From the NCBI GenBank assembly GCA_029819875.1, contig JALGVG010000004.1, forward strand, positions 1 through 57,123: a stretch of 57,123 nucleotides of DNA, read 5' to 3'. The position numbers and the translations under genes were made by a program. Positions 1 to 57,123 of the stretch are shown here, piece by piece. A model generated the notes under the pieces. It saw only the letters and a program-made list of their open reading frames with translations. It was not told the origin of the DNA and did no database searches. Numbering within the stretch: the stretch's first letter is position 1; every line of letters starts with the position of its first letter. Origin of the DNA: Candidatus Zipacnadia bacterium (GTDB lineage Bacteria; Armatimonadota; Zipacnadia; Zipacnadales; Zipacnadaceae).

Positions 1-428
1 TATGGAACTTCCCATTCGAGCTTACCTTCGTCGGGTATGGTGGGGCAAATCAGCTCTCCGAACTGCCCTCGCGAGCGGCCTCCTAGTTTAGTCTTCGGTC
101 CGTAGTAGTATAGTCGCACGGAACGCACCCTGTCTATGGAAAACCAACTGAGGGTGACTTTCTGCCCCTCCACGAGCGTCTCACCGATAGGCGGCCACGT
201 GAAGACAATGGGTACCCGCGTGCCGATCTTTCGCACCACCTGTGCGGCAAGGCCCCTGTCACCGTCCAGGTGCAAGGGTGTTATTATGCTCCACCATGCT
301 GCCGGGTGAGCTACGCCTTCCGGAGTGCCCTGGCTCACCACTTCGGCCTCAACCCCACTGCCGTAGACAATCGGACAAGCAGCGATAATCAGCGCAGCTA
401 TCACGGCCACGGTGCACAATGGGCGCAT
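1..428 (-). CDS. hypothetical exported protein, partial (continues beyond window start)
   Basis: Manual minus-strand translation from ATG at 428: MRPLCTVAVIAALIIAACPIVYGSGVEAEV... with a hydrophobic signal/lipobox-like N-terminus. The frame stays open to position 1. It is absent from the ORF track because no stop lies in the window. Confidence 0.4.
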   Translation of the reverse strand, partial: MRPLCTVAVIAALIIAACPIVYGSGVEAEVVSQGTPEGVAHPAAWWSIITPLHLDGDRGLAAQVVRKIGTRVPIVFTWPPIGETLVEGQKVTLSWFSIDRVRSVRLYYYGPKTKLGGRSRGQFGELICPTIPDEGKLEWEVP

Positions 429-521
429 TATTGAAATCTCACTACTCAAGCCCTCAGGACCCACCTGCATTTGCATAGCTCGGTTCCCATCAGCGGCATT
501 GAGAAATTCTGGGCGCCATGT

Positions 522-806
522 CTATCTTGTACACCACAGCCCGTACAATGCTCCGGTCACTGTGCCCCCGAGGAGACCTATCCCGGCAAGAAGCGCCGCC
601 CCCAATACCATAACATCGAATTGCATATACGAGTAGGCGCCCACAAGGTCGGCGGCCGTTCTCATATGCCACAACATTATGTACGGAACCGGCTGCTCAG
701 CACCAACCGCTAGAATAGCCACACCTACACCGACAAGTAATCCGCAAAATCCCCCAATTACCGCTCCATACAATGAATACCGGTATGCCGCCTTCACATT
801 GTTCAT
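522..806 (-). CDS. small glycine-zipper-like membrane protein
   Basis: ORF 522..818. An internal ATG at 806 is preceded by GAGGTG. There are two hydrophobic Gly-rich segments (GAVIGGFCGLLVGVGVAILAVG, LGAALLAGIGLLGGTVTGALYG). Confidence 0.45.
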   Translation of the reverse strand: MNNVKAAYRYSLYGAVIGGFCGLLVGVGVAILAVGAEQPVPYIMLWHMRTAADLVGAYSYMQFDVMVLGAALLAGIGLLGGTVTGALYGLWCTR

Positions 807-842
807 TGGCCGCTGCACCTCGATACATTTTTACCCAAAAAC

Positions 843-1838
843 CTATACTTGTAACACCAACCCCCCTTCGGGCACGAACTGGTGCAGGTACTCGGCCGTC
901 TCCCGCAGTTCCTCCATCAAGGCTTGCTCGGTCTTCGTCGAGCCGGGGATTATCTCCGCAACCAGATATGACTTGGCGACAGGTTCCAGCACGCCGGACA
1001 GCGGCGTGTTGCAGTAGTTGCGGTGAGAGAACTCTATGGCTTCCAATACCTGGTCTATCCGAATATGCCCCCGCTTGTTGTACTCCGCCGTAAACGGCCA
1101 ATGATGACTGGCCTGCGGGGTGGTCTGCTGCAGGTGGATGATTTCTGCAACGGCGGCGAACCGCCGCAACCACTCACGGTAGTCCAGGTCAGGGCCGCTT
1201 AGTCCATAGTGCATGCCGGCCGCATGCCCCACGTCAACCGTCGTGTAAACGGGCACCCCGTCGCTTTCCGCGTTGGCAGCCAGCAGGAACTCACTGCACT
1301 GTTGCAGCGTCCAGGGGACTTCGGCCGGAGTGTACATCTGCTCCTGGTAAATGGCGCGCAAACCCTTTTCCTTGGCGACCACGGCCAGCTCGCGGAACTC
1401 GGCACAGATACGCGCGAAGGCGCGCTCGTAGCCGCCTGGTTCCTCCATTACCTCCACGGGAAAAGCATCCCAGTGCCCGCCGATGCGGTCCGTGCCCATG
1501 GCCAGGCATAAGTCCATGCATTCGATGATCCATTCCCGCATCCGCCGGCGCGGCGCCGGGTGGCTGTGGGAAAGCCCATGAAAACGATGGGTCGCCACCC
1601 CGGTGTAAATGTCAATAATGTTTACGCCGTATTCCTTCGCCCAGTGTTTCACCTCGCGCGCCATCTGCAGCAAGAAATCCTTGTCACCCATGAAGAACGG
1701 GTCAATTACATCCCCGCAGAATTCGTGGTTGCGATAGCCCAGTTCTCGCGTCAGCCGCATCATGTTCTCCGGTCGCTCCCAGCGCCGGGTGATAAACGCG
1801 CCGTTTATGGCTATTTCCAATTCTACGCTGCGTGACAT
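843..1838 (-). CDS. sugar phosphate isomerase/epimerase (xylose isomerase-like TIM barrel)
   Basis: ORF 843..1928. The likely start is ATG 1838 (MSRSVELEIAING) with GGAG 7 nt upstream. The sequence is typical of the AP-endonuclease-2/xylose-isomerase-like TIM family (HRFHGLS..., DVGHAAG...). Confidence 0.75.
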   Translation of the reverse strand: MSRSVELEIAINGAFITRRWERPENMMRLTRELGYRNHEFCGDVIDPFFMGDKDFLLQMAREVKHWAKEYGVNIIDIYTGVATHRFHGLSHSHPAPRRRMREWIIECMDLCLAMGTDRIGGHWDAFPVEVMEEPGGYERAFARICAEFRELAVVAKEKGLRAIYQEQMYTPAEVPWTLQQCSEFLLAANAESDGVPVYTTVDVGHAAGMHYGLSGPDLDYREWLRRFAAVAEIIHLQQTTPQASHHWPFTAEYNKRGHIRIDQVLEAIEFSHRNYCNTPLSGVLEPVAKSYLVAEIIPGSTKTEQALMEELRETAEYLHQFVPEGGLVLQV

Positions 1839-1945
1839 GTCAAGGCTCCTTGCTACTTGTGTTTGGAACTCGCCTGCGCCGGAAAATGCCGATCTGCTCC
1901 CACATTCCCGCGCAGGGGACGACATCATTTACAGTGATGACTTTG

Positions 1946-2734
1946 TTATGCCAGATCGGCCTCCTGCAACATTTCGCGGAAAAGTCGCGCATTCTGGACA
2001 GCTTGAGCCTGGTAATGATTATTGAAAAAGATGTAAATATCCTTCGCTCCCTGCTCGGCAAGTTGCTGGACCTTGGGCAGCCATTCGGCAAGCTCCCGGC
2101 GGCAGTACAGGTAGTCGTAGCGCTCCCAGGCCTCGGCGTGCCGCCACCATTTCTGGTAGTTGCGGCCGTGGAAGCGTATGTAGCCGATCTCGGAGGTGGC
2201 GGCGACCATGGGCGGCATCAGGCTGCGAAAGCGGGGCTCGTCCACGCAGCAAAACCCCAGCCCCTCCGCCCGCATGAATTCCAGCACGCTTTCCCTGGCC
2301 CATTCCGAGGTGCGGAATTCGAGCACCACCGGCACGTCGGCGAGCTGCCGGCGCAACAGCTCCAGGTGTAACCGCGCCTGGTGGGTCGGCTTGAAAGAAT
2401 TGGGAAACTGGGCCAGCACGCAACCAAACTTTCCTTGCTCTATCAGCGGTTCCAGTGCCTGCCGGAAGGACTCGAACGCCTCTGCCGTTGCCGCCTCCCG
2501 CTCGTGTGTCATGGTCCTGTGGGCTTTGAGTGCAAACTTGAAGCCGGCAGGTGTTTTGTTTCCCATGGCTGCCAACGTCCGGGCCGAAGGCATGGTGTAA
2601 AAGGTGTAATTGATCTCGCAGCAGTTGAAATCCCGGGCGTAGTACTCCAGGAACCTGCTTTTCGGCGTGCCGGGCGGATAGTACGGCCCCACCCAGTCAT
2701 CGTAGGAATAGCCTGACGTGCCCACGTAGATCAT
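1946..2734 (-). CDS. DUF72 (YecE/UPF0759) family protein
   Basis: MIYVGTSGYSYDDWVGPYYPPG... is the canonical DUF72 N-terminus. The ORF extends to a TTG at 2797, but homolog-like sequence begins at ATG 2734. Confidence 0.85.
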   Translation of the reverse strand: MIYVGTSGYSYDDWVGPYYPPGTPKSRFLEYYARDFNCCEINYTFYTMPSARTLAAMGNKTPAGFKFALKAHRTMTHEREAATAEAFESFRQALEPLIEQGKFGCVLAQFPNSFKPTHQARLHLELLRRQLADVPVVLEFRTSEWARESVLEFMRAEGLGFCCVDEPRFRSLMPPMVAATSEIGYIRFHGRNYQKWWRHAEAWERYDYLYCRRELAEWLPKVQQLAEQGAKDIYIFFNNHYQAQAVQNARLFREMLQEADLA

Positions 2735-2917
2735 GATCTGCCGTCGATCGCCTCCACAACCCAAAACCAGGGATCGCAGTTTTGTTGCATTCCGCAATAT
2801 CCATCCCGACCTGCGACCTCTGCGGCCTTCGCCGCCGACGCGCCCACCACCGCCCGCTGACTGATACCCGGTTTCACTTCACGACAAGTCACGGCAACTC
2901 GTGCCATGTTTTCTTCA

Positions 2918-4546
2918 TTACTGCCTCAGTACTTCCCCCGCTTGCACCCCGGTGTGTGCCCCCGCCTCGATGCTGACGCGGCCGTTGACTATTACGTACG
3001 CAATGCCCTCGGGATATTGGTGAGGGGCTTCGTAGGTGGCATTATCCTGGATGGTATCGGGGTCGAAAATGGTGATGTCTGCCTTGTAGCCTTCCTTGAG
3101 CAGACCACGGTCGGGCAGATTGGCCCGGCTGGCCGGCAGCGATGTGGCTTTGCGGACCGCTTCCGGCAGAGTCAACAAGCCGAGTTCACGCACATAGCGG
3201 CCCAAAATGCGGGGATAGGTGCCGTAGCAACGCGGATGGGGCTTGCCCCGGGACAATGAACCGTATGGCGCGAACGCCATCCCATCGGTGCAGAAGCATC
3301 CTAGTGGGTGTGTCAACGCCAGCCGCAGGTCATCTTCGCACACCGTGAAGGTGACAACCGTGACCCTTCCCTGCTCTGCAACAAGCAGGTCGCAGGCCGC
3401 ATCCATGGGTTCTGTATCCATCCGGTCGGCGATTTCCGGCAACATTTTGCCGACAGCCCATTGGTTGTCCTCGCTGTCCACGGCGACGATCATTATCTCG
3501 TCAGGGTAACCACCCAAGGGGCCGTCGGGCGCCTCGCCCTGCTCGTAGGCCGCCTGCTCGGCCCGCAGTCTTTGTCGGGCTTCTTCCTGTTGCAGCCATC
3601 GCAGGAAGCGATCCTGGCCGCCGCCGTGTATCCACGCAGGGAAAGAGCCGCCGAGGTGACGACTGCCGGCAGTGTACGGATACACGTCGAAGGCGATGTC
3701 AATACCTTCGTCGCGGGCCGCCTCAATAGCCTCCAACAGCCGCGGCATCAATCCCCACGCCGGCCGCCCCGAGGCCTTGAGATGGTCTATCTGAAGGCGC
3801 AAGGCGCGTCCTGCCTTGTCGCTGGCGTAGCGCGCTATCTCCACCATCTCCTGCAGGCTCTCCAGTACCTGTGCCGCTTCGCTACGCATGTGAACACTCA
3901 CATAGCGACCGCTCTCGGCGACCACCGTTGCCAGGGCGTTGAGCTCGGCCCGTTCGGCGAACGCTCCTAGCGGGTACCACAGCCCCAAGGACAGGCCCAT
4001 CGCCCCTTGGCTGAAACTCAGCTTGAGAATATCCTCCATGGCGATTATCTCGTCGCCGCTGGCAGGCTCGTCGGTGAAACCCAAAACCAGCGCACGCAGC
4101 GCCGAGTGCCCTACCATTGTTCCCACGTTCACTGTCGGCCGGCTCTGTTGAAGGGTGTCGAGAAATTCTCCCGTTGTCTGCCACGTCCATTGAACCTCGG
4201 CGGAAATGAAAGGGCACAGCTTGTCCAGTGCCTCCCGCTCTTCGGCCCGTACCGGGTGAGGGCTGAACCCGCATTGCCCCACGATCTCGGTGGTGATGCC
4301 TTGCCTTATTTTGCTTTCCGCCCGCGGGTTGGCCAGCAGCGTCAAGTCGGAGTGGCTGTGAATGTCGATAAACCCTGGACAGACCGCCAGGCCTGAGGCA
4401 TCGATAACCCGGCGGGCGTCAACGTTAGACAATTTCCCTATTGCCGCGATCTTATCACGGCGAATAGCGATGTCTGCCCGCACAGGATTGCAGCCGGACC
4501 CGTCATAAAGCAAACCGCCGGTTATCAAAATATCGTTTGTCACCAC
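2918..4546 (-). CDS. N-acyl-D-amino-acid deacylase (D-aminoacylase) family amidohydrolase
   Basis: DILITGGLLYDGSG...GFIDIHSHSD metal-binding motif, about 540 aa. GGAGGAG precedes the GTG-GTG at 4546/4543; the ORF track starts at TTG 4573. Confidence 0.85.
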   Translation of the reverse strand: MVTNDILITGGLLYDGSGCNPVRADIAIRRDKIAAIGKLSNVDARRVIDASGLAVCPGFIDIHSHSDLTLLANPRAESKIRQGITTEIVGQCGFSPHPVRAEEREALDKLCPFISAEVQWTWQTTGEFLDTLQQSRPTVNVGTMVGHSALRALVLGFTDEPASGDEIIAMEDILKLSFSQGAMGLSLGLWYPLGAFAERAELNALATVVAESGRYVSVHMRSEAAQVLESLQEMVEIARYASDKAGRALRLQIDHLKASGRPAWGLMPRLLEAIEAARDEGIDIAFDVYPYTAGSRHLGGSFPAWIHGGGQDRFLRWLQQEEARQRLRAEQAAYEQGEAPDGPLGGYPDEIMIVAVDSEDNQWAVGKMLPEIADRMDTEPMDAACDLLVAEQGRVTVVTFTVCEDDLRLALTHPLGCFCTDGMAFAPYGSLSRGKPHPRCYGTYPRILGRYVRELGLLTLPEAVRKATSLPASRANLPDRGLLKEGYKADITIFDPDTIQDNATYEAPHQYPEGIAYVIVNGRVSIEAGAHTGVQAGEVLRQ

Positions 4547-4660
4547 TTCTCTCCTCCGTTTGCGCGCAACCAATGCGCCGTCAGCGGTCAGATCCCCATA
4601 AGCGAGGCGACCGCAGGCAGGTATGGTGCGCTGCGGTCGCCCGTGCCATGTCAGCCAGGA

Positions 4661-5476
4661 CTAGTGACTGTAAGTTACGCACATACCCACGACAGGGTGT
4701 TCGAGGTTGGAATAGCCGACATAGATGACCCCATCCCACTCCCCGCTGTTTGCCTGCCGTCCGCGCAGTCCGTACGCCAGCCCGGCATTGGTGTTGAGGC
4801 CGTCGTATTCAACTATCGCCGTGAAATGGTCAGCAAGGCCCCATGACACGCCCGCAAACGGACCGCTGTCGAAGCGTCCGTTGCCGAGGCCGGCCGTAAT
4901 GAATACCGGATGTTCAGCAGTACCTCTCTGCCACGGGCTGGTGATGTATACCGAGCGCGCCCCGTGGGGTATGCCCGCAATCTTCTGGCGCATGTTGAAG
5001 ATGTCATTAGCACCGATGGCCACCGCGGGGTGCTCATCGGTCTCCCCAAGTAGCTGCAGTTGCACGTTGTAAGCCTGCCGCCAGTCGCTGTCGGTGAACA
5101 TGACAGAAAAATAAGCGGCACGGCCGGCCTTGCCCAGGCCAACGCCTACCGATGCCGTGCCGTTCACGTCTCCCGAGAAGCCGAAGTCAAAGTGCGAGAA
5201 ATTGCTTCCTGACCAAAAGCCTGTTATGTAATTGCCGGCGCAGGGAGTGTACGCCACCGGAATATTCTGCTGCAGTGCACCGCTGAAACTGATTTTGCCG
5301 TCCGGGGTTACACCGAAGGCGTTCCCCGGCAGCGTTGACACGTGCCGGAATTGATAGTAGCGGTTCCAATCGGTACTGCCGACGACGCACGACGCCCCAA
5401 CCGCCATCGCCACGACTACCGTGATTGCCAATCTGACATTGCGCAACGCCTTACCCCCTTTGGTGGCCTGGTGCAT
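4661..5476 (-). CDS. hypothetical exported beta-rich protein
   Basis: ORF 4661..5587. An internal start MHQATKGGKALRNVRLAITVVVAMAVGASCVVGS resembles a signal peptide. The rest is Gly/Asn/Phe/Tyr-rich. A YjbH-like fold is only a guess. Confidence 0.5.
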   Translation of the reverse strand: MHQATKGGKALRNVRLAITVVVAMAVGASCVVGSTDWNRYYQFRHVSTLPGNAFGVTPDGKISFSGALQQNIPVAYTPCAGNYITGFWSGSNFSHFDFGFSGDVNGTASVGVGLGKAGRAAYFSVMFTDSDWRQAYNVQLQLLGETDEHPAVAIGANDIFNMRQKIAGIPHGARSVYITSPWQRGTAEHPVFITAGLGNGRFDSGPFAGVSWGLADHFTAIVEYDGLNTNAGLAYGLRGRQANSGEWDGVIYVGYSNLEHPVVGMCVTYSH

Positions 5477-5707
5477 GAAACGCCGGCGATATATTCGCCC
5501 CTCATGCCGTTCCCCCCTGCCGGCGGGCCATACTTTCTTCCACGTCAATACGGCAGGTATGCCTCGCCGCCCTGCCGAAGATAACATGCAAGTTCACGGA
5601 CTGCATTGACTGCCCGGCGCCCCCAGCGGCTTGCGCGGACAGCCGGCCGGGGCCGGGCGCATAGCGACAGCAGTCGGTAGTTTGCCGCCTGTTCAGAGGT
5701 GAGTTAG

Positions 5708-6508
5708 TTGGATAACATTTCGCAGGCTATAGACCAGCTTGTTGCAATGTCCCGGCACCTGGGAGAGCCGCAACGGGATTACGTCATCCTCGGCGAGGGC
5801 AATACCTCCGCCCGGGCCGATGAAGAAACTTTCTGGGTCAAGGCCAGTGGTGCGCAGCTATGCAACATTGACGCCCAGGGGTTCGTTCGAGTGCGCTTTG
5901 GTCCGGTGCTCGCCTTACTGGATGCCGGCGATGTAACCGAGGAGGATGTCAAGCACACGCTGGCTGAAGCCACGGTGGGCGACACCAAGCTGCGACCCTC
6001 GACAGAGGCCTTCATGCACGCACTGTTGCTGCAACTGCAGGACGTACACTTCGTCGGCCACACCCATCCGACGGCGGTCAACGCCATCCTCTGTGCGCGA
6101 CATCCCAAGCCTGTGTTGCGCGGCAGGTTGTTTCCCGACGAGATAGTGTGTTGCGGGGTTGCGCCCGTCTGGGTTCCATTTGTTCCCCCGGGCGTGGCCC
6201 TCGCCCGGCGCATTCGCCAAAATGTCGAGGCATTCATTGCCCGCTACGGCGAGCGGCCGCGCTCCATTTTGCTGCAGAATCACGGACTCATTGCGCTGGG
6301 AGCAACCCCGGCCGAGGTACAGAACACCACCGCAATGTGGGTCAAGACGGCCCGTATCCTGGCCGGCACGTTTCAATTTGGCGGCCCACATTACTTGACT
6401 GCAACCCAGGTGCAGGAAATACATACCCGGGCTGACGAAAAATACCGCAAAAGCCTATTAGACGGCACACGAGAAAGAGGAGAGCCTGATGCAGGCACAA
6501 CACCGTAA
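5708..6508 (+). CDS. class II aldolase/adducin family protein
   Basis: TTG start with AGAGGTGAG upstream. EGNTSARADEETFWVKASGAQL and VGHTHP motifs are typical of class II aldolases (N-domain of rhamnulose-1-P aldolase/dehydrogenase type proteins). Confidence 0.85.
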   Translation: MDNISQAIDQLVAMSRHLGEPQRDYVILGEGNTSARADEETFWVKASGAQLCNIDAQGFVRVRFGPVLALLDAGDVTEEDVKHTLAEATVGDTKLRPSTEAFMHALLLQLQDVHFVGHTHPTAVNAILCARHPKPVLRGRLFPDEIVCCGVAPVWVPFVPPGVALARRIRQNVEAFIARYGERPRSILLQNHGLIALGATPAEVQNTTAMWVKTARILAGTFQFGGPHYLTATQVQEIHTRADEKYRKSLLDGTRERGEPDAGTTP

Positions 6509-8219
6509 CCCTATCCCACAGGTCCAGTTCGCCTGGCCGCTGTACGGCAAGGGCCTTGAGAACCTGGGAAAGGACGGCAAGCCCGTACAATGGCCCGTGC
6601 AGCGGCCTGCTGCCGACCAACTGCTGGCGCGCGTGGACGCCACCGGCCTGTGTTTCAGCGACATCAAGATCATCCGCCTCGGCAGCGAGCACCCGCGTAT
6701 TCGGGGGCGCAACCTGCAGACCGACCCTATCATCATCGGGCACGAGGCGGCGCTTACCATCGTCGAGGTGGGCGAGGACTTGCGGGACCAGTTTCGCGTC
6801 GGGGATCGCTTCGTCGTGCAGGCTGACATCTACTACCGAGGCGAAAACCTGGCGTTCGGCTACCTGCTGCCGGGAGCGTTGCAGCAATATGTCCTGCTGG
6901 GTGACGAGATCCTGCGCGGCGACGACGGAATGTACCTGATCCCTGTTGAGCCGACGGCAAGTTACTCTGAAACCGCCCTCGCCGAGCCGTGGGCGTGCGT
7001 GTTGTGCGCTTACCGACAGCGACCGCGCAGCAGTATCGCAGCCGGCGGCACGGTGTGGATAATCAGCAGGCCGGGCAGTGAAACCAAGGGCTATCAGCTC
7101 GGAGACTTCGCCTACCTGTCATCCTTCCCGCGCACCATCCTGTGCACCGATGTGCCGGAACCTTACCTGTCAGGTCTTGTCAGCCTCGTCGCCCCCCTTT
7201 CCATCGAGGTGAAGCAAACTCCGCCTTTTTCGGAACTGGACATTGACGAATTGGCCGGCGAGAAAGGCATTGACGATATCTTCGTGTTGAACGCCGATGC
7301 CCAGGCCATTGAGAAGGTGGCCCCGGCACTGGCCAAAAACGGTGTGCTGAACATCGTCACGGACCATCCGCTTGACGACAAGGTCAGCATAGATGTGGGC
7401 CGCATTCATTATGATTACCATGCTTACGTGGGATGCCCGGGCCCGGATGTATCGAGGGGTTATGTGCATACCCGCAGTCCGAAGCTGGTGGAGGGCGGTA
7501 AATGCTGGATGGTGGGCGGCGCCGGCCCCATGGGGCAGATGCATATCCAACTGGCCGTCGAGCAACGGGGCGGGCCGGCCCTGGTGGTTGTCAGCGATAT
7601 TGACGACAACCGCCTGTCTACAGTGACCGAGCGGTTCGTCGCCTCGGCCCAGCGTTACGGCAAGCAGGTTGTTTGCCTCAATCCCCGGCAGCTGGGCGAG
7701 GAGGCTTTCAATGCCAGACTGCGGGAGCTTGCTCCGCGGGGGTTTGACGATATCGTGATGTTCGTGCCCAGTGCGCCGCTCATCGAGCAGGCCAGTGAAT
7801 TCCTGGCCGATAACGGGATGATGAACATCTTCGCCGGCATCCCCCGCGGTACACACGCCCGATTGGACATGGGCGCCGTCGCCCTGCGGGGAGTCCGCTA
7901 CACCGGCAGCAGCGGTTCCAGCATTGAAGACCTACGCACGGTCGTGGAGATGACCCGGCGCGGTGAGCTATCGCCGAACCGTTCCGTCGCCGCCATCGGC
8001 GGGCTGTCGGCGGCCCGTGACGGCTTGCAGGGAGTGATGGAAGGCCGCTTCCCGGGGAAAGTCGTTATCTACCCGCAGATCCTCGAGCTGGAACTGACGC
8101 CCTTGACCGAACTGCCCGGCAAGCTGCCCCAGGTAGCCCGGCACCTGGACACGGATGGAACTTGGACCAAGGAAGCCGAGACGGCGCTGCTGCAACTGTT
8201 CGCCCCCGAGCAGTTGTAG
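6489..8219 (+). CDS. medium-chain (Zn-type) dehydrogenase/reductase-like protein, unusually long (576 aa)
   Basis: AAAGAGGAGAG RBS. DATGLCFSDIK and IIGHEAA are catalytic-domain motifs. The second nucleotide-binding segment carries MVGGAGPMGQ. The gene overlaps the aldolase gene by 20 nt. Confidence 0.8.
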   Translation: MQAQHRNPIPQVQFAWPLYGKGLENLGKDGKPVQWPVQRPAADQLLARVDATGLCFSDIKIIRLGSEHPRIRGRNLQTDPIIIGHEAALTIVEVGEDLRDQFRVGDRFVVQADIYYRGENLAFGYLLPGALQQYVLLGDEILRGDDGMYLIPVEPTASYSETALAEPWACVLCAYRQRPRSSIAAGGTVWIISRPGSETKGYQLGDFAYLSSFPRTILCTDVPEPYLSGLVSLVAPLSIEVKQTPPFSELDIDELAGEKGIDDIFVLNADAQAIEKVAPALAKNGVLNIVTDHPLDDKVSIDVGRIHYDYHAYVGCPGPDVSRGYVHTRSPKLVEGGKCWMVGGAGPMGQMHIQLAVEQRGGPALVVVSDIDDNRLSTVTERFVASAQRYGKQVVCLNPRQLGEEAFNARLRELAPRGFDDIVMFVPSAPLIEQASEFLADNGMMNIFAGIPRGTHARLDMGAVALRGVRYTGSSGSSIEDLRTVVEMTRRGELSPNRSVAAIGGLSAARDGLQGVMEGRFPGKVVIYPQILELELTPLTELPGKLPQVARHLDTDGTWTKEAETALLQLFAPEQL

Positions 8220-8393
8220 CCGGCCCGGGCTGGTATAGCCCGGCAGTGCATGTGAGCCGGCGGCATCTGCCGGCCCCAAGAACAAACAGGTTACCGCCTG
8301 CTGCGCAGGACCGGCCACGGTGCGCGGGGAACAAAGCCCGGTGCCTAGTGCAAGGTTTGCTGCGTTCCTTTTCCTACCCGGAGGCGTGCTACA

Positions 8394-9215
8394 GTGGATA
8401 CCAATGTGTACTCCCCGAAGGTCAGCCATGAACATCTGCCAGGTAAGGTTGCCCTGGTAACCGGGGCGGCGCAGGGCTTGGGCGAGGCCATTGCCGCGGC
8501 CTTGGCGAACGAGGGCTGTGACGTGGTGGTTGCCGACATCAACGGCACAGGCGCCCGGCAGGTGGCCGCCACCCTTGCCGACAAGTACGGCCATCGCGCG
8601 GTCGGTGTAGAGATGGATGTTACCGAGGAAGCCAGCGTTGCGGAGGGCTTCGACCTCTGCCGGCGCGAATTCGGCAGGCTCGATATCTGCGTCAGCAATG
8701 CCGGCATCCTCATATCTGGCCCTATCCAGGAATTTGACGTCGAAACATGGCGCAAGGTCATCAATGTCAACCTCGTCGGCTACATGATAGTGGCCAAACA
8801 TGCGGCGCGGGTGATGATCCCTCAAAAGTCCGGGGTTATCATCCAGATCAACTCCAAGTCCGGCAAGCGCGGCAGCTCCAAGAACAGCGCCTACGCCGCC
8901 AGCAAATTCGGCGGGATCGGGCTGACCCAGAGCCTGGCACTGGAGCTGGCGGAGCACAACATCCGCGTCAACGCCATCTGCCCGGGAAACCTGCTGGATT
9001 CACCGCTGTGGGTCAATAGCCTCTATGCTCAGTATGCCAGGCGCTGGGGCATCAGCGAGGAAGAGGTGCGCCGCAGGTATGTCGACCAGGTGCCCATGAA
9101 ACGAGGCTGCACGTATCAGGATGTCATCGGCGTATTGCTGTTTCTGTGCTCCGATAATGCTGCTTACATGACCGGCCAGGCTATCAATGTCACCGGCGGG
9201 CAGGTAATGGATTGA
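8394..9215 (+). CDS. SDR oxidoreductase, sorbitol-6-phosphate 2-dehydrogenase (SrlD/GutD)-like
   Basis: GTG start with GGAGG upstream. Motifs seen: GKVALVTGAAQGLG; NSKSGKRGSSKNSAYAASKFGGIGLTQSLALELAEHNIRVN; KRGCTYQDV...GQAINVTGGQVM. These closely recall SrlD. Confidence 0.85.
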   Translation: MDTNVYSPKVSHEHLPGKVALVTGAAQGLGEAIAAALANEGCDVVVADINGTGARQVAATLADKYGHRAVGVEMDVTEEASVAEGFDLCRREFGRLDICVSNAGILISGPIQEFDVETWRKVINVNLVGYMIVAKHAARVMIPQKSGVIIQINSKSGKRGSSKNSAYAASKFGGIGLTQSLALELAEHNIRVNAICPGNLLDSPLWVNSLYAQYARRWGISEEEVRRRYVDQVPMKRGCTYQDVIGVLLFLCSDNAAYMTGQAINVTGGQVMD

Positions 9216-9234
9216 AAACACTTGGGGGCTGAAG

Positions 9235-10362
9235 CTACACGATCCGCGACAGCAGACTGCGGTGCACGGCGATGGCGTCTTGGGGACAGGCCTCCATGCA
9301 GCAAAAACACTCGATGCACTTGCGGTAGTCGATTACCGCGTAGTCGTCTACAGTAATGGCATCCGCCGGGCAAACCTGGGCACATCCCCCGCACGCTATA
9401 CAACGCCGGCGGCGTACCCGGGGCCGGACATAGATGAACCTGCTGCCTGCTCGTCCCAGCCACGGCGGCAGGTTGCGCATCAGCCCGGGCGGCCTGGCGA
9501 ACCTGATGCGCAAGGCGCCCAGGTCAGCACCCGTCACTGCTATATGCTGCCGGTCTGCCGTACCCCAGCCACTTTCCGCAGCGAGCGGCGTGCTCAGCAC
9601 CTCGCCCGGCCGGAAGCCGACCAGCATCTCCGTCACGGCATCCAGTGCCACGCCATCCGCCGAGGCCGCCACCACGCCCCAGCGGCGTACCCGCCCTTGA
9701 CTGGGTCCGGAGCCGTCCATTACCCAAACGGCATCCAGGATGTTCAGGTGCGGCACGAACGCCCCGTAAATATCGGCCACCGAGCCACTGAGGGCCTTGA
9801 ACGTCCCCAGAGCGTGGACCTCGATACGTTGACGCGGTGCCAACCCGCCGAACATGTTTTTCACGGCACCCGTGTACACTGTCTGAACGTGGGTCTTGCA
9901 CTTGGGCAGGTTTATTACTACATCGACTTCACGCAGCAAGTTCGCAGTGTGGATGTATTCCCAGCAGTGAAAGCGGGGCAGGCGCACAGCAGAATAGCCG
10001 GCCGCGCCCAGCAATTGGAATTCGACATCCAGGCCCTTGCAGGCCTCCACGTAACCGGCCTCAGCAAAGACATGACCGGCCCGGCCGGTAAGGTAGTAGG
10101 TCGGCTGATCTGCCACGATAATCTTGCCGCCGGCCTCCGCTACGATCTCGGCGACTGCGCGCAACAGGGCCGGGTGGGTGCACACCGCCTTTTCCGGCGG
10201 CCGAGGAGTGACAATGTTGGGTTTAAGCAGTACAATCTGGCCGCCCCGCAGCAGCTTGGAGCTGTCCGGGACCGCCTCCACCGCCTTGCGCACCGCCCGG
10301 CGCAGCTCATCCAAGTTGTACGTGGAACAGCTCTGCAACGCGACGGTAGCTGGCTGTAGCAT
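9235..10362 (-). CDS. DUF362 domain protein with C-terminal 2x[4Fe-4S] ferredoxin motif
   Basis: CIACGGCAQVCP...CIECFCCMEACP cysteine clusters after a DUF362-like body. The start is uncertain (ATG 10362, 10380 or 10434). Confidence 0.8.
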   Translation of the reverse strand: MLQPATVALQSCSTYNLDELRRAVRKAVEAVPDSSKLLRGGQIVLLKPNIVTPRPPEKAVCTHPALLRAVAEIVAEAGGKIIVADQPTYYLTGRAGHVFAEAGYVEACKGLDVEFQLLGAAGYSAVRLPRFHCWEYIHTANLLREVDVVINLPKCKTHVQTVYTGAVKNMFGGLAPRQRIEVHALGTFKALSGSVADIYGAFVPHLNILDAVWVMDGSGPSQGRVRRWGVVAASADGVALDAVTEMLVGFRPGEVLSTPLAAESGWGTADRQHIAVTGADLGALRIRFARPPGLMRNLPPWLGRAGSRFIYVRPRVRRRRCIACGGCAQVCPADAITVDDYAVIDYRKCIECFCCMEACPQDAIAVHRSLLSRIV

Positions 10363-10484
10363 GGGCCAAATATACCACATTTTGGTGGCCGTGTCCCGAT
10401 TTGGAAGGTGTGTTGGTGCCAAATGAAGAATCACTACACAGTGTCCGGCGGATTCGGCACATTGGTATTGGGTGGCGGGTAGTA

Positions 10485-11159
10485 GTGCAGGATCATCGCG
10501 AATTGGTAATTCTGATACTGCAAAAGCGCCTTGAAAAGGCCAAAACGCGGCTTTCCAGTGTGCTGGATGACAACACGCGTGAGGCCCTTACCTTGGCGCT
10601 GCTGCGTCGCACCCTGAAAGTTTGCCGCCAGGTGAAGGAAGCTACGCACATTATGCTGTGCGCTCCGGGCAGCTTGCAGTACCTGGCCGACCAATTCGGA
10701 GCCGAGCTTGCTACCGGCGGCGATGAGGGCATGCGCCGCGACATATGCGCGTGCGCTCATCAGGTTTGGAGCCAGTACCAGGCTGCCTTGCTGATCGTCT
10801 CCTCAGACCTGCCGTTGATGCAAGTGGAGGACATTGAACAGATCACAGCGGCCTGGCGCGGGGGCGCCGAGGTCGTTATCGCTCCCGACCGCAGGCAACG
10901 GGGCACCAATGTAATGCTGGTCAATAACCCCGAACACTTCGAATATGCCTTCGGGGAAGTACTAGGTCCGGGCAGCTTCCATACGCACAAGCGCCGGGCG
11001 CAAGAGCTGGGATTAACTGTGACAATCATCTATAATCCACACCTTGCATTGGACTTGGACCTGCCGGCTGACCTGGCTGCTTTTTTCAGGGAAGCACCTG
11101 ACGACCCACTGGCCCAGTTCTGCAGGTCGCGCGCCGATGACGTGTTCAGATTTGAATGA
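10485..11159 (+). CDS. CofC/FbiD-like (2-phospho-L-lactate guanylyltransferase family) nucleotidyltransferase
   Basis: Family blocks seen: KRLEKAKTRLSSVLDD..R..L; SSDLPL; RRQRGTNVM; AFG..SF..H; ALDLDLPADL. The start is uncertain (ORF opens at 10401; GTG 10485 follows GGTGGCGGG). Confidence 0.6.
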   Translation: MQDHRELVILILQKRLEKAKTRLSSVLDDNTREALTLALLRRTLKVCRQVKEATHIMLCAPGSLQYLADQFGAELATGGDEGMRRDICACAHQVWSQYQAALLIVSSDLPLMQVEDIEQITAAWRGGAEVVIAPDRRQRGTNVMLVNNPEHFEYAFGEVLGPGSFHTHKRRAQELGLTVTIIYNPHLALDLDLPADLAAFFREAPDDPLAQFCRSRADDVFRFE

Positions 11160-11223
11160 AAAAAGAGCTGTCTTGTGGTAATATACCTTTCACGAAACTA
11201 CCCATAGTATGGAGGCGAACATC

Positions 11224-12495
11224 ATGGCTCAACAGTTGGCGATTGATGGTGGCGAACCAATTTGTACTGAACCATTCCCACCATGGCCCTACTTCACGCC
11301 CGAGATGATCGAGGCGGCTACCGAGCCGCTGAAATCGGGCAAGTGCAACTACTGGACCGGTCCGTTAGGAATGGAATTCGAGCAGAAGTTCGCCGAATGG
11401 TGCGGAGCCAAGTACGGCATCAGCACCAGCAGCGGCACGTCCGCCCTGCACACGGCCCTCGGCGGCCTGGGAATCGGGCCCGGCGACGAGGTAATCGTCC
11501 CCTCGTACACCTTCATTGCCTCCTCGATGGCAATCGTACAGGCGGGCGCAATCCCCGTGTTCGCCGACGTGGAACCGCAATCCCATACGCTCAGCGCCGA
11601 GGACGTGGAGGCAAAGATATCGGACCAGACCCGTGCCATAATAGTAGTTCACCTGTATGGCGAAGTCGCCGACATGGATGCCATCAACGCCGTAGCCCAA
11701 AAGCATGGTCTGCTGGTGATAGAGGATGCCGCCCAGGCGCACGGCGCCACCTACAAGGGCAATAAGGTTGGCACCATCGGCGATATCGGCTGCTTCAGCT
11801 TCTGTCAGAGCAAGACCATAACCACCGGTGGCGAGGGAGGCTGCGTGATAACCGATGACGAGGACGTGGCCTGGGAATGCCGGGCGTTCAGGGATCACGG
11901 CTATGATGTCCAACTGCGCCTCAAGCTCCTGGAACTGGAGGCCAGGCTCCCGTACATCCACAAGTCCGTCGGCTTCAATTTCCGGATGACTGAAATGCAG
12001 TCGGCAATCGGCCTGGAAGCGCTCAAGATCATCGACACCTGGAATTTGCCTAATCGCCGCCGAAACGGCGAGTACCTCATACAGCGTCTCAAGGACATCC
12101 CGCAAATCATCAGGCTGCCCATCCACAACGAGGAAAGACAGAACGGATTCTGGTTGTTCCCTATCATCGTGGACATTGATGCACTAACCTGCGACATCAA
12201 GCAACTAGGTGCAGCCCTAACCGCCGAAGGCATTCCCAACGGCCCGGTGATGTGGCCCCAGTCATACAAGGAGGCATGCTACGCGGAACACAACGGCTTT
12301 GGGCCGCTCAAATACCCGTTCAAGGCGCCATATGCGCGCCCGGAGGCTGTGGACTACAAGAATTGCTACTGTCCCAATGCCGCGTGGGTCGAGGAGCGTT
12401 GTTTCTGGGTACCCACGCATCCGACTTATGAGCTGGAACACATGAAGCTGATTGCAGACGGGATTGAGAAGGTCATCACTGCATACGCCAAGTAA
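11224..12495 (+). CDS. DegT/DnrJ/EryC1/StrS family PLP-dependent aminotransferase
   Basis: GGAGG lies 8 nt before ATG 11224. GTSALHTALGGLGIGPGDEVIVPSYTFIAS and FSFCQSKTITTGEGG (PLP-Lys region) are present. Confidence 0.85.
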   Translation: MAQQLAIDGGEPICTEPFPPWPYFTPEMIEAATEPLKSGKCNYWTGPLGMEFEQKFAEWCGAKYGISTSSGTSALHTALGGLGIGPGDEVIVPSYTFIASSMAIVQAGAIPVFADVEPQSHTLSAEDVEAKISDQTRAIIVVHLYGEVADMDAINAVAQKHGLLVIEDAAQAHGATYKGNKVGTIGDIGCFSFCQSKTITTGGEGGCVITDDEDVAWECRAFRDHGYDVQLRLKLLELEARLPYIHKSVGFNFRMTEMQSAIGLEALKIIDTWNLPNRRRNGEYLIQRLKDIPQIIRLPIHNEERQNGFWLFPIIVDIDALTCDIKQLGAALTAEGIPNGPVMWPQSYKEACYAEHNGFGPLKYPFKAPYARPEAVDYKNCYCPNAAWVEERCFWVPTHPTYELEHMKLIADGIEKVITAYAK

Positions 12496-12633
12496 CAGGC
12501 TGCGGAGAACGCAACATCGGGCCGGCTGTCCGCTTGCGTGGACCATCCTTGCGGTAAGCAGTACAGCTCAGCCTCCGGCAGGGACGGCCGGCGGTGAGAT
12601 GGCAAGAGGCATTATCGACAGTGGGGAGATGCC

Positions 12634-15600
12634 GTGATGAAGCGTGATTGGACAATGCCAGTACGCCTGGCAGGCATAATAGCAGGCCTCATGCTGATAG
12701 TAACCGGCGCGGCAGAGGCCAAAACGGACTTTGCCAAGCTGGCAACCCAGGTGAGCGAGGCGCGCCTGAAGCAGGATATGCGCTTCTTTGTCTCTCTGGG
12801 CTCGCGGGTATCAGGCTACCCGGGCAATGCGCGGGCTGCCGATTACATCATCAACGAGTTCAAGCGCCTGGGCATTGAAACCCTCGTCCAGGAATTCGAC
12901 CTCCCCACACCGCTGGACCAAGGCGCTCAACTGCGCATCGGCGACAAGACCTACCAGTTGTCGTGCTTGTGGCCCAACCTGGTCCGCACCTCCCAGGTGC
13001 CCAGCCAAGGCATCAAGGGCAATGTACTGTACGTCGGTCGTGGCAATCTCGCTGACTACAACGGCAAGCAGGTAGCCGGCTCAATTGTGCTGATAGACTT
13101 CAATACAGGCCAAAACTGGCTCAACGCGCCCTTGCTGGGAGCGGCGGCTGTCATCTTCATCGAGCCGCAAACCACCACCCGCGGCGAGGCGGAGATGAAG
13201 TTCCTGCGCGTGCCGGTCAACGTTCCTCGTTTCTATATCCGCGCCGATGACGCAGACGACATCCTCGCCGCCGTCGTCCAGGGCGATGTGACCGGCGTGC
13301 TGACGGCCAACCAAACCTGGGTAAACAGTGTCAATCGAAACATTATTGGAATTATTCCCGGCACCGATCCGCAGCTTAGCAAGGAAGCCATGATTATCGA
13401 GGCATACTATGACTCGATCTCGGTGGTGCCGCGCCTCTCGCCCGGTGCCGAGAATGCCGTCGGCATCTGCGCCTTGCTGGAGATGGCACGCCTGCTTGCA
13501 GAGAATCCACCCAAGCGTACCGTGATACTGCTGGCAACCAGCGGGCACTTCGAGGCGCTGGCCGGCGCGCGCGAGTTTGTCGCGATGTGGGGCCGGGAGC
13601 CGCGCAAGGCGCGCGACCGCTACAAGCAGCTTGATAAGCTCAACAGGCAGCTTGCCGATCTGCAGCGCCAAAAGCAGCAACTGGCCAAGGCCATAGCCGA
13701 AGCCAAGTCACCGAGGGCCGGCGGCGGGCTGGGACAGGTAGCCCGCACCAAGGGCATGGTCGCCATCGGGCAGCTCGAAATCACCTTGCCCAACGCGCTG
13801 CAGCGGGACAAGCGCCTGGAGCGTGATATCGCCCGCAAACAAAATGAAATAAGAATCTGGAAGCGACTGGACCAGTTCGACAAGATAAAGATGTTCATCG
13901 GCCTGGACCTAAGCACCAAGAGTCGCACGCTTGGCGTGTTCAATGTCGGCTCCTACTATCAACAGGTCCAATTCCTCCGCTTCTACTCTCCCGTCGGCAA
14001 GCAATTCGCGGTCCGTGCCAAACAAGCCGCCCTCGCACTGGGTATCACCCCCTCCGAGGCGTTTGTAGACGGCATCAATCCAATCAAGGGCCGCGACTGG
14101 ACCACGTTCTTCCCCGGCAGGGTAGCATTCGACCACGAGATGGCCATCCGCGGGGGGCGGCCCGGCATCCTGTTTGCAACGGTCAACGACGGCCGTTCCG
14201 TGGTTGATACGCCGCTGGATACCTACGAGCATCTCAACCTGCCCAACATGTATGCGCAGATACGCCTGCTTTACGGCTTGCTGGTCGACTTCTTCAACGA
14301 TGAGACATTAAGTCAGCAAGCGCTCAAGCGCGTTGACGCGCTGAAAAAACTGGGCGAACTGGTTGACATCAACGGAACGGTGCTGGAATTTAGGCGGCGC
14401 GAAAGTTTCGTACCCAATACGCCTGTCCCCAACGCCTTGGTGCTCGTGCAGGGCGGCTCGCGGATGATGCTCGGAGTCCACACCACGGTAATGACGATGG
14501 CCAACGAGACGAGCGAATTTACGCTCCGCGGCGAGGGGGCCACCGGACTGCGCCTGCTGGAAGCATATCGTTTCGATCCGCGCAACGGCAATATCGTCTA
14601 CGCACCTGACTTGGGGCCCGACGGCGAGGGCAAGTATCCTCGCGCCGTTCAGGGACGGGCCGGCCTCAAGCGCCCGATCATCGTGTTCCGATGTGCCAGC
14701 ATTGACATATTCGACCTGATAGACGAGCGCTATTTCCAGAGCCTGCAGACGCTGTTTGTCTATGACGCCAAGGACTTCAGTGAGCCGGTCTCGTACGGCT
14801 ACTCGCTGCCACAGCCGCCGGGTGCCACTGAATTCCCCTCCTATGTCGAGCCCTGTGCCGTGGTCTACGCGCCTCCGGATACGCGCGCGCAGATAACCAT
14901 GGGGATGGGGCTGCTGGGCGTGCGCATGGTGCTGATAAATGCCTCGGCCGACAAGCCGACCGGGGCCGGCTTTTTGGCCTCGAGTACTCCGCGTATCACG
15001 CTCACTCCCTTGCAAGTAGCCAAGGACATGTGGCTTATCGACGAAGACCGCATGCGCCGGTTGCAAGAGCGGGGAGTAATCGGCGGTGGCGCACGCAAGG
15101 GCGGCAAGCCAGGGCGCCAGGGACGCCTTGAAGAGCTGCATGCCTTGGCAAAGGCCTCCTTGGATGCCGCCGCAGAGGCTCTTGCCGCTCGCCAATATGA
15201 TAAGGTCATCGCCGCGGCCCGCCATGCGTGGGGTTACGAATCACGCGCTTACCCGGACGTACAAAAAACCGCCCTGGATGTAGTGAAGGGTGTGCTGTTC
15301 TATCTGGCGATGCTGCTTCCGTTTGCCTACTTCGGCGAACGCCTGCTTATCGCCTCGCGCACCATCATCGGCCAGATCGTCGGCACCCTCGTCGTGTTTG
15401 TAATCGTCTTCATCATACTGGCCATGGTACATCCGGCTTTCAAGCTGACTGCTACGCCGCCCATCATCCTGCTTGCCTTTATCATCATGGCGCTGGCGGT
15501 ATTGGTTATCGGCATTGTTACTGCGAAATTCAACGAAGAGCTCAAGGCCATGAAGCAATCCCGCGGTGGGGTGCACGAGGCTGACGTGGGACGCCTGTCG

Positions 15601-17394
15601 GCCACCGCCGCCGCCTTTCACCTGGGAATCGCTAACATGCGTCGTCGCAAGGCGCGGACCGCCTTGACCGCGGCAACGCTGATTATCCTGACGTTCACGG
15701 TGCTGAGCTTTACCGCTGTCAAGTCCCAAATCCGCACCAATCGCATCCAGCTGCCATACCCACCGGCATATCAGGGAATAATGCTGCGCGACCGGGCATG
15801 GCTGCCTTTGGAAGCCCCCACGGCCGACATTATCGCCAATTCGGTGGGGAAAGATGCTGTTGTATCGCCCCGTGCCTGGTACATCAGTGCGGACATCCAA
15901 AAAGAGCTGATGATTGATGTCTCGCTGACGGAAACACCAACCACGGTCTACACCATCAACGCGATACTGGGTCTGTCGGCCCAGGAGGCCAAGGTGCTGG
16001 ATATCAAGCAGGCACTGGTGGCAGGCCGCTGGCTGCAGCCGGGCGAGAAAAATGTGGCATTGCTGCCGGTAACGGTAGCCAGTGGGCTGGGCATAACCAG
16101 CGAGGACGTGGGCCGCGTCTGGATAACTGTGTTCGGAACCAATTTCCGGGTTATCGGCTTGCTGTCGGAGGACCGTCTGCGACGCTTGAAGGATCTCGAC
16201 GGCGAGGCACTGATGCCCGTCAACTATGCCTTGCTCAGGCCCGAGATCATCAAGGAGCTCCAGCGTCAGGCTCAACAACGCTCGCAGCTGGGAACGACCA
16301 GCGCCCAGTCGCTGCTGCAGGAATACAAGCATTACGGGCCTGAAAAGATCATCGTGCTTCCCTACAACACGATCCTGGAAATGGGCGGCACCTTGCGATC
16401 GGTGGCCGTTCGCTACCCCAGCTCCGAGGCGGTGGCGCCCGTCATCAAGGACATGATGAAGCGCTTTGCCCTCAGCCTCTACACGGGCATGGGGCCGATC
16501 ACCTACTTGTTCAGCTCGGTGGGTACAACAGCCCTGACAGGGATGGAGACGCTGGTCATCCCCATCCTCATCGCCGCCCTGATAGTGTTGAACACGATGC
16601 TGGGCGCCGTGTACGAGCGGACGCGCGAAATCGGTATCTACAGCTCGCTGGGGCTGGCCCCCTCTCACATCGGCGCCCTGTTCCTGGCCGAAGCGGCGGT
16701 GTTCGCCAACCTCGGAGCCATTATCGGATACCTTATCGGTCAAATCCTGGCACGAATCCTGTTCGCCACCGGCAACACGGGGGGCATCGAACTGAACTAT
16801 TCGTCAACCGCAGCCGTGGCCGTTACAATCGTCGTGATGGTTACCGTGCTGCTGTCTACGCTCTATCCGTCACGCAAGGCTTCCGAGATAGCCTCTCCCG
16901 GTATCGAGCGCAAGTGGAGCCTGCCCGAACCTGAGGGCGACTACATGCATATCCGCTTGCCGTTCACCGTCACGGGACGCGATGCATACGGTGTCGTGGC
17001 CTTCCTCAAGGAATACTTCGACCAATACGTCGGTTACGCAGGGGGAGAATTCCTCGCCGAGAACGTCCACGTGCAGCCAATACGCGCCGAAAACGGCACC
17101 GGGCTCACCGTAAAGCTGAGAATGTGGCTGGCGCCGTACGACCTGGGGGTGAGCCAAGACTTTGAGCTGGTGTGCTCACCCACCGGCGATGAGGATATCT
17201 TCGAGATATTCATCCACCTGCATCGCCTGGCCGGGGACATAACCTCGTGGAAAAAGACCAACACGTTGTTCATGGCGTCCGTGCGCAAACAGTTCCTCAT
17301 CTGGCGCACTGTGCCTGTCAACGAAAAAGCAGCCTACGCCGAGCGGGCCGAAACGCTTCTGGAGGATACTGCCGAGGCGCTCCAGCAGGCCTGA
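12634..17394 (+). CDS. 1,586-aa fusion protein: signal peptide + PA/M28 peptidase-like ectodomain + multi-TM region + FtsX/MacB-type permease module + C-terminal cytoplasmic domain
   Basis: Single ORF; GGGGAG precedes GTG-ATG at 12634/12637. M28-like blocks are NIIGIIPG...AYYDS...GAENAVGICALLEMARLL. FtsX blocks are RRRKARTALTAATLIILTF and VYERTREIGIYSSLGLAPSHIGALFLAEAAVFANLGAIIGYLIGQ. Confidence 0.85.
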   Translation: MMKRDWTMPVRLAGIIAGLMLIVTGAAEAKTDFAKLATQVSEARLKQDMRFFVSLGSRVSGYPGNARAADYIINEFKRLGIETLVQEFDLPTPLDQGAQLRIGDKTYQLSCLWPNLVRTSQVPSQGIKGNVLYVGRGNLADYNGKQVAGSIVLIDFNTGQNWLNAPLLGAAAVIFIEPQTTTRGEAEMKFLRVPVNVPRFYIRADDADDILAAVVQGDVTGVLTANQTWVNSVNRNIIGIIPGTDPQLSKEAMIIEAYYDSISVVPRLSPGAENAVGICALLEMARLLAENPPKRTVILLATSGHFEALAGAREFVAMWGREPRKARDRYKQLDKLNRQLADLQRQKQQLAKAIAEAKSPRAGGGLGQVARTKGMVAIGQLEITLPNALQRDKRLERDIARKQNEIRIWKRLDQFDKIKMFIGLDLSTKSRTLGVFNVGSYYQQVQFLRFYSPVGKQFAVRAKQAALALGITPSEAFVDGINPIKGRDWTTFFPGRVAFDHEMAIRGGRPGILFATVNDGRSVVDTPLDTYEHLNLPNMYAQIRLLYGLLVDFFNDETLSQQALKRVDALKKLGELVDINGTVLEFRRRESFVPNTPVPNALVLVQGGSRMMLGVHTTVMTMANETSEFTLRGEGATGLRLLEAYRFDPRNGNIVYAPDLGPDGEGKYPRAVQGRAGLKRPIIVFRCASIDIFDLIDERYFQSLQTLFVYDAKDFSEPVSYGYSLPQPPGATEFPSYVEPCAVVYAPPDTRAQITMGMGLLGVRMVLINASADKPTGAGFLASSTPRITLTPLQVAKDMWLIDEDRMRRLQERGVIGGGARKGGKPGRQGRLEELHALAKASLDAAAEALAARQYDKVIAAARHAWGYESRAYPDVQKTALDVVKGVLFYLAMLLPFAYFGERLLIASRTIIGQIVGTLVVFVIVFIILAMVHPAFKLTATPPIILLAFIIMALAVLVIGIVTAKFNEELKAMKQSRGGVHEADVGRLSATAAAFHLGIANMRRRKARTALTAATLIILTFTVLSFTAVKSQIRTNRIQLPYPPAYQGIMLRDRAWLPLEAPTADIIANSVGKDAVVSPRAWYISADIQKELMIDVSLTETPTTVYTINAILGLSAQEAKVLDIKQALVAGRWLQPGEKNVALLPVTVASGLGITSEDVGRVWITVFGTNFRVIGLLSEDRLRRLKDLDGEALMPVNYALLRPEIIKELQRQAQQRSQLGTTSAQSLLQEYKHYGPEKIIVLPYNTILEMGGTLRSVAVRYPSSEAVAPVIKDMMKRFALSLYTGMGPITYLFSSVGTTALTGMETLVIPILIAALIVLNTMLGAVYERTREIGIYSSLGLAPSHIGALFLAEAAVFANLGAIIGYLIGQILARILFATGNTGGIELNYSSTAAVAVTIVVMVTVLLSTLYPSRKASEIASPGIERKWSLPEPEGDYMHIRLPFTVTGRDAYGVVAFLKEYFDQYVGYAGGEFLAENVHVQPIRAENGTGLTVKLRMWLAPYDLGVSQDFELVCSPTGDEDIFEIFIHLHRLAGDITSWKKTNTLFMASVRKQFLIWRTVPVNEKAAYAERAETLLEDTAEALQQA

Positions 17395-17562
17395 GGGCCC
17401 GGCACAAGCATGGGTGGGGAAAAGAAAACGTGGGCTTGCCTTCGCAAGATTGCCCGGCGGGCTTCTGCCTTCGCTGGAGGGCTGCCGCCGGCCACTGCTT
17501 CACTTGCTGTGCGCTGCGCATATGCGCCACCCGTTGCTTATGTGACAGCAATCTGCCCGCTC

Positions 17563-19434
17563 TCACCAGGGGATAAATTGCACCACTGCCACACCGGGGC
17601 CGGTGAAGGTCACTTCAGCCTCGTTGGCCGCGGGACGATCGGCGACTTGAATGTCCGGGGATGAAGGGTCGAGTTTGCGCACCCTCAGCCTTGCGACATT
17701 AATCTCGCCGCGCGCCTGGACATGCACCTTGCGTGGCCCCTCACCCCCATAAGCGATGACAGCGGTGTTGGATGTCTTGGTGCGGATGCCTGCTGCCAGG
17801 ACCTCGGGCAAGGGATTGGAGTAGTGGCATAATTCAGCGCCGGCCGGGGCCCAGTGGCGAAGCAGCCAGGCTGCATGGTACAACGCTGTTTTGTGGCCTT
17901 GTGGGTCCAGCAAGCCGGTGTGCTCGCCGCACAGGGAGTGGCAAATCACCTTGTTATGGGTCGGTGCCGCCACCAGCGTCACTGTCGCCAACCAAGCAGC
18001 AGCGAAGTAATCCCGTGGCGAATCTCCCCGTGGATAGACCGCCGCCGTGCCCATCCACAAGTCGGTGATGAAGAGGTTGCGTAGTTCAGGCCGCAGTCGC
18101 GCAACCAGGGCCCGCACTTCCGGAAAGCTGACCTGATGTGAAAGGTCGAAGGCCTCGCCCGTGCGGGCACTGGCCAGCGCCTCCTCGTCCGACAATTCGG
18201 CGGTGTGGCCGGAGAAAAAATGATAGCTGAGAAAATCGAGCCATCTGGCCGCTTTCACGAATTCGCTAATATGTCTTCGGTCTGCCGAGGCAAAACCCAT
18301 GCCTCCGACATAGGCGTACGGGCCGGGATCGGCCTGCTTGAGATCCGTGGCCAGCGTGTTGTAAGCCTCCAGCGCCGCCTCGATGTTTGCGTACTGGCCG
18401 CTCTCCAGCGGTTCAGGGAACAGTTCGTAGTAATGGCTCGTGGGCGCCCCCGTGCGGCTTTCAGCCACTTCAATGCACGTCTTGTAGAATATGTCCCATA
18501 GTTCCGTCTCTTGGCCGGCATCGTCTATTGCAGCCGCCGGCGGGCGACAAGACAGCATCCAGCGTGCGTTATGGCGCTCTATCCAGTCAAGATGCCCGGT
18601 CAGCCTATCAACGTCATAGCATTTCTGTTCGCTATTGAAGTAGTTATTCAGGCGCACGAGCACCACGCATGGCCCGATGTTCGCCAGGTACTCACCGAGA
18701 CGCTCCTCGGCAGGCCCCCCTTCGTCAATGAGCGCGGCGGCGGCAGGATCCAACTGTACTCCTATCTGCCCCAGTAACCTTGCTTGCGTCATGGAAAAAT
18801 CAATGACTACCGAGGTCTCCGTAGGGGGTGAGGGCGCCAGCCCGGCCGTCTGGGTGGGCTCGGCTACGATCTGGTCCACGTAGAAACGAGACGCCGGCCA
18901 CGAACCGTAACGGGCAAGCTCCAGGTAGCGGACCCAGGGCAATTCCGTGCTGGTGAGGGATTTACCGCTGTCATCCACAAAGCCGAAGAACCGCAAGGAA
19001 AACCGCTGCCACTGCGTGGACTTGACGGTCAGCGTCTGCTTGTACTCTGTTGCCGTGGATTTATCCGGCGGAAACACCTTCAATACCACGGTCAGTTTCT
19101 GCGGTGTGCCGTCCCCTTTCATCCACAGGCTGAGCTGATTGCAATTGTTCTGCACCCAGGCGGCGCCCTTCACCGCACACCGCACAAGTGCCCACGTCTC
19201 GTTCCCTTCCAGGAATTCCACCAGCGCTGACTGCCTTCCGCCCTCCTGGGGAGCGGGGCGGGCAACGGGGTAGATGTTGCACAGCGAGGCCGGCTCGCCC
19301 TGTGCCGCCAGGCCGTCAAGCGTCTCCCACTCCCCGACGCCGGTCTCGAAGTCCTCAATCAGCACCTGGTCCGCCAGAACCGACGAGGCCAACACAGCGC
19401 AGAGAAAAATGTTCAACACATAGCGCCTGTGCAT
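17563..19434 (-). CDS. secreted protein with N-terminal CBM/CIA30-like module and putative clan GH-A-like TIM-barrel body
   Basis: Signal peptide MHRRYVLNIFLCAVLASSVLA; DFETGVGEWETLDG opening is typical of CBM-like modules. YYELFPEP recalls the NEP acid/base motif. The function call is weak. Confidence 0.55.
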   Translation of the reverse strand: MHRRYVLNIFLCAVLASSVLADQVLIEDFETGVGEWETLDGLAAQGEPASLCNIYPVARPAPQEGGRQSALVEFLEGNETWALVRCAVKGAAWVQNNCNQLSLWMKGDGTPQKLTVVLKVFPPDKSTATEYKQTLTVKSTQWQRFSLRFFGFVDDSGKSLTSTELPWVRYLELARYGSWPASRFYVDQIVAEPTQTAGLAPSPPTETSVVIDFSMTQARLLGQIGVQLDPAAAALIDEGGPAEERLGEYLANIGPCVVLVRLNNYFNSEQKCYDVDRLTGHLDWIERHNARWMLSCRPPAAAIDDAGQETELWDIFYKTCIEVAESRTGAPTSHYYELFPEPLESGQYANIEAALEAYNTLATDLKQADPGPYAYVGGMGFASADRRHISEFVKAARWLDFLSYHFFSGHTAELSDEEALASARTGEAFDLSHQVSFPEVRALVARLRPELRNLFITDLWMGTAAVYPRGDSPRDYFAAAWLATVTLVAAPTHNKVICHSLCGEHTGLLDPQGHKTALYHAAWLLRHWAPAGAELCHYSNPLPEVLAAGIRTKTSNTAVIAYGGEGPRKVHVQARGEINVARLRVRKLDPSSPDIQVADRPAANEAEVTFTGPGVAVVQFIPW

Positions 19435-19494
19435 GGAAATCCCCTCCGACCGGCGAGGATAGATCTTCCGACGGCGCAGTCGGCCGGCTGCCTG

Positions 19495-20259
19495 TCAGCC
19501 GAGTTGCCTGCAAATCATTGCGGCAAAACAGCCAGCCCCGAACCCGTTGTCAATATTGACCACCACCACGCCTCCGGCACAGGAGTTGAGCATTGTCAGC
19601 AAGGGCGCTATGCCGCCTAGATTGGCTCCATAGCCTACACTGGTCGGCACTCCTATCACCGGCTTGTCCACCAGTCCCCCGACCACGCTGGCCAACGCCC
19701 CTTCCATGCCCGCCACCACCACGATTGCGCTTGCACTGTCCAGAAGTTGCCGGTGTTGCAACAAGCGGTGGATGCCGGCCACCCCCACATCGAACAAGCG
19801 CTGCACGCGGCAACCAGCCGCCTCCGCCGTCACGGCGGCTTCTTCGGCCACGGGAATATCGGCGGTTCCGGCTGATATGACCAACGCCATGCTCTGCGTC
19901 CGGCTCGCCGGCCCACCGATCTGAATGATACGGGCCTGCTCATGATACACGGCCTCGGGTATTGCTGCATGAATGTGGTCGAATATCTCCGGCCGGGCGC
20001 GGGTAGCCAGAACAACATCGGCGTTCTTGCGTAAGGACCGGACTATCCCCTCGATCTGTTCAACCGTCTTGTTCTCACACAGCACAACCTCGGGGAAACC
20101 CTGGCGTAGCGCCCGGTGATGGTCCACCTTGGCATAGCCGAGGTCCTCGAAGGGGAGATCGCGCAACCGGGCCACGGCCTGTTCGATGCTCAGCCGCCCT
20201 GCTGCCACTTCCTCCAGCATCCGTTTGAGACGTTGTTCATCCATCTGTCCACTTCTCAC
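19495..20259 (-). CDS. larB: nickel-pincer cofactor biosynthesis protein LarB (PurE-like NaAD carboxylase/hydrolase)
   Basis: Motifs seen: LPFEDLGYAKVDHHRALRQGFPEVV; ISAGTADIPVAEEAA; DVGVAGIHRLL; VVVAGMEGALASVVGGLV; PTSVGYGA; NIDNGFGAG. An alternative start is ATG 20244. Confidence 0.85.
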   Translation of the reverse strand: MRSGQMDEQRLKRMLEEVAAGRLSIEQAVARLRDLPFEDLGYAKVDHHRALRQGFPEVVLCENKTVEQIEGIVRSLRKNADVVLATRARPEIFDHIHAAIPEAVYHEQARIIQIGGPASRTQSMALVISAGTADIPVAEEAAVTAEAAGCRVQRLFDVGVAGIHRLLQHRQLLDSASAIVVVAGMEGALASVVGGLVDKPVIGVPTSVGYGANLGGIAPLLTMLNSCAGGVVVVNIDNGFGAGCFAAMICRQLG

Positions 20260-20267
20260 CGTACCTG

Positions 20268-21275
20268 TTACAACGGCAAATCCACCGGCGTTCCCCGCTC
20301 ATTGGACAGGTGCGCAGCCTCGGCCACCATCGTGTTTTGCAGCCCCTCGGTTCCCGGTATCGTCACCGGCGTGTCGTTGGCCACGGCTTCAATAAACTCA
20401 CGCACCTCCCGCTGCACGCCGTCCTCGTAGCCCTCTGAAGTCTTATCATACGGGACCTCGACGGGTTGGTCCCCCTTCTTCATGTAGGTGACCAGCTTGG
20501 TCTTGTTGTCGTAGTAGATGGTGCCCTCTGTGAGGAATATCTTGCCTTCGTAGGTGCCCAGGATCGCGCTGTGGCCGGCCAGCAAGCAGCCTTTGCCGCC
20601 GTTTTCAAACTCCATTAACACGTAAGCGGTATCCTCGTAATCTATGCCCTCGGCGATGTAATGGCCCAACGAGCCGTACACGCGCTTGACGTTGCTGCCC
20701 AGCACCGTGCGCATGAAGTCGATTTCGTGAGCTGAAAACTCAAACAGCGGCCCGCCGCACTTGTCCGCCTGTTCCCGCCAACCGCCGGCGTAGGGGGTGT
20801 CTTTCCAGGAACCGCCGATGCGGGTCGTTTGCATGCAAAACGGCTCGCCGAGTTCGCCGCTGCGCACCAGGTCCCACATGTAGACATACGGGGCGATGTA
20901 GCGCAGCACCTGCCCGACCATCAGCTTCACTCCGGCCCGCTCAGCCGCCTCCACCATCTGCCGGGCGTCTTGGGTAGACAGTGCCATGGGCTTTTCGCAA
21001 AACACGTGCTTGCCGGCCTGAGCGGCTCGTATGGTCATGGGTGCGTGCAGGAAGTTCGGCGCCGCCACGAACACGGCATCAACATCATCGCGACTGATAA
21101 CATCCTCGCTGTCCGCGCAGTAGTCGCACCCCAGCTCTTCGGCCAGCTTGCGAGCCCTTTCCACTTGCGGATCTGCAACACATGTTACGGCAGCCAGCTC
21201 CACGCCCTTGGCGGCACGTATCAACGAGGCCCCCATGCCGCCGCAGCCTATTAAAGCAACATTGACCTTTTCCAT
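20268..21275 (-). CDS. Gfo/Idh/MocA family oxidoreductase
   Basis: MEKVNVALIGCGGMG Rossmann N-terminus and EKPMA motif. The stop lies 8 nt upstream of the larB start. Confidence 0.85.
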   Translation of the reverse strand: MEKVNVALIGCGGMGASLIRAAKGVELAAVTCVADPQVERARKLAEELGCDYCADSEDVISRDDVDAVFVAAPNFLHAPMTIRAAQAGKHVFCEKPMALSTQDARQMVEAAERAGVKLMVGQVLRYIAPYVYMWDLVRSGELGEPFCMQTTRIGGSWKDTPYAGGWREQADKCGGPLFEFSAHEIDFMRTVLGSNVKRVYGSLGHYIAEGIDYEDTAYVLMEFENGGKGCLLAGHSAILGTYEGKIFLTEGTIYYDNKTKLVTYMKKGDQPVEVPYDKTSEGYEDGVQREVREFIEAVANDTPVTIPGTEGLQNTMVAEAAHLSNERGTPVDLPL

Positions 21276-21358
21276 TGTGTCACAATTTCTCCCTTGCTTA
21301 CAATTTTCGGGCATAACGCCCGGTTGCTGCTACAACCCATGCAAACACAACTTGCGGT

Positions 21359-21553
21359 TCAACTCTCCTGTTGCTTGTCACTCTGCGCCGGTTTCTGTTG
21401 CAGCGGCCGGCGCAGCAAGATGTTTACCACCTCGTTGCCCGACATCATGATGGGCTCCCAGCCCTCTACTATCATGTGCGACATGCGTTCATTGAGGTGG
21501 GTCACAGACCCTCCGGCCGGTAATTGAACGACACGATATTCATATCCCGCCAT
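21359..21553 (-). CDS. DUF4177-like small protein
   Basis: MAGYEYRVVQLP...LNERMSHMIVEGWEPIMM resembles the DUF4177 pattern (YEYKVV...GWELV). Confidence 0.55.
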   Translation of the reverse strand: MAGYEYRVVQLPAGGSVTHLNERMSHMIVEGWEPIMMSGNEVVNILLRRPLQQKPAQSDKQQES

Positions 21554-21873
21554 GTGAAGTTATCCTCCCTCAAACAAGATCAGGTAAGTGCCGGGCTGTT
21601 GCCGCGCCCCGTAACCCATTCGATCGCCGCGTAACATCCTACAATGACAGCACGGCCCCCTGCATGATTGCAGCGTTTGTTCGCCACTGCGCAAGCAGCA
21701 TATCAGCTATTCGTCGCAGTGGCGTGCATCTCCTTCCTACCTGCTACCACGATGTAACCGCCGCGACACAATCCTGCATCAACGTCGCCGATTGGGGGCC
21801 ACTGCACTTCACCTGCCGACCTTCCTGCCGATTTAACAGCCAGACGGTGGAGGGAAAGCACTGATACGGAGGG

Positions 21874-22863
21874 GTGTTCATGACGCCGCAAGGCGCGCTT
21901 CCAGCTCGCGCACATACGCCATCATACTTTGTCGACAACGATCCGCCCAGCCAACCATCTCACTTCAACAAGCCGCTGCAGTTGCTGAAAGGTTTCTACC
22001 CTCGGGCCCATGCCGCGGGAGCGGCTTGGCTGGCGGGGACCGTGATCCATTGCACCTCACCGGTCGTGTGGCTCTACGGTTCCCGCCCCCTGACTGCGCA
22101 GGCGGTCAGGGACTGCTCGCGCCAACTGCTGCAGGAAGCCAACGAGGTGCGAGGTAAGCACACTGACTTACCGCTGGTATTGTTGCAGCCTACCAGCTTG
22201 TACGCCTGGGACAAGCCCGAGATACCGCCTGGCGATCTTCACTCCACCTCTTACCGGGACTTCTACGTCCCGGCCGAGGATGATATCCCGCGGGCAATCG
22301 TTCGCATCGGCGTGGAATCTCCCGCCGCGGCAGACTGGCAGGCCCTGCAGGAAATCGCCCAACAGATCGGATCGCAGATAGCGGCACTGGTAGTTGTAGA
22401 CGGCGACAGCGGCCGCAGTGAACTGGCCGAGCAGGCGACGGATGGCATTTTGCGCTTGCTGCAAGCCCAACAGGGTTCTGAAGCCTACAAGCTGCCGGAC
22501 CTTTCGTTGGCGCTCGTCGAGGTGCAGACCACTGCAGGAGACCTCTCCCCCACCATGTGGGAACAGATCGAGGCTATCATAGCCGCCAATTCGCGCAGCA
22601 GCGACTACATCGCGCCAATGAGCAGCGGAACCTTCGCCATCGTCATGCCTGACACTGATGCGCGCGGGGCGCTGATAGGCGCCGACCGCCTGCGGAAGGT
22701 GGTGGAGGAGTTCGCCCGTGCCCGGAACGTGGAACTGCGCGTTTGTATCGGCGTCAGCAGTTGGGATCCTGACCGCAACGCCGAGCAGCTGTTATGGGAA
22801 GCCAGCCAGGCGCTTCGACAAGCCAAGAACAACGGTCACGGTGCGGCATTCCTGTACGTATGA
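21874..22863 (+). CDS. hypothetical protein with C-terminal degenerate GGDEF-like domain
   Basis: The C-terminal ~120 aa follow GGDEF-domain spacing (..IAPMSSGTFAIVMPDT...RVCIGVSS...EASQALRQAKNNGHG), but SSGTF replaces GG[DE]EF. Confidence 0.6.
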   Translation: MFMTPQGALPARAHTPSYFVDNDPPSQPSHFNKPLQLLKGFYPRAHAAGAAWLAGTVIHCTSPVVWLYGSRPLTAQAVRDCSRQLLQEANEVRGKHTDLPLVLLQPTSLYAWDKPEIPPGDLHSTSYRDFYVPAEDDIPRAIVRIGVESPAAADWQALQEIAQQIGSQIAALVVVDGDSGRSELAEQATDGILRLLQAQQGSEAYKLPDLSLALVEVQTTAGDLSPTMWEQIEAIIAANSRSSDYIAPMSSGTFAIVMPDTDARGALIGADRLRKVVEEFARARNVELRVCIGVSSWDPDRNAEQLLWEASQALRQAKNNGHGAAFLYV

Positions 22864-22903
22864 GAGCCTGCTTGCGAAAGACAGGCAGACACCGGTCGGC
22901 ATG

Positions 22904-24826
22904 TCAGGACAGTTCGCGGATATAGTTGAGCATGCCGCCGGCCAGTATTATCTTTCTTTGCCTGTCGGTGAGAACCGGCTTGGCCGGTATGCGGGCCCCT
23001 GAGGAAACATTTTTGCCCGCCAGGATCTTGCCTGCCAGGAGGGCTTGCCTGATGTTGTCAAACTCCAGTACATCCCCTTCGTTCAGTTCATCGTACGTCG
23101 CCCGCTCTATCTGCAGCGGCAGGATGCCGAAGTTGACAAGGTTGGCCTGGTGGATGCGCGCAAACGAGCAGGCCAGCACGGCCCGCACTCCCAGGTAACG
23201 GGGTGCGAGGGCGGCATGCTCGCGGCTTGAGCCTTGCCCGTAATTGTCTCCACCCACGATAAACCCACCCCCCTGGTCAAGCGCACGCTGAACGAAGCCG
23301 GCATCCACCTGCTCAAAGACGTGCCGGCTGAGGGCAGGTATGTTGCTGCGCAGCGGCAGTATCTTGGCCCCGGCCGGCATGATGTGATCGGTAGTGATAT
23401 TGTCACCTACTTTGAGCAGGACCGGCAACCGCAATGTGTCCGGCAACGGTTCAAATTCGGGGAGGGGCTTGATGTTGGGCCCCCGCACGATCTGCACGTT
23501 GCTGCCATCTTCCGGCGGCAGAATAAACATGCTGTTGTCCACGTCGAAGCGCGAGGGCAGTGCGATATGCGGTGGAGCGCCCAGTACCCGCGGATCGGTT
23601 ATCTGCCCGCTGATGGCGGCCGCTGCGCATACCTCGGGGCTGGCCAGGTACACTTGGGCGTCGGGGGTTCCGCTCCGACCGCGGAAGTTGCGGTTGAATG
23701 AGCGCAGGGAGATGCCCTCGCTCGGAGGCGCCTGCCCCATCCCGATGCAGGGCCCGCATGCCGTTTCCAGGATGCGAGCCCCCGCTGCCACCAGGTCCGC
23801 CAGCGCGCCGTTGGCTGCCAGCATCCACAGCACCTGCCGCGAGCCGGGCGAAATCGTCAGGCTCACATCGGGATGGACCGTATGCCCCCTGAGTATGGCC
23901 GCGACCATCATCATGTCGCGTAGCGAGGAGTTCGTGCAGCTTCCGATGCATACCTGGTGCACCGGCGTTCCGGCCAGTTCACTGACCGGGACCACTGCAT
24001 CCGGGCTGTGAGGCTGGGCCACGAGGGGCTCTATCTTTGCCAGGTCCAGTTCCAGTGTCTCCTCGTATTCGGCATCCTCGTCGGCTCCCAGCTCAACCCA
24101 CGCCTCCTCACGCCCTTGGGCGGCCAGAAACTCCCGTGTGCGCGCATCGCTGGGGAACACCGAGCTGGTGGCCCCCAGCTCCGCCCCCATGTTCGCGATG
24201 GTAGCCCGCTCGGGCACCGTCAACGTCAGCACCCCCGGGCCCAAATATTCCATCACCTTGCCTACGCCGCCTTTGACCGACAAGCGCCTCAGCAGCTCCA
24301 GTATGATGTCCTTGGCGGTAACCCACGGAGCCAGCCGGCCATGCAGGCGCACTCCCACCACCCGCGGGGCCGTCAGGTAAAAGGGCTGGCCTGCCATCGC
24401 CGCCGCGACATCCAGCCCCCCGGCTCCCACGGCGAACATCCCCAAGCCTCCGGCAGTAGGCGTGTGGCTATCAGACCCCAACAGCGTCTTGCCCGGCACG
24501 CCGAACCTCTCCAGGTGTACTTGGTGGCAAATCCCGTTCCCAGGTCGCGAGAACACCACGCCGTACTTGGCTGCCACGCTCTGCAAGTAGCGGTGGTCGT
24601 CGGCATTCTCAAACCCCACCTGCAGCGTATTGTGGTCGACGTAGCTGACCGATAGCTCCGTGCGAACGCGCGCAATTCCCAGGGCCTCAAACTGCAGGTA
24701 CGCCAGCGTTCCCGTAGCATCCTGGGTAAGAGTCTGGTCTATTCGAATCGCTATCTCCTCACCCGGCTGCAGTTCACCGCACACCAGGTGGTTCTTCAGC
24801 AACTGCTCGACAATTGTCCCTTTCAC
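22904..24826 (-). CDS. aconitate hydratase, ~640-aa (Aquifex-type / LeuCD-fusion-like) aconitase family
   Basis: Motifs seen: IDQTLTQDATG; SDSHT; CIGSCTNS; ETACGPCIGMG cluster-ligand blocks; swivel-domain GDNYGQGSSREHAA. Confidence 0.85.
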   Translation of the reverse strand: MKGTIVEQLLKNHLVCGELQPGEEIAIRIDQTLTQDATGTLAYLQFEALGIARVRTELSVSYVDHNTLQVGFENADDHRYLQSVAAKYGVVFSRPGNGICHQVHLERFGVPGKTLLGSDSHTPTAGGLGMFAVGAGGLDVAAAMAGQPFYLTAPRVVGVRLHGRLAPWVTAKDIILELLRRLSVKGGVGKVMEYLGPGVLTLTVPERATIANMGAELGATSSVFPSDARTREFLAAQGREEAWVELGADEDAEYEETLELDLAKIEPLVAQPHSPDAVVPVSELAGTPVHQVCIGSCTNSSLRDMMMVAAILRGHTVHPDVSLTISPGSRQVLWMLAANGALADLVAAGARILETACGPCIGMGQAPPSEGISLRSFNRNFRGRSGTPDAQVYLASPEVCAAAAISGQITDPRVLGAPPHIALPSRFDVDNSMFILPPEDGSNVQIVRGPNIKPLPEFEPLPDTLRLPVLLKVGDNITTDHIMPAGAKILPLRSNIPALSRHVFEQVDAGFVQRALDQGGGFIVGGDNYGQGSSREHAALAPRYLGVRAVLACSFARIHQANLVNFGILPLQIERATYDELNEGDVLEFDNIRQALLAGKILAGKNVSSGARIPAKPVLTDRQRKIILAGGMLNYIRELS

Positions 24827-25340
24827 TGTTAACCTCCATTATTGAAATTCAGCCTCGCCCTCTCCATCTATCTGCTATCCAAACCCATACGACGAACAGA
24901 TACCTCTTATGCGCCGGCGCAGGCGCACCGCCACAGTATTGATGGTCCCCAAGACGAATAGAAACTCTGCGCTGCCGGTCGCGCAGATGCTGAAGTATAC
25001 TAAGCCCTTCTGCGCTCAAATATGACAGCTTTTCCCTTTTGGGTGGCAATTTTTTGTGTCACAATAACCCGCAACCCGGCAACAATGCAATAATACAGTG
25101 GGCAAGGGTCCAGGTCAACGGTGCAAGCCTTGCCGCCCGGCATGTGCCGGCCGCCGATGCATGACCTTCAGGGGCGCTTCCCCGGCCGGTCCGGCCAGCG
25201 GTTGTTGAATAGAACGCGGCCTTAGCCTTGCCCTCCGGCGGCGTTCGTGCTACATTAAACGCAACGCCATCAGATCCGTGACAAGCGGCCGGCCGCCACT
25301 ACATGACCGCGTGACAAACGGTGCAAGCATGTTTGATATC

Positions 25341-25360
25341 GTAGCTATCGGTAGCTATCG
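25341..25360 (+). repeat. perfect 10-bp tandem duplication GTAGCTATCG x2 inside the 5' end of the PfkB kinase gene
   Basis: Read directly: 25341-25350 equals 25351-25360. Removing one copy joins ATG 25329 in frame with the long ORF. Confidence 0.95.
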
Positions 25361-25377
25361 GCAGTGCCACCCAAGAC

Positions 25378-26325
25378 GTGTTTCTGGACATCAGTAGGTC
25401 ACATATCATTCGCATCGAAGACGCCGATGGGGAGCATGCTTACTTGGCGCTCGAATACGGCGCCAAGATCCAGGCCGACAAGGTGTTCCTGGCCACCGGT
25501 GGGGGAGCTACCAACGTGGCGGTCACCTTCGCGCGAATGGGGTTGCGTACCGCTTGCGTCTGCAAGGTGGGACGTGATAGCGTCAGCCAGCGCATCATTG
25601 ACGAACTACAACCGGAGGGCATAGACACCTCGCGATTCACCTACAGCGACGAACTGCACACCGGCTTTTCAGTCATCGTGACCACCTTCACGGGCGACCG
25701 TACTATCCTGGTTCACCGCGGTGCAAGCACGGCCCTATCCCGGGAGGATGTGCCCTGGGATATTATCGCCCGCACGCCGTGGCTTTACCTGGGCTCCATG
25801 GCCGGGCCGGCTGCCGAGCTGTGGCCTGTCATTGCGCGGTTTTGCGGCGAGCACGGCGTGAAACTGGCCATCAACCCGGGGCGCTCGCAGCGGGTTCTGG
25901 GGTTGGAGGGGCTGCGCGACGTCTACGCCAACACGACGATTATCTTCGTCAACCAGCAGGAGGCACGGCAACTGACAGGGGTCCCCCAGGAGCGAGGACC
26001 TGACGACGAGACAAGGATGCTGCAAATGCTGCATGATGCCGGGTGCCAATACGTCGTCATTACAGATGGCGCGGCGGGAGCTTACGGCTACGATGGGACA
26101 GCGCAGTACTTTGTACCCGCTTACGAAGTGGACGAGGTCAGCACGGTGGGGGCCGGCGATGCGTTCGCTGCCGGATGCGTGGTGGGACTGTTCCGCAACC
26201 TGAAACTGCCGGACGCCATGCGCATAGGAGCGGCCAATGCCGCCCATGTCGTGCAGGAACATGGGGCCAAGCGCGGCATCATCTCCTGGCAGCGCGCCCT
26301 GCAGTTTATTGCTGAACAAAAGTGA
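25378..26325 (+). CDS. PfkB-family carbohydrate kinase (5' end frameshifted; ancestral start ATG 25329)
   Basis: GGGATNVAVTFARMG, later DTVGAGDAFAAG-type motif (VSTVGAGDAFAAG). The longest intact ORF begins at GTG 25378. Confidence 0.8.
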   Translation: MFLDISRSHIIRIEDADGEHAYLALEYGAKIQADKVFLATGGGATNVAVTFARMGLRTACVCKVGRDSVSQRIIDELQPEGIDTSRFTYSDELHTGFSVIVTTFTGDRTILVHRGASTALSREDVPWDIIARTPWLYLGSMAGPAAELWPVIARFCGEHGVKLAINPGRSQRVLGLEGLRDVYANTTIIFVNQQEARQLTGVPQERGPDDETRMLQMLHDAGCQYVVITDGAAGAYGYDGTAQYFVPAYEVDEVSTVGAGDAFAAGCVVGLFRNLKLPDAMRIGAANAAHVVQEHGAKRGIISWQRALQFIAEQK

Positions 26326-26367
26326 ATATCGCCGCCGATTCAGTGGAGCTCGATTGACGTTGTCCTC

Positions 26368-26838
26368 ATGGGCAAGCGTTCCAGCCTCATGGACCTACGG
26401 ACTAACCTCTTCACAAGAAAGGATGTATCGTACTTGAAATTCCACGCGGTCACAGGATATGTAGCACTAGGGTTGGCAGTCGGCATCCTATCCGGCTTGC
26501 TTGGCATCGGGGGCGGCATTCTGATGGTGCCGGCGCTGACGCTTCTGTGGGGCATGAAAATGCACATTGCGATCGGCACGTCCCTGGCAGTGATGATCCC
26601 CAGCGCCCTCGCCGGCGTTTTGCGCCATCATTTTTCGTACGGCAACGTGGACTTCGTCGTTGCCATACTAGTAGCAATTGGTGCCATAGTCGGCAGCTTC
26701 TGCATTGGTGCCCCGCTTGCCGAGGTATTGCCATCCTCGGTCCTCAAGCGGATTTTTGGCGCTGCCATGATAGTCTTGGGCGTCTACTATGGCTGGCTTC
26801 AGCCCTACATCGCGCATATCGCCGCAAACGGTCGTTAA
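26368..26838 (+). CDS. half-size TSUP (TauE/SafE) family membrane transporter
   Basis: GLLGIGGGILMVPAL...GTSLA motif and 4 predicted TM helices. The true start is possibly TTG 26434, 12 nt after AGAAAGGA. Confidence 0.7.
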   Translation: MGKRSSLMDLRTNLFTRKDVSYLKFHAVTGYVALGLAVGILSGLLGIGGGILMVPALTLLWGMKMHIAIGTSLAVMIPSALAGVLRHHFSYGNVDFVVAILVAIGAIVGSFCIGAPLAEVLPSSVLKRIFGAAMIVLGVYYGWLQPYIAHIAANGR

Positions 26839-26871
26839 CCATCACACCCAACCATCTGCCGGGGCGACGTC

Positions 26872-28221
26872 ATGAAGGAGAGTGTGAAGCAGTTGAGGAG
26901 GACAGCATGGACGGTAGTTGCCGCGCTACTGCTCTTGGACACCTGCATGACCGCCACGGCCAGCAAGTCGCTCTCCTCGTTGGAGATAACCGTCTGTATC
27001 ATGGAACCGACGTGGGCGCTGTTAAGTTGGCAACCCGGCAGAGGTGTTGACGCTTACCGGGTCTCGTATCGGTCAACCATTCGCCTGCCCAAGCAGCGTT
27101 GGCGCATAGTTCAGACGCAAAACCCCTGGCATCTTCTGCGCGACTTGAAACCAGATACCGAATACCAGGTGCGCATCAGTGCACTGGCCCGGGGCGCTGC
27201 TGCGGGGAAGCGGTACGCCGTGCTGGCCCGTGGCGAGGCGTTGTTTACTACTCCACCCGACCGGGCGAGGCTTTGGCAAGGGCTTGAAATACACCCCAGC
27301 CGGGCGTTGAATACCCTCGGCGCCACCACCTGGCCCGCACTGGCCTCCCTGTCAGAGCGGTTGTTCCTGTTTGAATTCCTGGCCGGGGGGCTGTATGTAT
27401 CGGAGCTGAAACCCGGCCGATTGACGCCGCTTTACAGCCTGCCACTGCTCGCCGGCACAGAGGGCACTGATCGCTTCTGCTTGACTGCGTGCGTGTTGGG
27501 AGGGCGGATATGGTTGACTTGGATCGAGCGGCAACAGGCAGGCGGCATCCAGATGCTGGCTTCGTGGGCACCTGATGAGGAAGGCCCTATCACGCCCACC
27601 GAAATCGCCCGGGCACGCTGGTGCTCCATGGCGCCTGCGGGTGACCAGTTGTGGCTCGTGTGGCAGCCTGCAGGTTCCGGTGACAAGCCGTTTGTGGCGG
27701 CGCCGTACACGATAGGCGTGGGACTGGGACAATCAACCCTCTGGGATGATACTCCCCCCGGAGCAGTCCAGCCCTCGGTCGCCTCGTTCCACGCCCAGAT
27801 GGCCATTCCGTTTATAGTGGAACAAGACGGGCGCCGTTCGCTGTGGTGCACGCTGTTCAACAGCGAAGCGTTCACTGATATGCGGATGTTGCGACGCCTG
27901 GGAGACAGTTCCACGCCCCGCGCCTGCGCGCTGGAAGGTTCCCTGTACGTGGTCTACAACAACCACCTGCACTATTCCCAGGGTGCAACGCCCAGAGCGG
28001 ACCTGGTGGTGACCCAGGTCGACCCCGGCGGTTTCAGCCTCAGCAGCACGGTATTGGTGGGGGATGGTAATTTCAACTGCTGCGCCTCGCTGGCACTCCT
28101 GGATGGATCCCTGTGGGTGGCTTACAACAAGTCATTCGCCGATCCTGCCACCTCCCGGCTCATCAACCTGGGGACTTTCTTGACGCGCATTGCACTGCCG
28201 CCCCTGCAGACCTCCTCCTGA
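26872..28221 (+). CDS. exported protein with fibronectin type III domain and repeated G-x-L-W-L/V-x-W/Y strands
   Basis: Signal peptide and FN3-like segment (WALLSWQPGRGVDAYRVSYRS...LKPDTEYQVRISAL). Four blade-like repeats follow (GGRIWLTWIE, GDQLWLVWQP, EGSLYVVYNN, DGSLWVAYNK). Confidence 0.6.
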   Translation: MKESVKQLRRTAWTVVAALLLLDTCMTATASKSLSSLEITVCIMEPTWALLSWQPGRGVDAYRVSYRSTIRLPKQRWRIVQTQNPWHLLRDLKPDTEYQVRISALARGAAAGKRYAVLARGEALFTTPPDRARLWQGLEIHPSRALNTLGATTWPALASLSERLFLFEFLAGGLYVSELKPGRLTPLYSLPLLAGTEGTDRFCLTACVLGGRIWLTWIERQQAGGIQMLASWAPDEEGPITPTEIARARWCSMAPAGDQLWLVWQPAGSGDKPFVAAPYTIGVGLGQSTLWDDTPPGAVQPSVASFHAQMAIPFIVEQDGRRSLWCTLFNSEAFTDMRMLRRLGDSSTPRACALEGSLYVVYNNHLHYSQGATPRADLVVTQVDPGGFSLSSTVLVGDGNFNCCASLALLDGSLWVAYNKSFADPATSRLINLGTFLTRIALPPLQTSS

Positions 28222-28241
28222 GACTGTCTACCCCGGCACTG

Positions 28242-29243
28242 CTATATCGCAGTGGCAAAGGCTTGCAGGATTTGGGTCAGCACTATCAAGGCCTCGGCAG
28301 TGGCATCAACGACGTCGGACTCCTCGTTTTCACCCATTGACAGCATCAGCCAACTGCCGTTGCTCAGTTGCATTTCCAACAGGTTGTTGCCCACTTCCTC
28401 GGTGGTCTGCGCATAGCTGGTGCTGCCGGTGGCCGTGTAAAGCACCGCGGCCGCCCACCCTACAAATGCGCTCCTTTCGCTGCTGTACCGGTCATCAGAG
28501 CAGCCCGCTATGAATGTCATGTAGGCTTGTGCGGCATCCAGGTATTTTCGCTCGCCGGTTGCCTCGTACATCAGGCCCAAGAAACCGGCAGCCATGGCCG
28601 GTACATGGTACCATTGCTCGGGCTTGGTAGCATCCACCAGGTACATCTTCAGCATTGCATCGGGAATGGTAGTGATGAGTGTTTGCCCATTGCGCACTGC
28701 GTAGAAGAGGTGGGTATCGGCCCCGGCAGGTTGTTCATCCAGCAGCCAGATGAGGAACTCGGCGGCGCTTGCGGCTGCCTCCAGGTTACCGGTGTGAAGC
28801 ATGGCCAGGCCCACTGTGGCCGTGGTCAACGCATCCTGTTCGTCGTCAAAGCCGGCGCTGGGCCCAATGCTGAAAAAGCCACCGGTCTCGGGATGTTGCA
28901 AGGTGGCCAAGAATGAAGCTGCGGGTATGGAGATTCCGAATTGGCCCAGCCGGTGCGCACCGCATACCACCCATGAGTTGGCAAGCAGATAATGGCTCTG
29001 GTGAAGGGGAGTGCGCGGGAAATGACCGCCGATATCACCCTCCTCGTCCAGGCAGTTGGCCTGTATCCAACTGCACAATCTTGCCGCCCGTTCGACCTGC
29101 CCCATCACCGCCAGCGCCATCAATACCTTGTGAAAGGTGGCTACTCCCAGTCGCACGGGCCTAAACGAGCCGTCCTCGTTTTGCTGGCTCAGTAACCATT
29201 TGGTTCCTGCGATTGTCGCCTGCCGGTACCTCTTAATGTCCAT
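28242..29243 (-). CDS. prenyltransferase/squalene-oxidase-repeat (alpha/alpha toroid) protein
   Basis: QW-like motifs at both ends (WLLSQQNEDGSFR, LLEMQLSNGSWLM). The body is helical-repeat rich and has no signal peptide. Confidence 0.6.
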   Translation of the reverse strand: MDIKRYRQATIAGTKWLLSQQNEDGSFRPVRLGVATFHKVLMALAVMGQVERAARLCSWIQANCLDEEGDIGGHFPRTPLHQSHYLLANSWVVCGAHRLGQFGISIPAASFLATLQHPETGGFFSIGPSAGFDDEQDALTTATVGLAMLHTGNLEAAASAAEFLIWLLDEQPAGADTHLFYAVRNGQTLITTIPDAMLKMYLVDATKPEQWYHVPAMAAGFLGLMYEATGERKYLDAAQAYMTFIAGCSDDRYSSERSAFVGWAAAVLYTATGSTSYAQTTEEVGNNLLEMQLSNGSWLMLSMGENEESDVVDATAEALIVLTQILQAFATAI

Positions 29244-29381
29244 CAGTTAACCTCCGAATTATGACTGCACCGCTGGTGTCAGGAGACCAGCAGAACATGC
29301 TTATTCCTTGCCGGTGCCAATCATTCCTCCATCCTCCGGCCCAGAAGGTCAAGCCAATACGGTAACGAATATGTTGCCTCG

Positions 29382-30197
29382 ATGAAGCCGGCCACAATTA
29401 TTGAACCCGACGACGCGCACCAAGCACTGCTCAGAGAGTTTGACCTCAGGGAGATAGACAACCCTCAAGCGCGGGCTGCACATCGCCTCAAGTACATGGC
29501 ACGCCTCAACGCCGTGCTCCGGGCGGTACAGCGGGCTGTCCCGGCCGGCGGCCGCGTGCTGGAGGTGGGCTGCTCGCAGGCAAATGCCAGCTTGCTGCTG
29601 GCAGAGCAGGGATATCGGGCCGTCGCCGTGGACTTGCTGCCCGCGGCGCTCGCTTATGCGCGCAAGAAATACCAGTACGGGCAGTTCATGCCTGTAGTCG
29701 GCAATGCCGCGCAACTGCCCTGTGCACCCGGCAGCTTCGATGCCGTCATCCTCGGCGAGCTGCTGGAACACTGCTCCCAGCCACCCTTGATCATTTCACA
29801 GGCGCTGGACAAGCTGCGGCCGGCAGGCCTGCTAGTTGTCACCACACCCAATCGCTCGCTGCGCTCCGGCAGCCTGCCGACCTACGGCGAATTCGAACCC
29901 TCCACCGACAGTGAACATCACCAGTACGGCCCCCACGGGGACCACCATCTTTTCGTCTTCACCGCCGGCCAGCTACGGCGCCTGCTGGCGGACTGCGGCC
30001 TGCAAAACGTCCGTCTGCGCCTGATCGGGTGCCCGGTGATGTCGGACAGGTTCTTCCCGCTCAAACGGTTGCTGCCGTTGGGGGTCATAAACCTGGTGAG
30101 TGACTTGGTATGCAATGTGCCGATTGTCGGGCCCAAAGTGGCCTACACGCTGATGGCCACCGGCCGCAAATCTTCGCACGAAAGGAGCTGTCAATGA
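29382..30197 (+). CDS. class I SAM-dependent methyltransferase
   Basis: VLEVGCSQANASLLLAEQGYRAVAVDL (motif I) and FDAVILGELLEH are present. Confidence 0.85.
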   Translation: MKPATIIEPDDAHQALLREFDLREIDNPQARAAHRLKYMARLNAVLRAVQRAVPAGGRVLEVGCSQANASLLLAEQGYRAVAVDLLPAALAYARKKYQYGQFMPVVGNAAQLPCAPGSFDAVILGELLEHCSQPPLIISQALDKLRPAGLLVVTTPNRSLRSGSLPTYGEFEPSTDSEHHQYGPHGDHHLFVFTAGQLRRLLADCGLQNVRLRLIGCPVMSDRFFPLKRLLPLGVINLVSDLVCNVPIVGPKVAYTLMATGRKSSHERSCQ

Positions 30198-31108
30198 ACG
30201 ATAAGCGCGTCTTCGTATGCTTTACCATGGATTGTGAAACATTACAGGGCAGGGCGGGGGCCGGCGGGCCCGCGGACTGGAAGCTGGCGGAGCAGGCAAT
30301 GCGCGGATACGTCGAGTACCTTGCCGACCGCGGCTACAGTGCTACCCTCTTCCTGGTCCCCGAGACTGCAGAGGTACTCAGCCATGTAGCCCAAGACCTT
30401 GCGGCGGCGGGTGCAGACATCGGTTCACACATGCACCCACAGGACGCTGATGTTGGATATGACGGCTACCTGGGTGAGTTTGACTACGACACGCAGTGGC
30501 AGATCCTTGGCCGGGCGCGCGACCGTTTCGCCCAGGCCATCGGCTTTGCACCGACCTCATTCCGCCCCGGTAACTTCTCCGCCAACAACCACACATTCTC
30601 CGTGCTCGTCGACTTGGGTTACCGGCAAGGAAGCGTGTCATTGCCGGGCCGGCAGATAGCCAAGATTGCCGCGCGCTGGGACGGCGCCGAGCCTTTCGCG
30701 CACTGGGCCAACGGCAACGACTACAAGCGTGCGGGCAACCTGGATTTCCTGGAGCTGCCTTGCACCGCTCATCCCCAGGACGCCAGCCACCCTCGCGAGG
30801 GCGTAGACCCCCGGCACCTGCGCCTGGAGCGCGACGACTTCTGCGAGTACGGCCGCCAGATCGTCGAGCAAAGCCTGGACATGCAGATAGCAAACAATCA
30901 CCCGCTCAAGGTGATTGTCGCCATGACCCACAATACGCGCGACTACGGCAACCCTGCCGAGCCTGCCCGACAGCACCTGCAGTGGCTGTTGGATACCATC
31001 GAGCAGGCAGCCGCCGCCCGCGGGTTAGAGCTGGTGCCGGCTACTCTTGCCCGGATCCGTGCCGCTGCTGTGGCCCTGCCGCTGCATCCGGACGCAGGCA
31101 CTGGCTAG
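30194..31108 (+). CDS. polysaccharide deacetylase-like (CE4-superfamily-like) protein
   Basis: AAAGGAG RBS. ATG 30194 overlaps the methyltransferase stop (ATGA). MNDKRVFVCFTMDCETL opening and His-rich blocks (GSHMHP, MTHNTRDYG). The family call is tentative. Confidence 0.55.
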   Translation: MNDKRVFVCFTMDCETLQGRAGAGGPADWKLAEQAMRGYVEYLADRGYSATLFLVPETAEVLSHVAQDLAAAGADIGSHMHPQDADVGYDGYLGEFDYDTQWQILGRARDRFAQAIGFAPTSFRPGNFSANNHTFSVLVDLGYRQGSVSLPGRQIAKIAARWDGAEPFAHWANGNDYKRAGNLDFLELPCTAHPQDASHPREGVDPRHLRLERDDFCEYGRQIVEQSLDMQIANNHPLKVIVAMTHNTRDYGNPAEPARQHLQWLLDTIEQAAAARGLELVPATLARIRAAAVALPLHPDAGTG

Positions 31109-32056
31109 TATTTCCAGGATGACGTCGTCGTAACTCATCCCTGCCGCCTTCGCGGCGGCAGGGATGTCCGATATTTCGGTCAGCCCGGGCACACTGTTCA
31201 CCTCGTGGATCCAGACGGCGCCTTGGCCATCAACGTGCATGTCCACCCGGCTGATACCCAGGCATCCGAGCTCCTTGTGTGCCGCCAGCGCCGCTTCCTG
31301 GGCCAACTCTGCTGTTTGCGGCGAAATGCGAGCCGGGCAAATGAGGTCCGTCATGCCCTTGGTGTACTTGGCCTCGTAGCTGTAAAACTCCGTTCGCGGC
31401 ACAAGTTCCAGCACCGGCAGCGCCCGCGTTCGCGGCCCCACGCCGATGATGCCGACCGTAATCTCCGGGCCCTCGATAAACCGCTCGATAATGGCAGCCC
31501 CGAACTCGTCAACGCACCGGGCGATCGCCGTCTGCAGTTCATCGCTGCTCTTGGGAATACTCACACCCACACTCGACCCCTGGTCAACAGGCTTCACCAC
31601 GCACGGCAAACCCACTTGTTCGATGACTTCATCCGCGCTGCATGCTCTTTGCTCGCGGCTGACGTACACCCAGTCGGGAGTCGGCAGGTCAACCGCCCGC
31701 AGTATGCGCTTGGTCTGGTGCTTGTTCATCGTCAGCGCACTGGCCAGCACGCCGGAGCCGGTGTAGGGGATGCCGGCCAGCTCGAGAACAGCGGCGATGG
31801 TCCCGTTTTCCCCCGCTCCGCCGTGCAGGGCGTTGAAACACACCTCCGCCTCCGCCTGCCGTATTTGCTGGACCAGGTTCGGGCCCGGATCGATGGCCAC
31901 GGCATCAAATCCATGGCGCTGCAAGGCGCTCAATACCCCTTTACCTGACCGCAGCGACACTTCCCGCTCGCTGGATCGGCCTCCCATCAGCACTGCAATG
32001 CGCTTGCCCTTCAATGCATCCAATTGACATTCACAATTAGCGGCCTTCGACAGCAT
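31025..32056 (-). CDS. ddl: D-alanine--D-alanine ligase
   Basis: KRIAVLMGGRSSEREVSLRSG, HGGAGENGT, and an ATP-grasp body ending EVNSVPGLT. Start ATG 32056 overlaps the upstream gene by 20 nt. Confidence 0.9.
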   Translation of the reverse strand: MLSKAANCECQLDALKGKRIAVLMGGRSSEREVSLRSGKGVLSALQRHGFDAVAIDPGPNLVQQIRQAEAEVCFNALHGGAGENGTIAAVLELAGIPYTGSGVLASALTMNKHQTKRILRAVDLPTPDWVYVSREQRACSADEVIEQVGLPCVVKPVDQGSSVGVSIPKSSDELQTAIARCVDEFGAAIIERFIEGPEITVGIIGVGPRTRALPVLELVPRTEFYSYEAKYTKGMTDLICPARISPQTAELAQEAALAAHKELGCLGISRVDMHVDGQGAVWIHEVNSVPGLTEISDIPAAAKAAGMSYDDVILEILASACVRMQRQGHSSGTDPGKSSRHQL

Positions 32057-33305
32057 TCGTATCAACCGGTTCCGTGTTAGTGTCTTGCTGCGACGTTTCC
32101 CGGCGCTGCGGCAACTGCATAAGCAGCGAGATGTCAACTCCTTGTGCGATCTGGCCGGGCTCCAGGCTCAGCGGCGGAGGCGGGCCTTCCTGGTCCGCTT
32201 TCTGCAACCCGTAAAAGCCCGCCTTGTCCGCCGGGCCGATTTGCCCGTCCCCGTTGGCGTCGCCAAATGCCCCGACATAGTAGTTGGCTGCATGCAGTGC
32301 GGCGCAGTAGCGGCCCTTGTCGTCACACTTTACCTGCACGATCTTTTCGCTCAACTGCGGGTCGCCGAAGAATATCACGATGGCACCGGGTGCCGGCTCC
32401 CCCGCGGCCCGCACCGTGCCGCTGACAATCGCCGGCAGCGAGCCGATCTGAATCCTGGGCCCCCGCGTCCTGCCCTGGTCCTTCACCAGCAGTCCCCGCG
32501 TGTCAATGCCCCACTCCAAGGGCACCGTGAGCCCGTCGACGTTTTCGTTCACCTCCAGGTGTAACACCGGCATGTTGGGTCCCAGTGCGGCCGAGTACTC
32601 GGCAATGCCGACGATGTCACCTGCGTCTATTCGCCCGCTGCCGTTGAGATCTTGGACAGCCAGCAGGTGATACCCTGCCGGGGGCAGCTCAACCGAAAAT
32701 GCTCCTTCCTTGTCGCACTTGGCGGCGGCAGAGACAGCGCGCGGGAACACGGCGTCGAACAGCACGAAAACCGGCAAGTCCCCGTCAAGGAGGGTCTCGC
32801 ACCGCCCTGTCACAGTGGCACGCCCCGCCTCCGGTAACGGCGAGGGAGGCCGTACGGCAATTGCCTTGAGCCTGCCGTCGGCTTGTGCTTGGACGGATAT
32901 GCTTATCATAACAGTGGGAGAGAGCATCCCGCGGTCAATAACAAGCGGCGGAGGGCCCTGCCGGCGCGTCACGTCGGTCACGCCGTAAAATCCCATCCCG
33001 TCGCCCGCGTCCCACTTGCCGTTGCCGTTGGTGTCAACTACGGCCACCAACCAGTAAGCGCCGGGCGGCAGCAGCAGGATGAAATTGCCGCTCGCGCTCT
33101 GGGTATTGACCGCCGCGACGAGCCGAGTGTGCCGGGCATCGGAGAATACCCGTATGTTGCCGCGGCTGAGGTCGTGTCCAGGCCATGACAAGTAGCCTAT
33201 CACGGGCACGCGCTCGGGCTCCGAGGTCGGCTGTTCGGTTGCCCCGGCCCCATGAGCGGCTGCCAAGCCGACAAGCAGCAATACATAAATCAAACACTTT
33301 CGCAT
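32037..33305 (-). CDS. exported protein with three tandem beta-sandwich modules each ending in a DxNGxGxxDxGD loop
   Basis: Signal peptide MRKCLIYVLLLVGLAAAHGAGA. Three ~110-aa repeats contain DTNGNGKWDAGD, DLNGSGRIDAGD and DANGDGQIGPAD. Confidence 0.7.
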   Translation of the reverse strand: MRKCLIYVLLLVGLAAAHGAGATEQPTSEPERVPVIGYLSWPGHDLSRGNIRVFSDARHTRLVAAVNTQSASGNFILLLPPGAYWLVAVVDTNGNGKWDAGDGMGFYGVTDVTRRQGPPPLVIDRGMLSPTVMISISVQAQADGRLKAIAVRPPSPLPEAGRATVTGRCETLLDGDLPVFVLFDAVFPRAVSAAAKCDKEGAFSVELPPAGYHLLAVQDLNGSGRIDAGDIVGIAEYSAALGPNMPVLHLEVNENVDGLTVPLEWGIDTRGLLVKDQGRTRGPRIQIGSLPAIVSGTVRAAGEPAPGAIVIFFGDPQLSEKIVQVKCDDKGRYCAALHAANYYVGAFGDANGDGQIGPADKAGFYGLQKADQEGPPPPLSLEPGQIAQGVDISLLMQLPQRRETSQQDTNTEPVDTNAVEGR

Positions 33306-33409
33306 ATGCAATATTCTTGGGCGAGACATTGGTAGCATTTGTCCCTGCACCTATTATTCGCACGGCGCAGCCCTCTGACCTGCGCACAGGCCGCATGCAT
33401 TTTTGCCCG

Positions 33410-33450
33410 GAGACAGACAGAAAGAAGGGCGGAAACAATCGTTTCCGCCC
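33410..33450 (-). terminator. intrinsic terminator downstream of groEL
   Basis: 10-bp stem GGGCGGAAAC/GTTTCCGCCC (33427-33450) with a 4-nt loop, followed on the minus strand by TTCTTTCTGTCTGTC. Confidence 0.8.
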
Positions 33451-33474
33451 TCGTCAATTGCCGTTACCGGGCCG

Positions 33475-35112
33475 CTACATCATGCCCGGCATGCCGCCCA
33501 TTCCTGCACCTGCCCCGCTGCCGGCGCTCTTCTTGTTCTCCTCTATCTCGGAGACGGCACTTTCAGTTGTCATGATCATGCTTGCAATGCTTACCGCGTT
33601 TTCGAGGGCCGAGCGGGTGACCTTCAACGGATCGGCGATGCCGGCCTCGATCATGTTCACATATTCACCCTTGGTCACATCGAAACCGATGCCGTCCTTG
33701 GCTTCCGCTATCTTCATGACCACGACGCGGCCTTCATAGCCGCCGTTTTCGGCGATTGCCACTGCCGGCCCGGCAAGTGCGTCGCGTACTATCTGAATGC
33801 CGGTCTTGACATCCTCGTTGTCGGCACGCAGCTTGTCCAAGGCCGACATTGCGTGGATCAGCGCTGCACCGCCGCCGGGCACGATGCCTTCTTCAACCGC
33901 CGCCCGGGTTGCGGACAGAGCGTCTTCAAAGCGATGCTGCTTCTCCTTCAACTCTGTCTCGGTCGCCGCTCCCACGTTAATGCGAGCGACACCGCCGGCC
34001 AGCTTCGCCAGCCGCTCTTCCAACTTCTCGCGATCGTAGTTGGAGTCCGTCTCCTCGATCTGGCGGCGGATCTGGTTGATGCGGGCCTTAATGGCCTCAG
34101 ACGAGCCGGCGCCGTCAATGATGGTCGTGGTGTCCTTGTCCACCACTATGCGCCCGGCCCTGCCCAGCATGTCCAACGTCACGTTTTCCAGCTTGATACC
34201 GAGATCCTCGGACAAGAACGTGCCGTCGGTGAGAATGGCCATGTCTTCCAGCATCGCCTTGCGCCGGTCGCCAAAGCCGGGTGCCTTCACCGCCACACAT
34301 TGCAGCGCACCCCGCAGCTTGTTGACCACCATCGTCGCCAGCGCCTCGCCCTCTACATCCTCGGCAACAACCAGCAGCGGCTTGCCGGCATTGACTATCT
34401 GCTCGAGGACGGGCACGATGTCTGTAACGCTGCTGATCTTCTTCTCGTACAGCAGCACGTAGGCGTCATCCAGCACCACTTCCATGCTCTCGGGGCGGTT
34501 GACAAAGTACGGCGACAGGTACCCCTTGTCAAACTGCATCCCCTCCACCAGTTCCAAGGTCGTCTCCATGCTCTTTGATTCCTCGACAGTAATTACCCCG
34601 TCCTTGCCCACCTCTTGCATGGCATCGGCTACGATTTTTCCTATCTGCTCGTCGTTGCCGGCGATAGCCGCCACGTTCTTCATCTCTTCAGGACTGCTGA
34701 CCTCGATCGCCATCTTGCGCAGCCGCTCCACTATCGCCTCCACAGCCATATCCATGCCCCGCTTTATGAACATGGGGTTGGCGCCGGCCGCAACCGCCTT
34801 CAGGCCCTGCTTGAGCATTGCCTGGGCCAGCACCGTCGCCGTGGTGGTCCCGTCACCGGCCACGTCATTGGTTTGCGAGGCCACCTCTTTGAGCAATTGG
34901 GCACCCAGATTCTCGAACCGGTCCTCCAACTCGATCTCCTTGGCGACGGTAACGCCGTCCTTGGTGATAGTTGGTGAACCGAATTTTTTCTCAATCAGCA
35001 CGTTGCGACCACGGGGGCCAAGCGTGACCTTCACCGCCCTGGCAACCACGTCGGCGCCGCGTTCGAGGCTGCGACGCGCCTCCTCGTTGTATATGATTTC
35101 CTTTGCAGGCAT
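33475..35112 (-). CDS. groL: chaperonin GroEL
   Basis: [14 protein letters not shown]...[14 protein letters not shown]... and C-terminal [11 protein letters not shown]. Confidence 0.98.
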
Positions 35113-35172
35113 ATACGAAGTCGCCTCCTTCTTCTCTCGTCTCAGTCAGATAATTGTCAAAAAGCTACCATG

Positions 35173-35457
35173 TTAGTCATTCCGCACCGCCAGGATGTCG
35201 TTCTCCTCCAAAATCAAATACTCCTCGCCGTCAATCTTTATCTCGGTGCCACCGAAGGAGGCATAGATTACAATATCACCCTCCTTGACCCGGCTTTCGC
35301 CCTCGTCGTCAGCATAGATACCATCCGTTCCCACCGCGACAACCTTGCCCTCTCGCGGCCGTTCCTGGGCCGCCTCCGGCAATATAATTCCACCGGCACT
35401 CTTTTCCTCAGCTTCCAGCGGCTTGACTAGCGCTCTGTTCCCGAGCGGCTTTAGCAT
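35173..35457 (-). CDS. groS: co-chaperonin GroES
   Basis: [28 protein letters not shown]...; AGGTGG lies 9 nt before ATG 35457. Confidence 0.97.
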
Positions 35458-35559
35458 GGAAAACACCACCTTCTTCGTTTATGTGATTGTCTCTTATTTG
35501 CGTCTATGGACAGGCGATTCCCCATCCCTGATGCTCTATTGGTGCGAACAAGGCACTTG

Positions 35560-35586
35560 TTAGCACTCGGCTTGACCGAGTGCTAA
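35560..35586 (-). promoter_or_regulatory. CIRCE operator (HrcA binding site) upstream of groES
   Basis: Perfect TTAGCACTC-N9-GAGTGCTAA read directly from the sequence. Confidence 0.92.
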
Positions 35587-35593
35587 CAACGCC

Positions 35594-35623
35594 ATTATAT
35601 ACTCTTCCCGAACGCCCTGTCAA
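35594..35623 (-). promoter_or_regulatory. sigma-70-like promoter of groESL
   Basis: On the minus strand: TTGACA, 18-nt spacer, TATAAT (with overlapping TATATA), immediately upstream of CIRCE. Confidence 0.6.
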
Positions 35624-35708
35624 GAAGACTATCCTGTACTGACTGCTACTGTAGGCCAACAACCATTTCTCCACCGGCCATCCCACTATGCCGCGGTGGT
35701 TTCTACAC

Positions 35709-35960
35709 CTATTTTAGGCCTAGCAAGCGGTCGATTTTCGCCTTGTCGAATCCCACGACTGTCTGCCCCTTTATCAGTAGCACCGGCACGCCGCGAATGC
35801 GGCGGCGCTCCAACTCGCGACGCGCCCGCGGGTCGCGCGATGCATCCACTTCGTCGTAGCGGATTTTCTTCTGGCGCAAGTACTGCTTGACAGCGCTGCA
35901 CCACCCGCAACCGGGTGCGGTGAACAATATTACTTTGGGTTGGGTTGTTCGTTTCACCAT
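35709..35960 (-). CDS. glutaredoxin/NrdH-like thioredoxin-fold protein (CGWC active site)
   Basis: KVILFTAPGCGWCSAVKQYL...GVPVLLIKGQTVVGFD. ATG 35960 has GGAG 11 nt upstream. Confidence 0.8.
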   Translation of the reverse strand: MVKRTTQPKVILFTAPGCGWCSAVKQYLRQKKIRYDEVDASRDPRARRELERRRIRGVPVLLIKGQTVVGFDKAKIDRLLGLK

Positions 35961-36011
35961 CTCTTGATACTCCTGTCCTTGTAACGGTAACACCTCGGCT
36001 GTGCTCTACTT

Positions 36012-36041
36012 GCGGGGGCCTGCGACGATCGAGGCCCCCGC
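36012..36041 (-). terminator. GC-rich stem-loop after clpC (no U-tract; terminator or processing/attenuator hairpin)
   Basis: GCGGGGGCC / GGCCCCCGC 9-bp stem with a 12-nt loop. Confidence 0.3.
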
Positions 36042-36068
36042 CTCGGCGCTGTGTGTCATAACCGCCGG

Positions 36069-38552
36069 CTAGGGACTGACTTCCGCCGGAACGCTCTCCT
36101 GGGCCGCCTTGACTTCAATCCGTCCGTCTCCGGCGTCTATGAGGATAGTGCTGCCTTCCTGGAACTCGCCGCGCAAAATGGCGTTCGCCACGGGATTTTC
36201 CACCTGCTTCTGAATAACGCGCCGCAACGGCCGGGCACCGAGCTTGGGGTCATAGCCCTCCTCTGCCAGCAGTTGCTTGGCAGCGGTGGTAATCTCCAGC
36301 TTTATGCCGCGTTCGGCCAGGTTATCCTGGACGCGTTCTATCATCAAGTCCACAATCTCCAACATTTCCGCCTCGCTCAGCGGGTGGAAGACGATGATTT
36401 CATCAATGCGGTTAAGGAACTCGGGCCTGAACGTGCGCTTGAGTGCCTCGGTGACCCGGGCCTTTATCCGCTCGTAGTTGAGCTGTCGTCGCCTCTCGTC
36501 ATCATCATCGCTGGTTCCCGCCTTGAAGCCGATATGATCGCTGTCCATGATCTCGCGGGCCCCTATGTTGGAGGTCATGATCACCACGGTGTTGCTGAAG
36601 TCCACCACGCGGCCGGCATTGTCGGTCAAGCGGCCGTCCTCCAGTACTTGCAGCAGGATATTGAACACGTCCGGATGGGCCTTCTCGATTTCGTCCAGCA
36701 AAATCACGCGGTACGGGCGGCGGCGCACCGCCTCGGTCAGTTGGCCTCCCTCTTCGTAGCCCACGTAGCCCGGCGGAGCACCGATGAGGCGGCTGACCGA
36801 GTGTTTCTCCATGTATTCAGACATGTCGATGCGCACCATGGCGTCCTCGTCGTCGAAGAGGAACTCGGCCAGGGCCCGTGCCAACTCGGTCTTGCCGACC
36901 CCGGTCGGCCCCAGGAAAATGAAGCTTCCGATGGGCCGGCGCGGGTCGCTGAGGCCCGCCCGGGCACGCCGAATCGCCTCGCTGACCGCCCTGACGGCCT
37001 CGTCCTGGCCCTTGACGCGCTTGTGCAGGCGCCGCTCCATGTCCAGCAGTTTATGGGTTTCCTCTTCCAGCATGTCCAGCACCGGAATCCCGGTCCACTG
37101 CGACACCACGGCCGCAATATCTTCAGCATCAACGGTGTCATCTATGTCTTTTCCGTCAAGCTCCGCCCATTTCTGCTCGGCGACGGGCAGCTTGGCCATC
37201 AGCTCGTCAACCTTGGCCTTGATCTTTTCCGCCTCCTCGTAGTTGCCGCGCTCTGCAGCCTCAGTACCCTTTTCGTTAAGTTCCGCAATCTCTTTGCGCA
37301 ACGCCTCCGGCTTGGGCGGCAGGTCATAGGTATCAATCCGCAGCTTGCTGGCCGCCTCGTCCACCAGGTCGATCGCCTTGTCGGGCAGGTGCCGGTCGGA
37401 GATGTAACGGGCAGACAGCTTCGCCGCCGCCTCCAGGGCCTCGTCGGATATCTTCACACCGTGGTGTTCCTCGTAGCGCGGCCGCAGTCCGCGGAGAATC
37501 TCGATGGTGTCCTCTACACTGGGCTCCTCCACGAACACGGGCTGCAGGCGGCGCTCCAGCGCGGGATCCTTTTCGATGTTCTCGCGGTATTCATCCAGCG
37601 TGGTCGCCCCAATGCACCTCAGCTCGCCGCGTGCCAAGGCCGGTTTCATGATATTGGAGGCATCCATCGCCCCCTCCGCGGCCCCGGCACCGACCAGCGT
37701 GTGCATCTCGTCCAGGAAGACGATGATGTTGCCCTCGGCGGCCTTGATTTCATCCAGCACGCCCTTGAGGCGCTCCTCGAATTCACCGCGATATTTGCTG
37801 CCCGCTATCATCGCCGCCATGTCAAGCTGTACCAACTTCTTGTTGGCCAGCAGCTCGGGGACCTCGCCGTCTGCAATCTTCTGGGCCAATCCCTCCACGA
37901 TGGCGGTCTTACCGACCCCCGCCTCCCCGATGAGCACGGGGTTGTTCTTTGTGCGCCGGCACAGCACTTGGATGACACGGCGTATCTCCTGGTCACGCCC
38001 GATGACGGGATCCAGCTTGCCTTGGCGTGCCAATTCGGTAAGATCGCGCGAAAATCGCTTCAAGGCCTCGTACTTGCTTTCCGCCTCCTCGCTGGTGACC
38101 GAATGACTGCCGCGGATATCCCTCAGCGCCTGTAGTACCTTCTCGGTATCTACCCCGTTTTGTTCCAGAATCTGCGCCGCCTCAGTGCTGCCGTCCTCGA
38201 GTATGCTCAACAGCAGGTGCTCGCTGGCGACGAATTCGTCTCCAAACTTCTTGGCTTCTTCCAGCGCGCCCTGCAGGATACGGTTAGCCTGCGGGGTTAT
38301 GAAAACCTGCACGGTGTTACCCGCGACCTCAACCTGCGGACGGCGCCCCAGGCTGCGCTCAACTTGGGCTGTAATGGCCTGCATATCTGCATTGATGGCC
38401 TCCAGGATACGCGGCACCACGCCTTCGGGCTGCTCCAGCAACGCCAGCAATATATGCTCCGTGTCCAGTTGGTTGTGCTTGTAGCGCTGCAGGATCTGCT
38501 GGCTGTGCGCCATTACTTGTCTCGCTTTATTTGTAAACCGCTCAAAGTCCAT
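36069..38552 (-). CDS. clpC: AAA+ chaperone ClpC-type (Clp ATPase with two NBDs and short UVR-like linker)
   Basis: Clp_N repeats and two Walker A sites ([16 protein letters not shown]). The ~60-aa linker with [15 protein letters not shown] is too short for a ClpB M-domain. Confidence 0.85.
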
Positions 38553-38607
38553 TCTCTCTCACCCCTCCTGTCGCAAGGGAAATAACAGTTTTGCCCCCCT
38601 CTGCACC

Positions 38608-39042
38608 TTATTCAGTCTCCGGCCTCATCTCCACACGCACGTGCCGGACGACAGTGCGGGATACCTCCGGAGCAGGCAGTTGTTTAGGCCCGTGCTCAAG
38701 CTCATGCCTGAGGCGCTCGACCTCTGCTTGCATCCGGTCTATCTTTTCCAGAAGGCTGAGTATCACCTCGACGCCGGCCAAGTTGACGCCCAGTTCCTGC
38801 GTCAGGCATTGGATGCGCCGCAGGCGTTCGATATCGGCGTCCGAGTACAGCCGCACGTTGTTTGCCGTGCGCCGCGGCTGGACCAGCCCCATGCGTTCAT
38901 ACATTCGCAGAGTCTGCGGATGCATGTTCACCAGGCGAGCCGCTACGCTTATGTAGTAAACAGGCTCTTGGCTGGCAGTACTGCCGTCGCCTGCGCCGGC
39001 TCTGGTGCTATCGAGTTTTTCATCGCTCCTTCGATTGCGCAT
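38608..39042 (-). CDS. hspR: MerR-family heat-shock repressor HspR
   Basis: YYISVAARLVNMHPQTLRMYERMGLVQPRRT...YSDADIERLRRIQCLTQELGVNLAGV; AAGGTG RBS. Confidence 0.85.
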   Translation of the reverse strand: MRNRRSDEKLDSTRAGAGDGSTASQEPVYYISVAARLVNMHPQTLRMYERMGLVQPRRTANNVRLYSDADIERLRRIQCLTQELGVNLAGVEVILSLLEKIDRMQAEVERLRHELEHGPKQLPAPEVSRTVVRHVRVEMRPETE

Positions 39043-39073
39043 CTGTCACACCACCACACCTTGCTGATTGTAG

Positions 39074-39202
39074 CTATCTTTTCGACTTGTCGCGTTTGCC
39101 GAGTACGTAACCAACAACTATGCTCACAGCCGCCACCACAACTACCACCGCCGCCAGTGTCAGTATTTCGAATACGCCCAGGCCCAGGAAAATGCCCATC
39201 AT
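39074..39202 (-). CDS. candidate 42-aa single-TM small protein between dnaJ and hspR
   Basis: Manual translation: MMGIFLGLGVFEILTLAAVVVVVAAVSIVVGYVLGKRDKSKR*. The ATG directly abuts the dnaJ TAG, with AAGGGTG upstream. It is below the ORF-track cutoff. Confidence 0.35.
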   Translation of the reverse strand: MMGIFLGLGVFEILTLAAVVVVVAAVSIVVGYVLGKRDKSKR

Positions 39203-40327
39203 CTACACACCCTTGGGCAACTCCGCCCGGGGGTCCTCGTCGAATGCTTCTTTCAACTGCTCGACCAGCTCCCGCTGTCGCCGCGTCACCTTCCGGGGAG
39301 TGGCGATGTAAACCTCCACATACTGGTCGCCTTTGCCCTTGTCCCCGAGCTTGGGTGCTCCCTGCCCCCTGAGGCGGAACACTTGGCCGTTCCGCGTGCC
39401 GGGCGGGATGGTGAAACTCCCCGTCCCCCACACGGTGGGCACCGAGATCTTGCCGCCCAAGACTGCCTCTGCAAAGCTGATTGGTACCTTCACGTAGATG
39501 TCGTCTCCTTCGCGCTTGAAGAAGGGATGCGGCTCAACGCGGATCTGCAATATCAGGTCGCCGTTGGGCCCGCCCTTGTAGCCGCGGCCTCCCTCACCGG
39601 CCAGGCGGATCTTGGAGCCGGTCTTCACTCCTGCCGGGATCTTTACGGTGATGTTGCGGGTGCGCGTGGTTTCTCCACTGCCCCGGCACTTGGGACACCG
39701 CTCCTCGATCACCTCACCGGTGCCCTGGCATCGCGGGCAGCTCGTGGGCAGGCCGAAGAAGCTGCTCGAACTGCTTTGCCCTGTTCCCCCGCACGCCGGG
39801 CAGGTTCTGGCGGTCCCACCCAGGCCGTCGCACTGCGGACAGCGGTCGGTCATGGTGACAGTGATCTTCCTCGTAGCCCCCTTGATGGCATCGGCGAAGC
39901 TGACAGGCAATTCGTAGACAACATCCTGGCCGCGCTGGGGGCCACGTGGGGCACTTCCTACCCGGGTACGCATGCGCCCGCCGATTCCGCCTAGGTCCCC
40001 GAAAATCTCGCCGAATATGTCCCTGAAGTCACCCACACCGTACGTGTGGAAGACGAAGTCCCTGAAGTCGCCCCCACTCCATTGCCCGGTTTGCTGGGCC
40101 TGCTGGTAGGCGCGCCCGAACATGTCGTACTTGCGCCGCTTCTCGGGGTCCGAAAGCGTCTCGTAGGCCTGGCTGATGCGCTTGTACATCTCCTCGGCGT
40201 GAGGATCGTTCGGATTGACGTCCGGATGATACTTGCGCGCCAGCCTCCGATACGCTTTCTTTATTTCGGCAGGCGAAGCGTTTCTATCCACACCTAGTAT
40301 TTCATAAAAGTCCTGTTCCTCTGGCAT
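39203..40327 (-). CDS. dnaJ: co-chaperone DnaJ
   Basis: DFYEILGV...[15 protein letters not shown]-domain and four CxxCxGxG zinc-finger repeats. Confidence 0.95.
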
Positions 40328-40453
40328 GGCTTGTCGCCCCAAGCTCTTTTAGGGGCAGGCTACTGCAGCCAATACCTTGATTATCAGCACCACCCGCGTA
40401 ACCTGCCCCGGCCGTCATCTTCGACAATGGCCTAGACCGCTGGGTCTTAAGGC

Positions 40454-42337
40454 CTAGTTGTCATCGCTGGCTTCAAACTCCGCGTCTATCACGTCATCAC
40501 CGCCGCCACCGCCGCCGGTGCCTCCCACGCTTTGGCCGGTCGTGCCTTCGGCCTGTTGCTGTTGTTGGGTCTCCCTGGCGGCTTGCTCATACATCTGCTG
40601 CGAGATACTGCTGAATGCTTGCTGCACCTCGTCCATCCTTGCGCGGATGGCGGCGGCATCGTCGCCCTTGGTTGCTTGGCGCAAGGCCTCGATCTTGGCT
40701 TCGATGTTTTTCCTGTCCGCCTCGGGAACCTTGTCGCCAAGGTCCTTCAGCGTCTTCTCAAGCTGGTAGGCGAGGGCATCGCCCTGGTTGCGTGCCTCGG
40801 CCAGTTCCCTGAACTTGCGGTCTTCCTCGGCGTGAGCCTCGGCCTCTTTTATCATCCGCTGGACCTCTTCTTCCGACAGTTGGCCGGAGCCTGTGATGGT
40901 TATATCCTGTTGCTTTCCGGTGGCCTTGTCCTTGGCCGAGACATGGAGGATACCGTTGGCGTCAATATCGAATGACACCTCTATCTGCGGCACCCCCCGC
41001 GGAGCCGGCGGAATACCGGTCAAGTGGAACCGGCCCAGCGAGGTGTTCTGGCTGGCACGCGGCCGCTCCCCTTGCAGGACATTGATCTCCACCGTCGTTT
41101 GCATGTCCGTGGCGGTGGAGTAGATGCGGGTCTCCCGCGTCGGGATATTGGTGTTGCGCGGGATTACCACGTCCATGACGTCGCCTAAGGTTTCGACACC
41201 CAGGCTCAGCGGCGTCACGTCCATCAGCACGATATCATCAGCGCCGCCACTGAGTACCGCCGCCTGGATCGCCGCTCCCATCGCCACCACTTCATCGGGG
41301 TTGAGGTCGCGGCGCGGCTCCTTGCCGATAAGCTCCTTCAAAAGCCTCTGCACCATCGGAATGCGCGTGGAACCGCCCACCAGGATGACCTCGTCAATGT
41401 CATCCTTGCTGAGCCCGGCGTCTGACAGCGCCTGCTTGACAGACACCTCCGTGCGGCGGACCAGATCCTCGATCAACTCCTCCAGCTTGGCACGCGTAAT
41501 TACCATTTCCAGGTGCAGAGGCCCGATGCCCTCGGCATGACTGATGAACGGCAGGCTGATGGAAGTCTGCTCGCTGGTGGAAAGCTCGCACTTCGCCTTC
41601 TCAGCCGCCTCGCGTAGCCGCTGGAGAGCCTGGCGGTCCTTGCGCAAGTCGATGCCGTGTTCCTTCTGGAACTCCTCGGCGATGTAGTCCACCAGTCGCT
41701 GGTCGAAATCATCGCCGCCCAAGTGGGTATCACCGGAGGTGGCCAATACCTGGTAGGCATCGCGCTCATCCTTGTTGCCGGTTATCTCCACGTCCAGGAT
41801 TGACACGTCGAACGTGCCGCCTCCGAGGTCGTAAACCAGTATGGTGGCCTCCTTGGCGCCGCGACCATGCCCGTAAGCCAGTGCCGCGGCGGTCGGCTCG
41901 TTGATGATGCGCAGCACCTCCAGGCCCGCAATCTCTCCCGCTTGCTTGGTTGCCGTGCGCTGGGCATCGTTGAAGTAGGCAGGCACCGTGATGACCGCCT
42001 GCTTCACCTCCTCGCCCAGGTACGCCTCGGCATCCGACTTCAGCTTCTGCAAGATCATCGCCGAAATCTGTTCGGGTGTGTAATCCTTGCCGTCAATGGT
42101 CACCGTTTCGCGGGTACCCATCTTCCGCTTGATGGAGCTGATGGTGCGTTCAGGATTGAGCACCGCCTGTCGCTTGGCCTGGCGCCCCACCAGCCGTTCC
42201 CCGGTCTTGGAAAATGCCACTACTGACGGCGTCACCCGCTCGCCGTCCCGGTTGACTATGACCGTCGGCTGGTCGCCTTCCATGATAGCCACGCATGAGT
42301 TAGTGGTTCCCAGGTCAATTCCTACTGCCTTTGCCAC
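40454..42337 (-). CDS. dnaK: chaperone DnaK (Hsp70)
   Basis: GTG start; [25 protein letters not shown]-terminal Gly-rich tail. Confidence 0.98.
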
Positions 42338-42440
42338 TATCAGTCACCGCCTTCAAGTTATGAGATAGCTGCCTGAGCAGCTCGTTTGATACCATTTGAG
42401 CTCTACGAACGCTCGTACCGAACCCATTGACTGCACTGCT

Positions 42441-42481
42441 ATAATAATCCTTTAGTCTATTGTTGTCAAGGTCTTTGACAA
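42441..42481 (-). promoter_or_regulatory. dnaK promoter (TTGACA-17-TATTAT) with a perfect 7-5-7 palindrome over the -35
   Basis: Minus strand: -35 TTGACA (42464-42469), 17-nt spacer, -10 TATTAT (42441-42446). Palindrome TTGTCAA-N5-TTGACAA lies at 42463-42481. Confidence 0.55.
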
Positions 42482-42971
42482 AAAAATTTGAATATTTTTG
42501 CCAAGTGTTTTTGCAAACAGCCATGTCTCGCTGCCCAGCTTAAAGTCATGATGGCGCCGGCAGCCGCTCTTTCAACCTTACACATGGGGCCCGGCAATAA
42601 GTAAATCGGCAGGGAGGGTGCAAATCTAAGGGCAGAGGCAAACTTTCGGCAGTGTACAATTACGAGGTATCAGAAGCGAGGTCATAGGCCACAAATCATG
42701 GAGTCGGCCAGGTGCACCAAAACAGCGCTGGCGATCACACGCACTGCCGCAACAGTGTCGCTGGCCGGCTTGCGCACACGCTTTTCGCACTTGCGCGAAC
42801 CCGCTGAGTAGCATCCGTCCCGCGGGCCGGCGCACGCCTCATTGGCGCGGGCTCGTGGATACAGACCCGCCCTTTGACTCAAGACCAGGGGTTATTCGAC
42901 AGCAATCCGGCCCTGCGCAGTCCGGGTGAAGTTCCCGTCTGCGGTCCCGAGCTCCTGCGATATCGATAGCT

Positions 42972-42998
42972 CTCTGGGGGCTATCACGGCCCCCAGAG
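42972..42998 (-). terminator. 10-bp GC-rich hairpin ~100 nt downstream of csp (terminator-like, no U-tract)
   Basis: CTCTGGGGGC / GCCCCCAGAG stem with a 7-nt loop. Confidence 0.35.
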
Positions 42999-43095
42999 AA
43001 CCTTCTCAGCTTGGCACACCTAGCACTACTAAAGCTTCCAACAGACGATAAAGCATTGTTGGGAACTCGGGTAAGGGGCTAGACGAACCGAGGGG

Positions 43096-43335
43096 CTACC
43101 AAGCCTTGTCCCCTCGTGCAGGGGCGTCTGCAGCGTGGGTTACTACCACATTTATTGCACGTGGACCCTTCGCATCCTCCTGGATATCAAACTCCACCTT
43201 GGAGCCTTCGGTCAGACTGCGATATCCTTCTCCCACAATCGCGCTGTAGTGAACGAATACGTCCTCGCCATCATCCCGCTCGATAAATCCGTACCCCTTC
43301 TGATCATTGAACCATTTGACAGTGCCTGTAGCCAT
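43096..43335 (-). CDS. cold-shock protein (CspA family) with short C-terminal extension
   Basis: [15 protein letters not shown] and DVFVHYSAI (RNP1/RNP2 motifs). Confidence 0.95.
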
Positions 43336-43493
43336 ACGTCAACCTCCGTAGAAATATAGAGCCTGTCTTGCTGTCTTTTCCGTACGCCTACGACATTCGC
43401 CACCTCCATGTGGAGATTGTCCATATGGCAGGCACGGAACAGCAACAGCAATGACAAGCACAGCCAGGCCATCGGCCTTGTGCTTTAATGCCT

Positions 43494-43522
43494 ATTATAA
43501 CCTAATTACCGCCATAACGCAA
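43494..43522 (-). promoter_or_regulatory. sigma-70-like promoter of csp giving a ~150-nt leader
   Basis: Minus strand: TTGCGT, 17-nt spacer, TATAAT. Confidence 0.55.
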
Positions 43523-43620
43523 GACTTAAATAGTAAAAGGTGGCGTAACCTGCAGTTTACGCTTGCCCGCTGTCGCTCCTGCGGCCTGGGCGAACGCGCA
43601 TCTTGCTGCATGTCCACTGA

Positions 43621-44049
43621 TCAAGTTGTCGCCACACACGACGTCATTTCGCGCCGCAGCCGCTCAGCCAGCACAACTGCGGCATAGTCATCGATGGGCC
43701 GCGGCGGCACGCGCCACGAAGTGGGAACCAAGCACCACAGCCCGCGCGGAGGGTTGTCCTGCCAGTAGCGCTGCCTGGCCAGTTGTGAGGTCATGGTTTC
43801 GTCGACTTGGGCTACGGCAACACCGGGGCAGTGCTCCTTGATGACTCGCTCGGCGCTTCGGGAGCCGACGGAATTGCCCAACGCGACCACTTGCACCGCA
43901 TACTCGCTTACGAGCTCGGCCGCCTGGGGTCCCAACTGTTGCACCGCCACAACCCTGCGGGCCAGCACCCGGCCGTCTGCTCCCACTACGGCCAGGCCGC
44001 ACTTGGAGTGGCCCGGATCAACGCCCAGGATTACTTGGGCTTTCTCCAT
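43621..44049 (-). CDS. RNase H-fold nuclease, YqgF/RuvX-like (Holliday-junction-resolvase-like)
   Basis: ILGVDPGHSKCGLAVV N-terminal acidic motif, VVALGNSVGS, VAQVDETMTSQLAR (DE..T/S..A block). Confidence 0.6.
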   Translation of the reverse strand: MEKAQVILGVDPGHSKCGLAVVGADGRVLARRVVAVQQLGPQAAELVSEYAVQVVALGNSVGSRSAERVIKEHCPGVAVAQVDETMTSQLARQRYWQDNPPRGLWCLVPTSWRVPPRPIDDYAAVVLAERLRREMTSCVATT

Positions 44050-44055
44050 GCCTTT

Positions 44056-45615
44056 TCACCCTGTCGAGGCGGATTTTCCACCCCTGACGACTTGCAGGCG
44101 GACGGTGGCGCCGGCGTGCTTGGGCATCACCTTGTATACGTCAACCGCTGCCACGACCTCCACTGTGCACTGCTCGCCCATGCCGGTTGCCTTGTCCATG
44201 CATGCCAGTATATCTTCGGCCGGCACCGTGAAAAACTGGCCGCTGGCCGGGTCCGGCATTGCTCCCAGATCATGCAGAATGCGCCGGGTTTGCGCCAGCA
44301 GTCCCAACAACTGGCGAAGTATCTCACCCCGCGGCGACGCCCCATCAACTGCAATGGAGTGTATGACCTCGCCTTCTTTGAACAAGCGCGAATTGGGAGT
44401 GCCCCACAGTTCCACCTGCACCTGTGCCATTTCACCCTCAAAGACCCGCCTCAGCGACCGGATACTGACAATGAATCGCCGCGCCGAGCTGAGTCGGATG
44501 CGGCGCGCCACTTCGTACACAATGTCCTCCTCGGCCACCTCTTCACCCAGGCGCCCCGGCGGCACCGGAGCCAACACCTTCACGGCCCGCCCGTTGGCGC
44601 CGACAACCGCTCCCCGCGCCGCTGCCATGCCGCTTGCAATGTGCAGCAGCTCCCACAAGCTTGCCTCCATCTGGTCCTGTGTCTGGTCGGTGTCCACTAC
44701 GGCGCGGAATATTTCTTGGCCCGGCTCGTACATGACCGCCGCCTGGCTGGCATTTATCTGCCAGGCAAACAGTGCCCGCCGGAAGGCCCTCTCCGCCTCC
44801 TTGGCGTCTTCCATGGCTTGCTTGGCGGCGTCCACCTGCTTGCGGAACTCCTCGATGCTGTTGCTCAGATTGGCAATATCACGTTTCAGGTTTTCCTGCT
44901 CGCGCCGCAGGTTGTCATTGGTGGCAACCAACTGCACGTTCGCTTGGCGCAGCACTTCTTGCTCCTTGCGCAATTTCTTGTTGCCGGCCAGCAGTTGCGC
45001 ATTTTGCGCCTGCGCCTCGGACAAGCGCCGCTCCGCCCTGCTGAGATCCTTCAGCACGGCGTTGTAGCGGGTCAACAACTGCCCTTGCTCGGAGCGCAGC
45101 TTGGTCACGGCCTCCGACAGCCGCGCTTTTTCCGACAGCGCCACTTTCAGCTCCTGTTGCGCAGCATTGAGCCGTTTACGACTTGCCGCAAGCTGCCGGC
45201 GCACCCCGCTGAGCTTGGCGTTGATCTGGGCGACTTCCTCCTCCAGCCTCCGCCGTTGCTCGGCCAGCGTGGTCATCTGCGCCTTGGCCTCGGCCGCCAT
45301 CTGGCGTGCCTGCTCGACTTTCTGCCGCAACTGTTCATTCGCCGCCATCAGGGCATTGCGTTGGACGCGCAGCTCGCCGAGGCTGAACAGTGCCTCGCGG
45401 ACGCTGGCACTGCCCATCGCTGCTACTCCCCATGTCGCAATAACCAGCAATGCCCCCACAAAGACGCCCACCAGCCGCGCGGTTGTCCGCGGCCTCAAGC
45501 CCAGCAGCGACCGCCGGCTCTTGCCCAGACGATAGCCGATCACGTCACCGGCCCATGCTATCAGCCCGCCAAGGATAGGCAACAAGATTAGTGCAAACAA
45601 CGTGTAGAAAGTCAT
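44056..45615 (-). CDS. DUF3084-like membrane-anchored coiled-coil protein
   Basis: N-terminus ILGGLIAWAGDVIGYRLGKSRRSLLGLRPRTTARLVGV, followed by a ~230-aa heptad-rich Q/A/L/R/E region. Confidence 0.7.
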   Translation of the reverse strand: MTFYTLFALILLPILGGLIAWAGDVIGYRLGKSRRSLLGLRPRTTARLVGVFVGALLVIATWGVAAMGSASVREALFSLGELRVQRNALMAANEQLRQKVEQARQMAAEAKAQMTTLAEQRRRLEEEVAQINAKLSGVRRQLAASRKRLNAAQQELKVALSEKARLSEAVTKLRSEQGQLLTRYNAVLKDLSRAERRLSEAQAQNAQLLAGNKKLRKEQEVLRQANVQLVATNDNLRREQENLKRDIANLSNSIEEFRKQVDAAKQAMEDAKEAERAFRRALFAWQINASQAAVMYEPGQEIFRAVVDTDQTQDQMEASLWELLHIASGMAAARGAVVGANGRAVKVLAPVPPGRLGEEVAEEDIVYEVARRIRLSSARRFIVSIRSLRRVFEGEMAQVQVELWGTPNSRLFKEGEVIHSIAVDGASPRGEILRQLLGLLAQTRRILHDLGAMPDPASGQFFTVPAEDILACMDKATGMGEQCTVEVVAAVDVYKVMPKHAGATVRLQVVRGGKSASTG

Positions 45616-45696
45616 GACATATCTCCATCCCCATAACCGCTGACTGGTCGCTTTGTAAGCCTATCTCAACTTGTCCGGTTTCTCCCCGCGTGACTT

Positions 45697-46776
45697 CTAA
45701 CGTGAGCGCTCTACGATAAGCCCTATTCCTACCAAGTATAGAATGATATTGGGCAACCAGGCGGCAATAATGGCCGGCATCGCACCATTTTCGCCCATCA
45801 CGCCCAACAAGTAAAAAACGACGTAGTAAAGCAAGATTATGGCCAGTGAAACTCCCAGCCCGATCCCCGTGCTCGTCCGTTGCGGGCGCATCCCCAGCGG
45901 CATGGCGAGCAAGGCAAAGCCCAGGGCACACCAGGGAATGGCGGCGTGGCTGTGATATTGCTGACGCAGCTTGCTCAACATGTGGTCACTGGGGCCTACC
46001 TGTGACTGCAACCTGATCTGCTGGCGTAACTCGGCCATGCTCATGTCGTTTATGCGGCGGTCGTAGCGGGCTGCCTGCTCCGGACTTTTGCCCACATTAT
46101 AGGTGAACTGGCTGATATGAGTGGTCACCCGGCCATCGTTACTGAAGTGGGTGACATTGTGCAGAATCAACTGCTCTCCCTTCCACTGTGCAGAATCGGC
46201 CTTGAACCACTCCCACAGGCTACCGGCTCGCAATTCGATTATCAGCACCGTGTGTAGGGTCAAGCTGCGTGTATCGAACACCGCCGCGTAAACCAGCTTA
46301 TCCGGCGTACCTTCCGGTGGAATCTGGAGGGTATAGTGCTGCTTGACGGCCAGGTCACGCCCCCCCGCTTCCGCCAACAAGCGGCGGGCCGCCTTGTTCG
46401 CCGGGGGAGCGATCGTTTCGTTCAGCACCAACGTCGCCACTGACAGAGCCACTCCCAAGGCCACGACGGGAACCGTAAGCCGCGGAAAGCCGATGCCGCC
46501 GGCGTGCATGGCCACGATTTCTCCGTCACCGCTGAGCCTTCCCATCGCCGTGAGCACGCCGAACAGCGTGCCCATGGGAATGGTCAAGGCTATGGTTTGG
46601 GGTAGTTGGTACACAAATGCCTGCCCCACGATGTGAGCGGGAATCCCCTGCTCGAATATGAGCCGAAAGGCGTTCCCCAGTATATCGACGCTGACGAGGA
46701 TAATGACGAATGCACCAATCCCAAACAGAAGTGGTCCTGATACTTCGGCTAGAATGTAGCGGTCTATTTTACGCAT
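45697..46776 (-). CDS. LptF/LptG family LPS export permease
   Basis: MRKIDRYILAEVSGPLLFGIGAFVIIL opening, 6 TM helices and a central periplasmic beta-jellyroll region. An alternative GTG start at 46824 overlaps the lptB stop (GTGA). Confidence 0.85.
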   Translation of the reverse strand: MRKIDRYILAEVSGPLLFGIGAFVIILVSVDILGNAFRLIFEQGIPAHIVGQAFVYQLPQTIALTIPMGTLFGVLTAMGRLSGDGEIVAMHAGGIGFPRLTVPVVALGVALSVATLVLNETIAPPANKAARRLLAEAGGRDLAVKQHYTLQIPPEGTPDKLVYAAVFDTRSLTLHTVLIIELRAGSLWEWFKADSAQWKGEQLILHNVTHFSNDGRVTTHISQFTYNVGKSPEQAARYDRRINDMSMAELRQQIRLQSQVGPSDHMLSKLRQQYHSHAAIPWCALGFALLAMPLGMRPQRTSTGIGLGVSLAIILLYYVVFYLLGVMGENGAMPAIIAAWLPNIILYLVGIGLIVERSR

Positions 46777-46820
46777 AAGCAACTGGCTTGCTGGCAACCG
46801 GCAGCTTGCGGCGCCGGCAC

Positions 46821-47540
46821 TCACATCTGGAAGCGCTCGCCCAGATAATACTGCCGCGCTATGGGATCGTTGGGCAGTTCATCGGAGCGGCCATGGGTGC
46901 GAATGACGCCTTCGGATATGATATAGGCCCGGTCGGTGATGCTCAAGGTGTCGCGCACATTGTGATCGGTGACCAGTATCCCTATATCCTCGGAGCGCAG
47001 GTCAGTGACGATATCCTTGATATCATCTATGGCAATGGGGTCAACCCCCGTGAAAGGCTCATCGAGCAAGATGAAGGAGGGGGATGTGCACAGCGCTCTG
47101 GCGATCTCCACCCGCCGTCTCTCGCCGCCGGACAGCACCTGCCCCTTGACATCGGCCAGGTGCGCTACTCGCAGCTTCTCCAGCAACTCCATGGCCCGCT
47201 GCTTGCGTTGTGCCGGTGTCAGCGGCTGCATCTCCAGTATCAGCATCAAGTTGTCAAACACGCTCAGCTTGCGGAAAACCGACGGTTCCTGTGCCAGGTA
47301 GCCCAGCCCCTTGCGACATCGCCGGTACATGGGCATCTTCGCCAGGTCCTCGCCGTCAAGCAGTACACGACCTGCTTCGGCCCGCACCAGTCCCAGCACC
47401 ATGTAAAAGGTGGTCGTCTTGCCCGCCCCGTTGGGTCCCAGCAAGCCTACTATCTCCCCGCGCCTCACCTCCAGGCTTACCTCGTTCACTACCCGGCGTC
47501 CCCCGTAGGATTTCACAAGGCCCTCTGCTACTAGTGGCAT
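46821..47540 (-). CDS. lptB: LPS export ABC transporter ATP-binding protein LptB
   Basis: GPNGAGKTT, LSGGERRRVEIARAL, ILLDEP, TDHNVRDTL, YLGERF. Confidence 0.92.
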   Translation of the reverse strand: MPLVAEGLVKSYGGRRVVNEVSLEVRRGEIVGLLGPNGAGKTTTFYMVLGLVRAEAGRVLLDGEDLAKMPMYRRCRKGLGYLAQEPSVFRKLSVFDNLMLILEMQPLTPAQRKQRAMELLEKLRVAHLADVKGQVLSGGERRRVEIARALCTSPSFILLDEPFTGVDPIAIDDIKDIVTDLRSEDIGILVTDHNVRDTLSITDRAYIISEGVIRTHGRSDELPNDPIARQYYLGERFQM

Positions 47541-47558
47541 GATCAGACTAACCTCATC

Positions 47559-48125
47559 CTATTGTCCTTGTTGGGCCTGGCTTGCGGACCCTGTAACCTC
47601 TACATGCACCTGCTTGGCTTTGATGGTGGCGGCCTTCAAGTCAGCCGTTATCTGCTGTCCCGTGAAATGTACCGTCTGAATCCGCTCGGTCGCGCTGGGC
47701 GGCCTCATTGTCATGTCCGCCACCGCCCCGCCGGTCAGCACGATCTGCCGGCTCCTCTCGTCGTAGGTTGCTCCGCTGTTGCTGTGGGCTTCGATGTAGC
47801 GGCGCTGTCCCTTGTCATTCGGCGCGGTCAATATCGTCAACTCGGTCTTGCCTACGGTCTGCAGTTCTTCAATCGCATTGCCCCCGGCGCTTAGCTTGAC
47901 GATCATCTTCGGGGCGCTCAGCGTCGCCTCCGTTGCCCCGACAATCTTGACCTTGCAATTGCCGATAAACTCGAAGACATCACTATCCCAATCGTAAACG
48001 AGGGTATCTGCGCTGATGACGGCTGTTTGCGTGCGCTTCGTCGACTGGGCGACGCCCGCCGTTATGGTCAGCGCTATCGCCATGGCCACAATCGTCACGA
48101 CATAACTGTTTCTAATTTGCACCAT
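47559..48125 (-). CDS. LptA/OstA-like periplasmic protein
   Basis: Signal-anchor MVQIRNSYVVTIVAMAIALTITAGVA. The repetitive beta-strand body recalls OstA_N. Its position between the lptC-like gene and lptB fits. Confidence 0.65.
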   Translation of the reverse strand: MVQIRNSYVVTIVAMAIALTITAGVAQSTKRTQTAVISADTLVYDWDSDVFEFIGNCKVKIVGATEATLSAPKMIVKLSAGGNAIEELQTVGKTELTILTAPNDKGQRRYIEAHSNSGATYDERSRQIVLTGGAVADMTMRPPSATERIQTVHFTGQQITADLKAATIKAKQVHVEVTGSASQAQQGQ

Positions 48126-48141
48126 GATCTGCTCCCTGCAC

Positions 48142-48921
48142 TTAGTTGCGCACCGCGCGTACGCCGCCGCCGAGACGCACTTTTCTTGCGGCGACATCTA
48201 TTTGCCCTGTTGCTCCACTGAACCGGTAGCGCCCCTTTGTCAACCGCGGACTATGCATCAACAGCTTGCCGCTGTCAAATTCGTACACTACCTTTTGGGC
48301 ATTGAATGTCTGCTGGTTATCCACGGTGCGTATCAAGACACCTTGCGTGAATTCCAGGCGCCGCTGCCCATAGTTTCCGGCAAACTCGGGCGCCTCTATC
48401 ACTATGGCGGGCTGCCCCCGATACTCGTACTCCCAGCGCACGTCCCTGGCCTTCACCACCCGCGAAAGCTGGTCGTACTCCACCGCGCCGGCTGCCTTCA
48501 ATCGCCACAGCATATTCCCTTCGGCATCCTTTTCGACTATCTCAATCCCTTTGGCTTCACCGTGCGTGGGAGACTTGGCTTGCGAGGCGCCCACATGCCC
48601 TTGTTGTGTGTGAGCACGCGCGGCTGCCTCCTCCGCCTGCTGCCGCCGTAGCCGACTGATGGCCACGATGCTGGTTACCACCGCAGCCAGCACCGCTGCT
48701 GCGATAATTATGGCACCTATTCTGCGCACCGTTTTCCCGTCCTGCCCTCGAAAATGATGTTCCCACGCCCTCCTACCTGCCAGTCCTCTGCTCGGGGCAT
48801 CCCGGCGTGCGTCAATCAGAAATGGAGACTTCGGCCGGATATTTCCTGCGTTGCTGCGTTTCCGTGGTCGCCGGCCGACCAAGACGCAGGCACCCCCAAC
48901 AGCCGCCCCTCCCCACGCCAT
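48142..48921 (-). CDS. LptC-like membrane-anchored protein (start uncertain; GTG 48729 plausible)
   Basis: TM anchor RRIGAIIIAAAVLAAVVTSIVAI followed by a ~190-aa beta-rich domain. The first 64 codons are low-complexity Arg/Gly/Ala and may not be translated. Confidence 0.5.
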   Translation of the reverse strand: MAWGGAAVGGACVLVGRRPRKRSNAGNIRPKSPFLIDARRDAPSRGLAGRRAWEHHFRGQDGKTVRRIGAIIIAAAVLAAVVTSIVAISRLRRQQAEEAAARAHTQQGHVGASQAKSPTHGEAKGIEIVEKDAEGNMLWRLKAAGAVEYDQLSRVVKARDVRWEYEYRGQPAIVIEAPEFAGNYGQRRLEFTQGVLIRTVDNQQTFNAQKVVYEFDSGKLLMHSPRLTKGRYRFSGATGQIDVAARKVRLGGGVRAVRN

Positions 48922-49156
48922 ATTGAAACAGGTCGAGGTCGCATGACAACAGCCTGCCGGTCATGTTCGGGCGGCATCATGGACTGGCCTGTAGGTTCCT
49001 CTCCTCCAACGTTGTACCCTCTTTGACACCGCCGCCCCGGCGGATGTTCCGTCCTTATGGTCGGCTACGCTCCCGTAATCCCAACCTCTCGCCTTACACC
49101 TTTGCAACCAGCAGCTTACACCAACTCCCCCGGTTCACACATCGGTGGCTTGCCCG

Positions 49157-50566
49157 CTAAAACGGCGGCAGCGGCTGAAAGCTCAACACCTGCATGGCTT
49201 TCAACGCCCACAGGCTCATGAATCCTACCGCGCCGACGGCCAGCCATACCGGCAGCGCCCGCCACGAGCCCGCAGCCAGCCCCGACATCCCGGCCACGAA
49301 AACAACTGCCAATACCGCGTTGGCCGTAAACAAGTAGCGGGCTTGGGCCTGGAAAAAGCTCATATTGAACAGTGCAAACATCACCAGCACCACGATCAGC
49401 ATGCAACCGAACACCAGCCAGATTCTGCAAGCCTGCTGTTCAGCCCGCCGCCTGCGCAATCCGCGCACTATGCCTGCTCCCAGCCCCACGATCAGTGCCA
49501 CTGTCAGGATGTACCCGAGGCAGTAGTATCCCGCCGGCATGAACGCGCTGACCTGCCCGAATACGCCCCAAAAGCTCAGAAATGTTATTCCCAGGACGAA
49601 TTCGGCGTACATCAGCGGCGTGAACCCCAGTTGCGGGTTGCTGTAAAAATACTCCGGCGTGGCCCGGTCCTGGCTGAAAGCCTGCTTGAATGCTGCCGTC
49701 GCCAGCGGGTCGCCGTAAAGCAGCACATTGCGGGCCGCCCACCATCCCCACAAGGCGATGACAATTGCCGCCACAACCGTGACATTGACCAATGCGCGCC
49801 GCCAGCTTATCCCCTTCCGTGTCCACGCTCCCAGCAGGATAGCCACCAGTGCAGTGGGAAGCAACGCAAGGCACGTGCTCTTGGACAGTAGCCCCAGCCC
49901 GATTGCCACTCCCAGCCACGCCGAGCGGCGGGTCGTGAAGCCCTTCCGCAACCCGCCGGCCATGATGACAAGGGAAATCACACTGAACAACTCGCTGGCT
50001 ACGTCGTTGCTGACGCTGGCACAAATAAAGGTGCGCGAGGGCAACGCCGCCAAAAACGCCGGCACCGCAACCTGCAAGGGCCACGAATCGGGGAACACAA
50101 GCCTGCCCAGGTAGTAAGCAAACACAAGGGAGGCCAGCCCCCACAGCACGCTCCACATGCGCAACAGTGTGTAGTCCCATACGCCCGGCTGCCCCTCACC
50201 CTCCGAGGAGATGGCGCGCGCCGCCAAGTAAACCGGCACCGCGGACAAATAGTACAGCGGTGGCTGATGGGCCTCGTAGTTGCGCTTGCCCGAGGTGAGG
50301 CGGGGCAGCATGCCGGTGGTGGTCAGTTCCTGCAGGTATGCTACGTGGGCTGCCTCGTCCGGGGGCGTGTACTGGGCCAACGTCGGCGTCCTCACGTCCC
50401 AGGGCATTGTCAATGCCATCACCGTGGCCGTGACGACATAAAAAACTAACACCCCACCCAGTACAAGCCGGCGGTTGTGCCTGTTGTCGCCGAACCGCCG
50501 GCACTTTACCGTGCTTTCCGGCTGCTGCATGGAGCTGTTTGTCGGCTTGTCAGCTATCAGCCTCAC
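49157..50566 (-). CDS. GT-C fold glycosyltransferase, family 39/83 (ArnT/PMT-like)
   Basis: Polytopic membrane protein whose first loop carries YTPPDEAAHVAYL (DE motif), with the ArnT/PMT_2-like layout. Confidence 0.75.
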   Translation of the reverse strand: MRLIADKPTNSSMQQPESTVKCRRFGDNRHNRRLVLGGVLVFYVVTATVMALTMPWDVRTPTLAQYTPPDEAAHVAYLQELTTTGMLPRLTSGKRNYEAHQPPLYYLSAVPVYLAARAISSEGEGQPGVWDYTLLRMWSVLWGLASLVFAYYLGRLVFPDSWPLQVAVPAFLAALPSRTFICASVSNDVASELFSVISLVIMAGGLRKGFTTRRSAWLGVAIGLGLLSKSTCLALLPTALVAILLGAWTRKGISWRRALVNVTVVAAIVIALWGWWAARNVLLYGDPLATAAFKQAFSQDRATPEYFYSNPQLGFTPLMYAEFVLGITFLSFWGVFGQVSAFMPAGYYCLGYILTVALIVGLGAGIVRGLRRRRAEQQACRIWLVFGCMLIVVLVMFALFNMSFFQAQARYLFTANAVLAVVFVAGMSGLAAGSWRALPVWLAVGAVGFMSLWALKAMQVLSFQPLPPF

Positions 50567-50569
50567 GCC

Positions 50570-52534
50570 TTAGCCTTTGCTACCCTCCTGCCGCGGGGCA
50601 GCGATGCGAAACAGCTTGTAGTATGGGTGCCGCACAAAGTGCCCCATTGGTTCCAGCAAGCCCTCGTCCACGGCGTGGCGCAGGAGCGTGGGCAGTTTCT
50701 CCCGGCTGGTCGTCAGCCTGGGGAAAAAACACTCGTTTATCAACACGTGTGTGACGCCGAGCCGCCGATACGCATCTATCAACTGCCGAGGCGTTTCTAT
50801 TTCTTTGTACGGTATCAACTGGTGATGGCCCGGGTCACCCCACATTGCATTACGGTTGAAATAGAATATGCGCGGCTCCCCGTAGGTTAAGATCTTGGCA
50901 TCCTGCGGCAGATATTTGCTGATATAAAGGCTTGGTTCGTAGACATCCAGTTGTTCGAGCAACAACTCGTCACGCCCGCCGGCTCGCAGATGCGCAGCCA
51001 ATGCCGTGCCGCCCGAATACAAGGTTCCCCACATCCGAAAACCTATGGCACACACCATCAATGCTATCGCCGCTGTGCGCAGCAGTCGGTGGGCACCAAG
51101 ACATCGCTGGTACGCATAAGCAACAACAGGTGTAAGCATTACCAGCGTCGGCAACAGGTAGCGGGTCAACTGCATGGAATACAGCCACCATATCCACAGC
51201 GGTAACACCAGCCACAGCAATATTGCAACACCGCGCGGTTTCGGCCACAAGCCGAGGGCTACGAATACGAAACCCAGGTACAACGGCCCTATACCTTGCC
51301 CTGCAACGGCGATTACCCGGGGCATGGAGGCAACCACGAATTCCCACGGGTATATGGTCAGATAAACCGGCGCAAGCAGCAGGCGGTCCGGCCGCCGCGG
51401 GCCGCAGAATATGCGTGCAACAGGGTTCATGCGCGCCAGCTCAGCCTCCGAAGGAAGCTCACCAACCCCAAATTCCCGTTGGCTGCGGCTGTAAGCCAGC
51501 GCTTGCTGCGCTGACCACCCCTTGCCATCGAAAATGCTGTATGCAAACGGGTAGACAGGATTGCCGGTAAGCACCCAGCTCTTTATGTACCACGGCGAGG
51601 CCACGGCCGCTCCCACCAGTACGAAAGCCGCTGCCTGCCGCCACAAGCGGGCGGTGCTTCTGCGCCGCCAACATAGATACAGGGCCCCCAAGGCCAGAAC
51701 CCCGAAGTAAGAAATGCCCTGCATCTTCACTGCCATCGCCGCTCCGGCCATCACCGCTGCCAGCACCAGGTCACCGTATCGCCCCGAGCGCCGCCAGTTA
51801 AGGAACATGTGGACGGCCAACAGCACATACGCGCATAGCCCTAGGTCAACATACGTGGCCTTGCTCAGCCACCCGAACAGCGGCGTTCCCACCAGCACCA
51901 GCGGCGCCCACTTTGCGGCGGCCCTGCTTACGTGGCGCCGCGTCAGCACATAAGCCGCCGCCAGCACCAGCAACCCGTAGATGAAGTGGACTACCTTCGG
52001 CGCTGCCGGCCCCCCGAACGCAAGCGCCGGAACGTACAGCATCTGCAGTGTGAGGGGGAACTGCGAATGATGGTCATACCACAGCGGCCGGACGGCTCCC
52101 ATGCGCAGGAACGTGGCCGCATACACCAGGTGTTCAGCTAAGCCGTCGTAGTCGTTACCTAGGGGCCATACCGTGACTGGGGGTAAAGATGCCACAAACC
52201 ATATCCCGAGGATAGCCAACGCCGCCCCGGCCCGCCACCACCGCGCACTACGCGCCAGGCGCAGCAGGTAGCCGGCCGCCGTCCTTGCCAGCCATGGCAG
52301 ACGCGCGGCGCCCACCGCCGCCACCAGCACCCACAGCAACGCCAGCACCGGCCTCGTCAACCACCCCATCAGCCCCACCGCAAGAATCAAGTAAGCCAAC
52401 ACCAGCCCGCCTATGCCCATCCCCAGCATCACGCGCTCGGCATCCGAAAGCCACGACACACGCAGCCGGCGCAGTAGTTCCACGCCCAGGCTCGTGGCAG
52501 CCAATACTATCAAGAACGCAGCGATTGCGGGCAT
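50570..52534 (-). CDS. second GT-C-like polytopic membrane glycosyltransferase with C-terminal soluble domain
   Basis: More than 10 predicted TM helices, an early loop NDYDGLAEHL, and a ~170-aa hydrophilic C-terminus. It starts 3 nt after... it ends 3 nt before the downstream GT39-like gene start. Confidence 0.6.
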   Translation of the reverse strand: MPAIAAFLIVLAATSLGVELLRRLRVSWLSDAERVMLGMGIGGLVLAYLILAVGLMGWLTRPVLALLWVLVAAVGAARLPWLARTAAGYLLRLARSARWWRAGAALAILGIWFVASLPPVTVWPLGNDYDGLAEHLVYAATFLRMGAVRPLWYDHHSQFPLTLQMLYVPALAFGGPAAPKVVHFIYGLLVLAAAYVLTRRHVSRAAAKWAPLVLVGTPLFGWLSKATYVDLGLCAYVLLAVHMFLNWRRSGRYGDLVLAAVMAGAAMAVKMQGISYFGVLALGALYLCWRRRSTARLWRQAAAFVLVGAAVASPWYIKSWVLTGNPVYPFAYSIFDGKGWSAQQALAYSRSQREFGVGELPSEAELARMNPVARIFCGPRRPDRLLLAPVYLTIYPWEFVVASMPRVIAVAGQGIGPLYLGFVFVALGLWPKPRGVAILLWLVLPLWIWWLYSMQLTRYLLPTLVMLTPVVAYAYQRCLGAHRLLRTAAIALMVCAIGFRMWGTLYSGGTALAAHLRAGGRDELLLEQLDVYEPSLYISKYLPQDAKILTYGEPRIFYFNRNAMWGDPGHHQLIPYKEIETPRQLIDAYRRLGVTHVLINECFFPRLTTSREKLPTLLRHAVDEGLLEPMGHFVRHPYYKLFRIAAPRQEGSKG

Positions 52535-52666
52535 CGCGTCACTTCACCGATCAGTACACGAATATGTGCACCACGAGATTGATAAAGGCAATCGTCACGC
52601 CGCTCAGCCACAGGGTCATCAACACCGTGACCAGATTCAGTTCCCGTTCGGGGGGCTGCTGAGGTC

Positions 52667-53773
52667 TCAACGTGTCACCTCCTGCGGCCCGCACAGTTTT
52701 ACAACCAACAATTCCAATGTCGTGCGCATATCGAGTTGTTCCTCCGTTTGCCCTTTGAGCGCGCGATCCGTTTCGTATATGCTCACCAGCGCCCTCGCCA
52801 GTTGAGTGTGAGTGAACTTGCGGGCCTGGGAGCGATATTTTCTGTCCAGAAAGTCATGCCTCTTGATGGCATCATAGTAATTGTGCTGCCGCGGCAGGCA
52901 TTCTGCAATCCGTTGGCTTGTAGCTCCCTGGCCGCGGCCAGCGCTTCCGCTGGCTTTGCGGGCATCCGGCACCACCCGCGCCTGCCAGATAAGTCGGAAC
53001 TGCCGGGCAATCATACCGAGCAAGGGCAACGCATCTTGTAGCCCTACCCTCGGAGGCAGCAGGCTGTTGAGGATGGAAAGGGCCTTGCCTGCCTGGCGCT
53101 GGCCGATGGCGTCAACCAGGTCAAATATGCTGCTTTCCGCCGTTGTGCACACCACCGCCTCTATGTCGGCCGCCGTCGCCTCTCCCCTGTCGCCAACGTA
53201 GATGGCGAGCTTCTCTATCTCTGAGGCTAGCGTGTCGAGGTCCGTACCTGCACGCGCCACAAGCTCCTCAGCAACCCGGTTGCTCAGCACCAGGCCTTGG
53301 CGCTTGGCTTCCTCTCTTACCCACCACACCAGGCGGTCGCCCTGCGGAGCCGCAAGTCGGTGTGCCTGTCCCAGCTTCCTTATAACCTTGCGCAACGCCG
53401 CCTCGACCGGCGGCGTGCGGCCCTTGCCCTCCCCAGCGGTCAAGACCACCGTAACGCCGGCTCCCAGCCTTGTCAGCGCCTCGGCCAGTTGCTCCTGTTC
53501 CTCCGCATCCAGCTTGTCAACATCTTTGAGCACCACGACGCGCTGGAGCGCCATCAGCGAAAACGACGACAATTCCTCGATCATCCGCCCCACGTCATCC
53601 TCCGCCGCCCTCAACGTCGTCACGGCGTACTCATCGTCACTGCCCACCTGCTGGGCGATGATGGCATGGATCGCACGGTCGATAAGGCGCTGCGCCGCGC
53701 CATACAGCAGCACGATCGGTCGCGAAGGATCGATTGTCAGGCTTGCCGAAGTGTTGGATGCAGTAGCCATCGC
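52667..53773 (-). CDS. holA: DNA polymerase III delta subunit
   Basis: PIVLLYGAAQRLIDRA..., LSSFSLMALQRVVVLKD, and a C-terminal helical domain with typical holA length and blocks. Confidence 0.8.
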   Translation of the reverse strand, partial: AMATASNTSASLTIDPSRPIVLLYGAAQRLIDRAIHAIIAQQVGSDDEYAVTTLRAAEDDVGRMIEELSSFSLMALQRVVVLKDVDKLDAEEQEQLAEALTRLGAGVTVVLTAGEGKGRTPPVEAALRKVIRKLGQAHRLAAPQGDRLVWWVREEAKRQGLVLSNRVAEELVARAGTDLDTLASEIEKLAIYVGDRGEATAADIEAVVCTTAESSIFDLVDAIGQRQAGKALSILNSLLPPRVGLQDALPLLGMIARQFRLIWQARVVPDARKASGSAGRGQGATSQRIAECLPRQHNYYDAIKRHDFLDRKYRSQARKFTHTQLARALVSIYETDRALKGQTEEQLDMRTTLELLVVKLCGPQEVTR

Positions 53774-53831
53774 CCATCTACCTCTGTGGAGCTGCAATCA
53801 CCGAATGCGAGAGCAAGTGTTGGCGGTAAAT

Positions 53832-55949
53832 TCAACTCTTGAGGTGCCTTAACCTGCGCCGCAGGTGCCGCAACCGCCGGCAGAGGTCGTTCAACTCCGC
53901 CGCCGACGGTGTTCGGGGGGCATAGCGGAGGCGGTAAAGGTCATCGAATGCCGCGGCCACGTCGTCCAGCCCAGCGTGGCGCGGAGCAGCCTGCCGCGCG
54001 CTTTCCAGCACCTCCCAAGGTGTCAGTGTCGCCAGCCGCTGCGGGCCCCTTACGCGGCCCGAGGGCGCAAATCTGGCCAACGCACCTTTTATGGCCGCCT
54101 GTTCACGGGCGACTTTCTGCCACGGTCCCGACAGGCGCCTTGTGGCCCGAACCACCTGCCACAACGTCCGTAGATCAACCAGGTTGCCGAGCACCAGGTA
54201 GAAGACCAGTATGCCGCCCCCAGCTATCAGCATCCAGCGCAGGAGAATGCTCAGGGCCAGGGCGATCTGGCCATAGCTGAGCAACTCCAATAAACCCTGG
54301 CTCTCCACGTCACCGGCTGCGTGGGGATCATACGGCACCCACCCATACCCCGGAAAATAGACCTCGATCCAGGCATGAGCATCGGTTCCCCGCACGATAA
54401 AGGCCTCTTCATCCGGATCCCACGTGCCCTCGCTGAAACCAGTGGCCAGCCGTGCGGGCACTCCCGCCAGCCGACACATCAGGGCCGCGGCACTGGCAAA
54501 CAGGTCGCAAGCCCCGCGCTTGCTGTTCCTGACAAAGTACACCACCGGGTCACGACCCGGCGGCGTGGGCGGCGGTGACAGAGTATACAGGCAGTTTCTC
54601 TCCAGGTACCGCAAGATCGCTTGCACCTTGTCATACGGGGTCAAGCAATCCGCCGTTATCTGGTCAACCAGCCCCTTGAGTCCGACCTCCACTTCCAGGG
54701 GGTACTGGGTGATATACGGCTCTACGATTTGCGGCGGATAGTTATCGCCGGCGGCCCGCAATTGCTGCGCGGTAAAGTTCGGTACTACTGAAACCACCTC
54801 GTAACTGCTGCCCGGCATCATGATAGGCATCGACTGCAGGCCGCCGTAGACATCTTGCTGCACGCTGATCCGGCGGATCGGGCCCAGCGGAGACAGTGCC
54901 GTGATGCGTATCGCCACCGGCTGGGCTGCCGCAAAGATTCCTCGCGTCGTAACGTTACACAGCGTGAAGGTCTGCCGTAGGCGCTTGCCCTTGTACCGGG
55001 CCCATTGAGGAGCATAATACGTTGCCACGCGTGCGGTTCCGTCGGCTGCGCGCAACCACGGGTACTGGGCATCCGTGGTCCGCCGCCAGCCGTTGCCCGT
55101 GTACCTGTCATACACGCGGCCCCGCCACAGTGCCGGCCTGTCGGACCTCACTTTCAGCATCACCATGTCGCTGAGTCGCACCCGGCCGCGGGCGAGGCGT
55201 ATTTCGTCCGTGAACATGAAAGTACCCTGGAAGATCGCTCCAGTCCAGTTCCAGCTTCGGTACAGCAGCCTCCATTGCTCCCACAAGTTGGGCGTGAGGT
55301 TGTACAGCAGCTTGCCGACGCCCGTGGAAGCAATCAACACGACAATTACCAGCAGCGCCGTGGCCGACAACTGCGCCCTGCTCAGCCGCAGCAACGCAGA
55401 CGGCTGCTTGCCGGTCGAGGGCGCCGCCACCCGCACATCCAGCATTCGGTCGTAACCCCAGGCATAGGCCATGGCGAACAAGTAGACAATGAACGCGACC
55501 ATGAAATCTGCACTGAGGTTGAGCGTCCCCATCAACCCGAATATGGCAAGTCCCGTCACCACCGGTAGGAACAGGCAATCGCGACGACTTTGCAGCAGCG
55601 CCCACGCCACCAGCAGCCAGCCGAACAGGGCGGCGACGGTGCTTTCGTGCATGCCCACGATCTCCTCGGGATAAAGCAGCACGATCATCGGCGCCCGCAC
55701 GTAGCTCATCCCGCAGATGACCACGGCCGCCACCGCCACCAGCCCGGCGAGCATGAAGTTGTCGCGCTTGCGGACCACGGCCCGGTAGCTGAGCAAGAAA
55801 CCGATCGCAATGGCCACGTGGAGAGTTACCTCGTAGGCCGGCTCGTTCGTGGTCAGCGTGATCGCCGCTGCTGCTGCCTCCGACAGTACCAGCTCCGCGA
55901 CAAGCAGCGGTGCCATCCGCCGCCCCGGGGCCTCGTCAGGAGACTGCAT
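53832..55949 (-). CDS. transglutaminase-domain membrane protein (TgpA-like)
   Basis: N-terminal multi-TM region. Core block KRGACDLFASAAALMCRLAGVPARLATGF...GTDAHAWIEVYFPGYGWVPYDP (Cys-His-Asp). A C-terminal TM and a DUF4129-like tail follow. Confidence 0.85.
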   Translation of the reverse strand: MQSPDEAPGRRMAPLLVAELVLSEAAAAAITLTTNEPAYEVTLHVAIAIGFLLSYRAVVRKRDNFMLAGLVAVAAVVICGMSYVRAPMIVLLYPEEIVGMHESTVAALFGWLLVAWALLQSRRDCLFLPVVTGLAIFGLMGTLNLSADFMVAFIVYLFAMAYAWGYDRMLDVRVAAPSTGKQPSALLRLSRAQLSATALLVIVVLIASTGVGKLLYNLTPNLWEQWRLLYRSWNWTGAIFQGTFMFTDEIRLARGRVRLSDMVMLKVRSDRPALWRGRVYDRYTGNGWRRTTDAQYPWLRAADGTARVATYYAPQWARYKGKRLRQTFTLCNVTTRGIFAAAQPVAIRITALSPLGPIRRISVQQDVYGGLQSMPIMMPGSSYEVVSVVPNFTAQQLRAAGDNYPPQIVEPYITQYPLEVEVGLKGLVDQITADCLTPYDKVQAILRYLERNCLYTLSPPPTPPGRDPVVYFVRNSKRGACDLFASAAALMCRLAGVPARLATGFSEGTWDPDEEAFIVRGTDAHAWIEVYFPGYGWVPYDPHAAGDVESQGLLELLSYGQIALALSILLRWMLIAGGGILVFYLVLGNLVDLRTLWQVVRATRRLSGPWQKVAREQAAIKGALARFAPSGRVRGPQRLATLTPWEVLESARQAAPRHAGLDDVAAAFDDLYRLRYAPRTPSAAELNDLCRRLRHLRRRLRHLKS

Positions 55950-57123
55950 GCGTCCACCTCCAGAAATTCGACTCCAGCGGAACAATCCCCGAGACCAGAT
56001 AGCACTGAACACCTGCTTGGCGCAGAGCCGCTGCAAAATGCGCCTCGCGGCTGTTACGTTGATTGCCGATCTCCTTGTTTTCGGGCCCGAAGGTGAGCGT
56101 CTGCAGTAAGAACCACAGCACCGTGTTGCCTTGGAGGGCCAAATAGGCGGCTACATCAACAAGTTCCGCTCCTACCTGGGGCGAGATGACTGCCACGCGC
56201 CCTCCGCGAGGCAGCATGCTCCCGCGGCTGGTGATAACCTCGCGCAAGCTGTGCGGACAATCGTCGCGGCAGCGCGCCAGGGCGTCAAACACGGCCGCTT
56301 GCTGCCCAGGGACAGCGGAGGCGGGCACCGAATAGTCATTCGCCCCCACCGCGATCAGCCCGATTGCCGCGCCCTCTCGCCCGCCTTGCTCGGCCAGGCT
56401 CGCTGCCAGCACGACTCCATACTCCAGGGAACTGCGCTCTCCCTGCCCGGCATGGACATTGCGGCTCAAGTCCAGAATAATTGTAGCTGCATGCGCCGTC
56501 TGTTGCCTGCTTTCCACCACTACCAACTTGCCGCGGCGCGCCGTGTTCGTCCACGAGATGCGGCGCAAATCATCCCCCGGCACATATTCGCGCACGCTGT
56601 GAAAATCAATGCCCTCGCCCACGACGTAGCGCCGCTGGCGCTGCAACACTGCTTCCACCGTTTCCGGCCACAGGTCAGGCAACGACACGGGCTTGGGATA
56701 GACGACAATCTCATTGTACACATCAGCAACAGCGCTGAATTCGTAAATGCCCAGTGTATCCCGCGCGACAAAGCGGACAGGCCCCAACCGGTACAGGCCC
56801 CGGCGCAAGGGCACCAGGCTATAGGTGACCGCCGTTGTCTGCCCTCCGGGCAGGTCAACGACCAGGTGCGGCTCACCGGGACTGATGCTGAGGCCTTTGG
56901 GTATGGTATCGCGTACCTCGAATAACGAGCGGGGGGTGATTGCCGTGTTGATAATCTCCACGCTGACACGGGCCGTGTCGCCGGCATACATTTGGCTCGG
57001 ACAGCGCCGCCGGGCCTGCAGGCCACTGATCCGGTGCCGCGACAACAAGTAAGAGGCAGGGGCTAACAACCCTAAGACAGTGGCCATGAAGTATATCTGT
57101 TCGACGTGAAGCACCAAGGCGAC
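55936..57123 (-). CDS. DUF58 (vWA-like) protein, 5' end probably beyond window
   Basis: DFHSVREYVPGDDLRRISW signature. The reading frame is still open at 57123. Confidence 0.85.
   Translation of the reverse strand, partial: VALVLHVEQIYFMATVLGLLAPASYLLSRHRISGLQARRRCPSQMYAGDTARVSVEIINTAITPRSLFEVRDTIPKGLSISPGEPHLVVDLPGGQTTAVTYSLVPLRRGLYRLGPVRFVARDTLGIYEFSAVADVYNEIVVYPKPVSLPDLWPETVEAVLQRQRRYVVGEGIDFHSVREYVPGDDLRRISWTNTARRGKLVVVESRQQTAHAATIILDLSRNVHAGQGERSSLEYGVVLAASLAEQGGREGAAIGLIAVGANDYSVPASAVPGQQAAVFDALARCRDDCPHSLREVITSRGSMLPRGGRVAVISPQVGAELVDVAAYLALQGNTVLWFLLQTLTFGPENKEIGNQRNSREAHFAAALRQAGVQCYLVSGIVPLESNFWRWTHAVS

Follow-up and report, generated by a model that had tools for sequence, protein, structure and literature searches.

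The giant protein studied here (1,586 aa) is a permease of the Type VII type (MacB/LolCE/FtsX superfamily), in which FtsX TM2-4, the 4-TM fold, and the coupling helix are all present, and no characterized family shares its architecture. We consider it somewhat probable that it acts as the permease of an uncharacterized Type VII ABC system whose periplasmic effector, an M28-like module, is covalently attached rather than recruited separately. Type VII ABC systems (MacB, LolCDE, FtsEX, BceAB, and YbbAP) are classified by the partner that they drive, and to our knowledge, the partners characterized so far are all separate proteins. The giant family fixes its partner in cis, which makes it a natural stoichiometric model for the transfer of ATPase-driven motion from the periplasmic core domain to an effector.

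Architecture and distribution of the giant protein

In the window (i.e., the whole 57-kb stretch of DNA that was analyzed), the giant protein is encoded by one uninterrupted ORF of 1,586 codons (12634..17394, + strand, stop included), as an earlier sequence-only reading had stated. Its start is a GTG at 12634, and the following codon is ATG. One database gene call (P0001) begins 19 codons further downstream. The features of the locus are collected in Table 1.

The order of parts proposed in the sequence-only reading (signal peptide, PA/M28 ectodomain, beta/helical region, three TM helices, basic linker, FtsX/MacB module, and tail) was borne out by Pfam, AlphaFold2 (AF2), and Foldseek. Among the Pfam families that it had predicted, FtsX (PF02687; residues 1308-1417, 54.8 bits vs a cut-off of 25.5), Peptidase_M28 (residues 236-337, 47.1 bits vs 21.3, with only profile positions 1-96 of 193 matched), and MacB_PCD (residues 1013-1210, 27.7 bits vs 27) scored above cut-off, whereas PA (residues 138-208, 20.7 bits) fell slightly under its cut-off of 23.9. 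The proposed topology is supported by hydropathy, which placed an N-terminal hydrophobic segment at residues 8-26 (present in 65 of 72 family members), three TM segments at ~880-898, 911-929, and 944-962, FtsX TM1 at 1011-1029, and TM2-4 at 1308-1326, ~1346-1378, and 1392-1410, with the basic linker and the 176-residue tail where expected. The AF2 model of the ectodomain reached a pLDDT of 81 and a pTM of 0.84, and that of the C-terminal half was of moderate confidence (pLDDT 72.7, pTM 0.43), the input alignments being only 16-20 sequences deep. Both the MacB-type module and the PA/M28 ectodomain were matched by Foldseek.

Conservation marks the connecting regions as well. The stalk (residues 541-879) is conserved across the family, and the block of three additional TM helices has an invariant E902-R903-L904 in its cytoplasmic loop and an invariant H933-P-A-F936 in its periplasmic loop. 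In the basic linker, N1001, R1003-R1005, and R1008 are invariant. The helical hairpin inserted in the M28 domain, at which the Pfam M28 match breaks, is variable in length across the family and longer in distant homologs.

The tail carries the motifs WLAPYDLGVSQ and RKQFLIWRT and is modeled as beta-alpha-beta4-alpha2 (pLDDT about 80-89). It had no match in Pfam or in a profile search of PDB sequences, and it contains no Walker motifs; indeed, no Walker A occurs anywhere in the 1,586-aa sequence. The C-half model gave weak Foldseek matches to Bet v 1/START-like folds (E 0.02-0.09, TM 0.3-0.4), whose assignment to the tail is uncertain. We know of no counterpart of this conserved cytoplasmic tail in Type VII systems, and it could alter how, or whether, an NBD docks.

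Table 1. Features of the giant gene and of other genes in the window
Feature	Position	Strand	Evidence
Giant M28-FtsX ORF, complete	12634..17394	+	Full-length homologs, 38-81% identity, in independent assemblies
GGGGAGA, ribosome-binding-like (Shine-Dalgarno-like), 6-7 nt before the GTG/ATG start	12621..12627	+	Sequence inference only
Signal peptide or signal anchor, residues 1-29 (K/R-rich n-region, hydrophobic core, AEA-K)	12634..12720	+	Hydropathy; cleavage putative
Periplasmic PA/M28-fold ectodomain, residues 30-540, degenerate di-zinc site	12721..14253	+	Pfam, PDB sequence alignments, AF2, Foldseek
Long helical hairpin inserted in the M28 domain, residues 326-412	13609..13869	+	AF2 helices 297-329 and 356-383 (model numbering, offset +29)
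Stalk, beta-rich region then helical bundle into the membrane, residues 541-879	14254..15270	+	AF2 strands 547-738, helices 762-850 (model positions)
Three additional TM helices, residues 880-962	15271..15519	+	Hydropathy, invariant columns
Basic cytoplasmic linker/elbow helix (NMRRRK), residues 963-1010	15520..15663	+	10 K+R in 48 residues; helical in AF2
FtsX/MacB TM1 and periplasmic core domain, residues 1011-1307	15664..16554	+	Pfam MacB_PCD; AF2 pLDDT 85-95 over the domain; Foldseek
FtsX TM2-TM4 block, residues 1308-1410	16555..16863	+	Pfam FtsX; hhalign to short FtsX partner, 98.4%
Coupling helix VYERTREIGIYSSLGLAPSH between TM2 and TM3, residues 1326-1345, predicted ATPase docking site	16609..16668	+	Invariant columns
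Cytoplasmic C-terminal alpha/beta domain, residues 1411-1586, conserved	16864..17391	+	Invariant columns, AF2
DegT aminotransferase, upstream neighbor	11209..12495		
Convergent 623-aa ORF, N-terminal hydrophobic segment, without Pfam match	17563..19434	-	
LptB, sole ABC ATPase in the 57 kb	46824..47540	-	TIGR04406, 346 bits vs cut-off 240

Searches with the giant protein returned 364 matches, more than 120 of them full-length (38-81% identity) and none characterized, and homologs were present at more than 496 metagenome loci. With the ectodomain alone, 799 clusters at 50% identity were found at E<1e-30, nearly all of them 1,450-1,800 aa long. The sources are mostly Armatimonadota and also include Chthonomonadetes, WS1, and Latescibacterota MAGs. 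A literature search found no paper on an M28-FtsX fusion, on DUF6785, or on a Type VII ABC system with an M28 domain, in line with the sequence-only reading, which had not recognized the architecture as that of a characterized family. The family is large (about 800 clusters at 50% identity), conserved at full length, and found mainly in poorly studied phyla, and it brings with it partner genes that encode DUF6785/DUF6784, another polytopic membrane protein, a Cys-containing cytoplasmic protein, and a minimal FtsX. If its substrate were found, several DUFs would gain a function together, and work on that substrate could expose an envelope process specific to Armatimonadota, WS1, and Latescibacterota lineages.

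Type VII permease module and degenerate M28 site

In Foldseek comparisons, the AF2 model of the C-terminal half matched MacB, LolCDE, Spr0694-0695, HrtBA, and YtrEF (E 7e-12 to 1e-7), with further matches at 1e-4 to 5c59 and 5lj8, which are periplasmic domains of MacB in isolated form. Between TM2 and TM3 lies the coupling helix YERTREIGIYSSLGLAP, which is of the ER..EIG type; its residues E1328, R1329, E1332, I1333, G1340, and P1343 do not vary among 65 sequences drawn from the two clades described below. Known MacB/LolCDE/FtsEX structures suggest that this helix is the ATPase docking site.

NCBIfam gave only partial, far sub-threshold matches of the giant protein to MacB, LolC/E, ADOP, and FtsX, and we rejected membership in each of these families proper. 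For MacB, NF007826 scored 25.6 bits vs 966 and covered TM2-4 alone, and there is no fused N-terminal NBD; for LolC/LolE, the equivalog models scored 11-26 bits vs cut-offs of 362-540. The FtsX (FtsEX) model NF038347 scored 17.1 bits vs 225, the other FtsX models were unmatched, and no ftsE is adjacent. An ADOP/YbbP-type two-repeat permease was rejected as well (TIGR03434, 24 bits vs 622; additional 3-TM block vs FtsX TM2-4, hhalign 0.2%). The same holds for a duplicated permease, in which the signal anchor, ectodomain, and three TM helices would form a degenerate first FtsX repeat: when residues 866-978 were compared by hhalign with FtsX TM2-4 and with the short FtsX family, the probability was 0.2-0.4%.

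The best Foldseek matches of the ectodomain were 2ek8, BSAP, and PaAP, followed by TfR1/GCPII (E 5e-23 for 2ek8 to 1e-16), and its sequence also matched 2ek8 (E 2.5e-10). Its active site was mapped through PDB sequence alignments to 2ek8, 6hc6, and 2anp, with column counts taken over 75 family members. Across these members, the canonical co-catalytic zinc ligands H-D-E-D-H and the general-base Glu are not found as a set. More specifically, AAP H97 corresponds to Y258 (69 Y, 3 H, and 3 F), D117 to E273 (71/75), the general base E151 to H305 (75/75), and E152 to F306 (52 F, 16 H), whereas D179 is retained as D425 (75/75). The position of AAP H256, residue 501, is variable (28 S, 20 H, 14 A, and 9 N; H501 in the window protein), and the adjacent E502 is conserved in all 75. 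The M28 module therefore is a pseudo-peptidase or a repurposed peptidase, as judged from these alignments, and it keeps its own strongly conserved set at the canonical positions (Y258, Y259, D260, E273, H305, D425, and E502). The label "peptidase-like" given in the sequence-only reading holds for the fold (Pfam M28 and Foldseek 2ek8) but not for the catalytic residues of M28, which are not conserved. M28-fold proteins are known in both conditions: the transferrin receptor has lost its zinc ligands, and single-zinc enzymes such as glutaminyl cyclase exist.

Gene neighborhoods and the likely source of the ATPase

Neighborhood partners were called by HMM search of all six-frame ORFs at each locus. 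The window copy belongs to clade A (window-type), in which the giant gene is preceded by a conserved gene for a DUF6785/DUF6784 polytopic membrane protein that is missing from this window. In clade C (<44% identity), a short FtsX gene and a LolD/MacB/FtsE-type ATPase gene lie beside the giant gene at 19 of 53 loci, and at 8 of the 12 with full flanks. The clade C operon comprises the short FtsX, the LolD/MacB-type ATPase, the giant gene, c1, which is a polytopic membrane protein, and in many cases c6, a cytoplasmic protein. The short FtsX has 4 TM helices and no periplasmic domain, and it bears an ERFREIG coupling helix with the same ER..EIG motif as the giant protein; the ATPase scores best with the LolD, MacB NBD, DarD, YbbA, FtsE, and DevA models. 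In addition, among the best-scoring short-FtsX matches, all five with inspected contigs (including L047) adjoin an ABC gene and a giant paralog. The c1 protein looks like a remote relative of the DUF6785 protein, to judge from profile comparison (hhalign probability 70-84%, E 7e-6), and neither of these two nor c6 had a significant match in a profile search against PDB sequences. A further neighborhood cluster, c13, proved to be an antisense shadow ORF of the ABC gene.

The immediate neighbors in the window are those named in the sequence-only reading, a DegT aminotransferase upstream and a convergent, apparently secreted protein with an N-terminal hydrophobic segment downstream. The latter (623 aa) matched nothing in Pfam or NCBIfam, was unrelated to c1/DUF6785 by HMM, and is shared with only one close relative (L018), and we treat it as unrelated to the giant protein system. 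The DegT gene and the sugar-modifying genes upstream of the giant gene are conserved in no relative but the closest (L005), and there an additional gene separates them from the giant gene, which indicates synteny rather than linkage.

By HMM search of six-frame ORFs, the 57-kb window contains no short FtsX, DUF6785, or c1 homolog and no ABC ATPase except LptB, whose gene adjoins one for an LptF/G-like permease. At the 17 clade A loci, the available flanks contain neither an ATPase gene nor one for a short FtsX. The claim that no ABC ATPase lies near the gene, with LptB as the only one in the 57 kb, is therefore correct for the window, but the ATPase-less machine that it implied fails at the level of the family, given the 19 clade C loci with an ATPase. 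Both paralog loci were found in the Armatimonadetes MAG GCA_900174595.1 (FWPV01000166, L017; FWPV01000029, L088) and in the MAG GCA_052745275.1 from Zipacnadales, the window's own order (JBRALA010000070, L089; JBRALA010000058, L086/L087). Because related genomes encode an ATPase elsewhere, it is probably absent from this locus alone, and since the window protein keeps the invariant coupling helix, the likeliest arrangement is that an ATPase serves it in trans. With no ATPase in the available flanks of the clade A loci, this trans step is one that we infer, and it draws on two MAG assemblies, neither from the window organism and both subject to the mixing of genomes that MAG binning can cause. 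An ATPase gene missing beside an FtsX-type permease should accordingly not be taken as ATPase independence.

We propose that a LolD/MacB-type ATPase, encoded at another place in the genome, would drive the window protein in trans and that the latter may form a LolC/LolE-like heterodimer with a short FtsX protein. Binding and hydrolysis of ATP would shift the periplasmic core domain, and the stalk or the helical hairpin would relay this movement to the tethered M28-like module. At the outer surface of the inner membrane, that module may then bind, gate, or activate some target, probably jointly with a DUF6785-type membrane partner. A fuller version, which we regard as unlikely in its entirety, has the minimal FtsX and LolD-type ATPase as a shared engine for both giant paralogs, the E273/H305/D425 site working (as a catalytic or ligand-binding site), and the DUF6785-type partner supplying or receiving the substrate. 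If this is true, the superfamily would gain its first covalent "extractor-effector", as well as the first ABC engine to serve two permease paralogs from separate loci.

Alternative explanations and comparison with known systems

One alternative, possible if on the unlikely side, is that the M28-like domain has remained an enzyme, its site repurposed as a single-metal or non-canonical one (E273, H305, D425, and perhaps Y258 or E502), and trims peptides, lipoproteins, or other molecules that the MacB-type module extracts from the inner membrane or presents there, as a fused analog of YbbAP-TesA, itself a Type VII system feeding a hydrolase. The substituted positions are near-invariant, as the column counts above show, and many further invariant residues surround the M28 core, a degree of conservation that would be unusual for a purely structural relic; single-zinc enzymes with this fold are known, and pairs of M16 peptidase genes precede the giant gene at three loci (L026, L027, and L030). 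However, at one zinc site both non-bridging ligands have been lost or vary between members (E152 to F, H256 to S/H/A/N), the H97 equivalent is Tyr, the general-base Glu has become His, and no known M28 peptidase uses this residue set. It is considerably less probable that the clade A paralog has come to work without an ABC ATPase, its tail taking the place of the NBD, and serves as a passive receptor or scaffold or is driven in some other way. The absence of ATPase and short FtsX genes from the 17 clade A loci, as against their presence at 8 of 12 full-flank clade C loci, would fit such independence, as would a window with LptB alone and a conserved cytoplasmic tail without assigned function. 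Yet the tail is equally conserved in clade C proteins, which have an adjacent ATPase, so it is no substitute for one; moreover, the coupling-helix residues are as invariant in clade A as in clade C, the assemblies bearing clade A copies also hold a short FtsX-ABC module, and, with MacB, LolCDE, and FtsEX in mind, we know of no FtsX-fold permease that functions without an NBD.

That the protein is a divergent cell-division FtsX (FtsEX) ortholog controlling peptidoglycan hydrolysis, with its regulator fused on, seems to us very improbable. The FtsX domain and fold are present, and a degenerate hydrolase-like ectodomain with a long helical hairpin does resemble EnvC, PcsB, and RipC, but the NCBIfam FtsX models gave 17 bits vs cut-offs of 225-255, and Foldseek placed MacB, LolCDE, and HrtBA far above FtsEX (E 7e-12 vs 6e-3). 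In addition, a full MacB-type PCD (~280 aa) takes the place of the small FtsX ECD in the periplasm, the partner ATPase scores higher with LolD and MacB than with FtsE, there are two paralogs per genome, and a division-gene context is absent. The chance that the fusion is an artifact (i.e., that two genes were joined in assembly or that a frameshift or stop codon between them was missed) is negligible. Nothing was found in its favor, the later start of the P0001 call being the sole oddity, and hundreds of co-linear full-length homologs from independent assemblies (NCBI, JGI, ENA, and Logan), down to 37% identity at 97-100% query coverage, have conserved residues running across every domain junction; the product is a single genuine polypeptide, as had been claimed from the sequence.

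The preferred reading, a Type VII permease with its effector attached, has parallels in systems that drive or feed periplasmic hydrolases, namely FtsEX-EnvC and YbbAP-TesA (PMC12646458). With FtsEX-EnvC (and likewise FtsEX with PcsB, RipC, or CwlO), the giant family shares the FtsX fold of a permease with 4 TM helices, the ER..EIG coupling helix, and an ATPase of the same LolD/MacB/FtsE clade, and EnvC likewise does its periplasmic work as a catalytically degenerate hydrolase-fold partner with a long helical hairpin (PMC12646458). The sequence-only reading had set the fusion in contrast with the FtsEX regulators; since the M28 zinc ligands and general-base Glu are lost, the parallel with catalytically dead EnvC is closer than it assumed. 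The differences are that the effector is fused in cis via three extra TM helices rather than bound non-covalently, that its fold is PA/M28 rather than LytM, CHAP, or NlpC, and that the giant protein has a full MacB-type PCD and an extra cytoplasmic tail and lies far under the NCBIfam FtsX cut-off. In E. coli YbbAP-TesA (PMC12646458), a Type VII permease with more than 4 TM helices also works with a periplasmic hydrolase-fold protein, and the ATPase partner of the giant family scores 200-210 bits on the YbbA model. TesA, however, is a separate, active GDSL esterase, whereas the M28 fold of the giant protein is fused and its zinc site degenerate, and the 10 TM helices of YbbP come from two FtsX repeats, whereas the three extra TM helices here are not FtsX-like.

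LolC and LolE were matched by Foldseek at E 1e-9 to 1e-10, LolD is the best NCBIfam match of the partner ATPase, and the clade C operon has two different FtsX-fold proteins and a single ATPase gene, which suggests a LolC/LolE-like heterodimer. Unlike in LolCDE, the second FtsX protein lacks a periplasmic domain, the LolC/E models scored 13-26 bits vs 360-540, and no LolA/LolB context was seen. MacB provides the best structural match (5gko, 5lil, and 5nik), with a similar periplasmic core (5c59 and 5lj8) and a Pfam MacB_PCD match, but the giant protein has no fused N-terminal NBD and reaches only 25.6 bits of the 966 set for the MacB equivalog; nor did the inspected neighborhoods contain adaptor or TolC genes as in MacAB-TolC. 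The PA-insert and M28 fold are shared with the PA-domain aminopeptidases of Aneurinibacillus AM-1 (2ek8), B. subtilis (BSAP/YwaD, 6hc6), and P. aeruginosa (PaAP, 8acg), and the non-conserved zinc ligands are shared with the transferrin receptor, a non-catalytic M28-fold protein that has lost its own. To the plan of the PA-domain M28 proteins, the giant protein adds a helical hairpin of at least 87 residues within the M28 core, a beta/helical region of ~340 residues, and a membrane tether to an ABC permease, and it has the ligand set Y/E/H/F/D/x.

The giant fusion and its relatives

A search of a 5.8-billion-protein collection returned 364 matches to the giant protein (i.e., the 1,586-residue M28-FtsX fusion encoded in the window), and more than 120 of them are co-linear with it, being 1,480-1,724 aa long and 38-81% identical over 97-100% of the query. 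These co-linear relatives were drawn from NCBI, JGI, ENA, and Logan assemblies, and a Candidatus Zipacnadia MAG represents the closest genome record (81% identity). A pattern scan of metagenome contigs uncovered more than 496 relatives. In addition, an exhaustive HMMER search using the ectodomain alone as the query yielded 799 clusters (50% identity, E<1e-30), and since nearly all of them are 1,450-1,800 aa long, the ectodomain is essentially always accompanied by the permease. The relatives originate from MAGs of Armatimonadota, Chthonomonadetes, WS1, and Latescibacterota and carry the database names "M28 family peptidase", "FtsX-like permease family protein", or "hypothetical protein". Conserved residues occur across all domains and junctions of the family, including the tail. 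An assembly join is excluded as the origin of the fusion, because co-linear full-length relatives come from independent assemblies and the junctions are conserved; the single-product fusion proposed in the sequence-only reading is thus upheld by widespread homologues.

All four domains expected from that reading were matched by Pfam (see table). Hydropathy was run on the giant protein and on the family average, and both gave the same topology, consistent with a MacB-type arrangement in which the N-terminal ectodomain and the periplasmic core domain (PCD) are on the outer side of the membrane, with the linker, the coupling loop, and the tail on the inner side. Within the three extra transmembrane (TM) helices, which were ruled out as a degenerate FtsX repeat, an invariant HPAF (H933-F936) occupies the short periplasmic loop between helices 2 and 3, and an invariant E902-R903-L904 lies in the cytoplasmic loop that follows helix 1.

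Features of the giant protein, its window, and related loci (locations are window positions, residues of the giant protein, or positions in fetched loci, the last marked L plus a number; counts over 75 refer to family members)
Feature	Location	Strand	Basis or remark
Giant ORF, 1,586 codons, unbroken	12634..17394	+	ORF reading of window
Start of giant ORF			GTG, with ATG as the very next codon; GGGGAGA 6-7 nt 5'
Hydrophobic segment	N-terminus		Hydropathy
PA	residues 138-208		Pfam, 20.7 bits, slightly below cut-off
Peptidase_M28	residues 236-337		Pfam, 47.1 bits, first half of profile only
AAP H97, zinc ligand	Y258		69/75
AAP D117, bridging ligand	E273		71/75
AAP E151, general base	H305		75/75
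AAP E152, zinc ligand	F306		F52, H16 of 75
AAP D179, zinc ligand	D425		Retained, 75/75
AAP H256, zinc ligand	position 501		Variable, S28/H20/A14/N9 of 75
Three extra TM helices	residues ~880-962 (window 15271..15519 for 880-962)		Hydropathy
Basic linker	residues 963-1010		10 K+R
FtsX TM1	residues 1011-1029		Hydropathy
MacB_PCD	residues 1013-1210		Pfam, 27.7 bits
Periplasmic domain	between TM1 and TM2		~280 residues
FtsX TM2-4	residues 1308-1410		Hydropathy
FtsX	residues 1308-1417		Pfam, 54.8 bits
Tail	C-terminal		176 residues
DUF6785/DUF6784 gene, then giant gene, Zipacnadales MAG	L089:6121-8112 / 8093-12874		20-nt overlap
QNEDGSF-repeat protein	L009:9339-10418, L016:3500-4534, L080:10672-11688, L091:10581-11591
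Window homologue of QNEDGSF-repeat protein	28242..29243	-	11 kb off, other strand than giant gene
c6	L085:16868-17869, L063:17207-18199, 12 other loci		Alignment A8
Prepilin-like genes	L003:9657-10253, L024, L041, L043, L047, L049, L069, L092-L094
PF07456 membrane protein, marine loci	among L056-L073, e.g., L063:7354-7965
AIR-carboxylase-like gene	19495..20259	-	PF00731, 254 aa
lptB + LptF/G-like permease gene	45700..47540	-	TIGR04406, 346 bits for lptB
Overlapping long ORFs	9235..10434 and 9262..10359	- and +	Opposite strands

Predicted folds and the M28-like site

The N-half model (residues 30-880, 16 sequences in the alignment; pLDDT 81, pTM 0.84) best matched the PA-domain M28 aminopeptidases 2ek8, BSAP, and PaAP in the PDB (E 5e-23 to 1e-18), followed by the transferrin receptor and GCPII. 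In this model, a long helical hairpin (residues ~326-412) interrupts the M28 core, which is followed by a beta-rich region and then a helical bundle leading to the membrane. The C-half model (residues 861-1586, 20 sequences) has a pLDDT of 72.7 overall and of 85-95 over the PCD, and resembles MacB, LolCDE, Spr0694-0695, HrtBA, and YtrEF, and FtsEX more weakly. The tail, modeled with good local confidence as beta-alpha-beta4-alpha2, lacks sequence relatives in both Pfam and the PDB, and its fold matches are weak and restricted to Bet v 1/START-like proteins.

The giant protein was aligned to 2ek8, 6hc6, and 2anp, and the residues at the catalytic positions were counted in 75 family members (see table). 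Judged by these alignments, the canonical co-catalytic site is lost in the family and the replacement residues are conserved. The peptidase-like ectodomain of the sequence-only reading therefore stands as a PA/M28 fold, supported by Pfam and PDB structure matches, but it is degenerate as a peptidase: the fold is present, and the M28 catalytic residues are not conserved. As the canonical site is gone yet its substitutes are conserved, the module is either a pseudo-enzyme serving binding or regulation, as do EnvC, the transferrin receptor, and nicastrin, or an enzyme whose site has been re-engineered.

Two paralogous clades and the probable source of the ATPase

We fetched 94 loci, clustered their ORFs, and ran HMMs again over six-frame ORFs to guard against antisense artefacts. 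This analysis revealed two paralogous clades, namely clade A (the window type, at least 54% identity to the window protein, 17 loci) and clade C (<44% identity, 53 loci).

In clade C, the gene directly 3' of the giant gene at 42 loci encodes c1, a polytopic membrane protein in which Pfam recognizes no domain, and is often followed by that for c6, a soluble protein of ~335 aa (19 loci). A short FtsX of 230-260 aa, with four TM helices, an ERFREIG coupling helix, and no periplasmic domain, is paired with an ABC ATPase immediately upstream or 3.5-5 kb downstream of the giant gene (18-19 of the 53 loci overall, and 8 of the 12 with full flanks). All top-scoring short FtsX with inspected contigs belong to a giant-gene operon with an ABC ATPase. 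The top models for this ATPase are LolD, MacB NBD (nucleotide-binding domain), DarD, YbbA, FtsE, and DevA, which represent the ATPase clade that works with FtsX-fold permeases.

No ATPase, short FtsX, or c1 was found near the giant gene in the 17 clade A loci. At 13 of them, a DUF6785+DUF6784 polytopic membrane protein precedes the giant gene, sometimes overlapping it, and the overlap in the Zipacnadales MAG suggests translational coupling. In the window, as in L005, its closest relative, this adjacency has been lost. By profile alignment, c1 is probably a distant homologue of DUF6785 (hhalign 70-84%, E 7e-6), in which case a DUF6785-like membrane protein would be the partner that the two clades share most constantly.

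Two assemblies encode both clades. GCA_900174595.1 carries a clade A locus (L017; DUF6785, then the giant gene) and a clade C operon (L088) comprising short FtsX, ABC, a giant gene of 1,676 aa whose product is 42% identical to the window protein, and c1. Similarly, the Zipacnadales MAG GCA_052745275.1, which belongs to the order of the window's closest relative, has a clade A locus (L089) and, where one contig ends, a short FtsX-ABC pair (L086); a sister contig (L087) runs on from that pair into a clade C giant N-terminus. Lineages with window-type genes therefore encode an apt ATPase and a minimal FtsX at another locus. In addition, the coupling helix YERTREIGIYSSLGLAP is invariant in clades A and C, and the tail is conserved to an equal degree in clade C, the clade with an ATPase of its own. 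Collectively, these observations are most economically explained by an ATPase that acts in trans on the window-type protein, and they make the alternative, in which it works independently of any ATPase, unlikely. The absence of an ATPase reported earlier holds locally, given that LptB is the sole ABC ATPase in the window (~29 kb from the giant gene, adjoining an LptF/G-like gene) and that clade A loci have none, but it does not extend to the machine, in view of the clade C operons and the two assemblies.

The evidence thus comprises a MacB-fold permease whose coupling helix is intact, a covalently joined PA/M28-fold module whose site is re-modelled, membrane-protein partners that are conserved, and, within the paralogous operon, a dedicated LolD-type ATPase and a minimal FtsX. 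We propose that the giant protein would assemble with two NBDs, either as a heterodimer with a short FtsX (LolC/LolE-like) or as a homodimer, and that ATP-driven motion of the PCD would pass through a stalk or the helical hairpin to the tethered ectodomain, which, with a DUF6785-like protein, may bind, gate, or process a periplasmic or membrane-extracted molecule. The same logic applies to FtsEX-EnvC and to YbbAP-TesA; in the latter, a Type VII transporter hands substrates to a hydrolase (PMC12646458). With its FtsX domain, PCD fold, and coupling helix, the giant protein has the features of a Type VII ABC permease, and its mechanism class is already known; what is unfamiliar is the covalent attachment of the effector, the presence of extra TM helices and a cytoplasmic tail, a minimal FtsX as partner, and the arrangement in two paralogues. 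The curated subfamily models FtsX, MacB, LolC/E, and ADOP all failed to recognize it, and our literature search found no paper on an M28-FtsX fusion or on DUF6785, in agreement with the earlier view that the architecture is uncharacterized.

Other neighboring genes and the window

Weak hints of a substrate come from pairs of M16 (insulinase-type) peptidase genes immediately 5' of the giant gene on the same strand (L026, L027, and L030, all clade C) and from prepilin-like genes (N_methyl + SBP_bac_10) that follow c1, singly or in twos, in many clade C loci; the latter may be chance neighbors, since these phyla harbor very large numbers of them. In the cytoplasmic c6, several Trp residues are invariant and Cys/His motifs are conserved; it has no match in Pfam, NCBIfam, or PDB sequences. 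At 11 marine clade C loci, an Hpre_diP_synt_I (PF07456) membrane protein of ~200 aa is encoded shortly upstream of the giant gene, and some of these loci contain DUF6785-like fragments, possibly pseudogenes, between the two. Synteny 5' of the clade C operon is conserved in L086 and L092-L094, where a HIT-family gene, a ~445-526-aa gene with no Pfam match, SBP_bac_1, and signal peptidase I (Peptidase_S26, opposite strand) precede the short FtsX-ABC pair.

Directly 3' of the giant gene at four clade A loci lies a gene for a ~335-aa protein with "QNEDGSF"-type repeats, often followed by a GFO/IDH/MocA oxidoreductase. This protein has no Pfam match on record and looks like a prenyltransferase or terpene cyclase; a relationship to c6 was ruled out (hhalign 0.4%).

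In the window, the neighbors named earlier were confirmed, i.e., DegT upstream of the giant gene and, downstream, a convergent ORF of 623 aa whose N-terminus is signal-like. The window also carries GroEL, DnaK, a ClpB-like gene, and aconitase, and is ordinary chromosomal DNA; the lptB and LptF/G-like pair fits an LPS-bearing diderm envelope in an Armatimonadota-like host. Of the two overlapping long ORFs, the plus-strand one has no Pfam match, and the minus-strand one is probably the real gene, as it clusters with an ORF of the closest relative, L005. The AIR-carboxylase-like gene downstream of the giant gene keeps the same relative position in two other loci (L017 and L018).

Follow-up and report, generated by a model that had tools for sequence, protein, structure and literature searches.

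A 10-bp tandem doubling that frameshifts a conserved PfkB-family kinase gene in an Armatimonadota draft genome: assembly error or young null allele

Near the start codon of a gene for a sugar-kinase-like protein, the 57,123-bp contig analysed here (referred to as the window, i.e., the whole stretch of DNA under study) carries a 10-bp sequence that is written twice in a row and that throws the gene out of frame. This raises the question of whether the doubling is a mutation that the sampled cells carry, a device that turns the gene on and off, or a mistake in the assembled record. The host is an uncultured Armatimonadota bacterium, judged by the names of homologues, and is represented by a metagenome-assembled genome (MAG) of 246 contigs and 2.56 Mb (81% completeness).

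The sequence in question, GTAGCTATCG, is present back to back on the plus strand (copy 1 at 25341-25350 and copy 2 at 25351-25360), and the perfect 10-bp tandem duplication that a first-pass annotation of the window had placed at 25341-25360 thus proved exact in its coordinates and in the identity of both copies. Locally, the window reads ATG TTT GAT ATC GTAGCTATCG GTAGCTATCG GCAGTGCC, with a period-10 identity that spans 25341-25361 and hence leaves a microhomology of 1 nt (i.e., the G at 25361). As was also claimed at first pass, the doubling shifts the reading frame near the start of a PfkB kinase gene, at codons 5-8. The native start codon, ATG 25329, is common to the orthologues and to a sister contig from another assembly (see below), and the frame that it opens in the window (25329-25397, plus strand) reads MFDIVAIGSYRQCHPRRVSGHQ and ends after 22 codons at the TAG stop at 25395-25397. 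Copy 1 brings a stop codon (TAG 25342-25344) into the frame of the downstream ORF, so that this frame is open only from 25345 (over 326 aa), while copy 2 lies in the frame of the kinase body, where it reads VAIG. The first common start in the open downstream frame is GTG 25378, from which a PfkB/ribokinase-fold kinase body of 315 codons extends to 26325 on the plus strand with no internal stops, but without the native residues 1-13. The public gene calls on the window contig (P0001 at NCBI and P0121 at IMG) do not start at this GTG but at TTG 25444 (25444-26325, plus strand), yielding a protein of 293 aa from which 35 N-terminal residues are missing. When one copy of GTAGCTATCG is removed, an unbroken ORF of 328 codons results, again ending at 26325.

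The doubling at 25341-25360 is the sole perfect tandem doubling with a unit of at least 10 bp in the 57-kb window, for which a first-order Markov simulation yielded an expectation of 0.12 perfect 10-bp doublings. Throughout the 2.56-Mb MAG, six perfect 10-bp doublings were seen versus approximately 3.6 expected from a rough composition estimate, and only the one at 25341-25360 disrupts a recognised gene. A chance origin of the repeat was ruled out by the sister contig, which is 99% identical and has the same flanks and one copy.

This sister contig was found through matches to P0122, the kinase protein that it encodes, and to a TauE protein, and it is deposited both as IMG 3300033141 Ga0366833_1066310 (L013) and as JALGUA010000202.1 of GCA_029821095.1 (L014). 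At the DNA level it is 99.0% identical to window positions 23796-28710 (over 4.6 kb) and belongs to the same species. The differences amount to 36 SNPs over 23796-28434, four more in a terminal piece of 314 bp, and two indels, the first of which is the 10-mer, single-copy in the sister contig. The second is a 36-bp perfect tandem doubling in the sister contig that is single-copy in the window (28399-28434). The sister protein P0122 (328 aa) matches the protein restored from the window letter for letter and falls, as a third member, in the same 90% cluster as the window's gene call; the 315-codon body of the window is 100% identical to its residues 14-328. Exact-protein look-ups with the window's gene call, the aconitase and the fn3-like protein encoded alongside it revealed no further assemblies. 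A pattern scan of metagenome contigs for one, two or three copies of the unit likewise returned nothing, near-identical records seemingly being absent from that collection.

The single copy is accordingly the ancestral state and the doubling the derived one, with an intact allele kept in the species. All six SNPs inside the kinase gene are synonymous, whereas 2 of the 14 SNPs in the aconitase gene (12 synonymous) and 7 of the 12 in the fn3-like neighbour (five synonymous) are non-synonymous. Because of this contrast, the kinase frame must have been under purifying selection until essentially now. The SNPs that separate the two contigs occur in clusters, with seven in 50 bp (23873-23923), five in 75 bp (25789-25864) and four in 55 bp (27141-27196), which suggests strain recombination or a mosaic consensus of co-occurring strains.

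What the doubling takes away depends on what the gene encodes. Both the 315-aa ORF and the restored 328-aa protein match PF00294 (PfkB) with 172.3 bits against a cut-off of 25.8 (E-value of 2e-50). The kinase scores below every NCBIfam equivalog cut-off, and even the nearest of these, the ribokinase equivalogs, are not reached (147.6 bits vs. 299.65 and 131.9 vs. 341 for TIGR02152 and NF008353). By equivalog score, the protein is therefore classed as a member of the PfkB family and not as ribokinase proper. An AlphaFold2 model of the 328-aa sister protein (pLDDT of 95) superimposes on E. coli ribokinase (RbsK, PDB 1rkd) with TM-scores of 0.86 and 0.92 over approximately 330 aligned columns in Foldseek, i.e., it has the ribokinase fold of an alpha/beta domain with a beta-sheet lid. 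The kinase shares with RbsK a GG motif, an NxxE motif (N205 and E208) and a GAGD catalytic motif (G271-D274), and residues G54, G55, N205, E208 and G271-A272-G273-D274 are invariant among 38 homologues and all present in the window's ORF. It differs from RbsK in being only approximately 25% identical, in the lid hairpin, which is longer by an insertion of 16 residues, and in reading GGGATN where RbsK has GGKGAN. All in all, the gene looks unremarkable: it is a conserved kinase gene of Armatimonadota whose ribokinase-fold product is predicted to act on a carbohydrate or a nucleoside.

The segment that is lost lies at the N-terminus, where G-S-x-T/N-x-D aligns with G11-S12-x-N14-x-D16 of RbsK. 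Across the 38 homologues, G8, T11 and D13 do not vary, and D3 and S9 hardly do. A profile alignment, for which the RbsK sequence used agrees with the retrieved one over residues 33-302, placed T11 and D13 opposite N14 and D16 of E. coli ribokinase, two residues that bind the ribose hydroxyls in the 1rkd structure. Strand beta-1 comprises residues 4-7 in the AlphaFold2 model. In the window as written, this G-S-x-(N/T)-x-D strand beta-1 segment is not in frame with the kinase body: codons 1-8 are in another frame than the body and are separated from it by TAG 25342-25344, while the motif is whole in the sister contig. Any restart at GTG 25378 or TTG 25444 would therefore lose G8, T11 and D13, with the invariant substrate-binding residues among them, together with a core strand. 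The claim made at first pass that a restart at GTG 25378 would lack the first beta-strand and the conserved Asp is thereby borne out.

Full-length orthologues without stops (45-60% identity) were found in approximately 26 of 30 relatives, all Armatimonadota from across the order, and the gene is missing from approximately four. The restored N-terminus recurs in these relatives with the pattern M-[FYH]-D-x-x-x-x-G-S-A-T-E/Q-D, and all eight loci oriented on the plus strand begin M-[FYH]-D-[IL]-[IV]-x-x-G-S-A-T-E-D-V-F, without the repeat. The DNA at the doubling site differs in the orthologues and holds no repeat tract there. The comparison of orthologous loci that had been proposed as a check accordingly returned relatives with an uninterrupted start and no repeat, and the 20-nt sequence is not natural to orthologues. 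The proposal that deleting one copy joins a PfkB N-terminus in frame to the body held as well, the product being equal to the sister protein and in keeping with all orthologues. Within the MAG, the best paralogue of the kinase is 29% identical, i.e., there is no close one. Directly downstream of the kinase, a gene for a small membrane protein of the TauE/SafE family (132-156 aa) follows in the window (26434-26838, plus strand), in the sister contig, whose copy matches PF01925, and at the loci of relatives from two other genera (L002, L006 and L010), and the kinase and TauE genes are probably part of one operon.

Three readings of the doubling had been offered at first pass, i.e., a recent slipped-strand inactivation, an on/off switch, and an assembly or consensus artefact. 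These reduce to two, since nothing supports the switch: the unit occurs only twice, and neither the sister strain nor the orthologues have a repeat tract. Artefact and pseudogene are both kept, with a tilt towards the former. We thus judge a local assembly or consensus error in the metagenome scaffold to be the explanation with slightly better than even prospects. The sequence would have been written twice at a seam in the scaffold, leaving a doubled 10-mer in the record, and the cells themselves would carry an intact 328-aa PfkB-family kinase, as in the sister assembly.

This explanation draws on what happens elsewhere in the MAG, where perfect tandem doublings recur in a pattern tied to contig ends and are accompanied by near-end deletions. 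MAG-wide, 11 of the 16 perfect tandem doublings with units of at least 14 bp lie less than 600 bp from a contig end, versus 1.8 expected (binomial p-value of 1.2e-7). Doublings with units of 7-9 bp occur at a chance-level count and are spread evenly along the contigs, with no end bias. The unit lengths near the ends include 14, 15, 17, 17, 24, 39, 47, 64, 65 and 83 bp, with a microhomology of 0-4 nt, and approximately two thirds of these units are not multiples of 3 (i.e., they are frame-blind), as expected without selection. The MAG thus demonstrably holds a class of frame-blind perfect doublings. Two of them break recognisable genes, namely fliI (a 17-mer doubling 372 bp from the contig end, C106:372-405) and a GHMP kinase gene (a 47-mer doubling 435 bp from the contig end, C220:435-528). 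When one copy is ignored, both genes read through with complete Pfam domains (for fliI, ATP-synt_ab 1-213 of 213 and T3SS_ATPase_C 1-71 of 72).

Besides the fliI and GHMP kinase sites, doublings of 14-83 bp located 200-550 bp from contig ends were seen at C237:440-467, C237:3884-3913 and C244:374-421, so that C237 has a doubling approximately 440 bp in from either end. Further near-end doublings of the same class are located at C226:4268-4345, C51:2476-2641, C86:550-677 and C170:5850-5979. The 36-bp doubling in the sister contig (CTCGGTGGTCTGCGCATAGCTGGTGCTGCCGGTGGC; L013 4594-4665) is in frame, lies 276 bp from the contig end and is directly followed by two mismatches; its counterpart in the window is the single copy within the minus-strand ORF 28242-29243. 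This doubling has the appearance of a near-end seam of the same class, here in the other assembly.

Frameshifts of other kinds are present as well. The sole gyrA gene of the MAG falls into two open frames (profile positions 1-374 and 371-799), which part at profile position ~372 owing to an insertion of 1 nt (GAG GGT G CTG AAG; C216 at approximately 30,023-30,036, minus strand) that repeats neither neighbouring base. The T and the G at this site could be the two alleles of a synonymous SNP in a Gly codon, written in succession. Being in the sole gyrA, this lesion cannot be biology. A homology census against 1.4 Mb of the related genome G002, in which orthologue matches cover 515 kb of the MAG, retained the gyrA lesion together with four others. 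These are a +2 shift in a Ser/Thr protein kinase (C19 at approximately 14,400-14,450), where GTG has become GTGTG within the linker, a +1 shift in an SRPBCC-family protein (C191 at approximately 6,426-6,430), and two out-of-frame deletions relative to the orthologues, one of approximately 73 nt in a Gfo/Idh/MocA oxidoreductase (C99:379-406, 379 bp from the contig end) and one of approximately 34 nt in a histidine kinase (C144:292-318, 292 bp from the contig end). Other candidates from the census were discarded: those on C64, C74, C165 and C175 were gene boundaries or unconvincing matches (three of them via antisense ORFs of the relative), C100 was an apparent gene boundary, C243 was too weak, and C220:1806 proved to be an N gap. 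The scaffolds of the MAG hold N gaps of 35, 20, 4 and 42 N.

Near-end doublings and near-end deletions would both result if a contig were wrongly joined to a short terminal piece: an overlap written twice would leave a doubling, and a gap closed with nothing would leave a deletion. It speaks against this explanation that a contig from a de Bruijn graph alone has no means of creating a new junction k-mer, so that the error would have to have entered at a scaffolding, gap-closing or local-assembly step. A fixed k-mer overlap (of 55 or 127 bp) was ruled out by the unit lengths in the MAG, which range from 10 to 83 bp. A repeated-k-mer loop in a small-k graph is unlikely, as the nearest internal repeat in the single-copy sequence is TATCG, with a spacing of 9 instead of 10, and the microhomology is only 1 nt. 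MAGs are documented to contain local assembly errors, among them sequence duplicated where scaffolds were joined (Chen, Anantharaman, Shaiber, Eren and Banfield 2020, PMC7111523). The present case resembles these in that a blunt, perfect short repeat breaks a conserved ORF, in that an independent assembly of the species lacks it, and in that the window's assembly contains many similar events near scaffold ends, together with N gaps and out-of-frame deletions. It differs in that the published cases concern flanks duplicated around N gaps and consensus stretches that no read supports, whereas the site here is internal and free of Ns.

Several observations speak against an assembly error. The doubling lies 25,341 bp from the nearer end of the 57,123-bp contig, the longest of the MAG, with no Ns nearby, whereas the clear artefact class is confined to approximately 550 bp of the contig ends. 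Moreover, the internal perfect doublings of the MAG mostly look natural, being multiples of 3 (24, 39, 15, 12 and others) or located in apparently non-coding DNA (including a 44-mer on C35 and a 16-mer on C207). Because of this natural pattern, internal seams may be rare in the MAG. Tandem duplications are also a common natural mutation. Although the site is internal, we infer that 25341-25360 belongs to the error class of the MAG. The absence of the doubling from another assembly of the same species supports an error without being decisive, as that assembly represents a different strain or sample. With regard to the internal doublings, the 44-bp perfect doubling on C35 (C35:13306-13393, minus strand) spans the Shine-Dalgarno sequence and the first eight codons of a gene whose product begins MARERFER and that looks like tuf; translation from the upstream copy would end after a short ORF, while from the downstream copy the gene reads intact.

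The main alternative, to which we give a serious but clearly less than even chance, is that the doubling is real, i.e., that a very recent slipped-strand duplication knocked out the kinase in the sampled strain or population, where it could be fixed or the majority allele. Short tandem duplication is a well-established source of spontaneous frameshifts, and the present one stands in the scaffold as deposited at both IMG and NCBI, far from the contig ends. The sister contig differs by 0.8% SNPs and hence represents a different strain, which could simply retain the intact allele, and the absence of the gene from approximately 4 of 30 relatives means that the kinase is not strictly essential. That the gene shows no other lesion fits a very young event, but the 100% amino-acid conservation relative to the sister, with six synonymous changes, requires the inactivation to be extremely recent. 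The mutation would moreover have removed three invariant residues (G8, T11 and D13) with no close paralogue to compensate (29% identity at best), and it would sit in a MAG whose sole gyrA is broken and whose numerous frame-blind doublings and deletions are difficult to explain biologically. In its form, the locus resembles a spontaneous tandem-duplication pseudogene, with a head-to-tail copy that is not a multiple of 3, an early stop, an otherwise untouched gene, and a close strain with the intact allele. Natural duplications of this kind, however, often have a flanking microhomology of a few bases instead of the 1 nt seen here, and the genomic background suggests an error in the record and not gene decay.

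If the doubling were real, the kinase would be a fresh pseudogene, and the 315- or 293-aa restart products should be inactive because they would lack strand beta-1 and the sugar-binding Thr and Asp; expression of the downstream TauE gene might drop as well. A further step would be that the cells do contain the doubling and that a wild Armatimonadota population has just lost a kinase kept across the order, perhaps along with its TauE partner, in a way that slippage could revert. We regard this scenario as very unlikely. If true, the polymorphism would be a natural loss of function that can be reversed, and it could give a clue to the substrate or role of the kinase-TauE pair.

Readings in which the doubling has a function fare worse, and even jointly a switch and recoding merit at most a small probability. 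A reversible on/off (phase-variation) switch, with the copy number of the 10-mer toggling the kinase by slippage, seems highly doubtful. Two perfect tandem units could in principle contract to one and restore the frame, and the one-copy and two-copy states both occur in one species. Only two units are present, however, the single copy of the sister strain does not amount to a tract, and the orthologues have different DNA without a repeat at the site. The 5′ ends of other genes show no comparable repeat, and the 10-mer is just one of many doubling unit lengths scattered through the MAG. Simple-sequence-repeat contingency loci in Neisseria, Haemophilus and Campylobacter likewise have a repeat in the 5′ coding region whose copy number sets the frame on or off, but there the 1-7-nt units form long tracts that persist as such from strain to strain, and the genes under their control are mostly surface or restriction-modification genes. 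The present unit is 10 nt long, occurs in one or two copies without a tract in relatives, and lies in the gene of a cytoplasmic kinase of housekeeping type, which is not a usual contingency-locus target.

Slighter still is the chance that the sequence is real and a working kinase is nevertheless made, either by programmed +1 frameshifting within 25345-25395 or from a start at ATC 25357 or GTG 25378: the downstream frame is open from 25345 and the zero frame stops at 25395, so that a +1 shift in this 50-nt overlap would rescue the protein with a 3-residue insertion, but inspection of 25329-25397 by eye revealed no slippery or hungry-codon motif, upstream Shine-Dalgarno-like stimulator or stimulatory structure, the arrangement is unique to the window record with nothing conserved (all homologues being in one frame), and an ATC or GTG start would remove part or all of strand beta-1 and, in the case of GTG, also T11 and D13.

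Neither of the two surviving readings, i.e., an assembly artefact or a young null allele, is novel biology, and the doubling matters mainly as a data-quality flag. The public call of the kinase gene (293 aa from a TTG start) is probably incorrect, and further suspect frameshifts in this draft genome affect gyrA, fliI, the GHMP kinase gene and the Ser/Thr kinase gene. Inferences of pseudogenes or gene loss from this MAG should consequently not be trusted without the reads. If the mutation is real, it would be an ordinary young null allele. The one mild point of biology is a conserved, as yet unstudied gene pair in Armatimonadota, made up of the genes for this unnamed PfkB kinase and the adjacent TauE-family protein.
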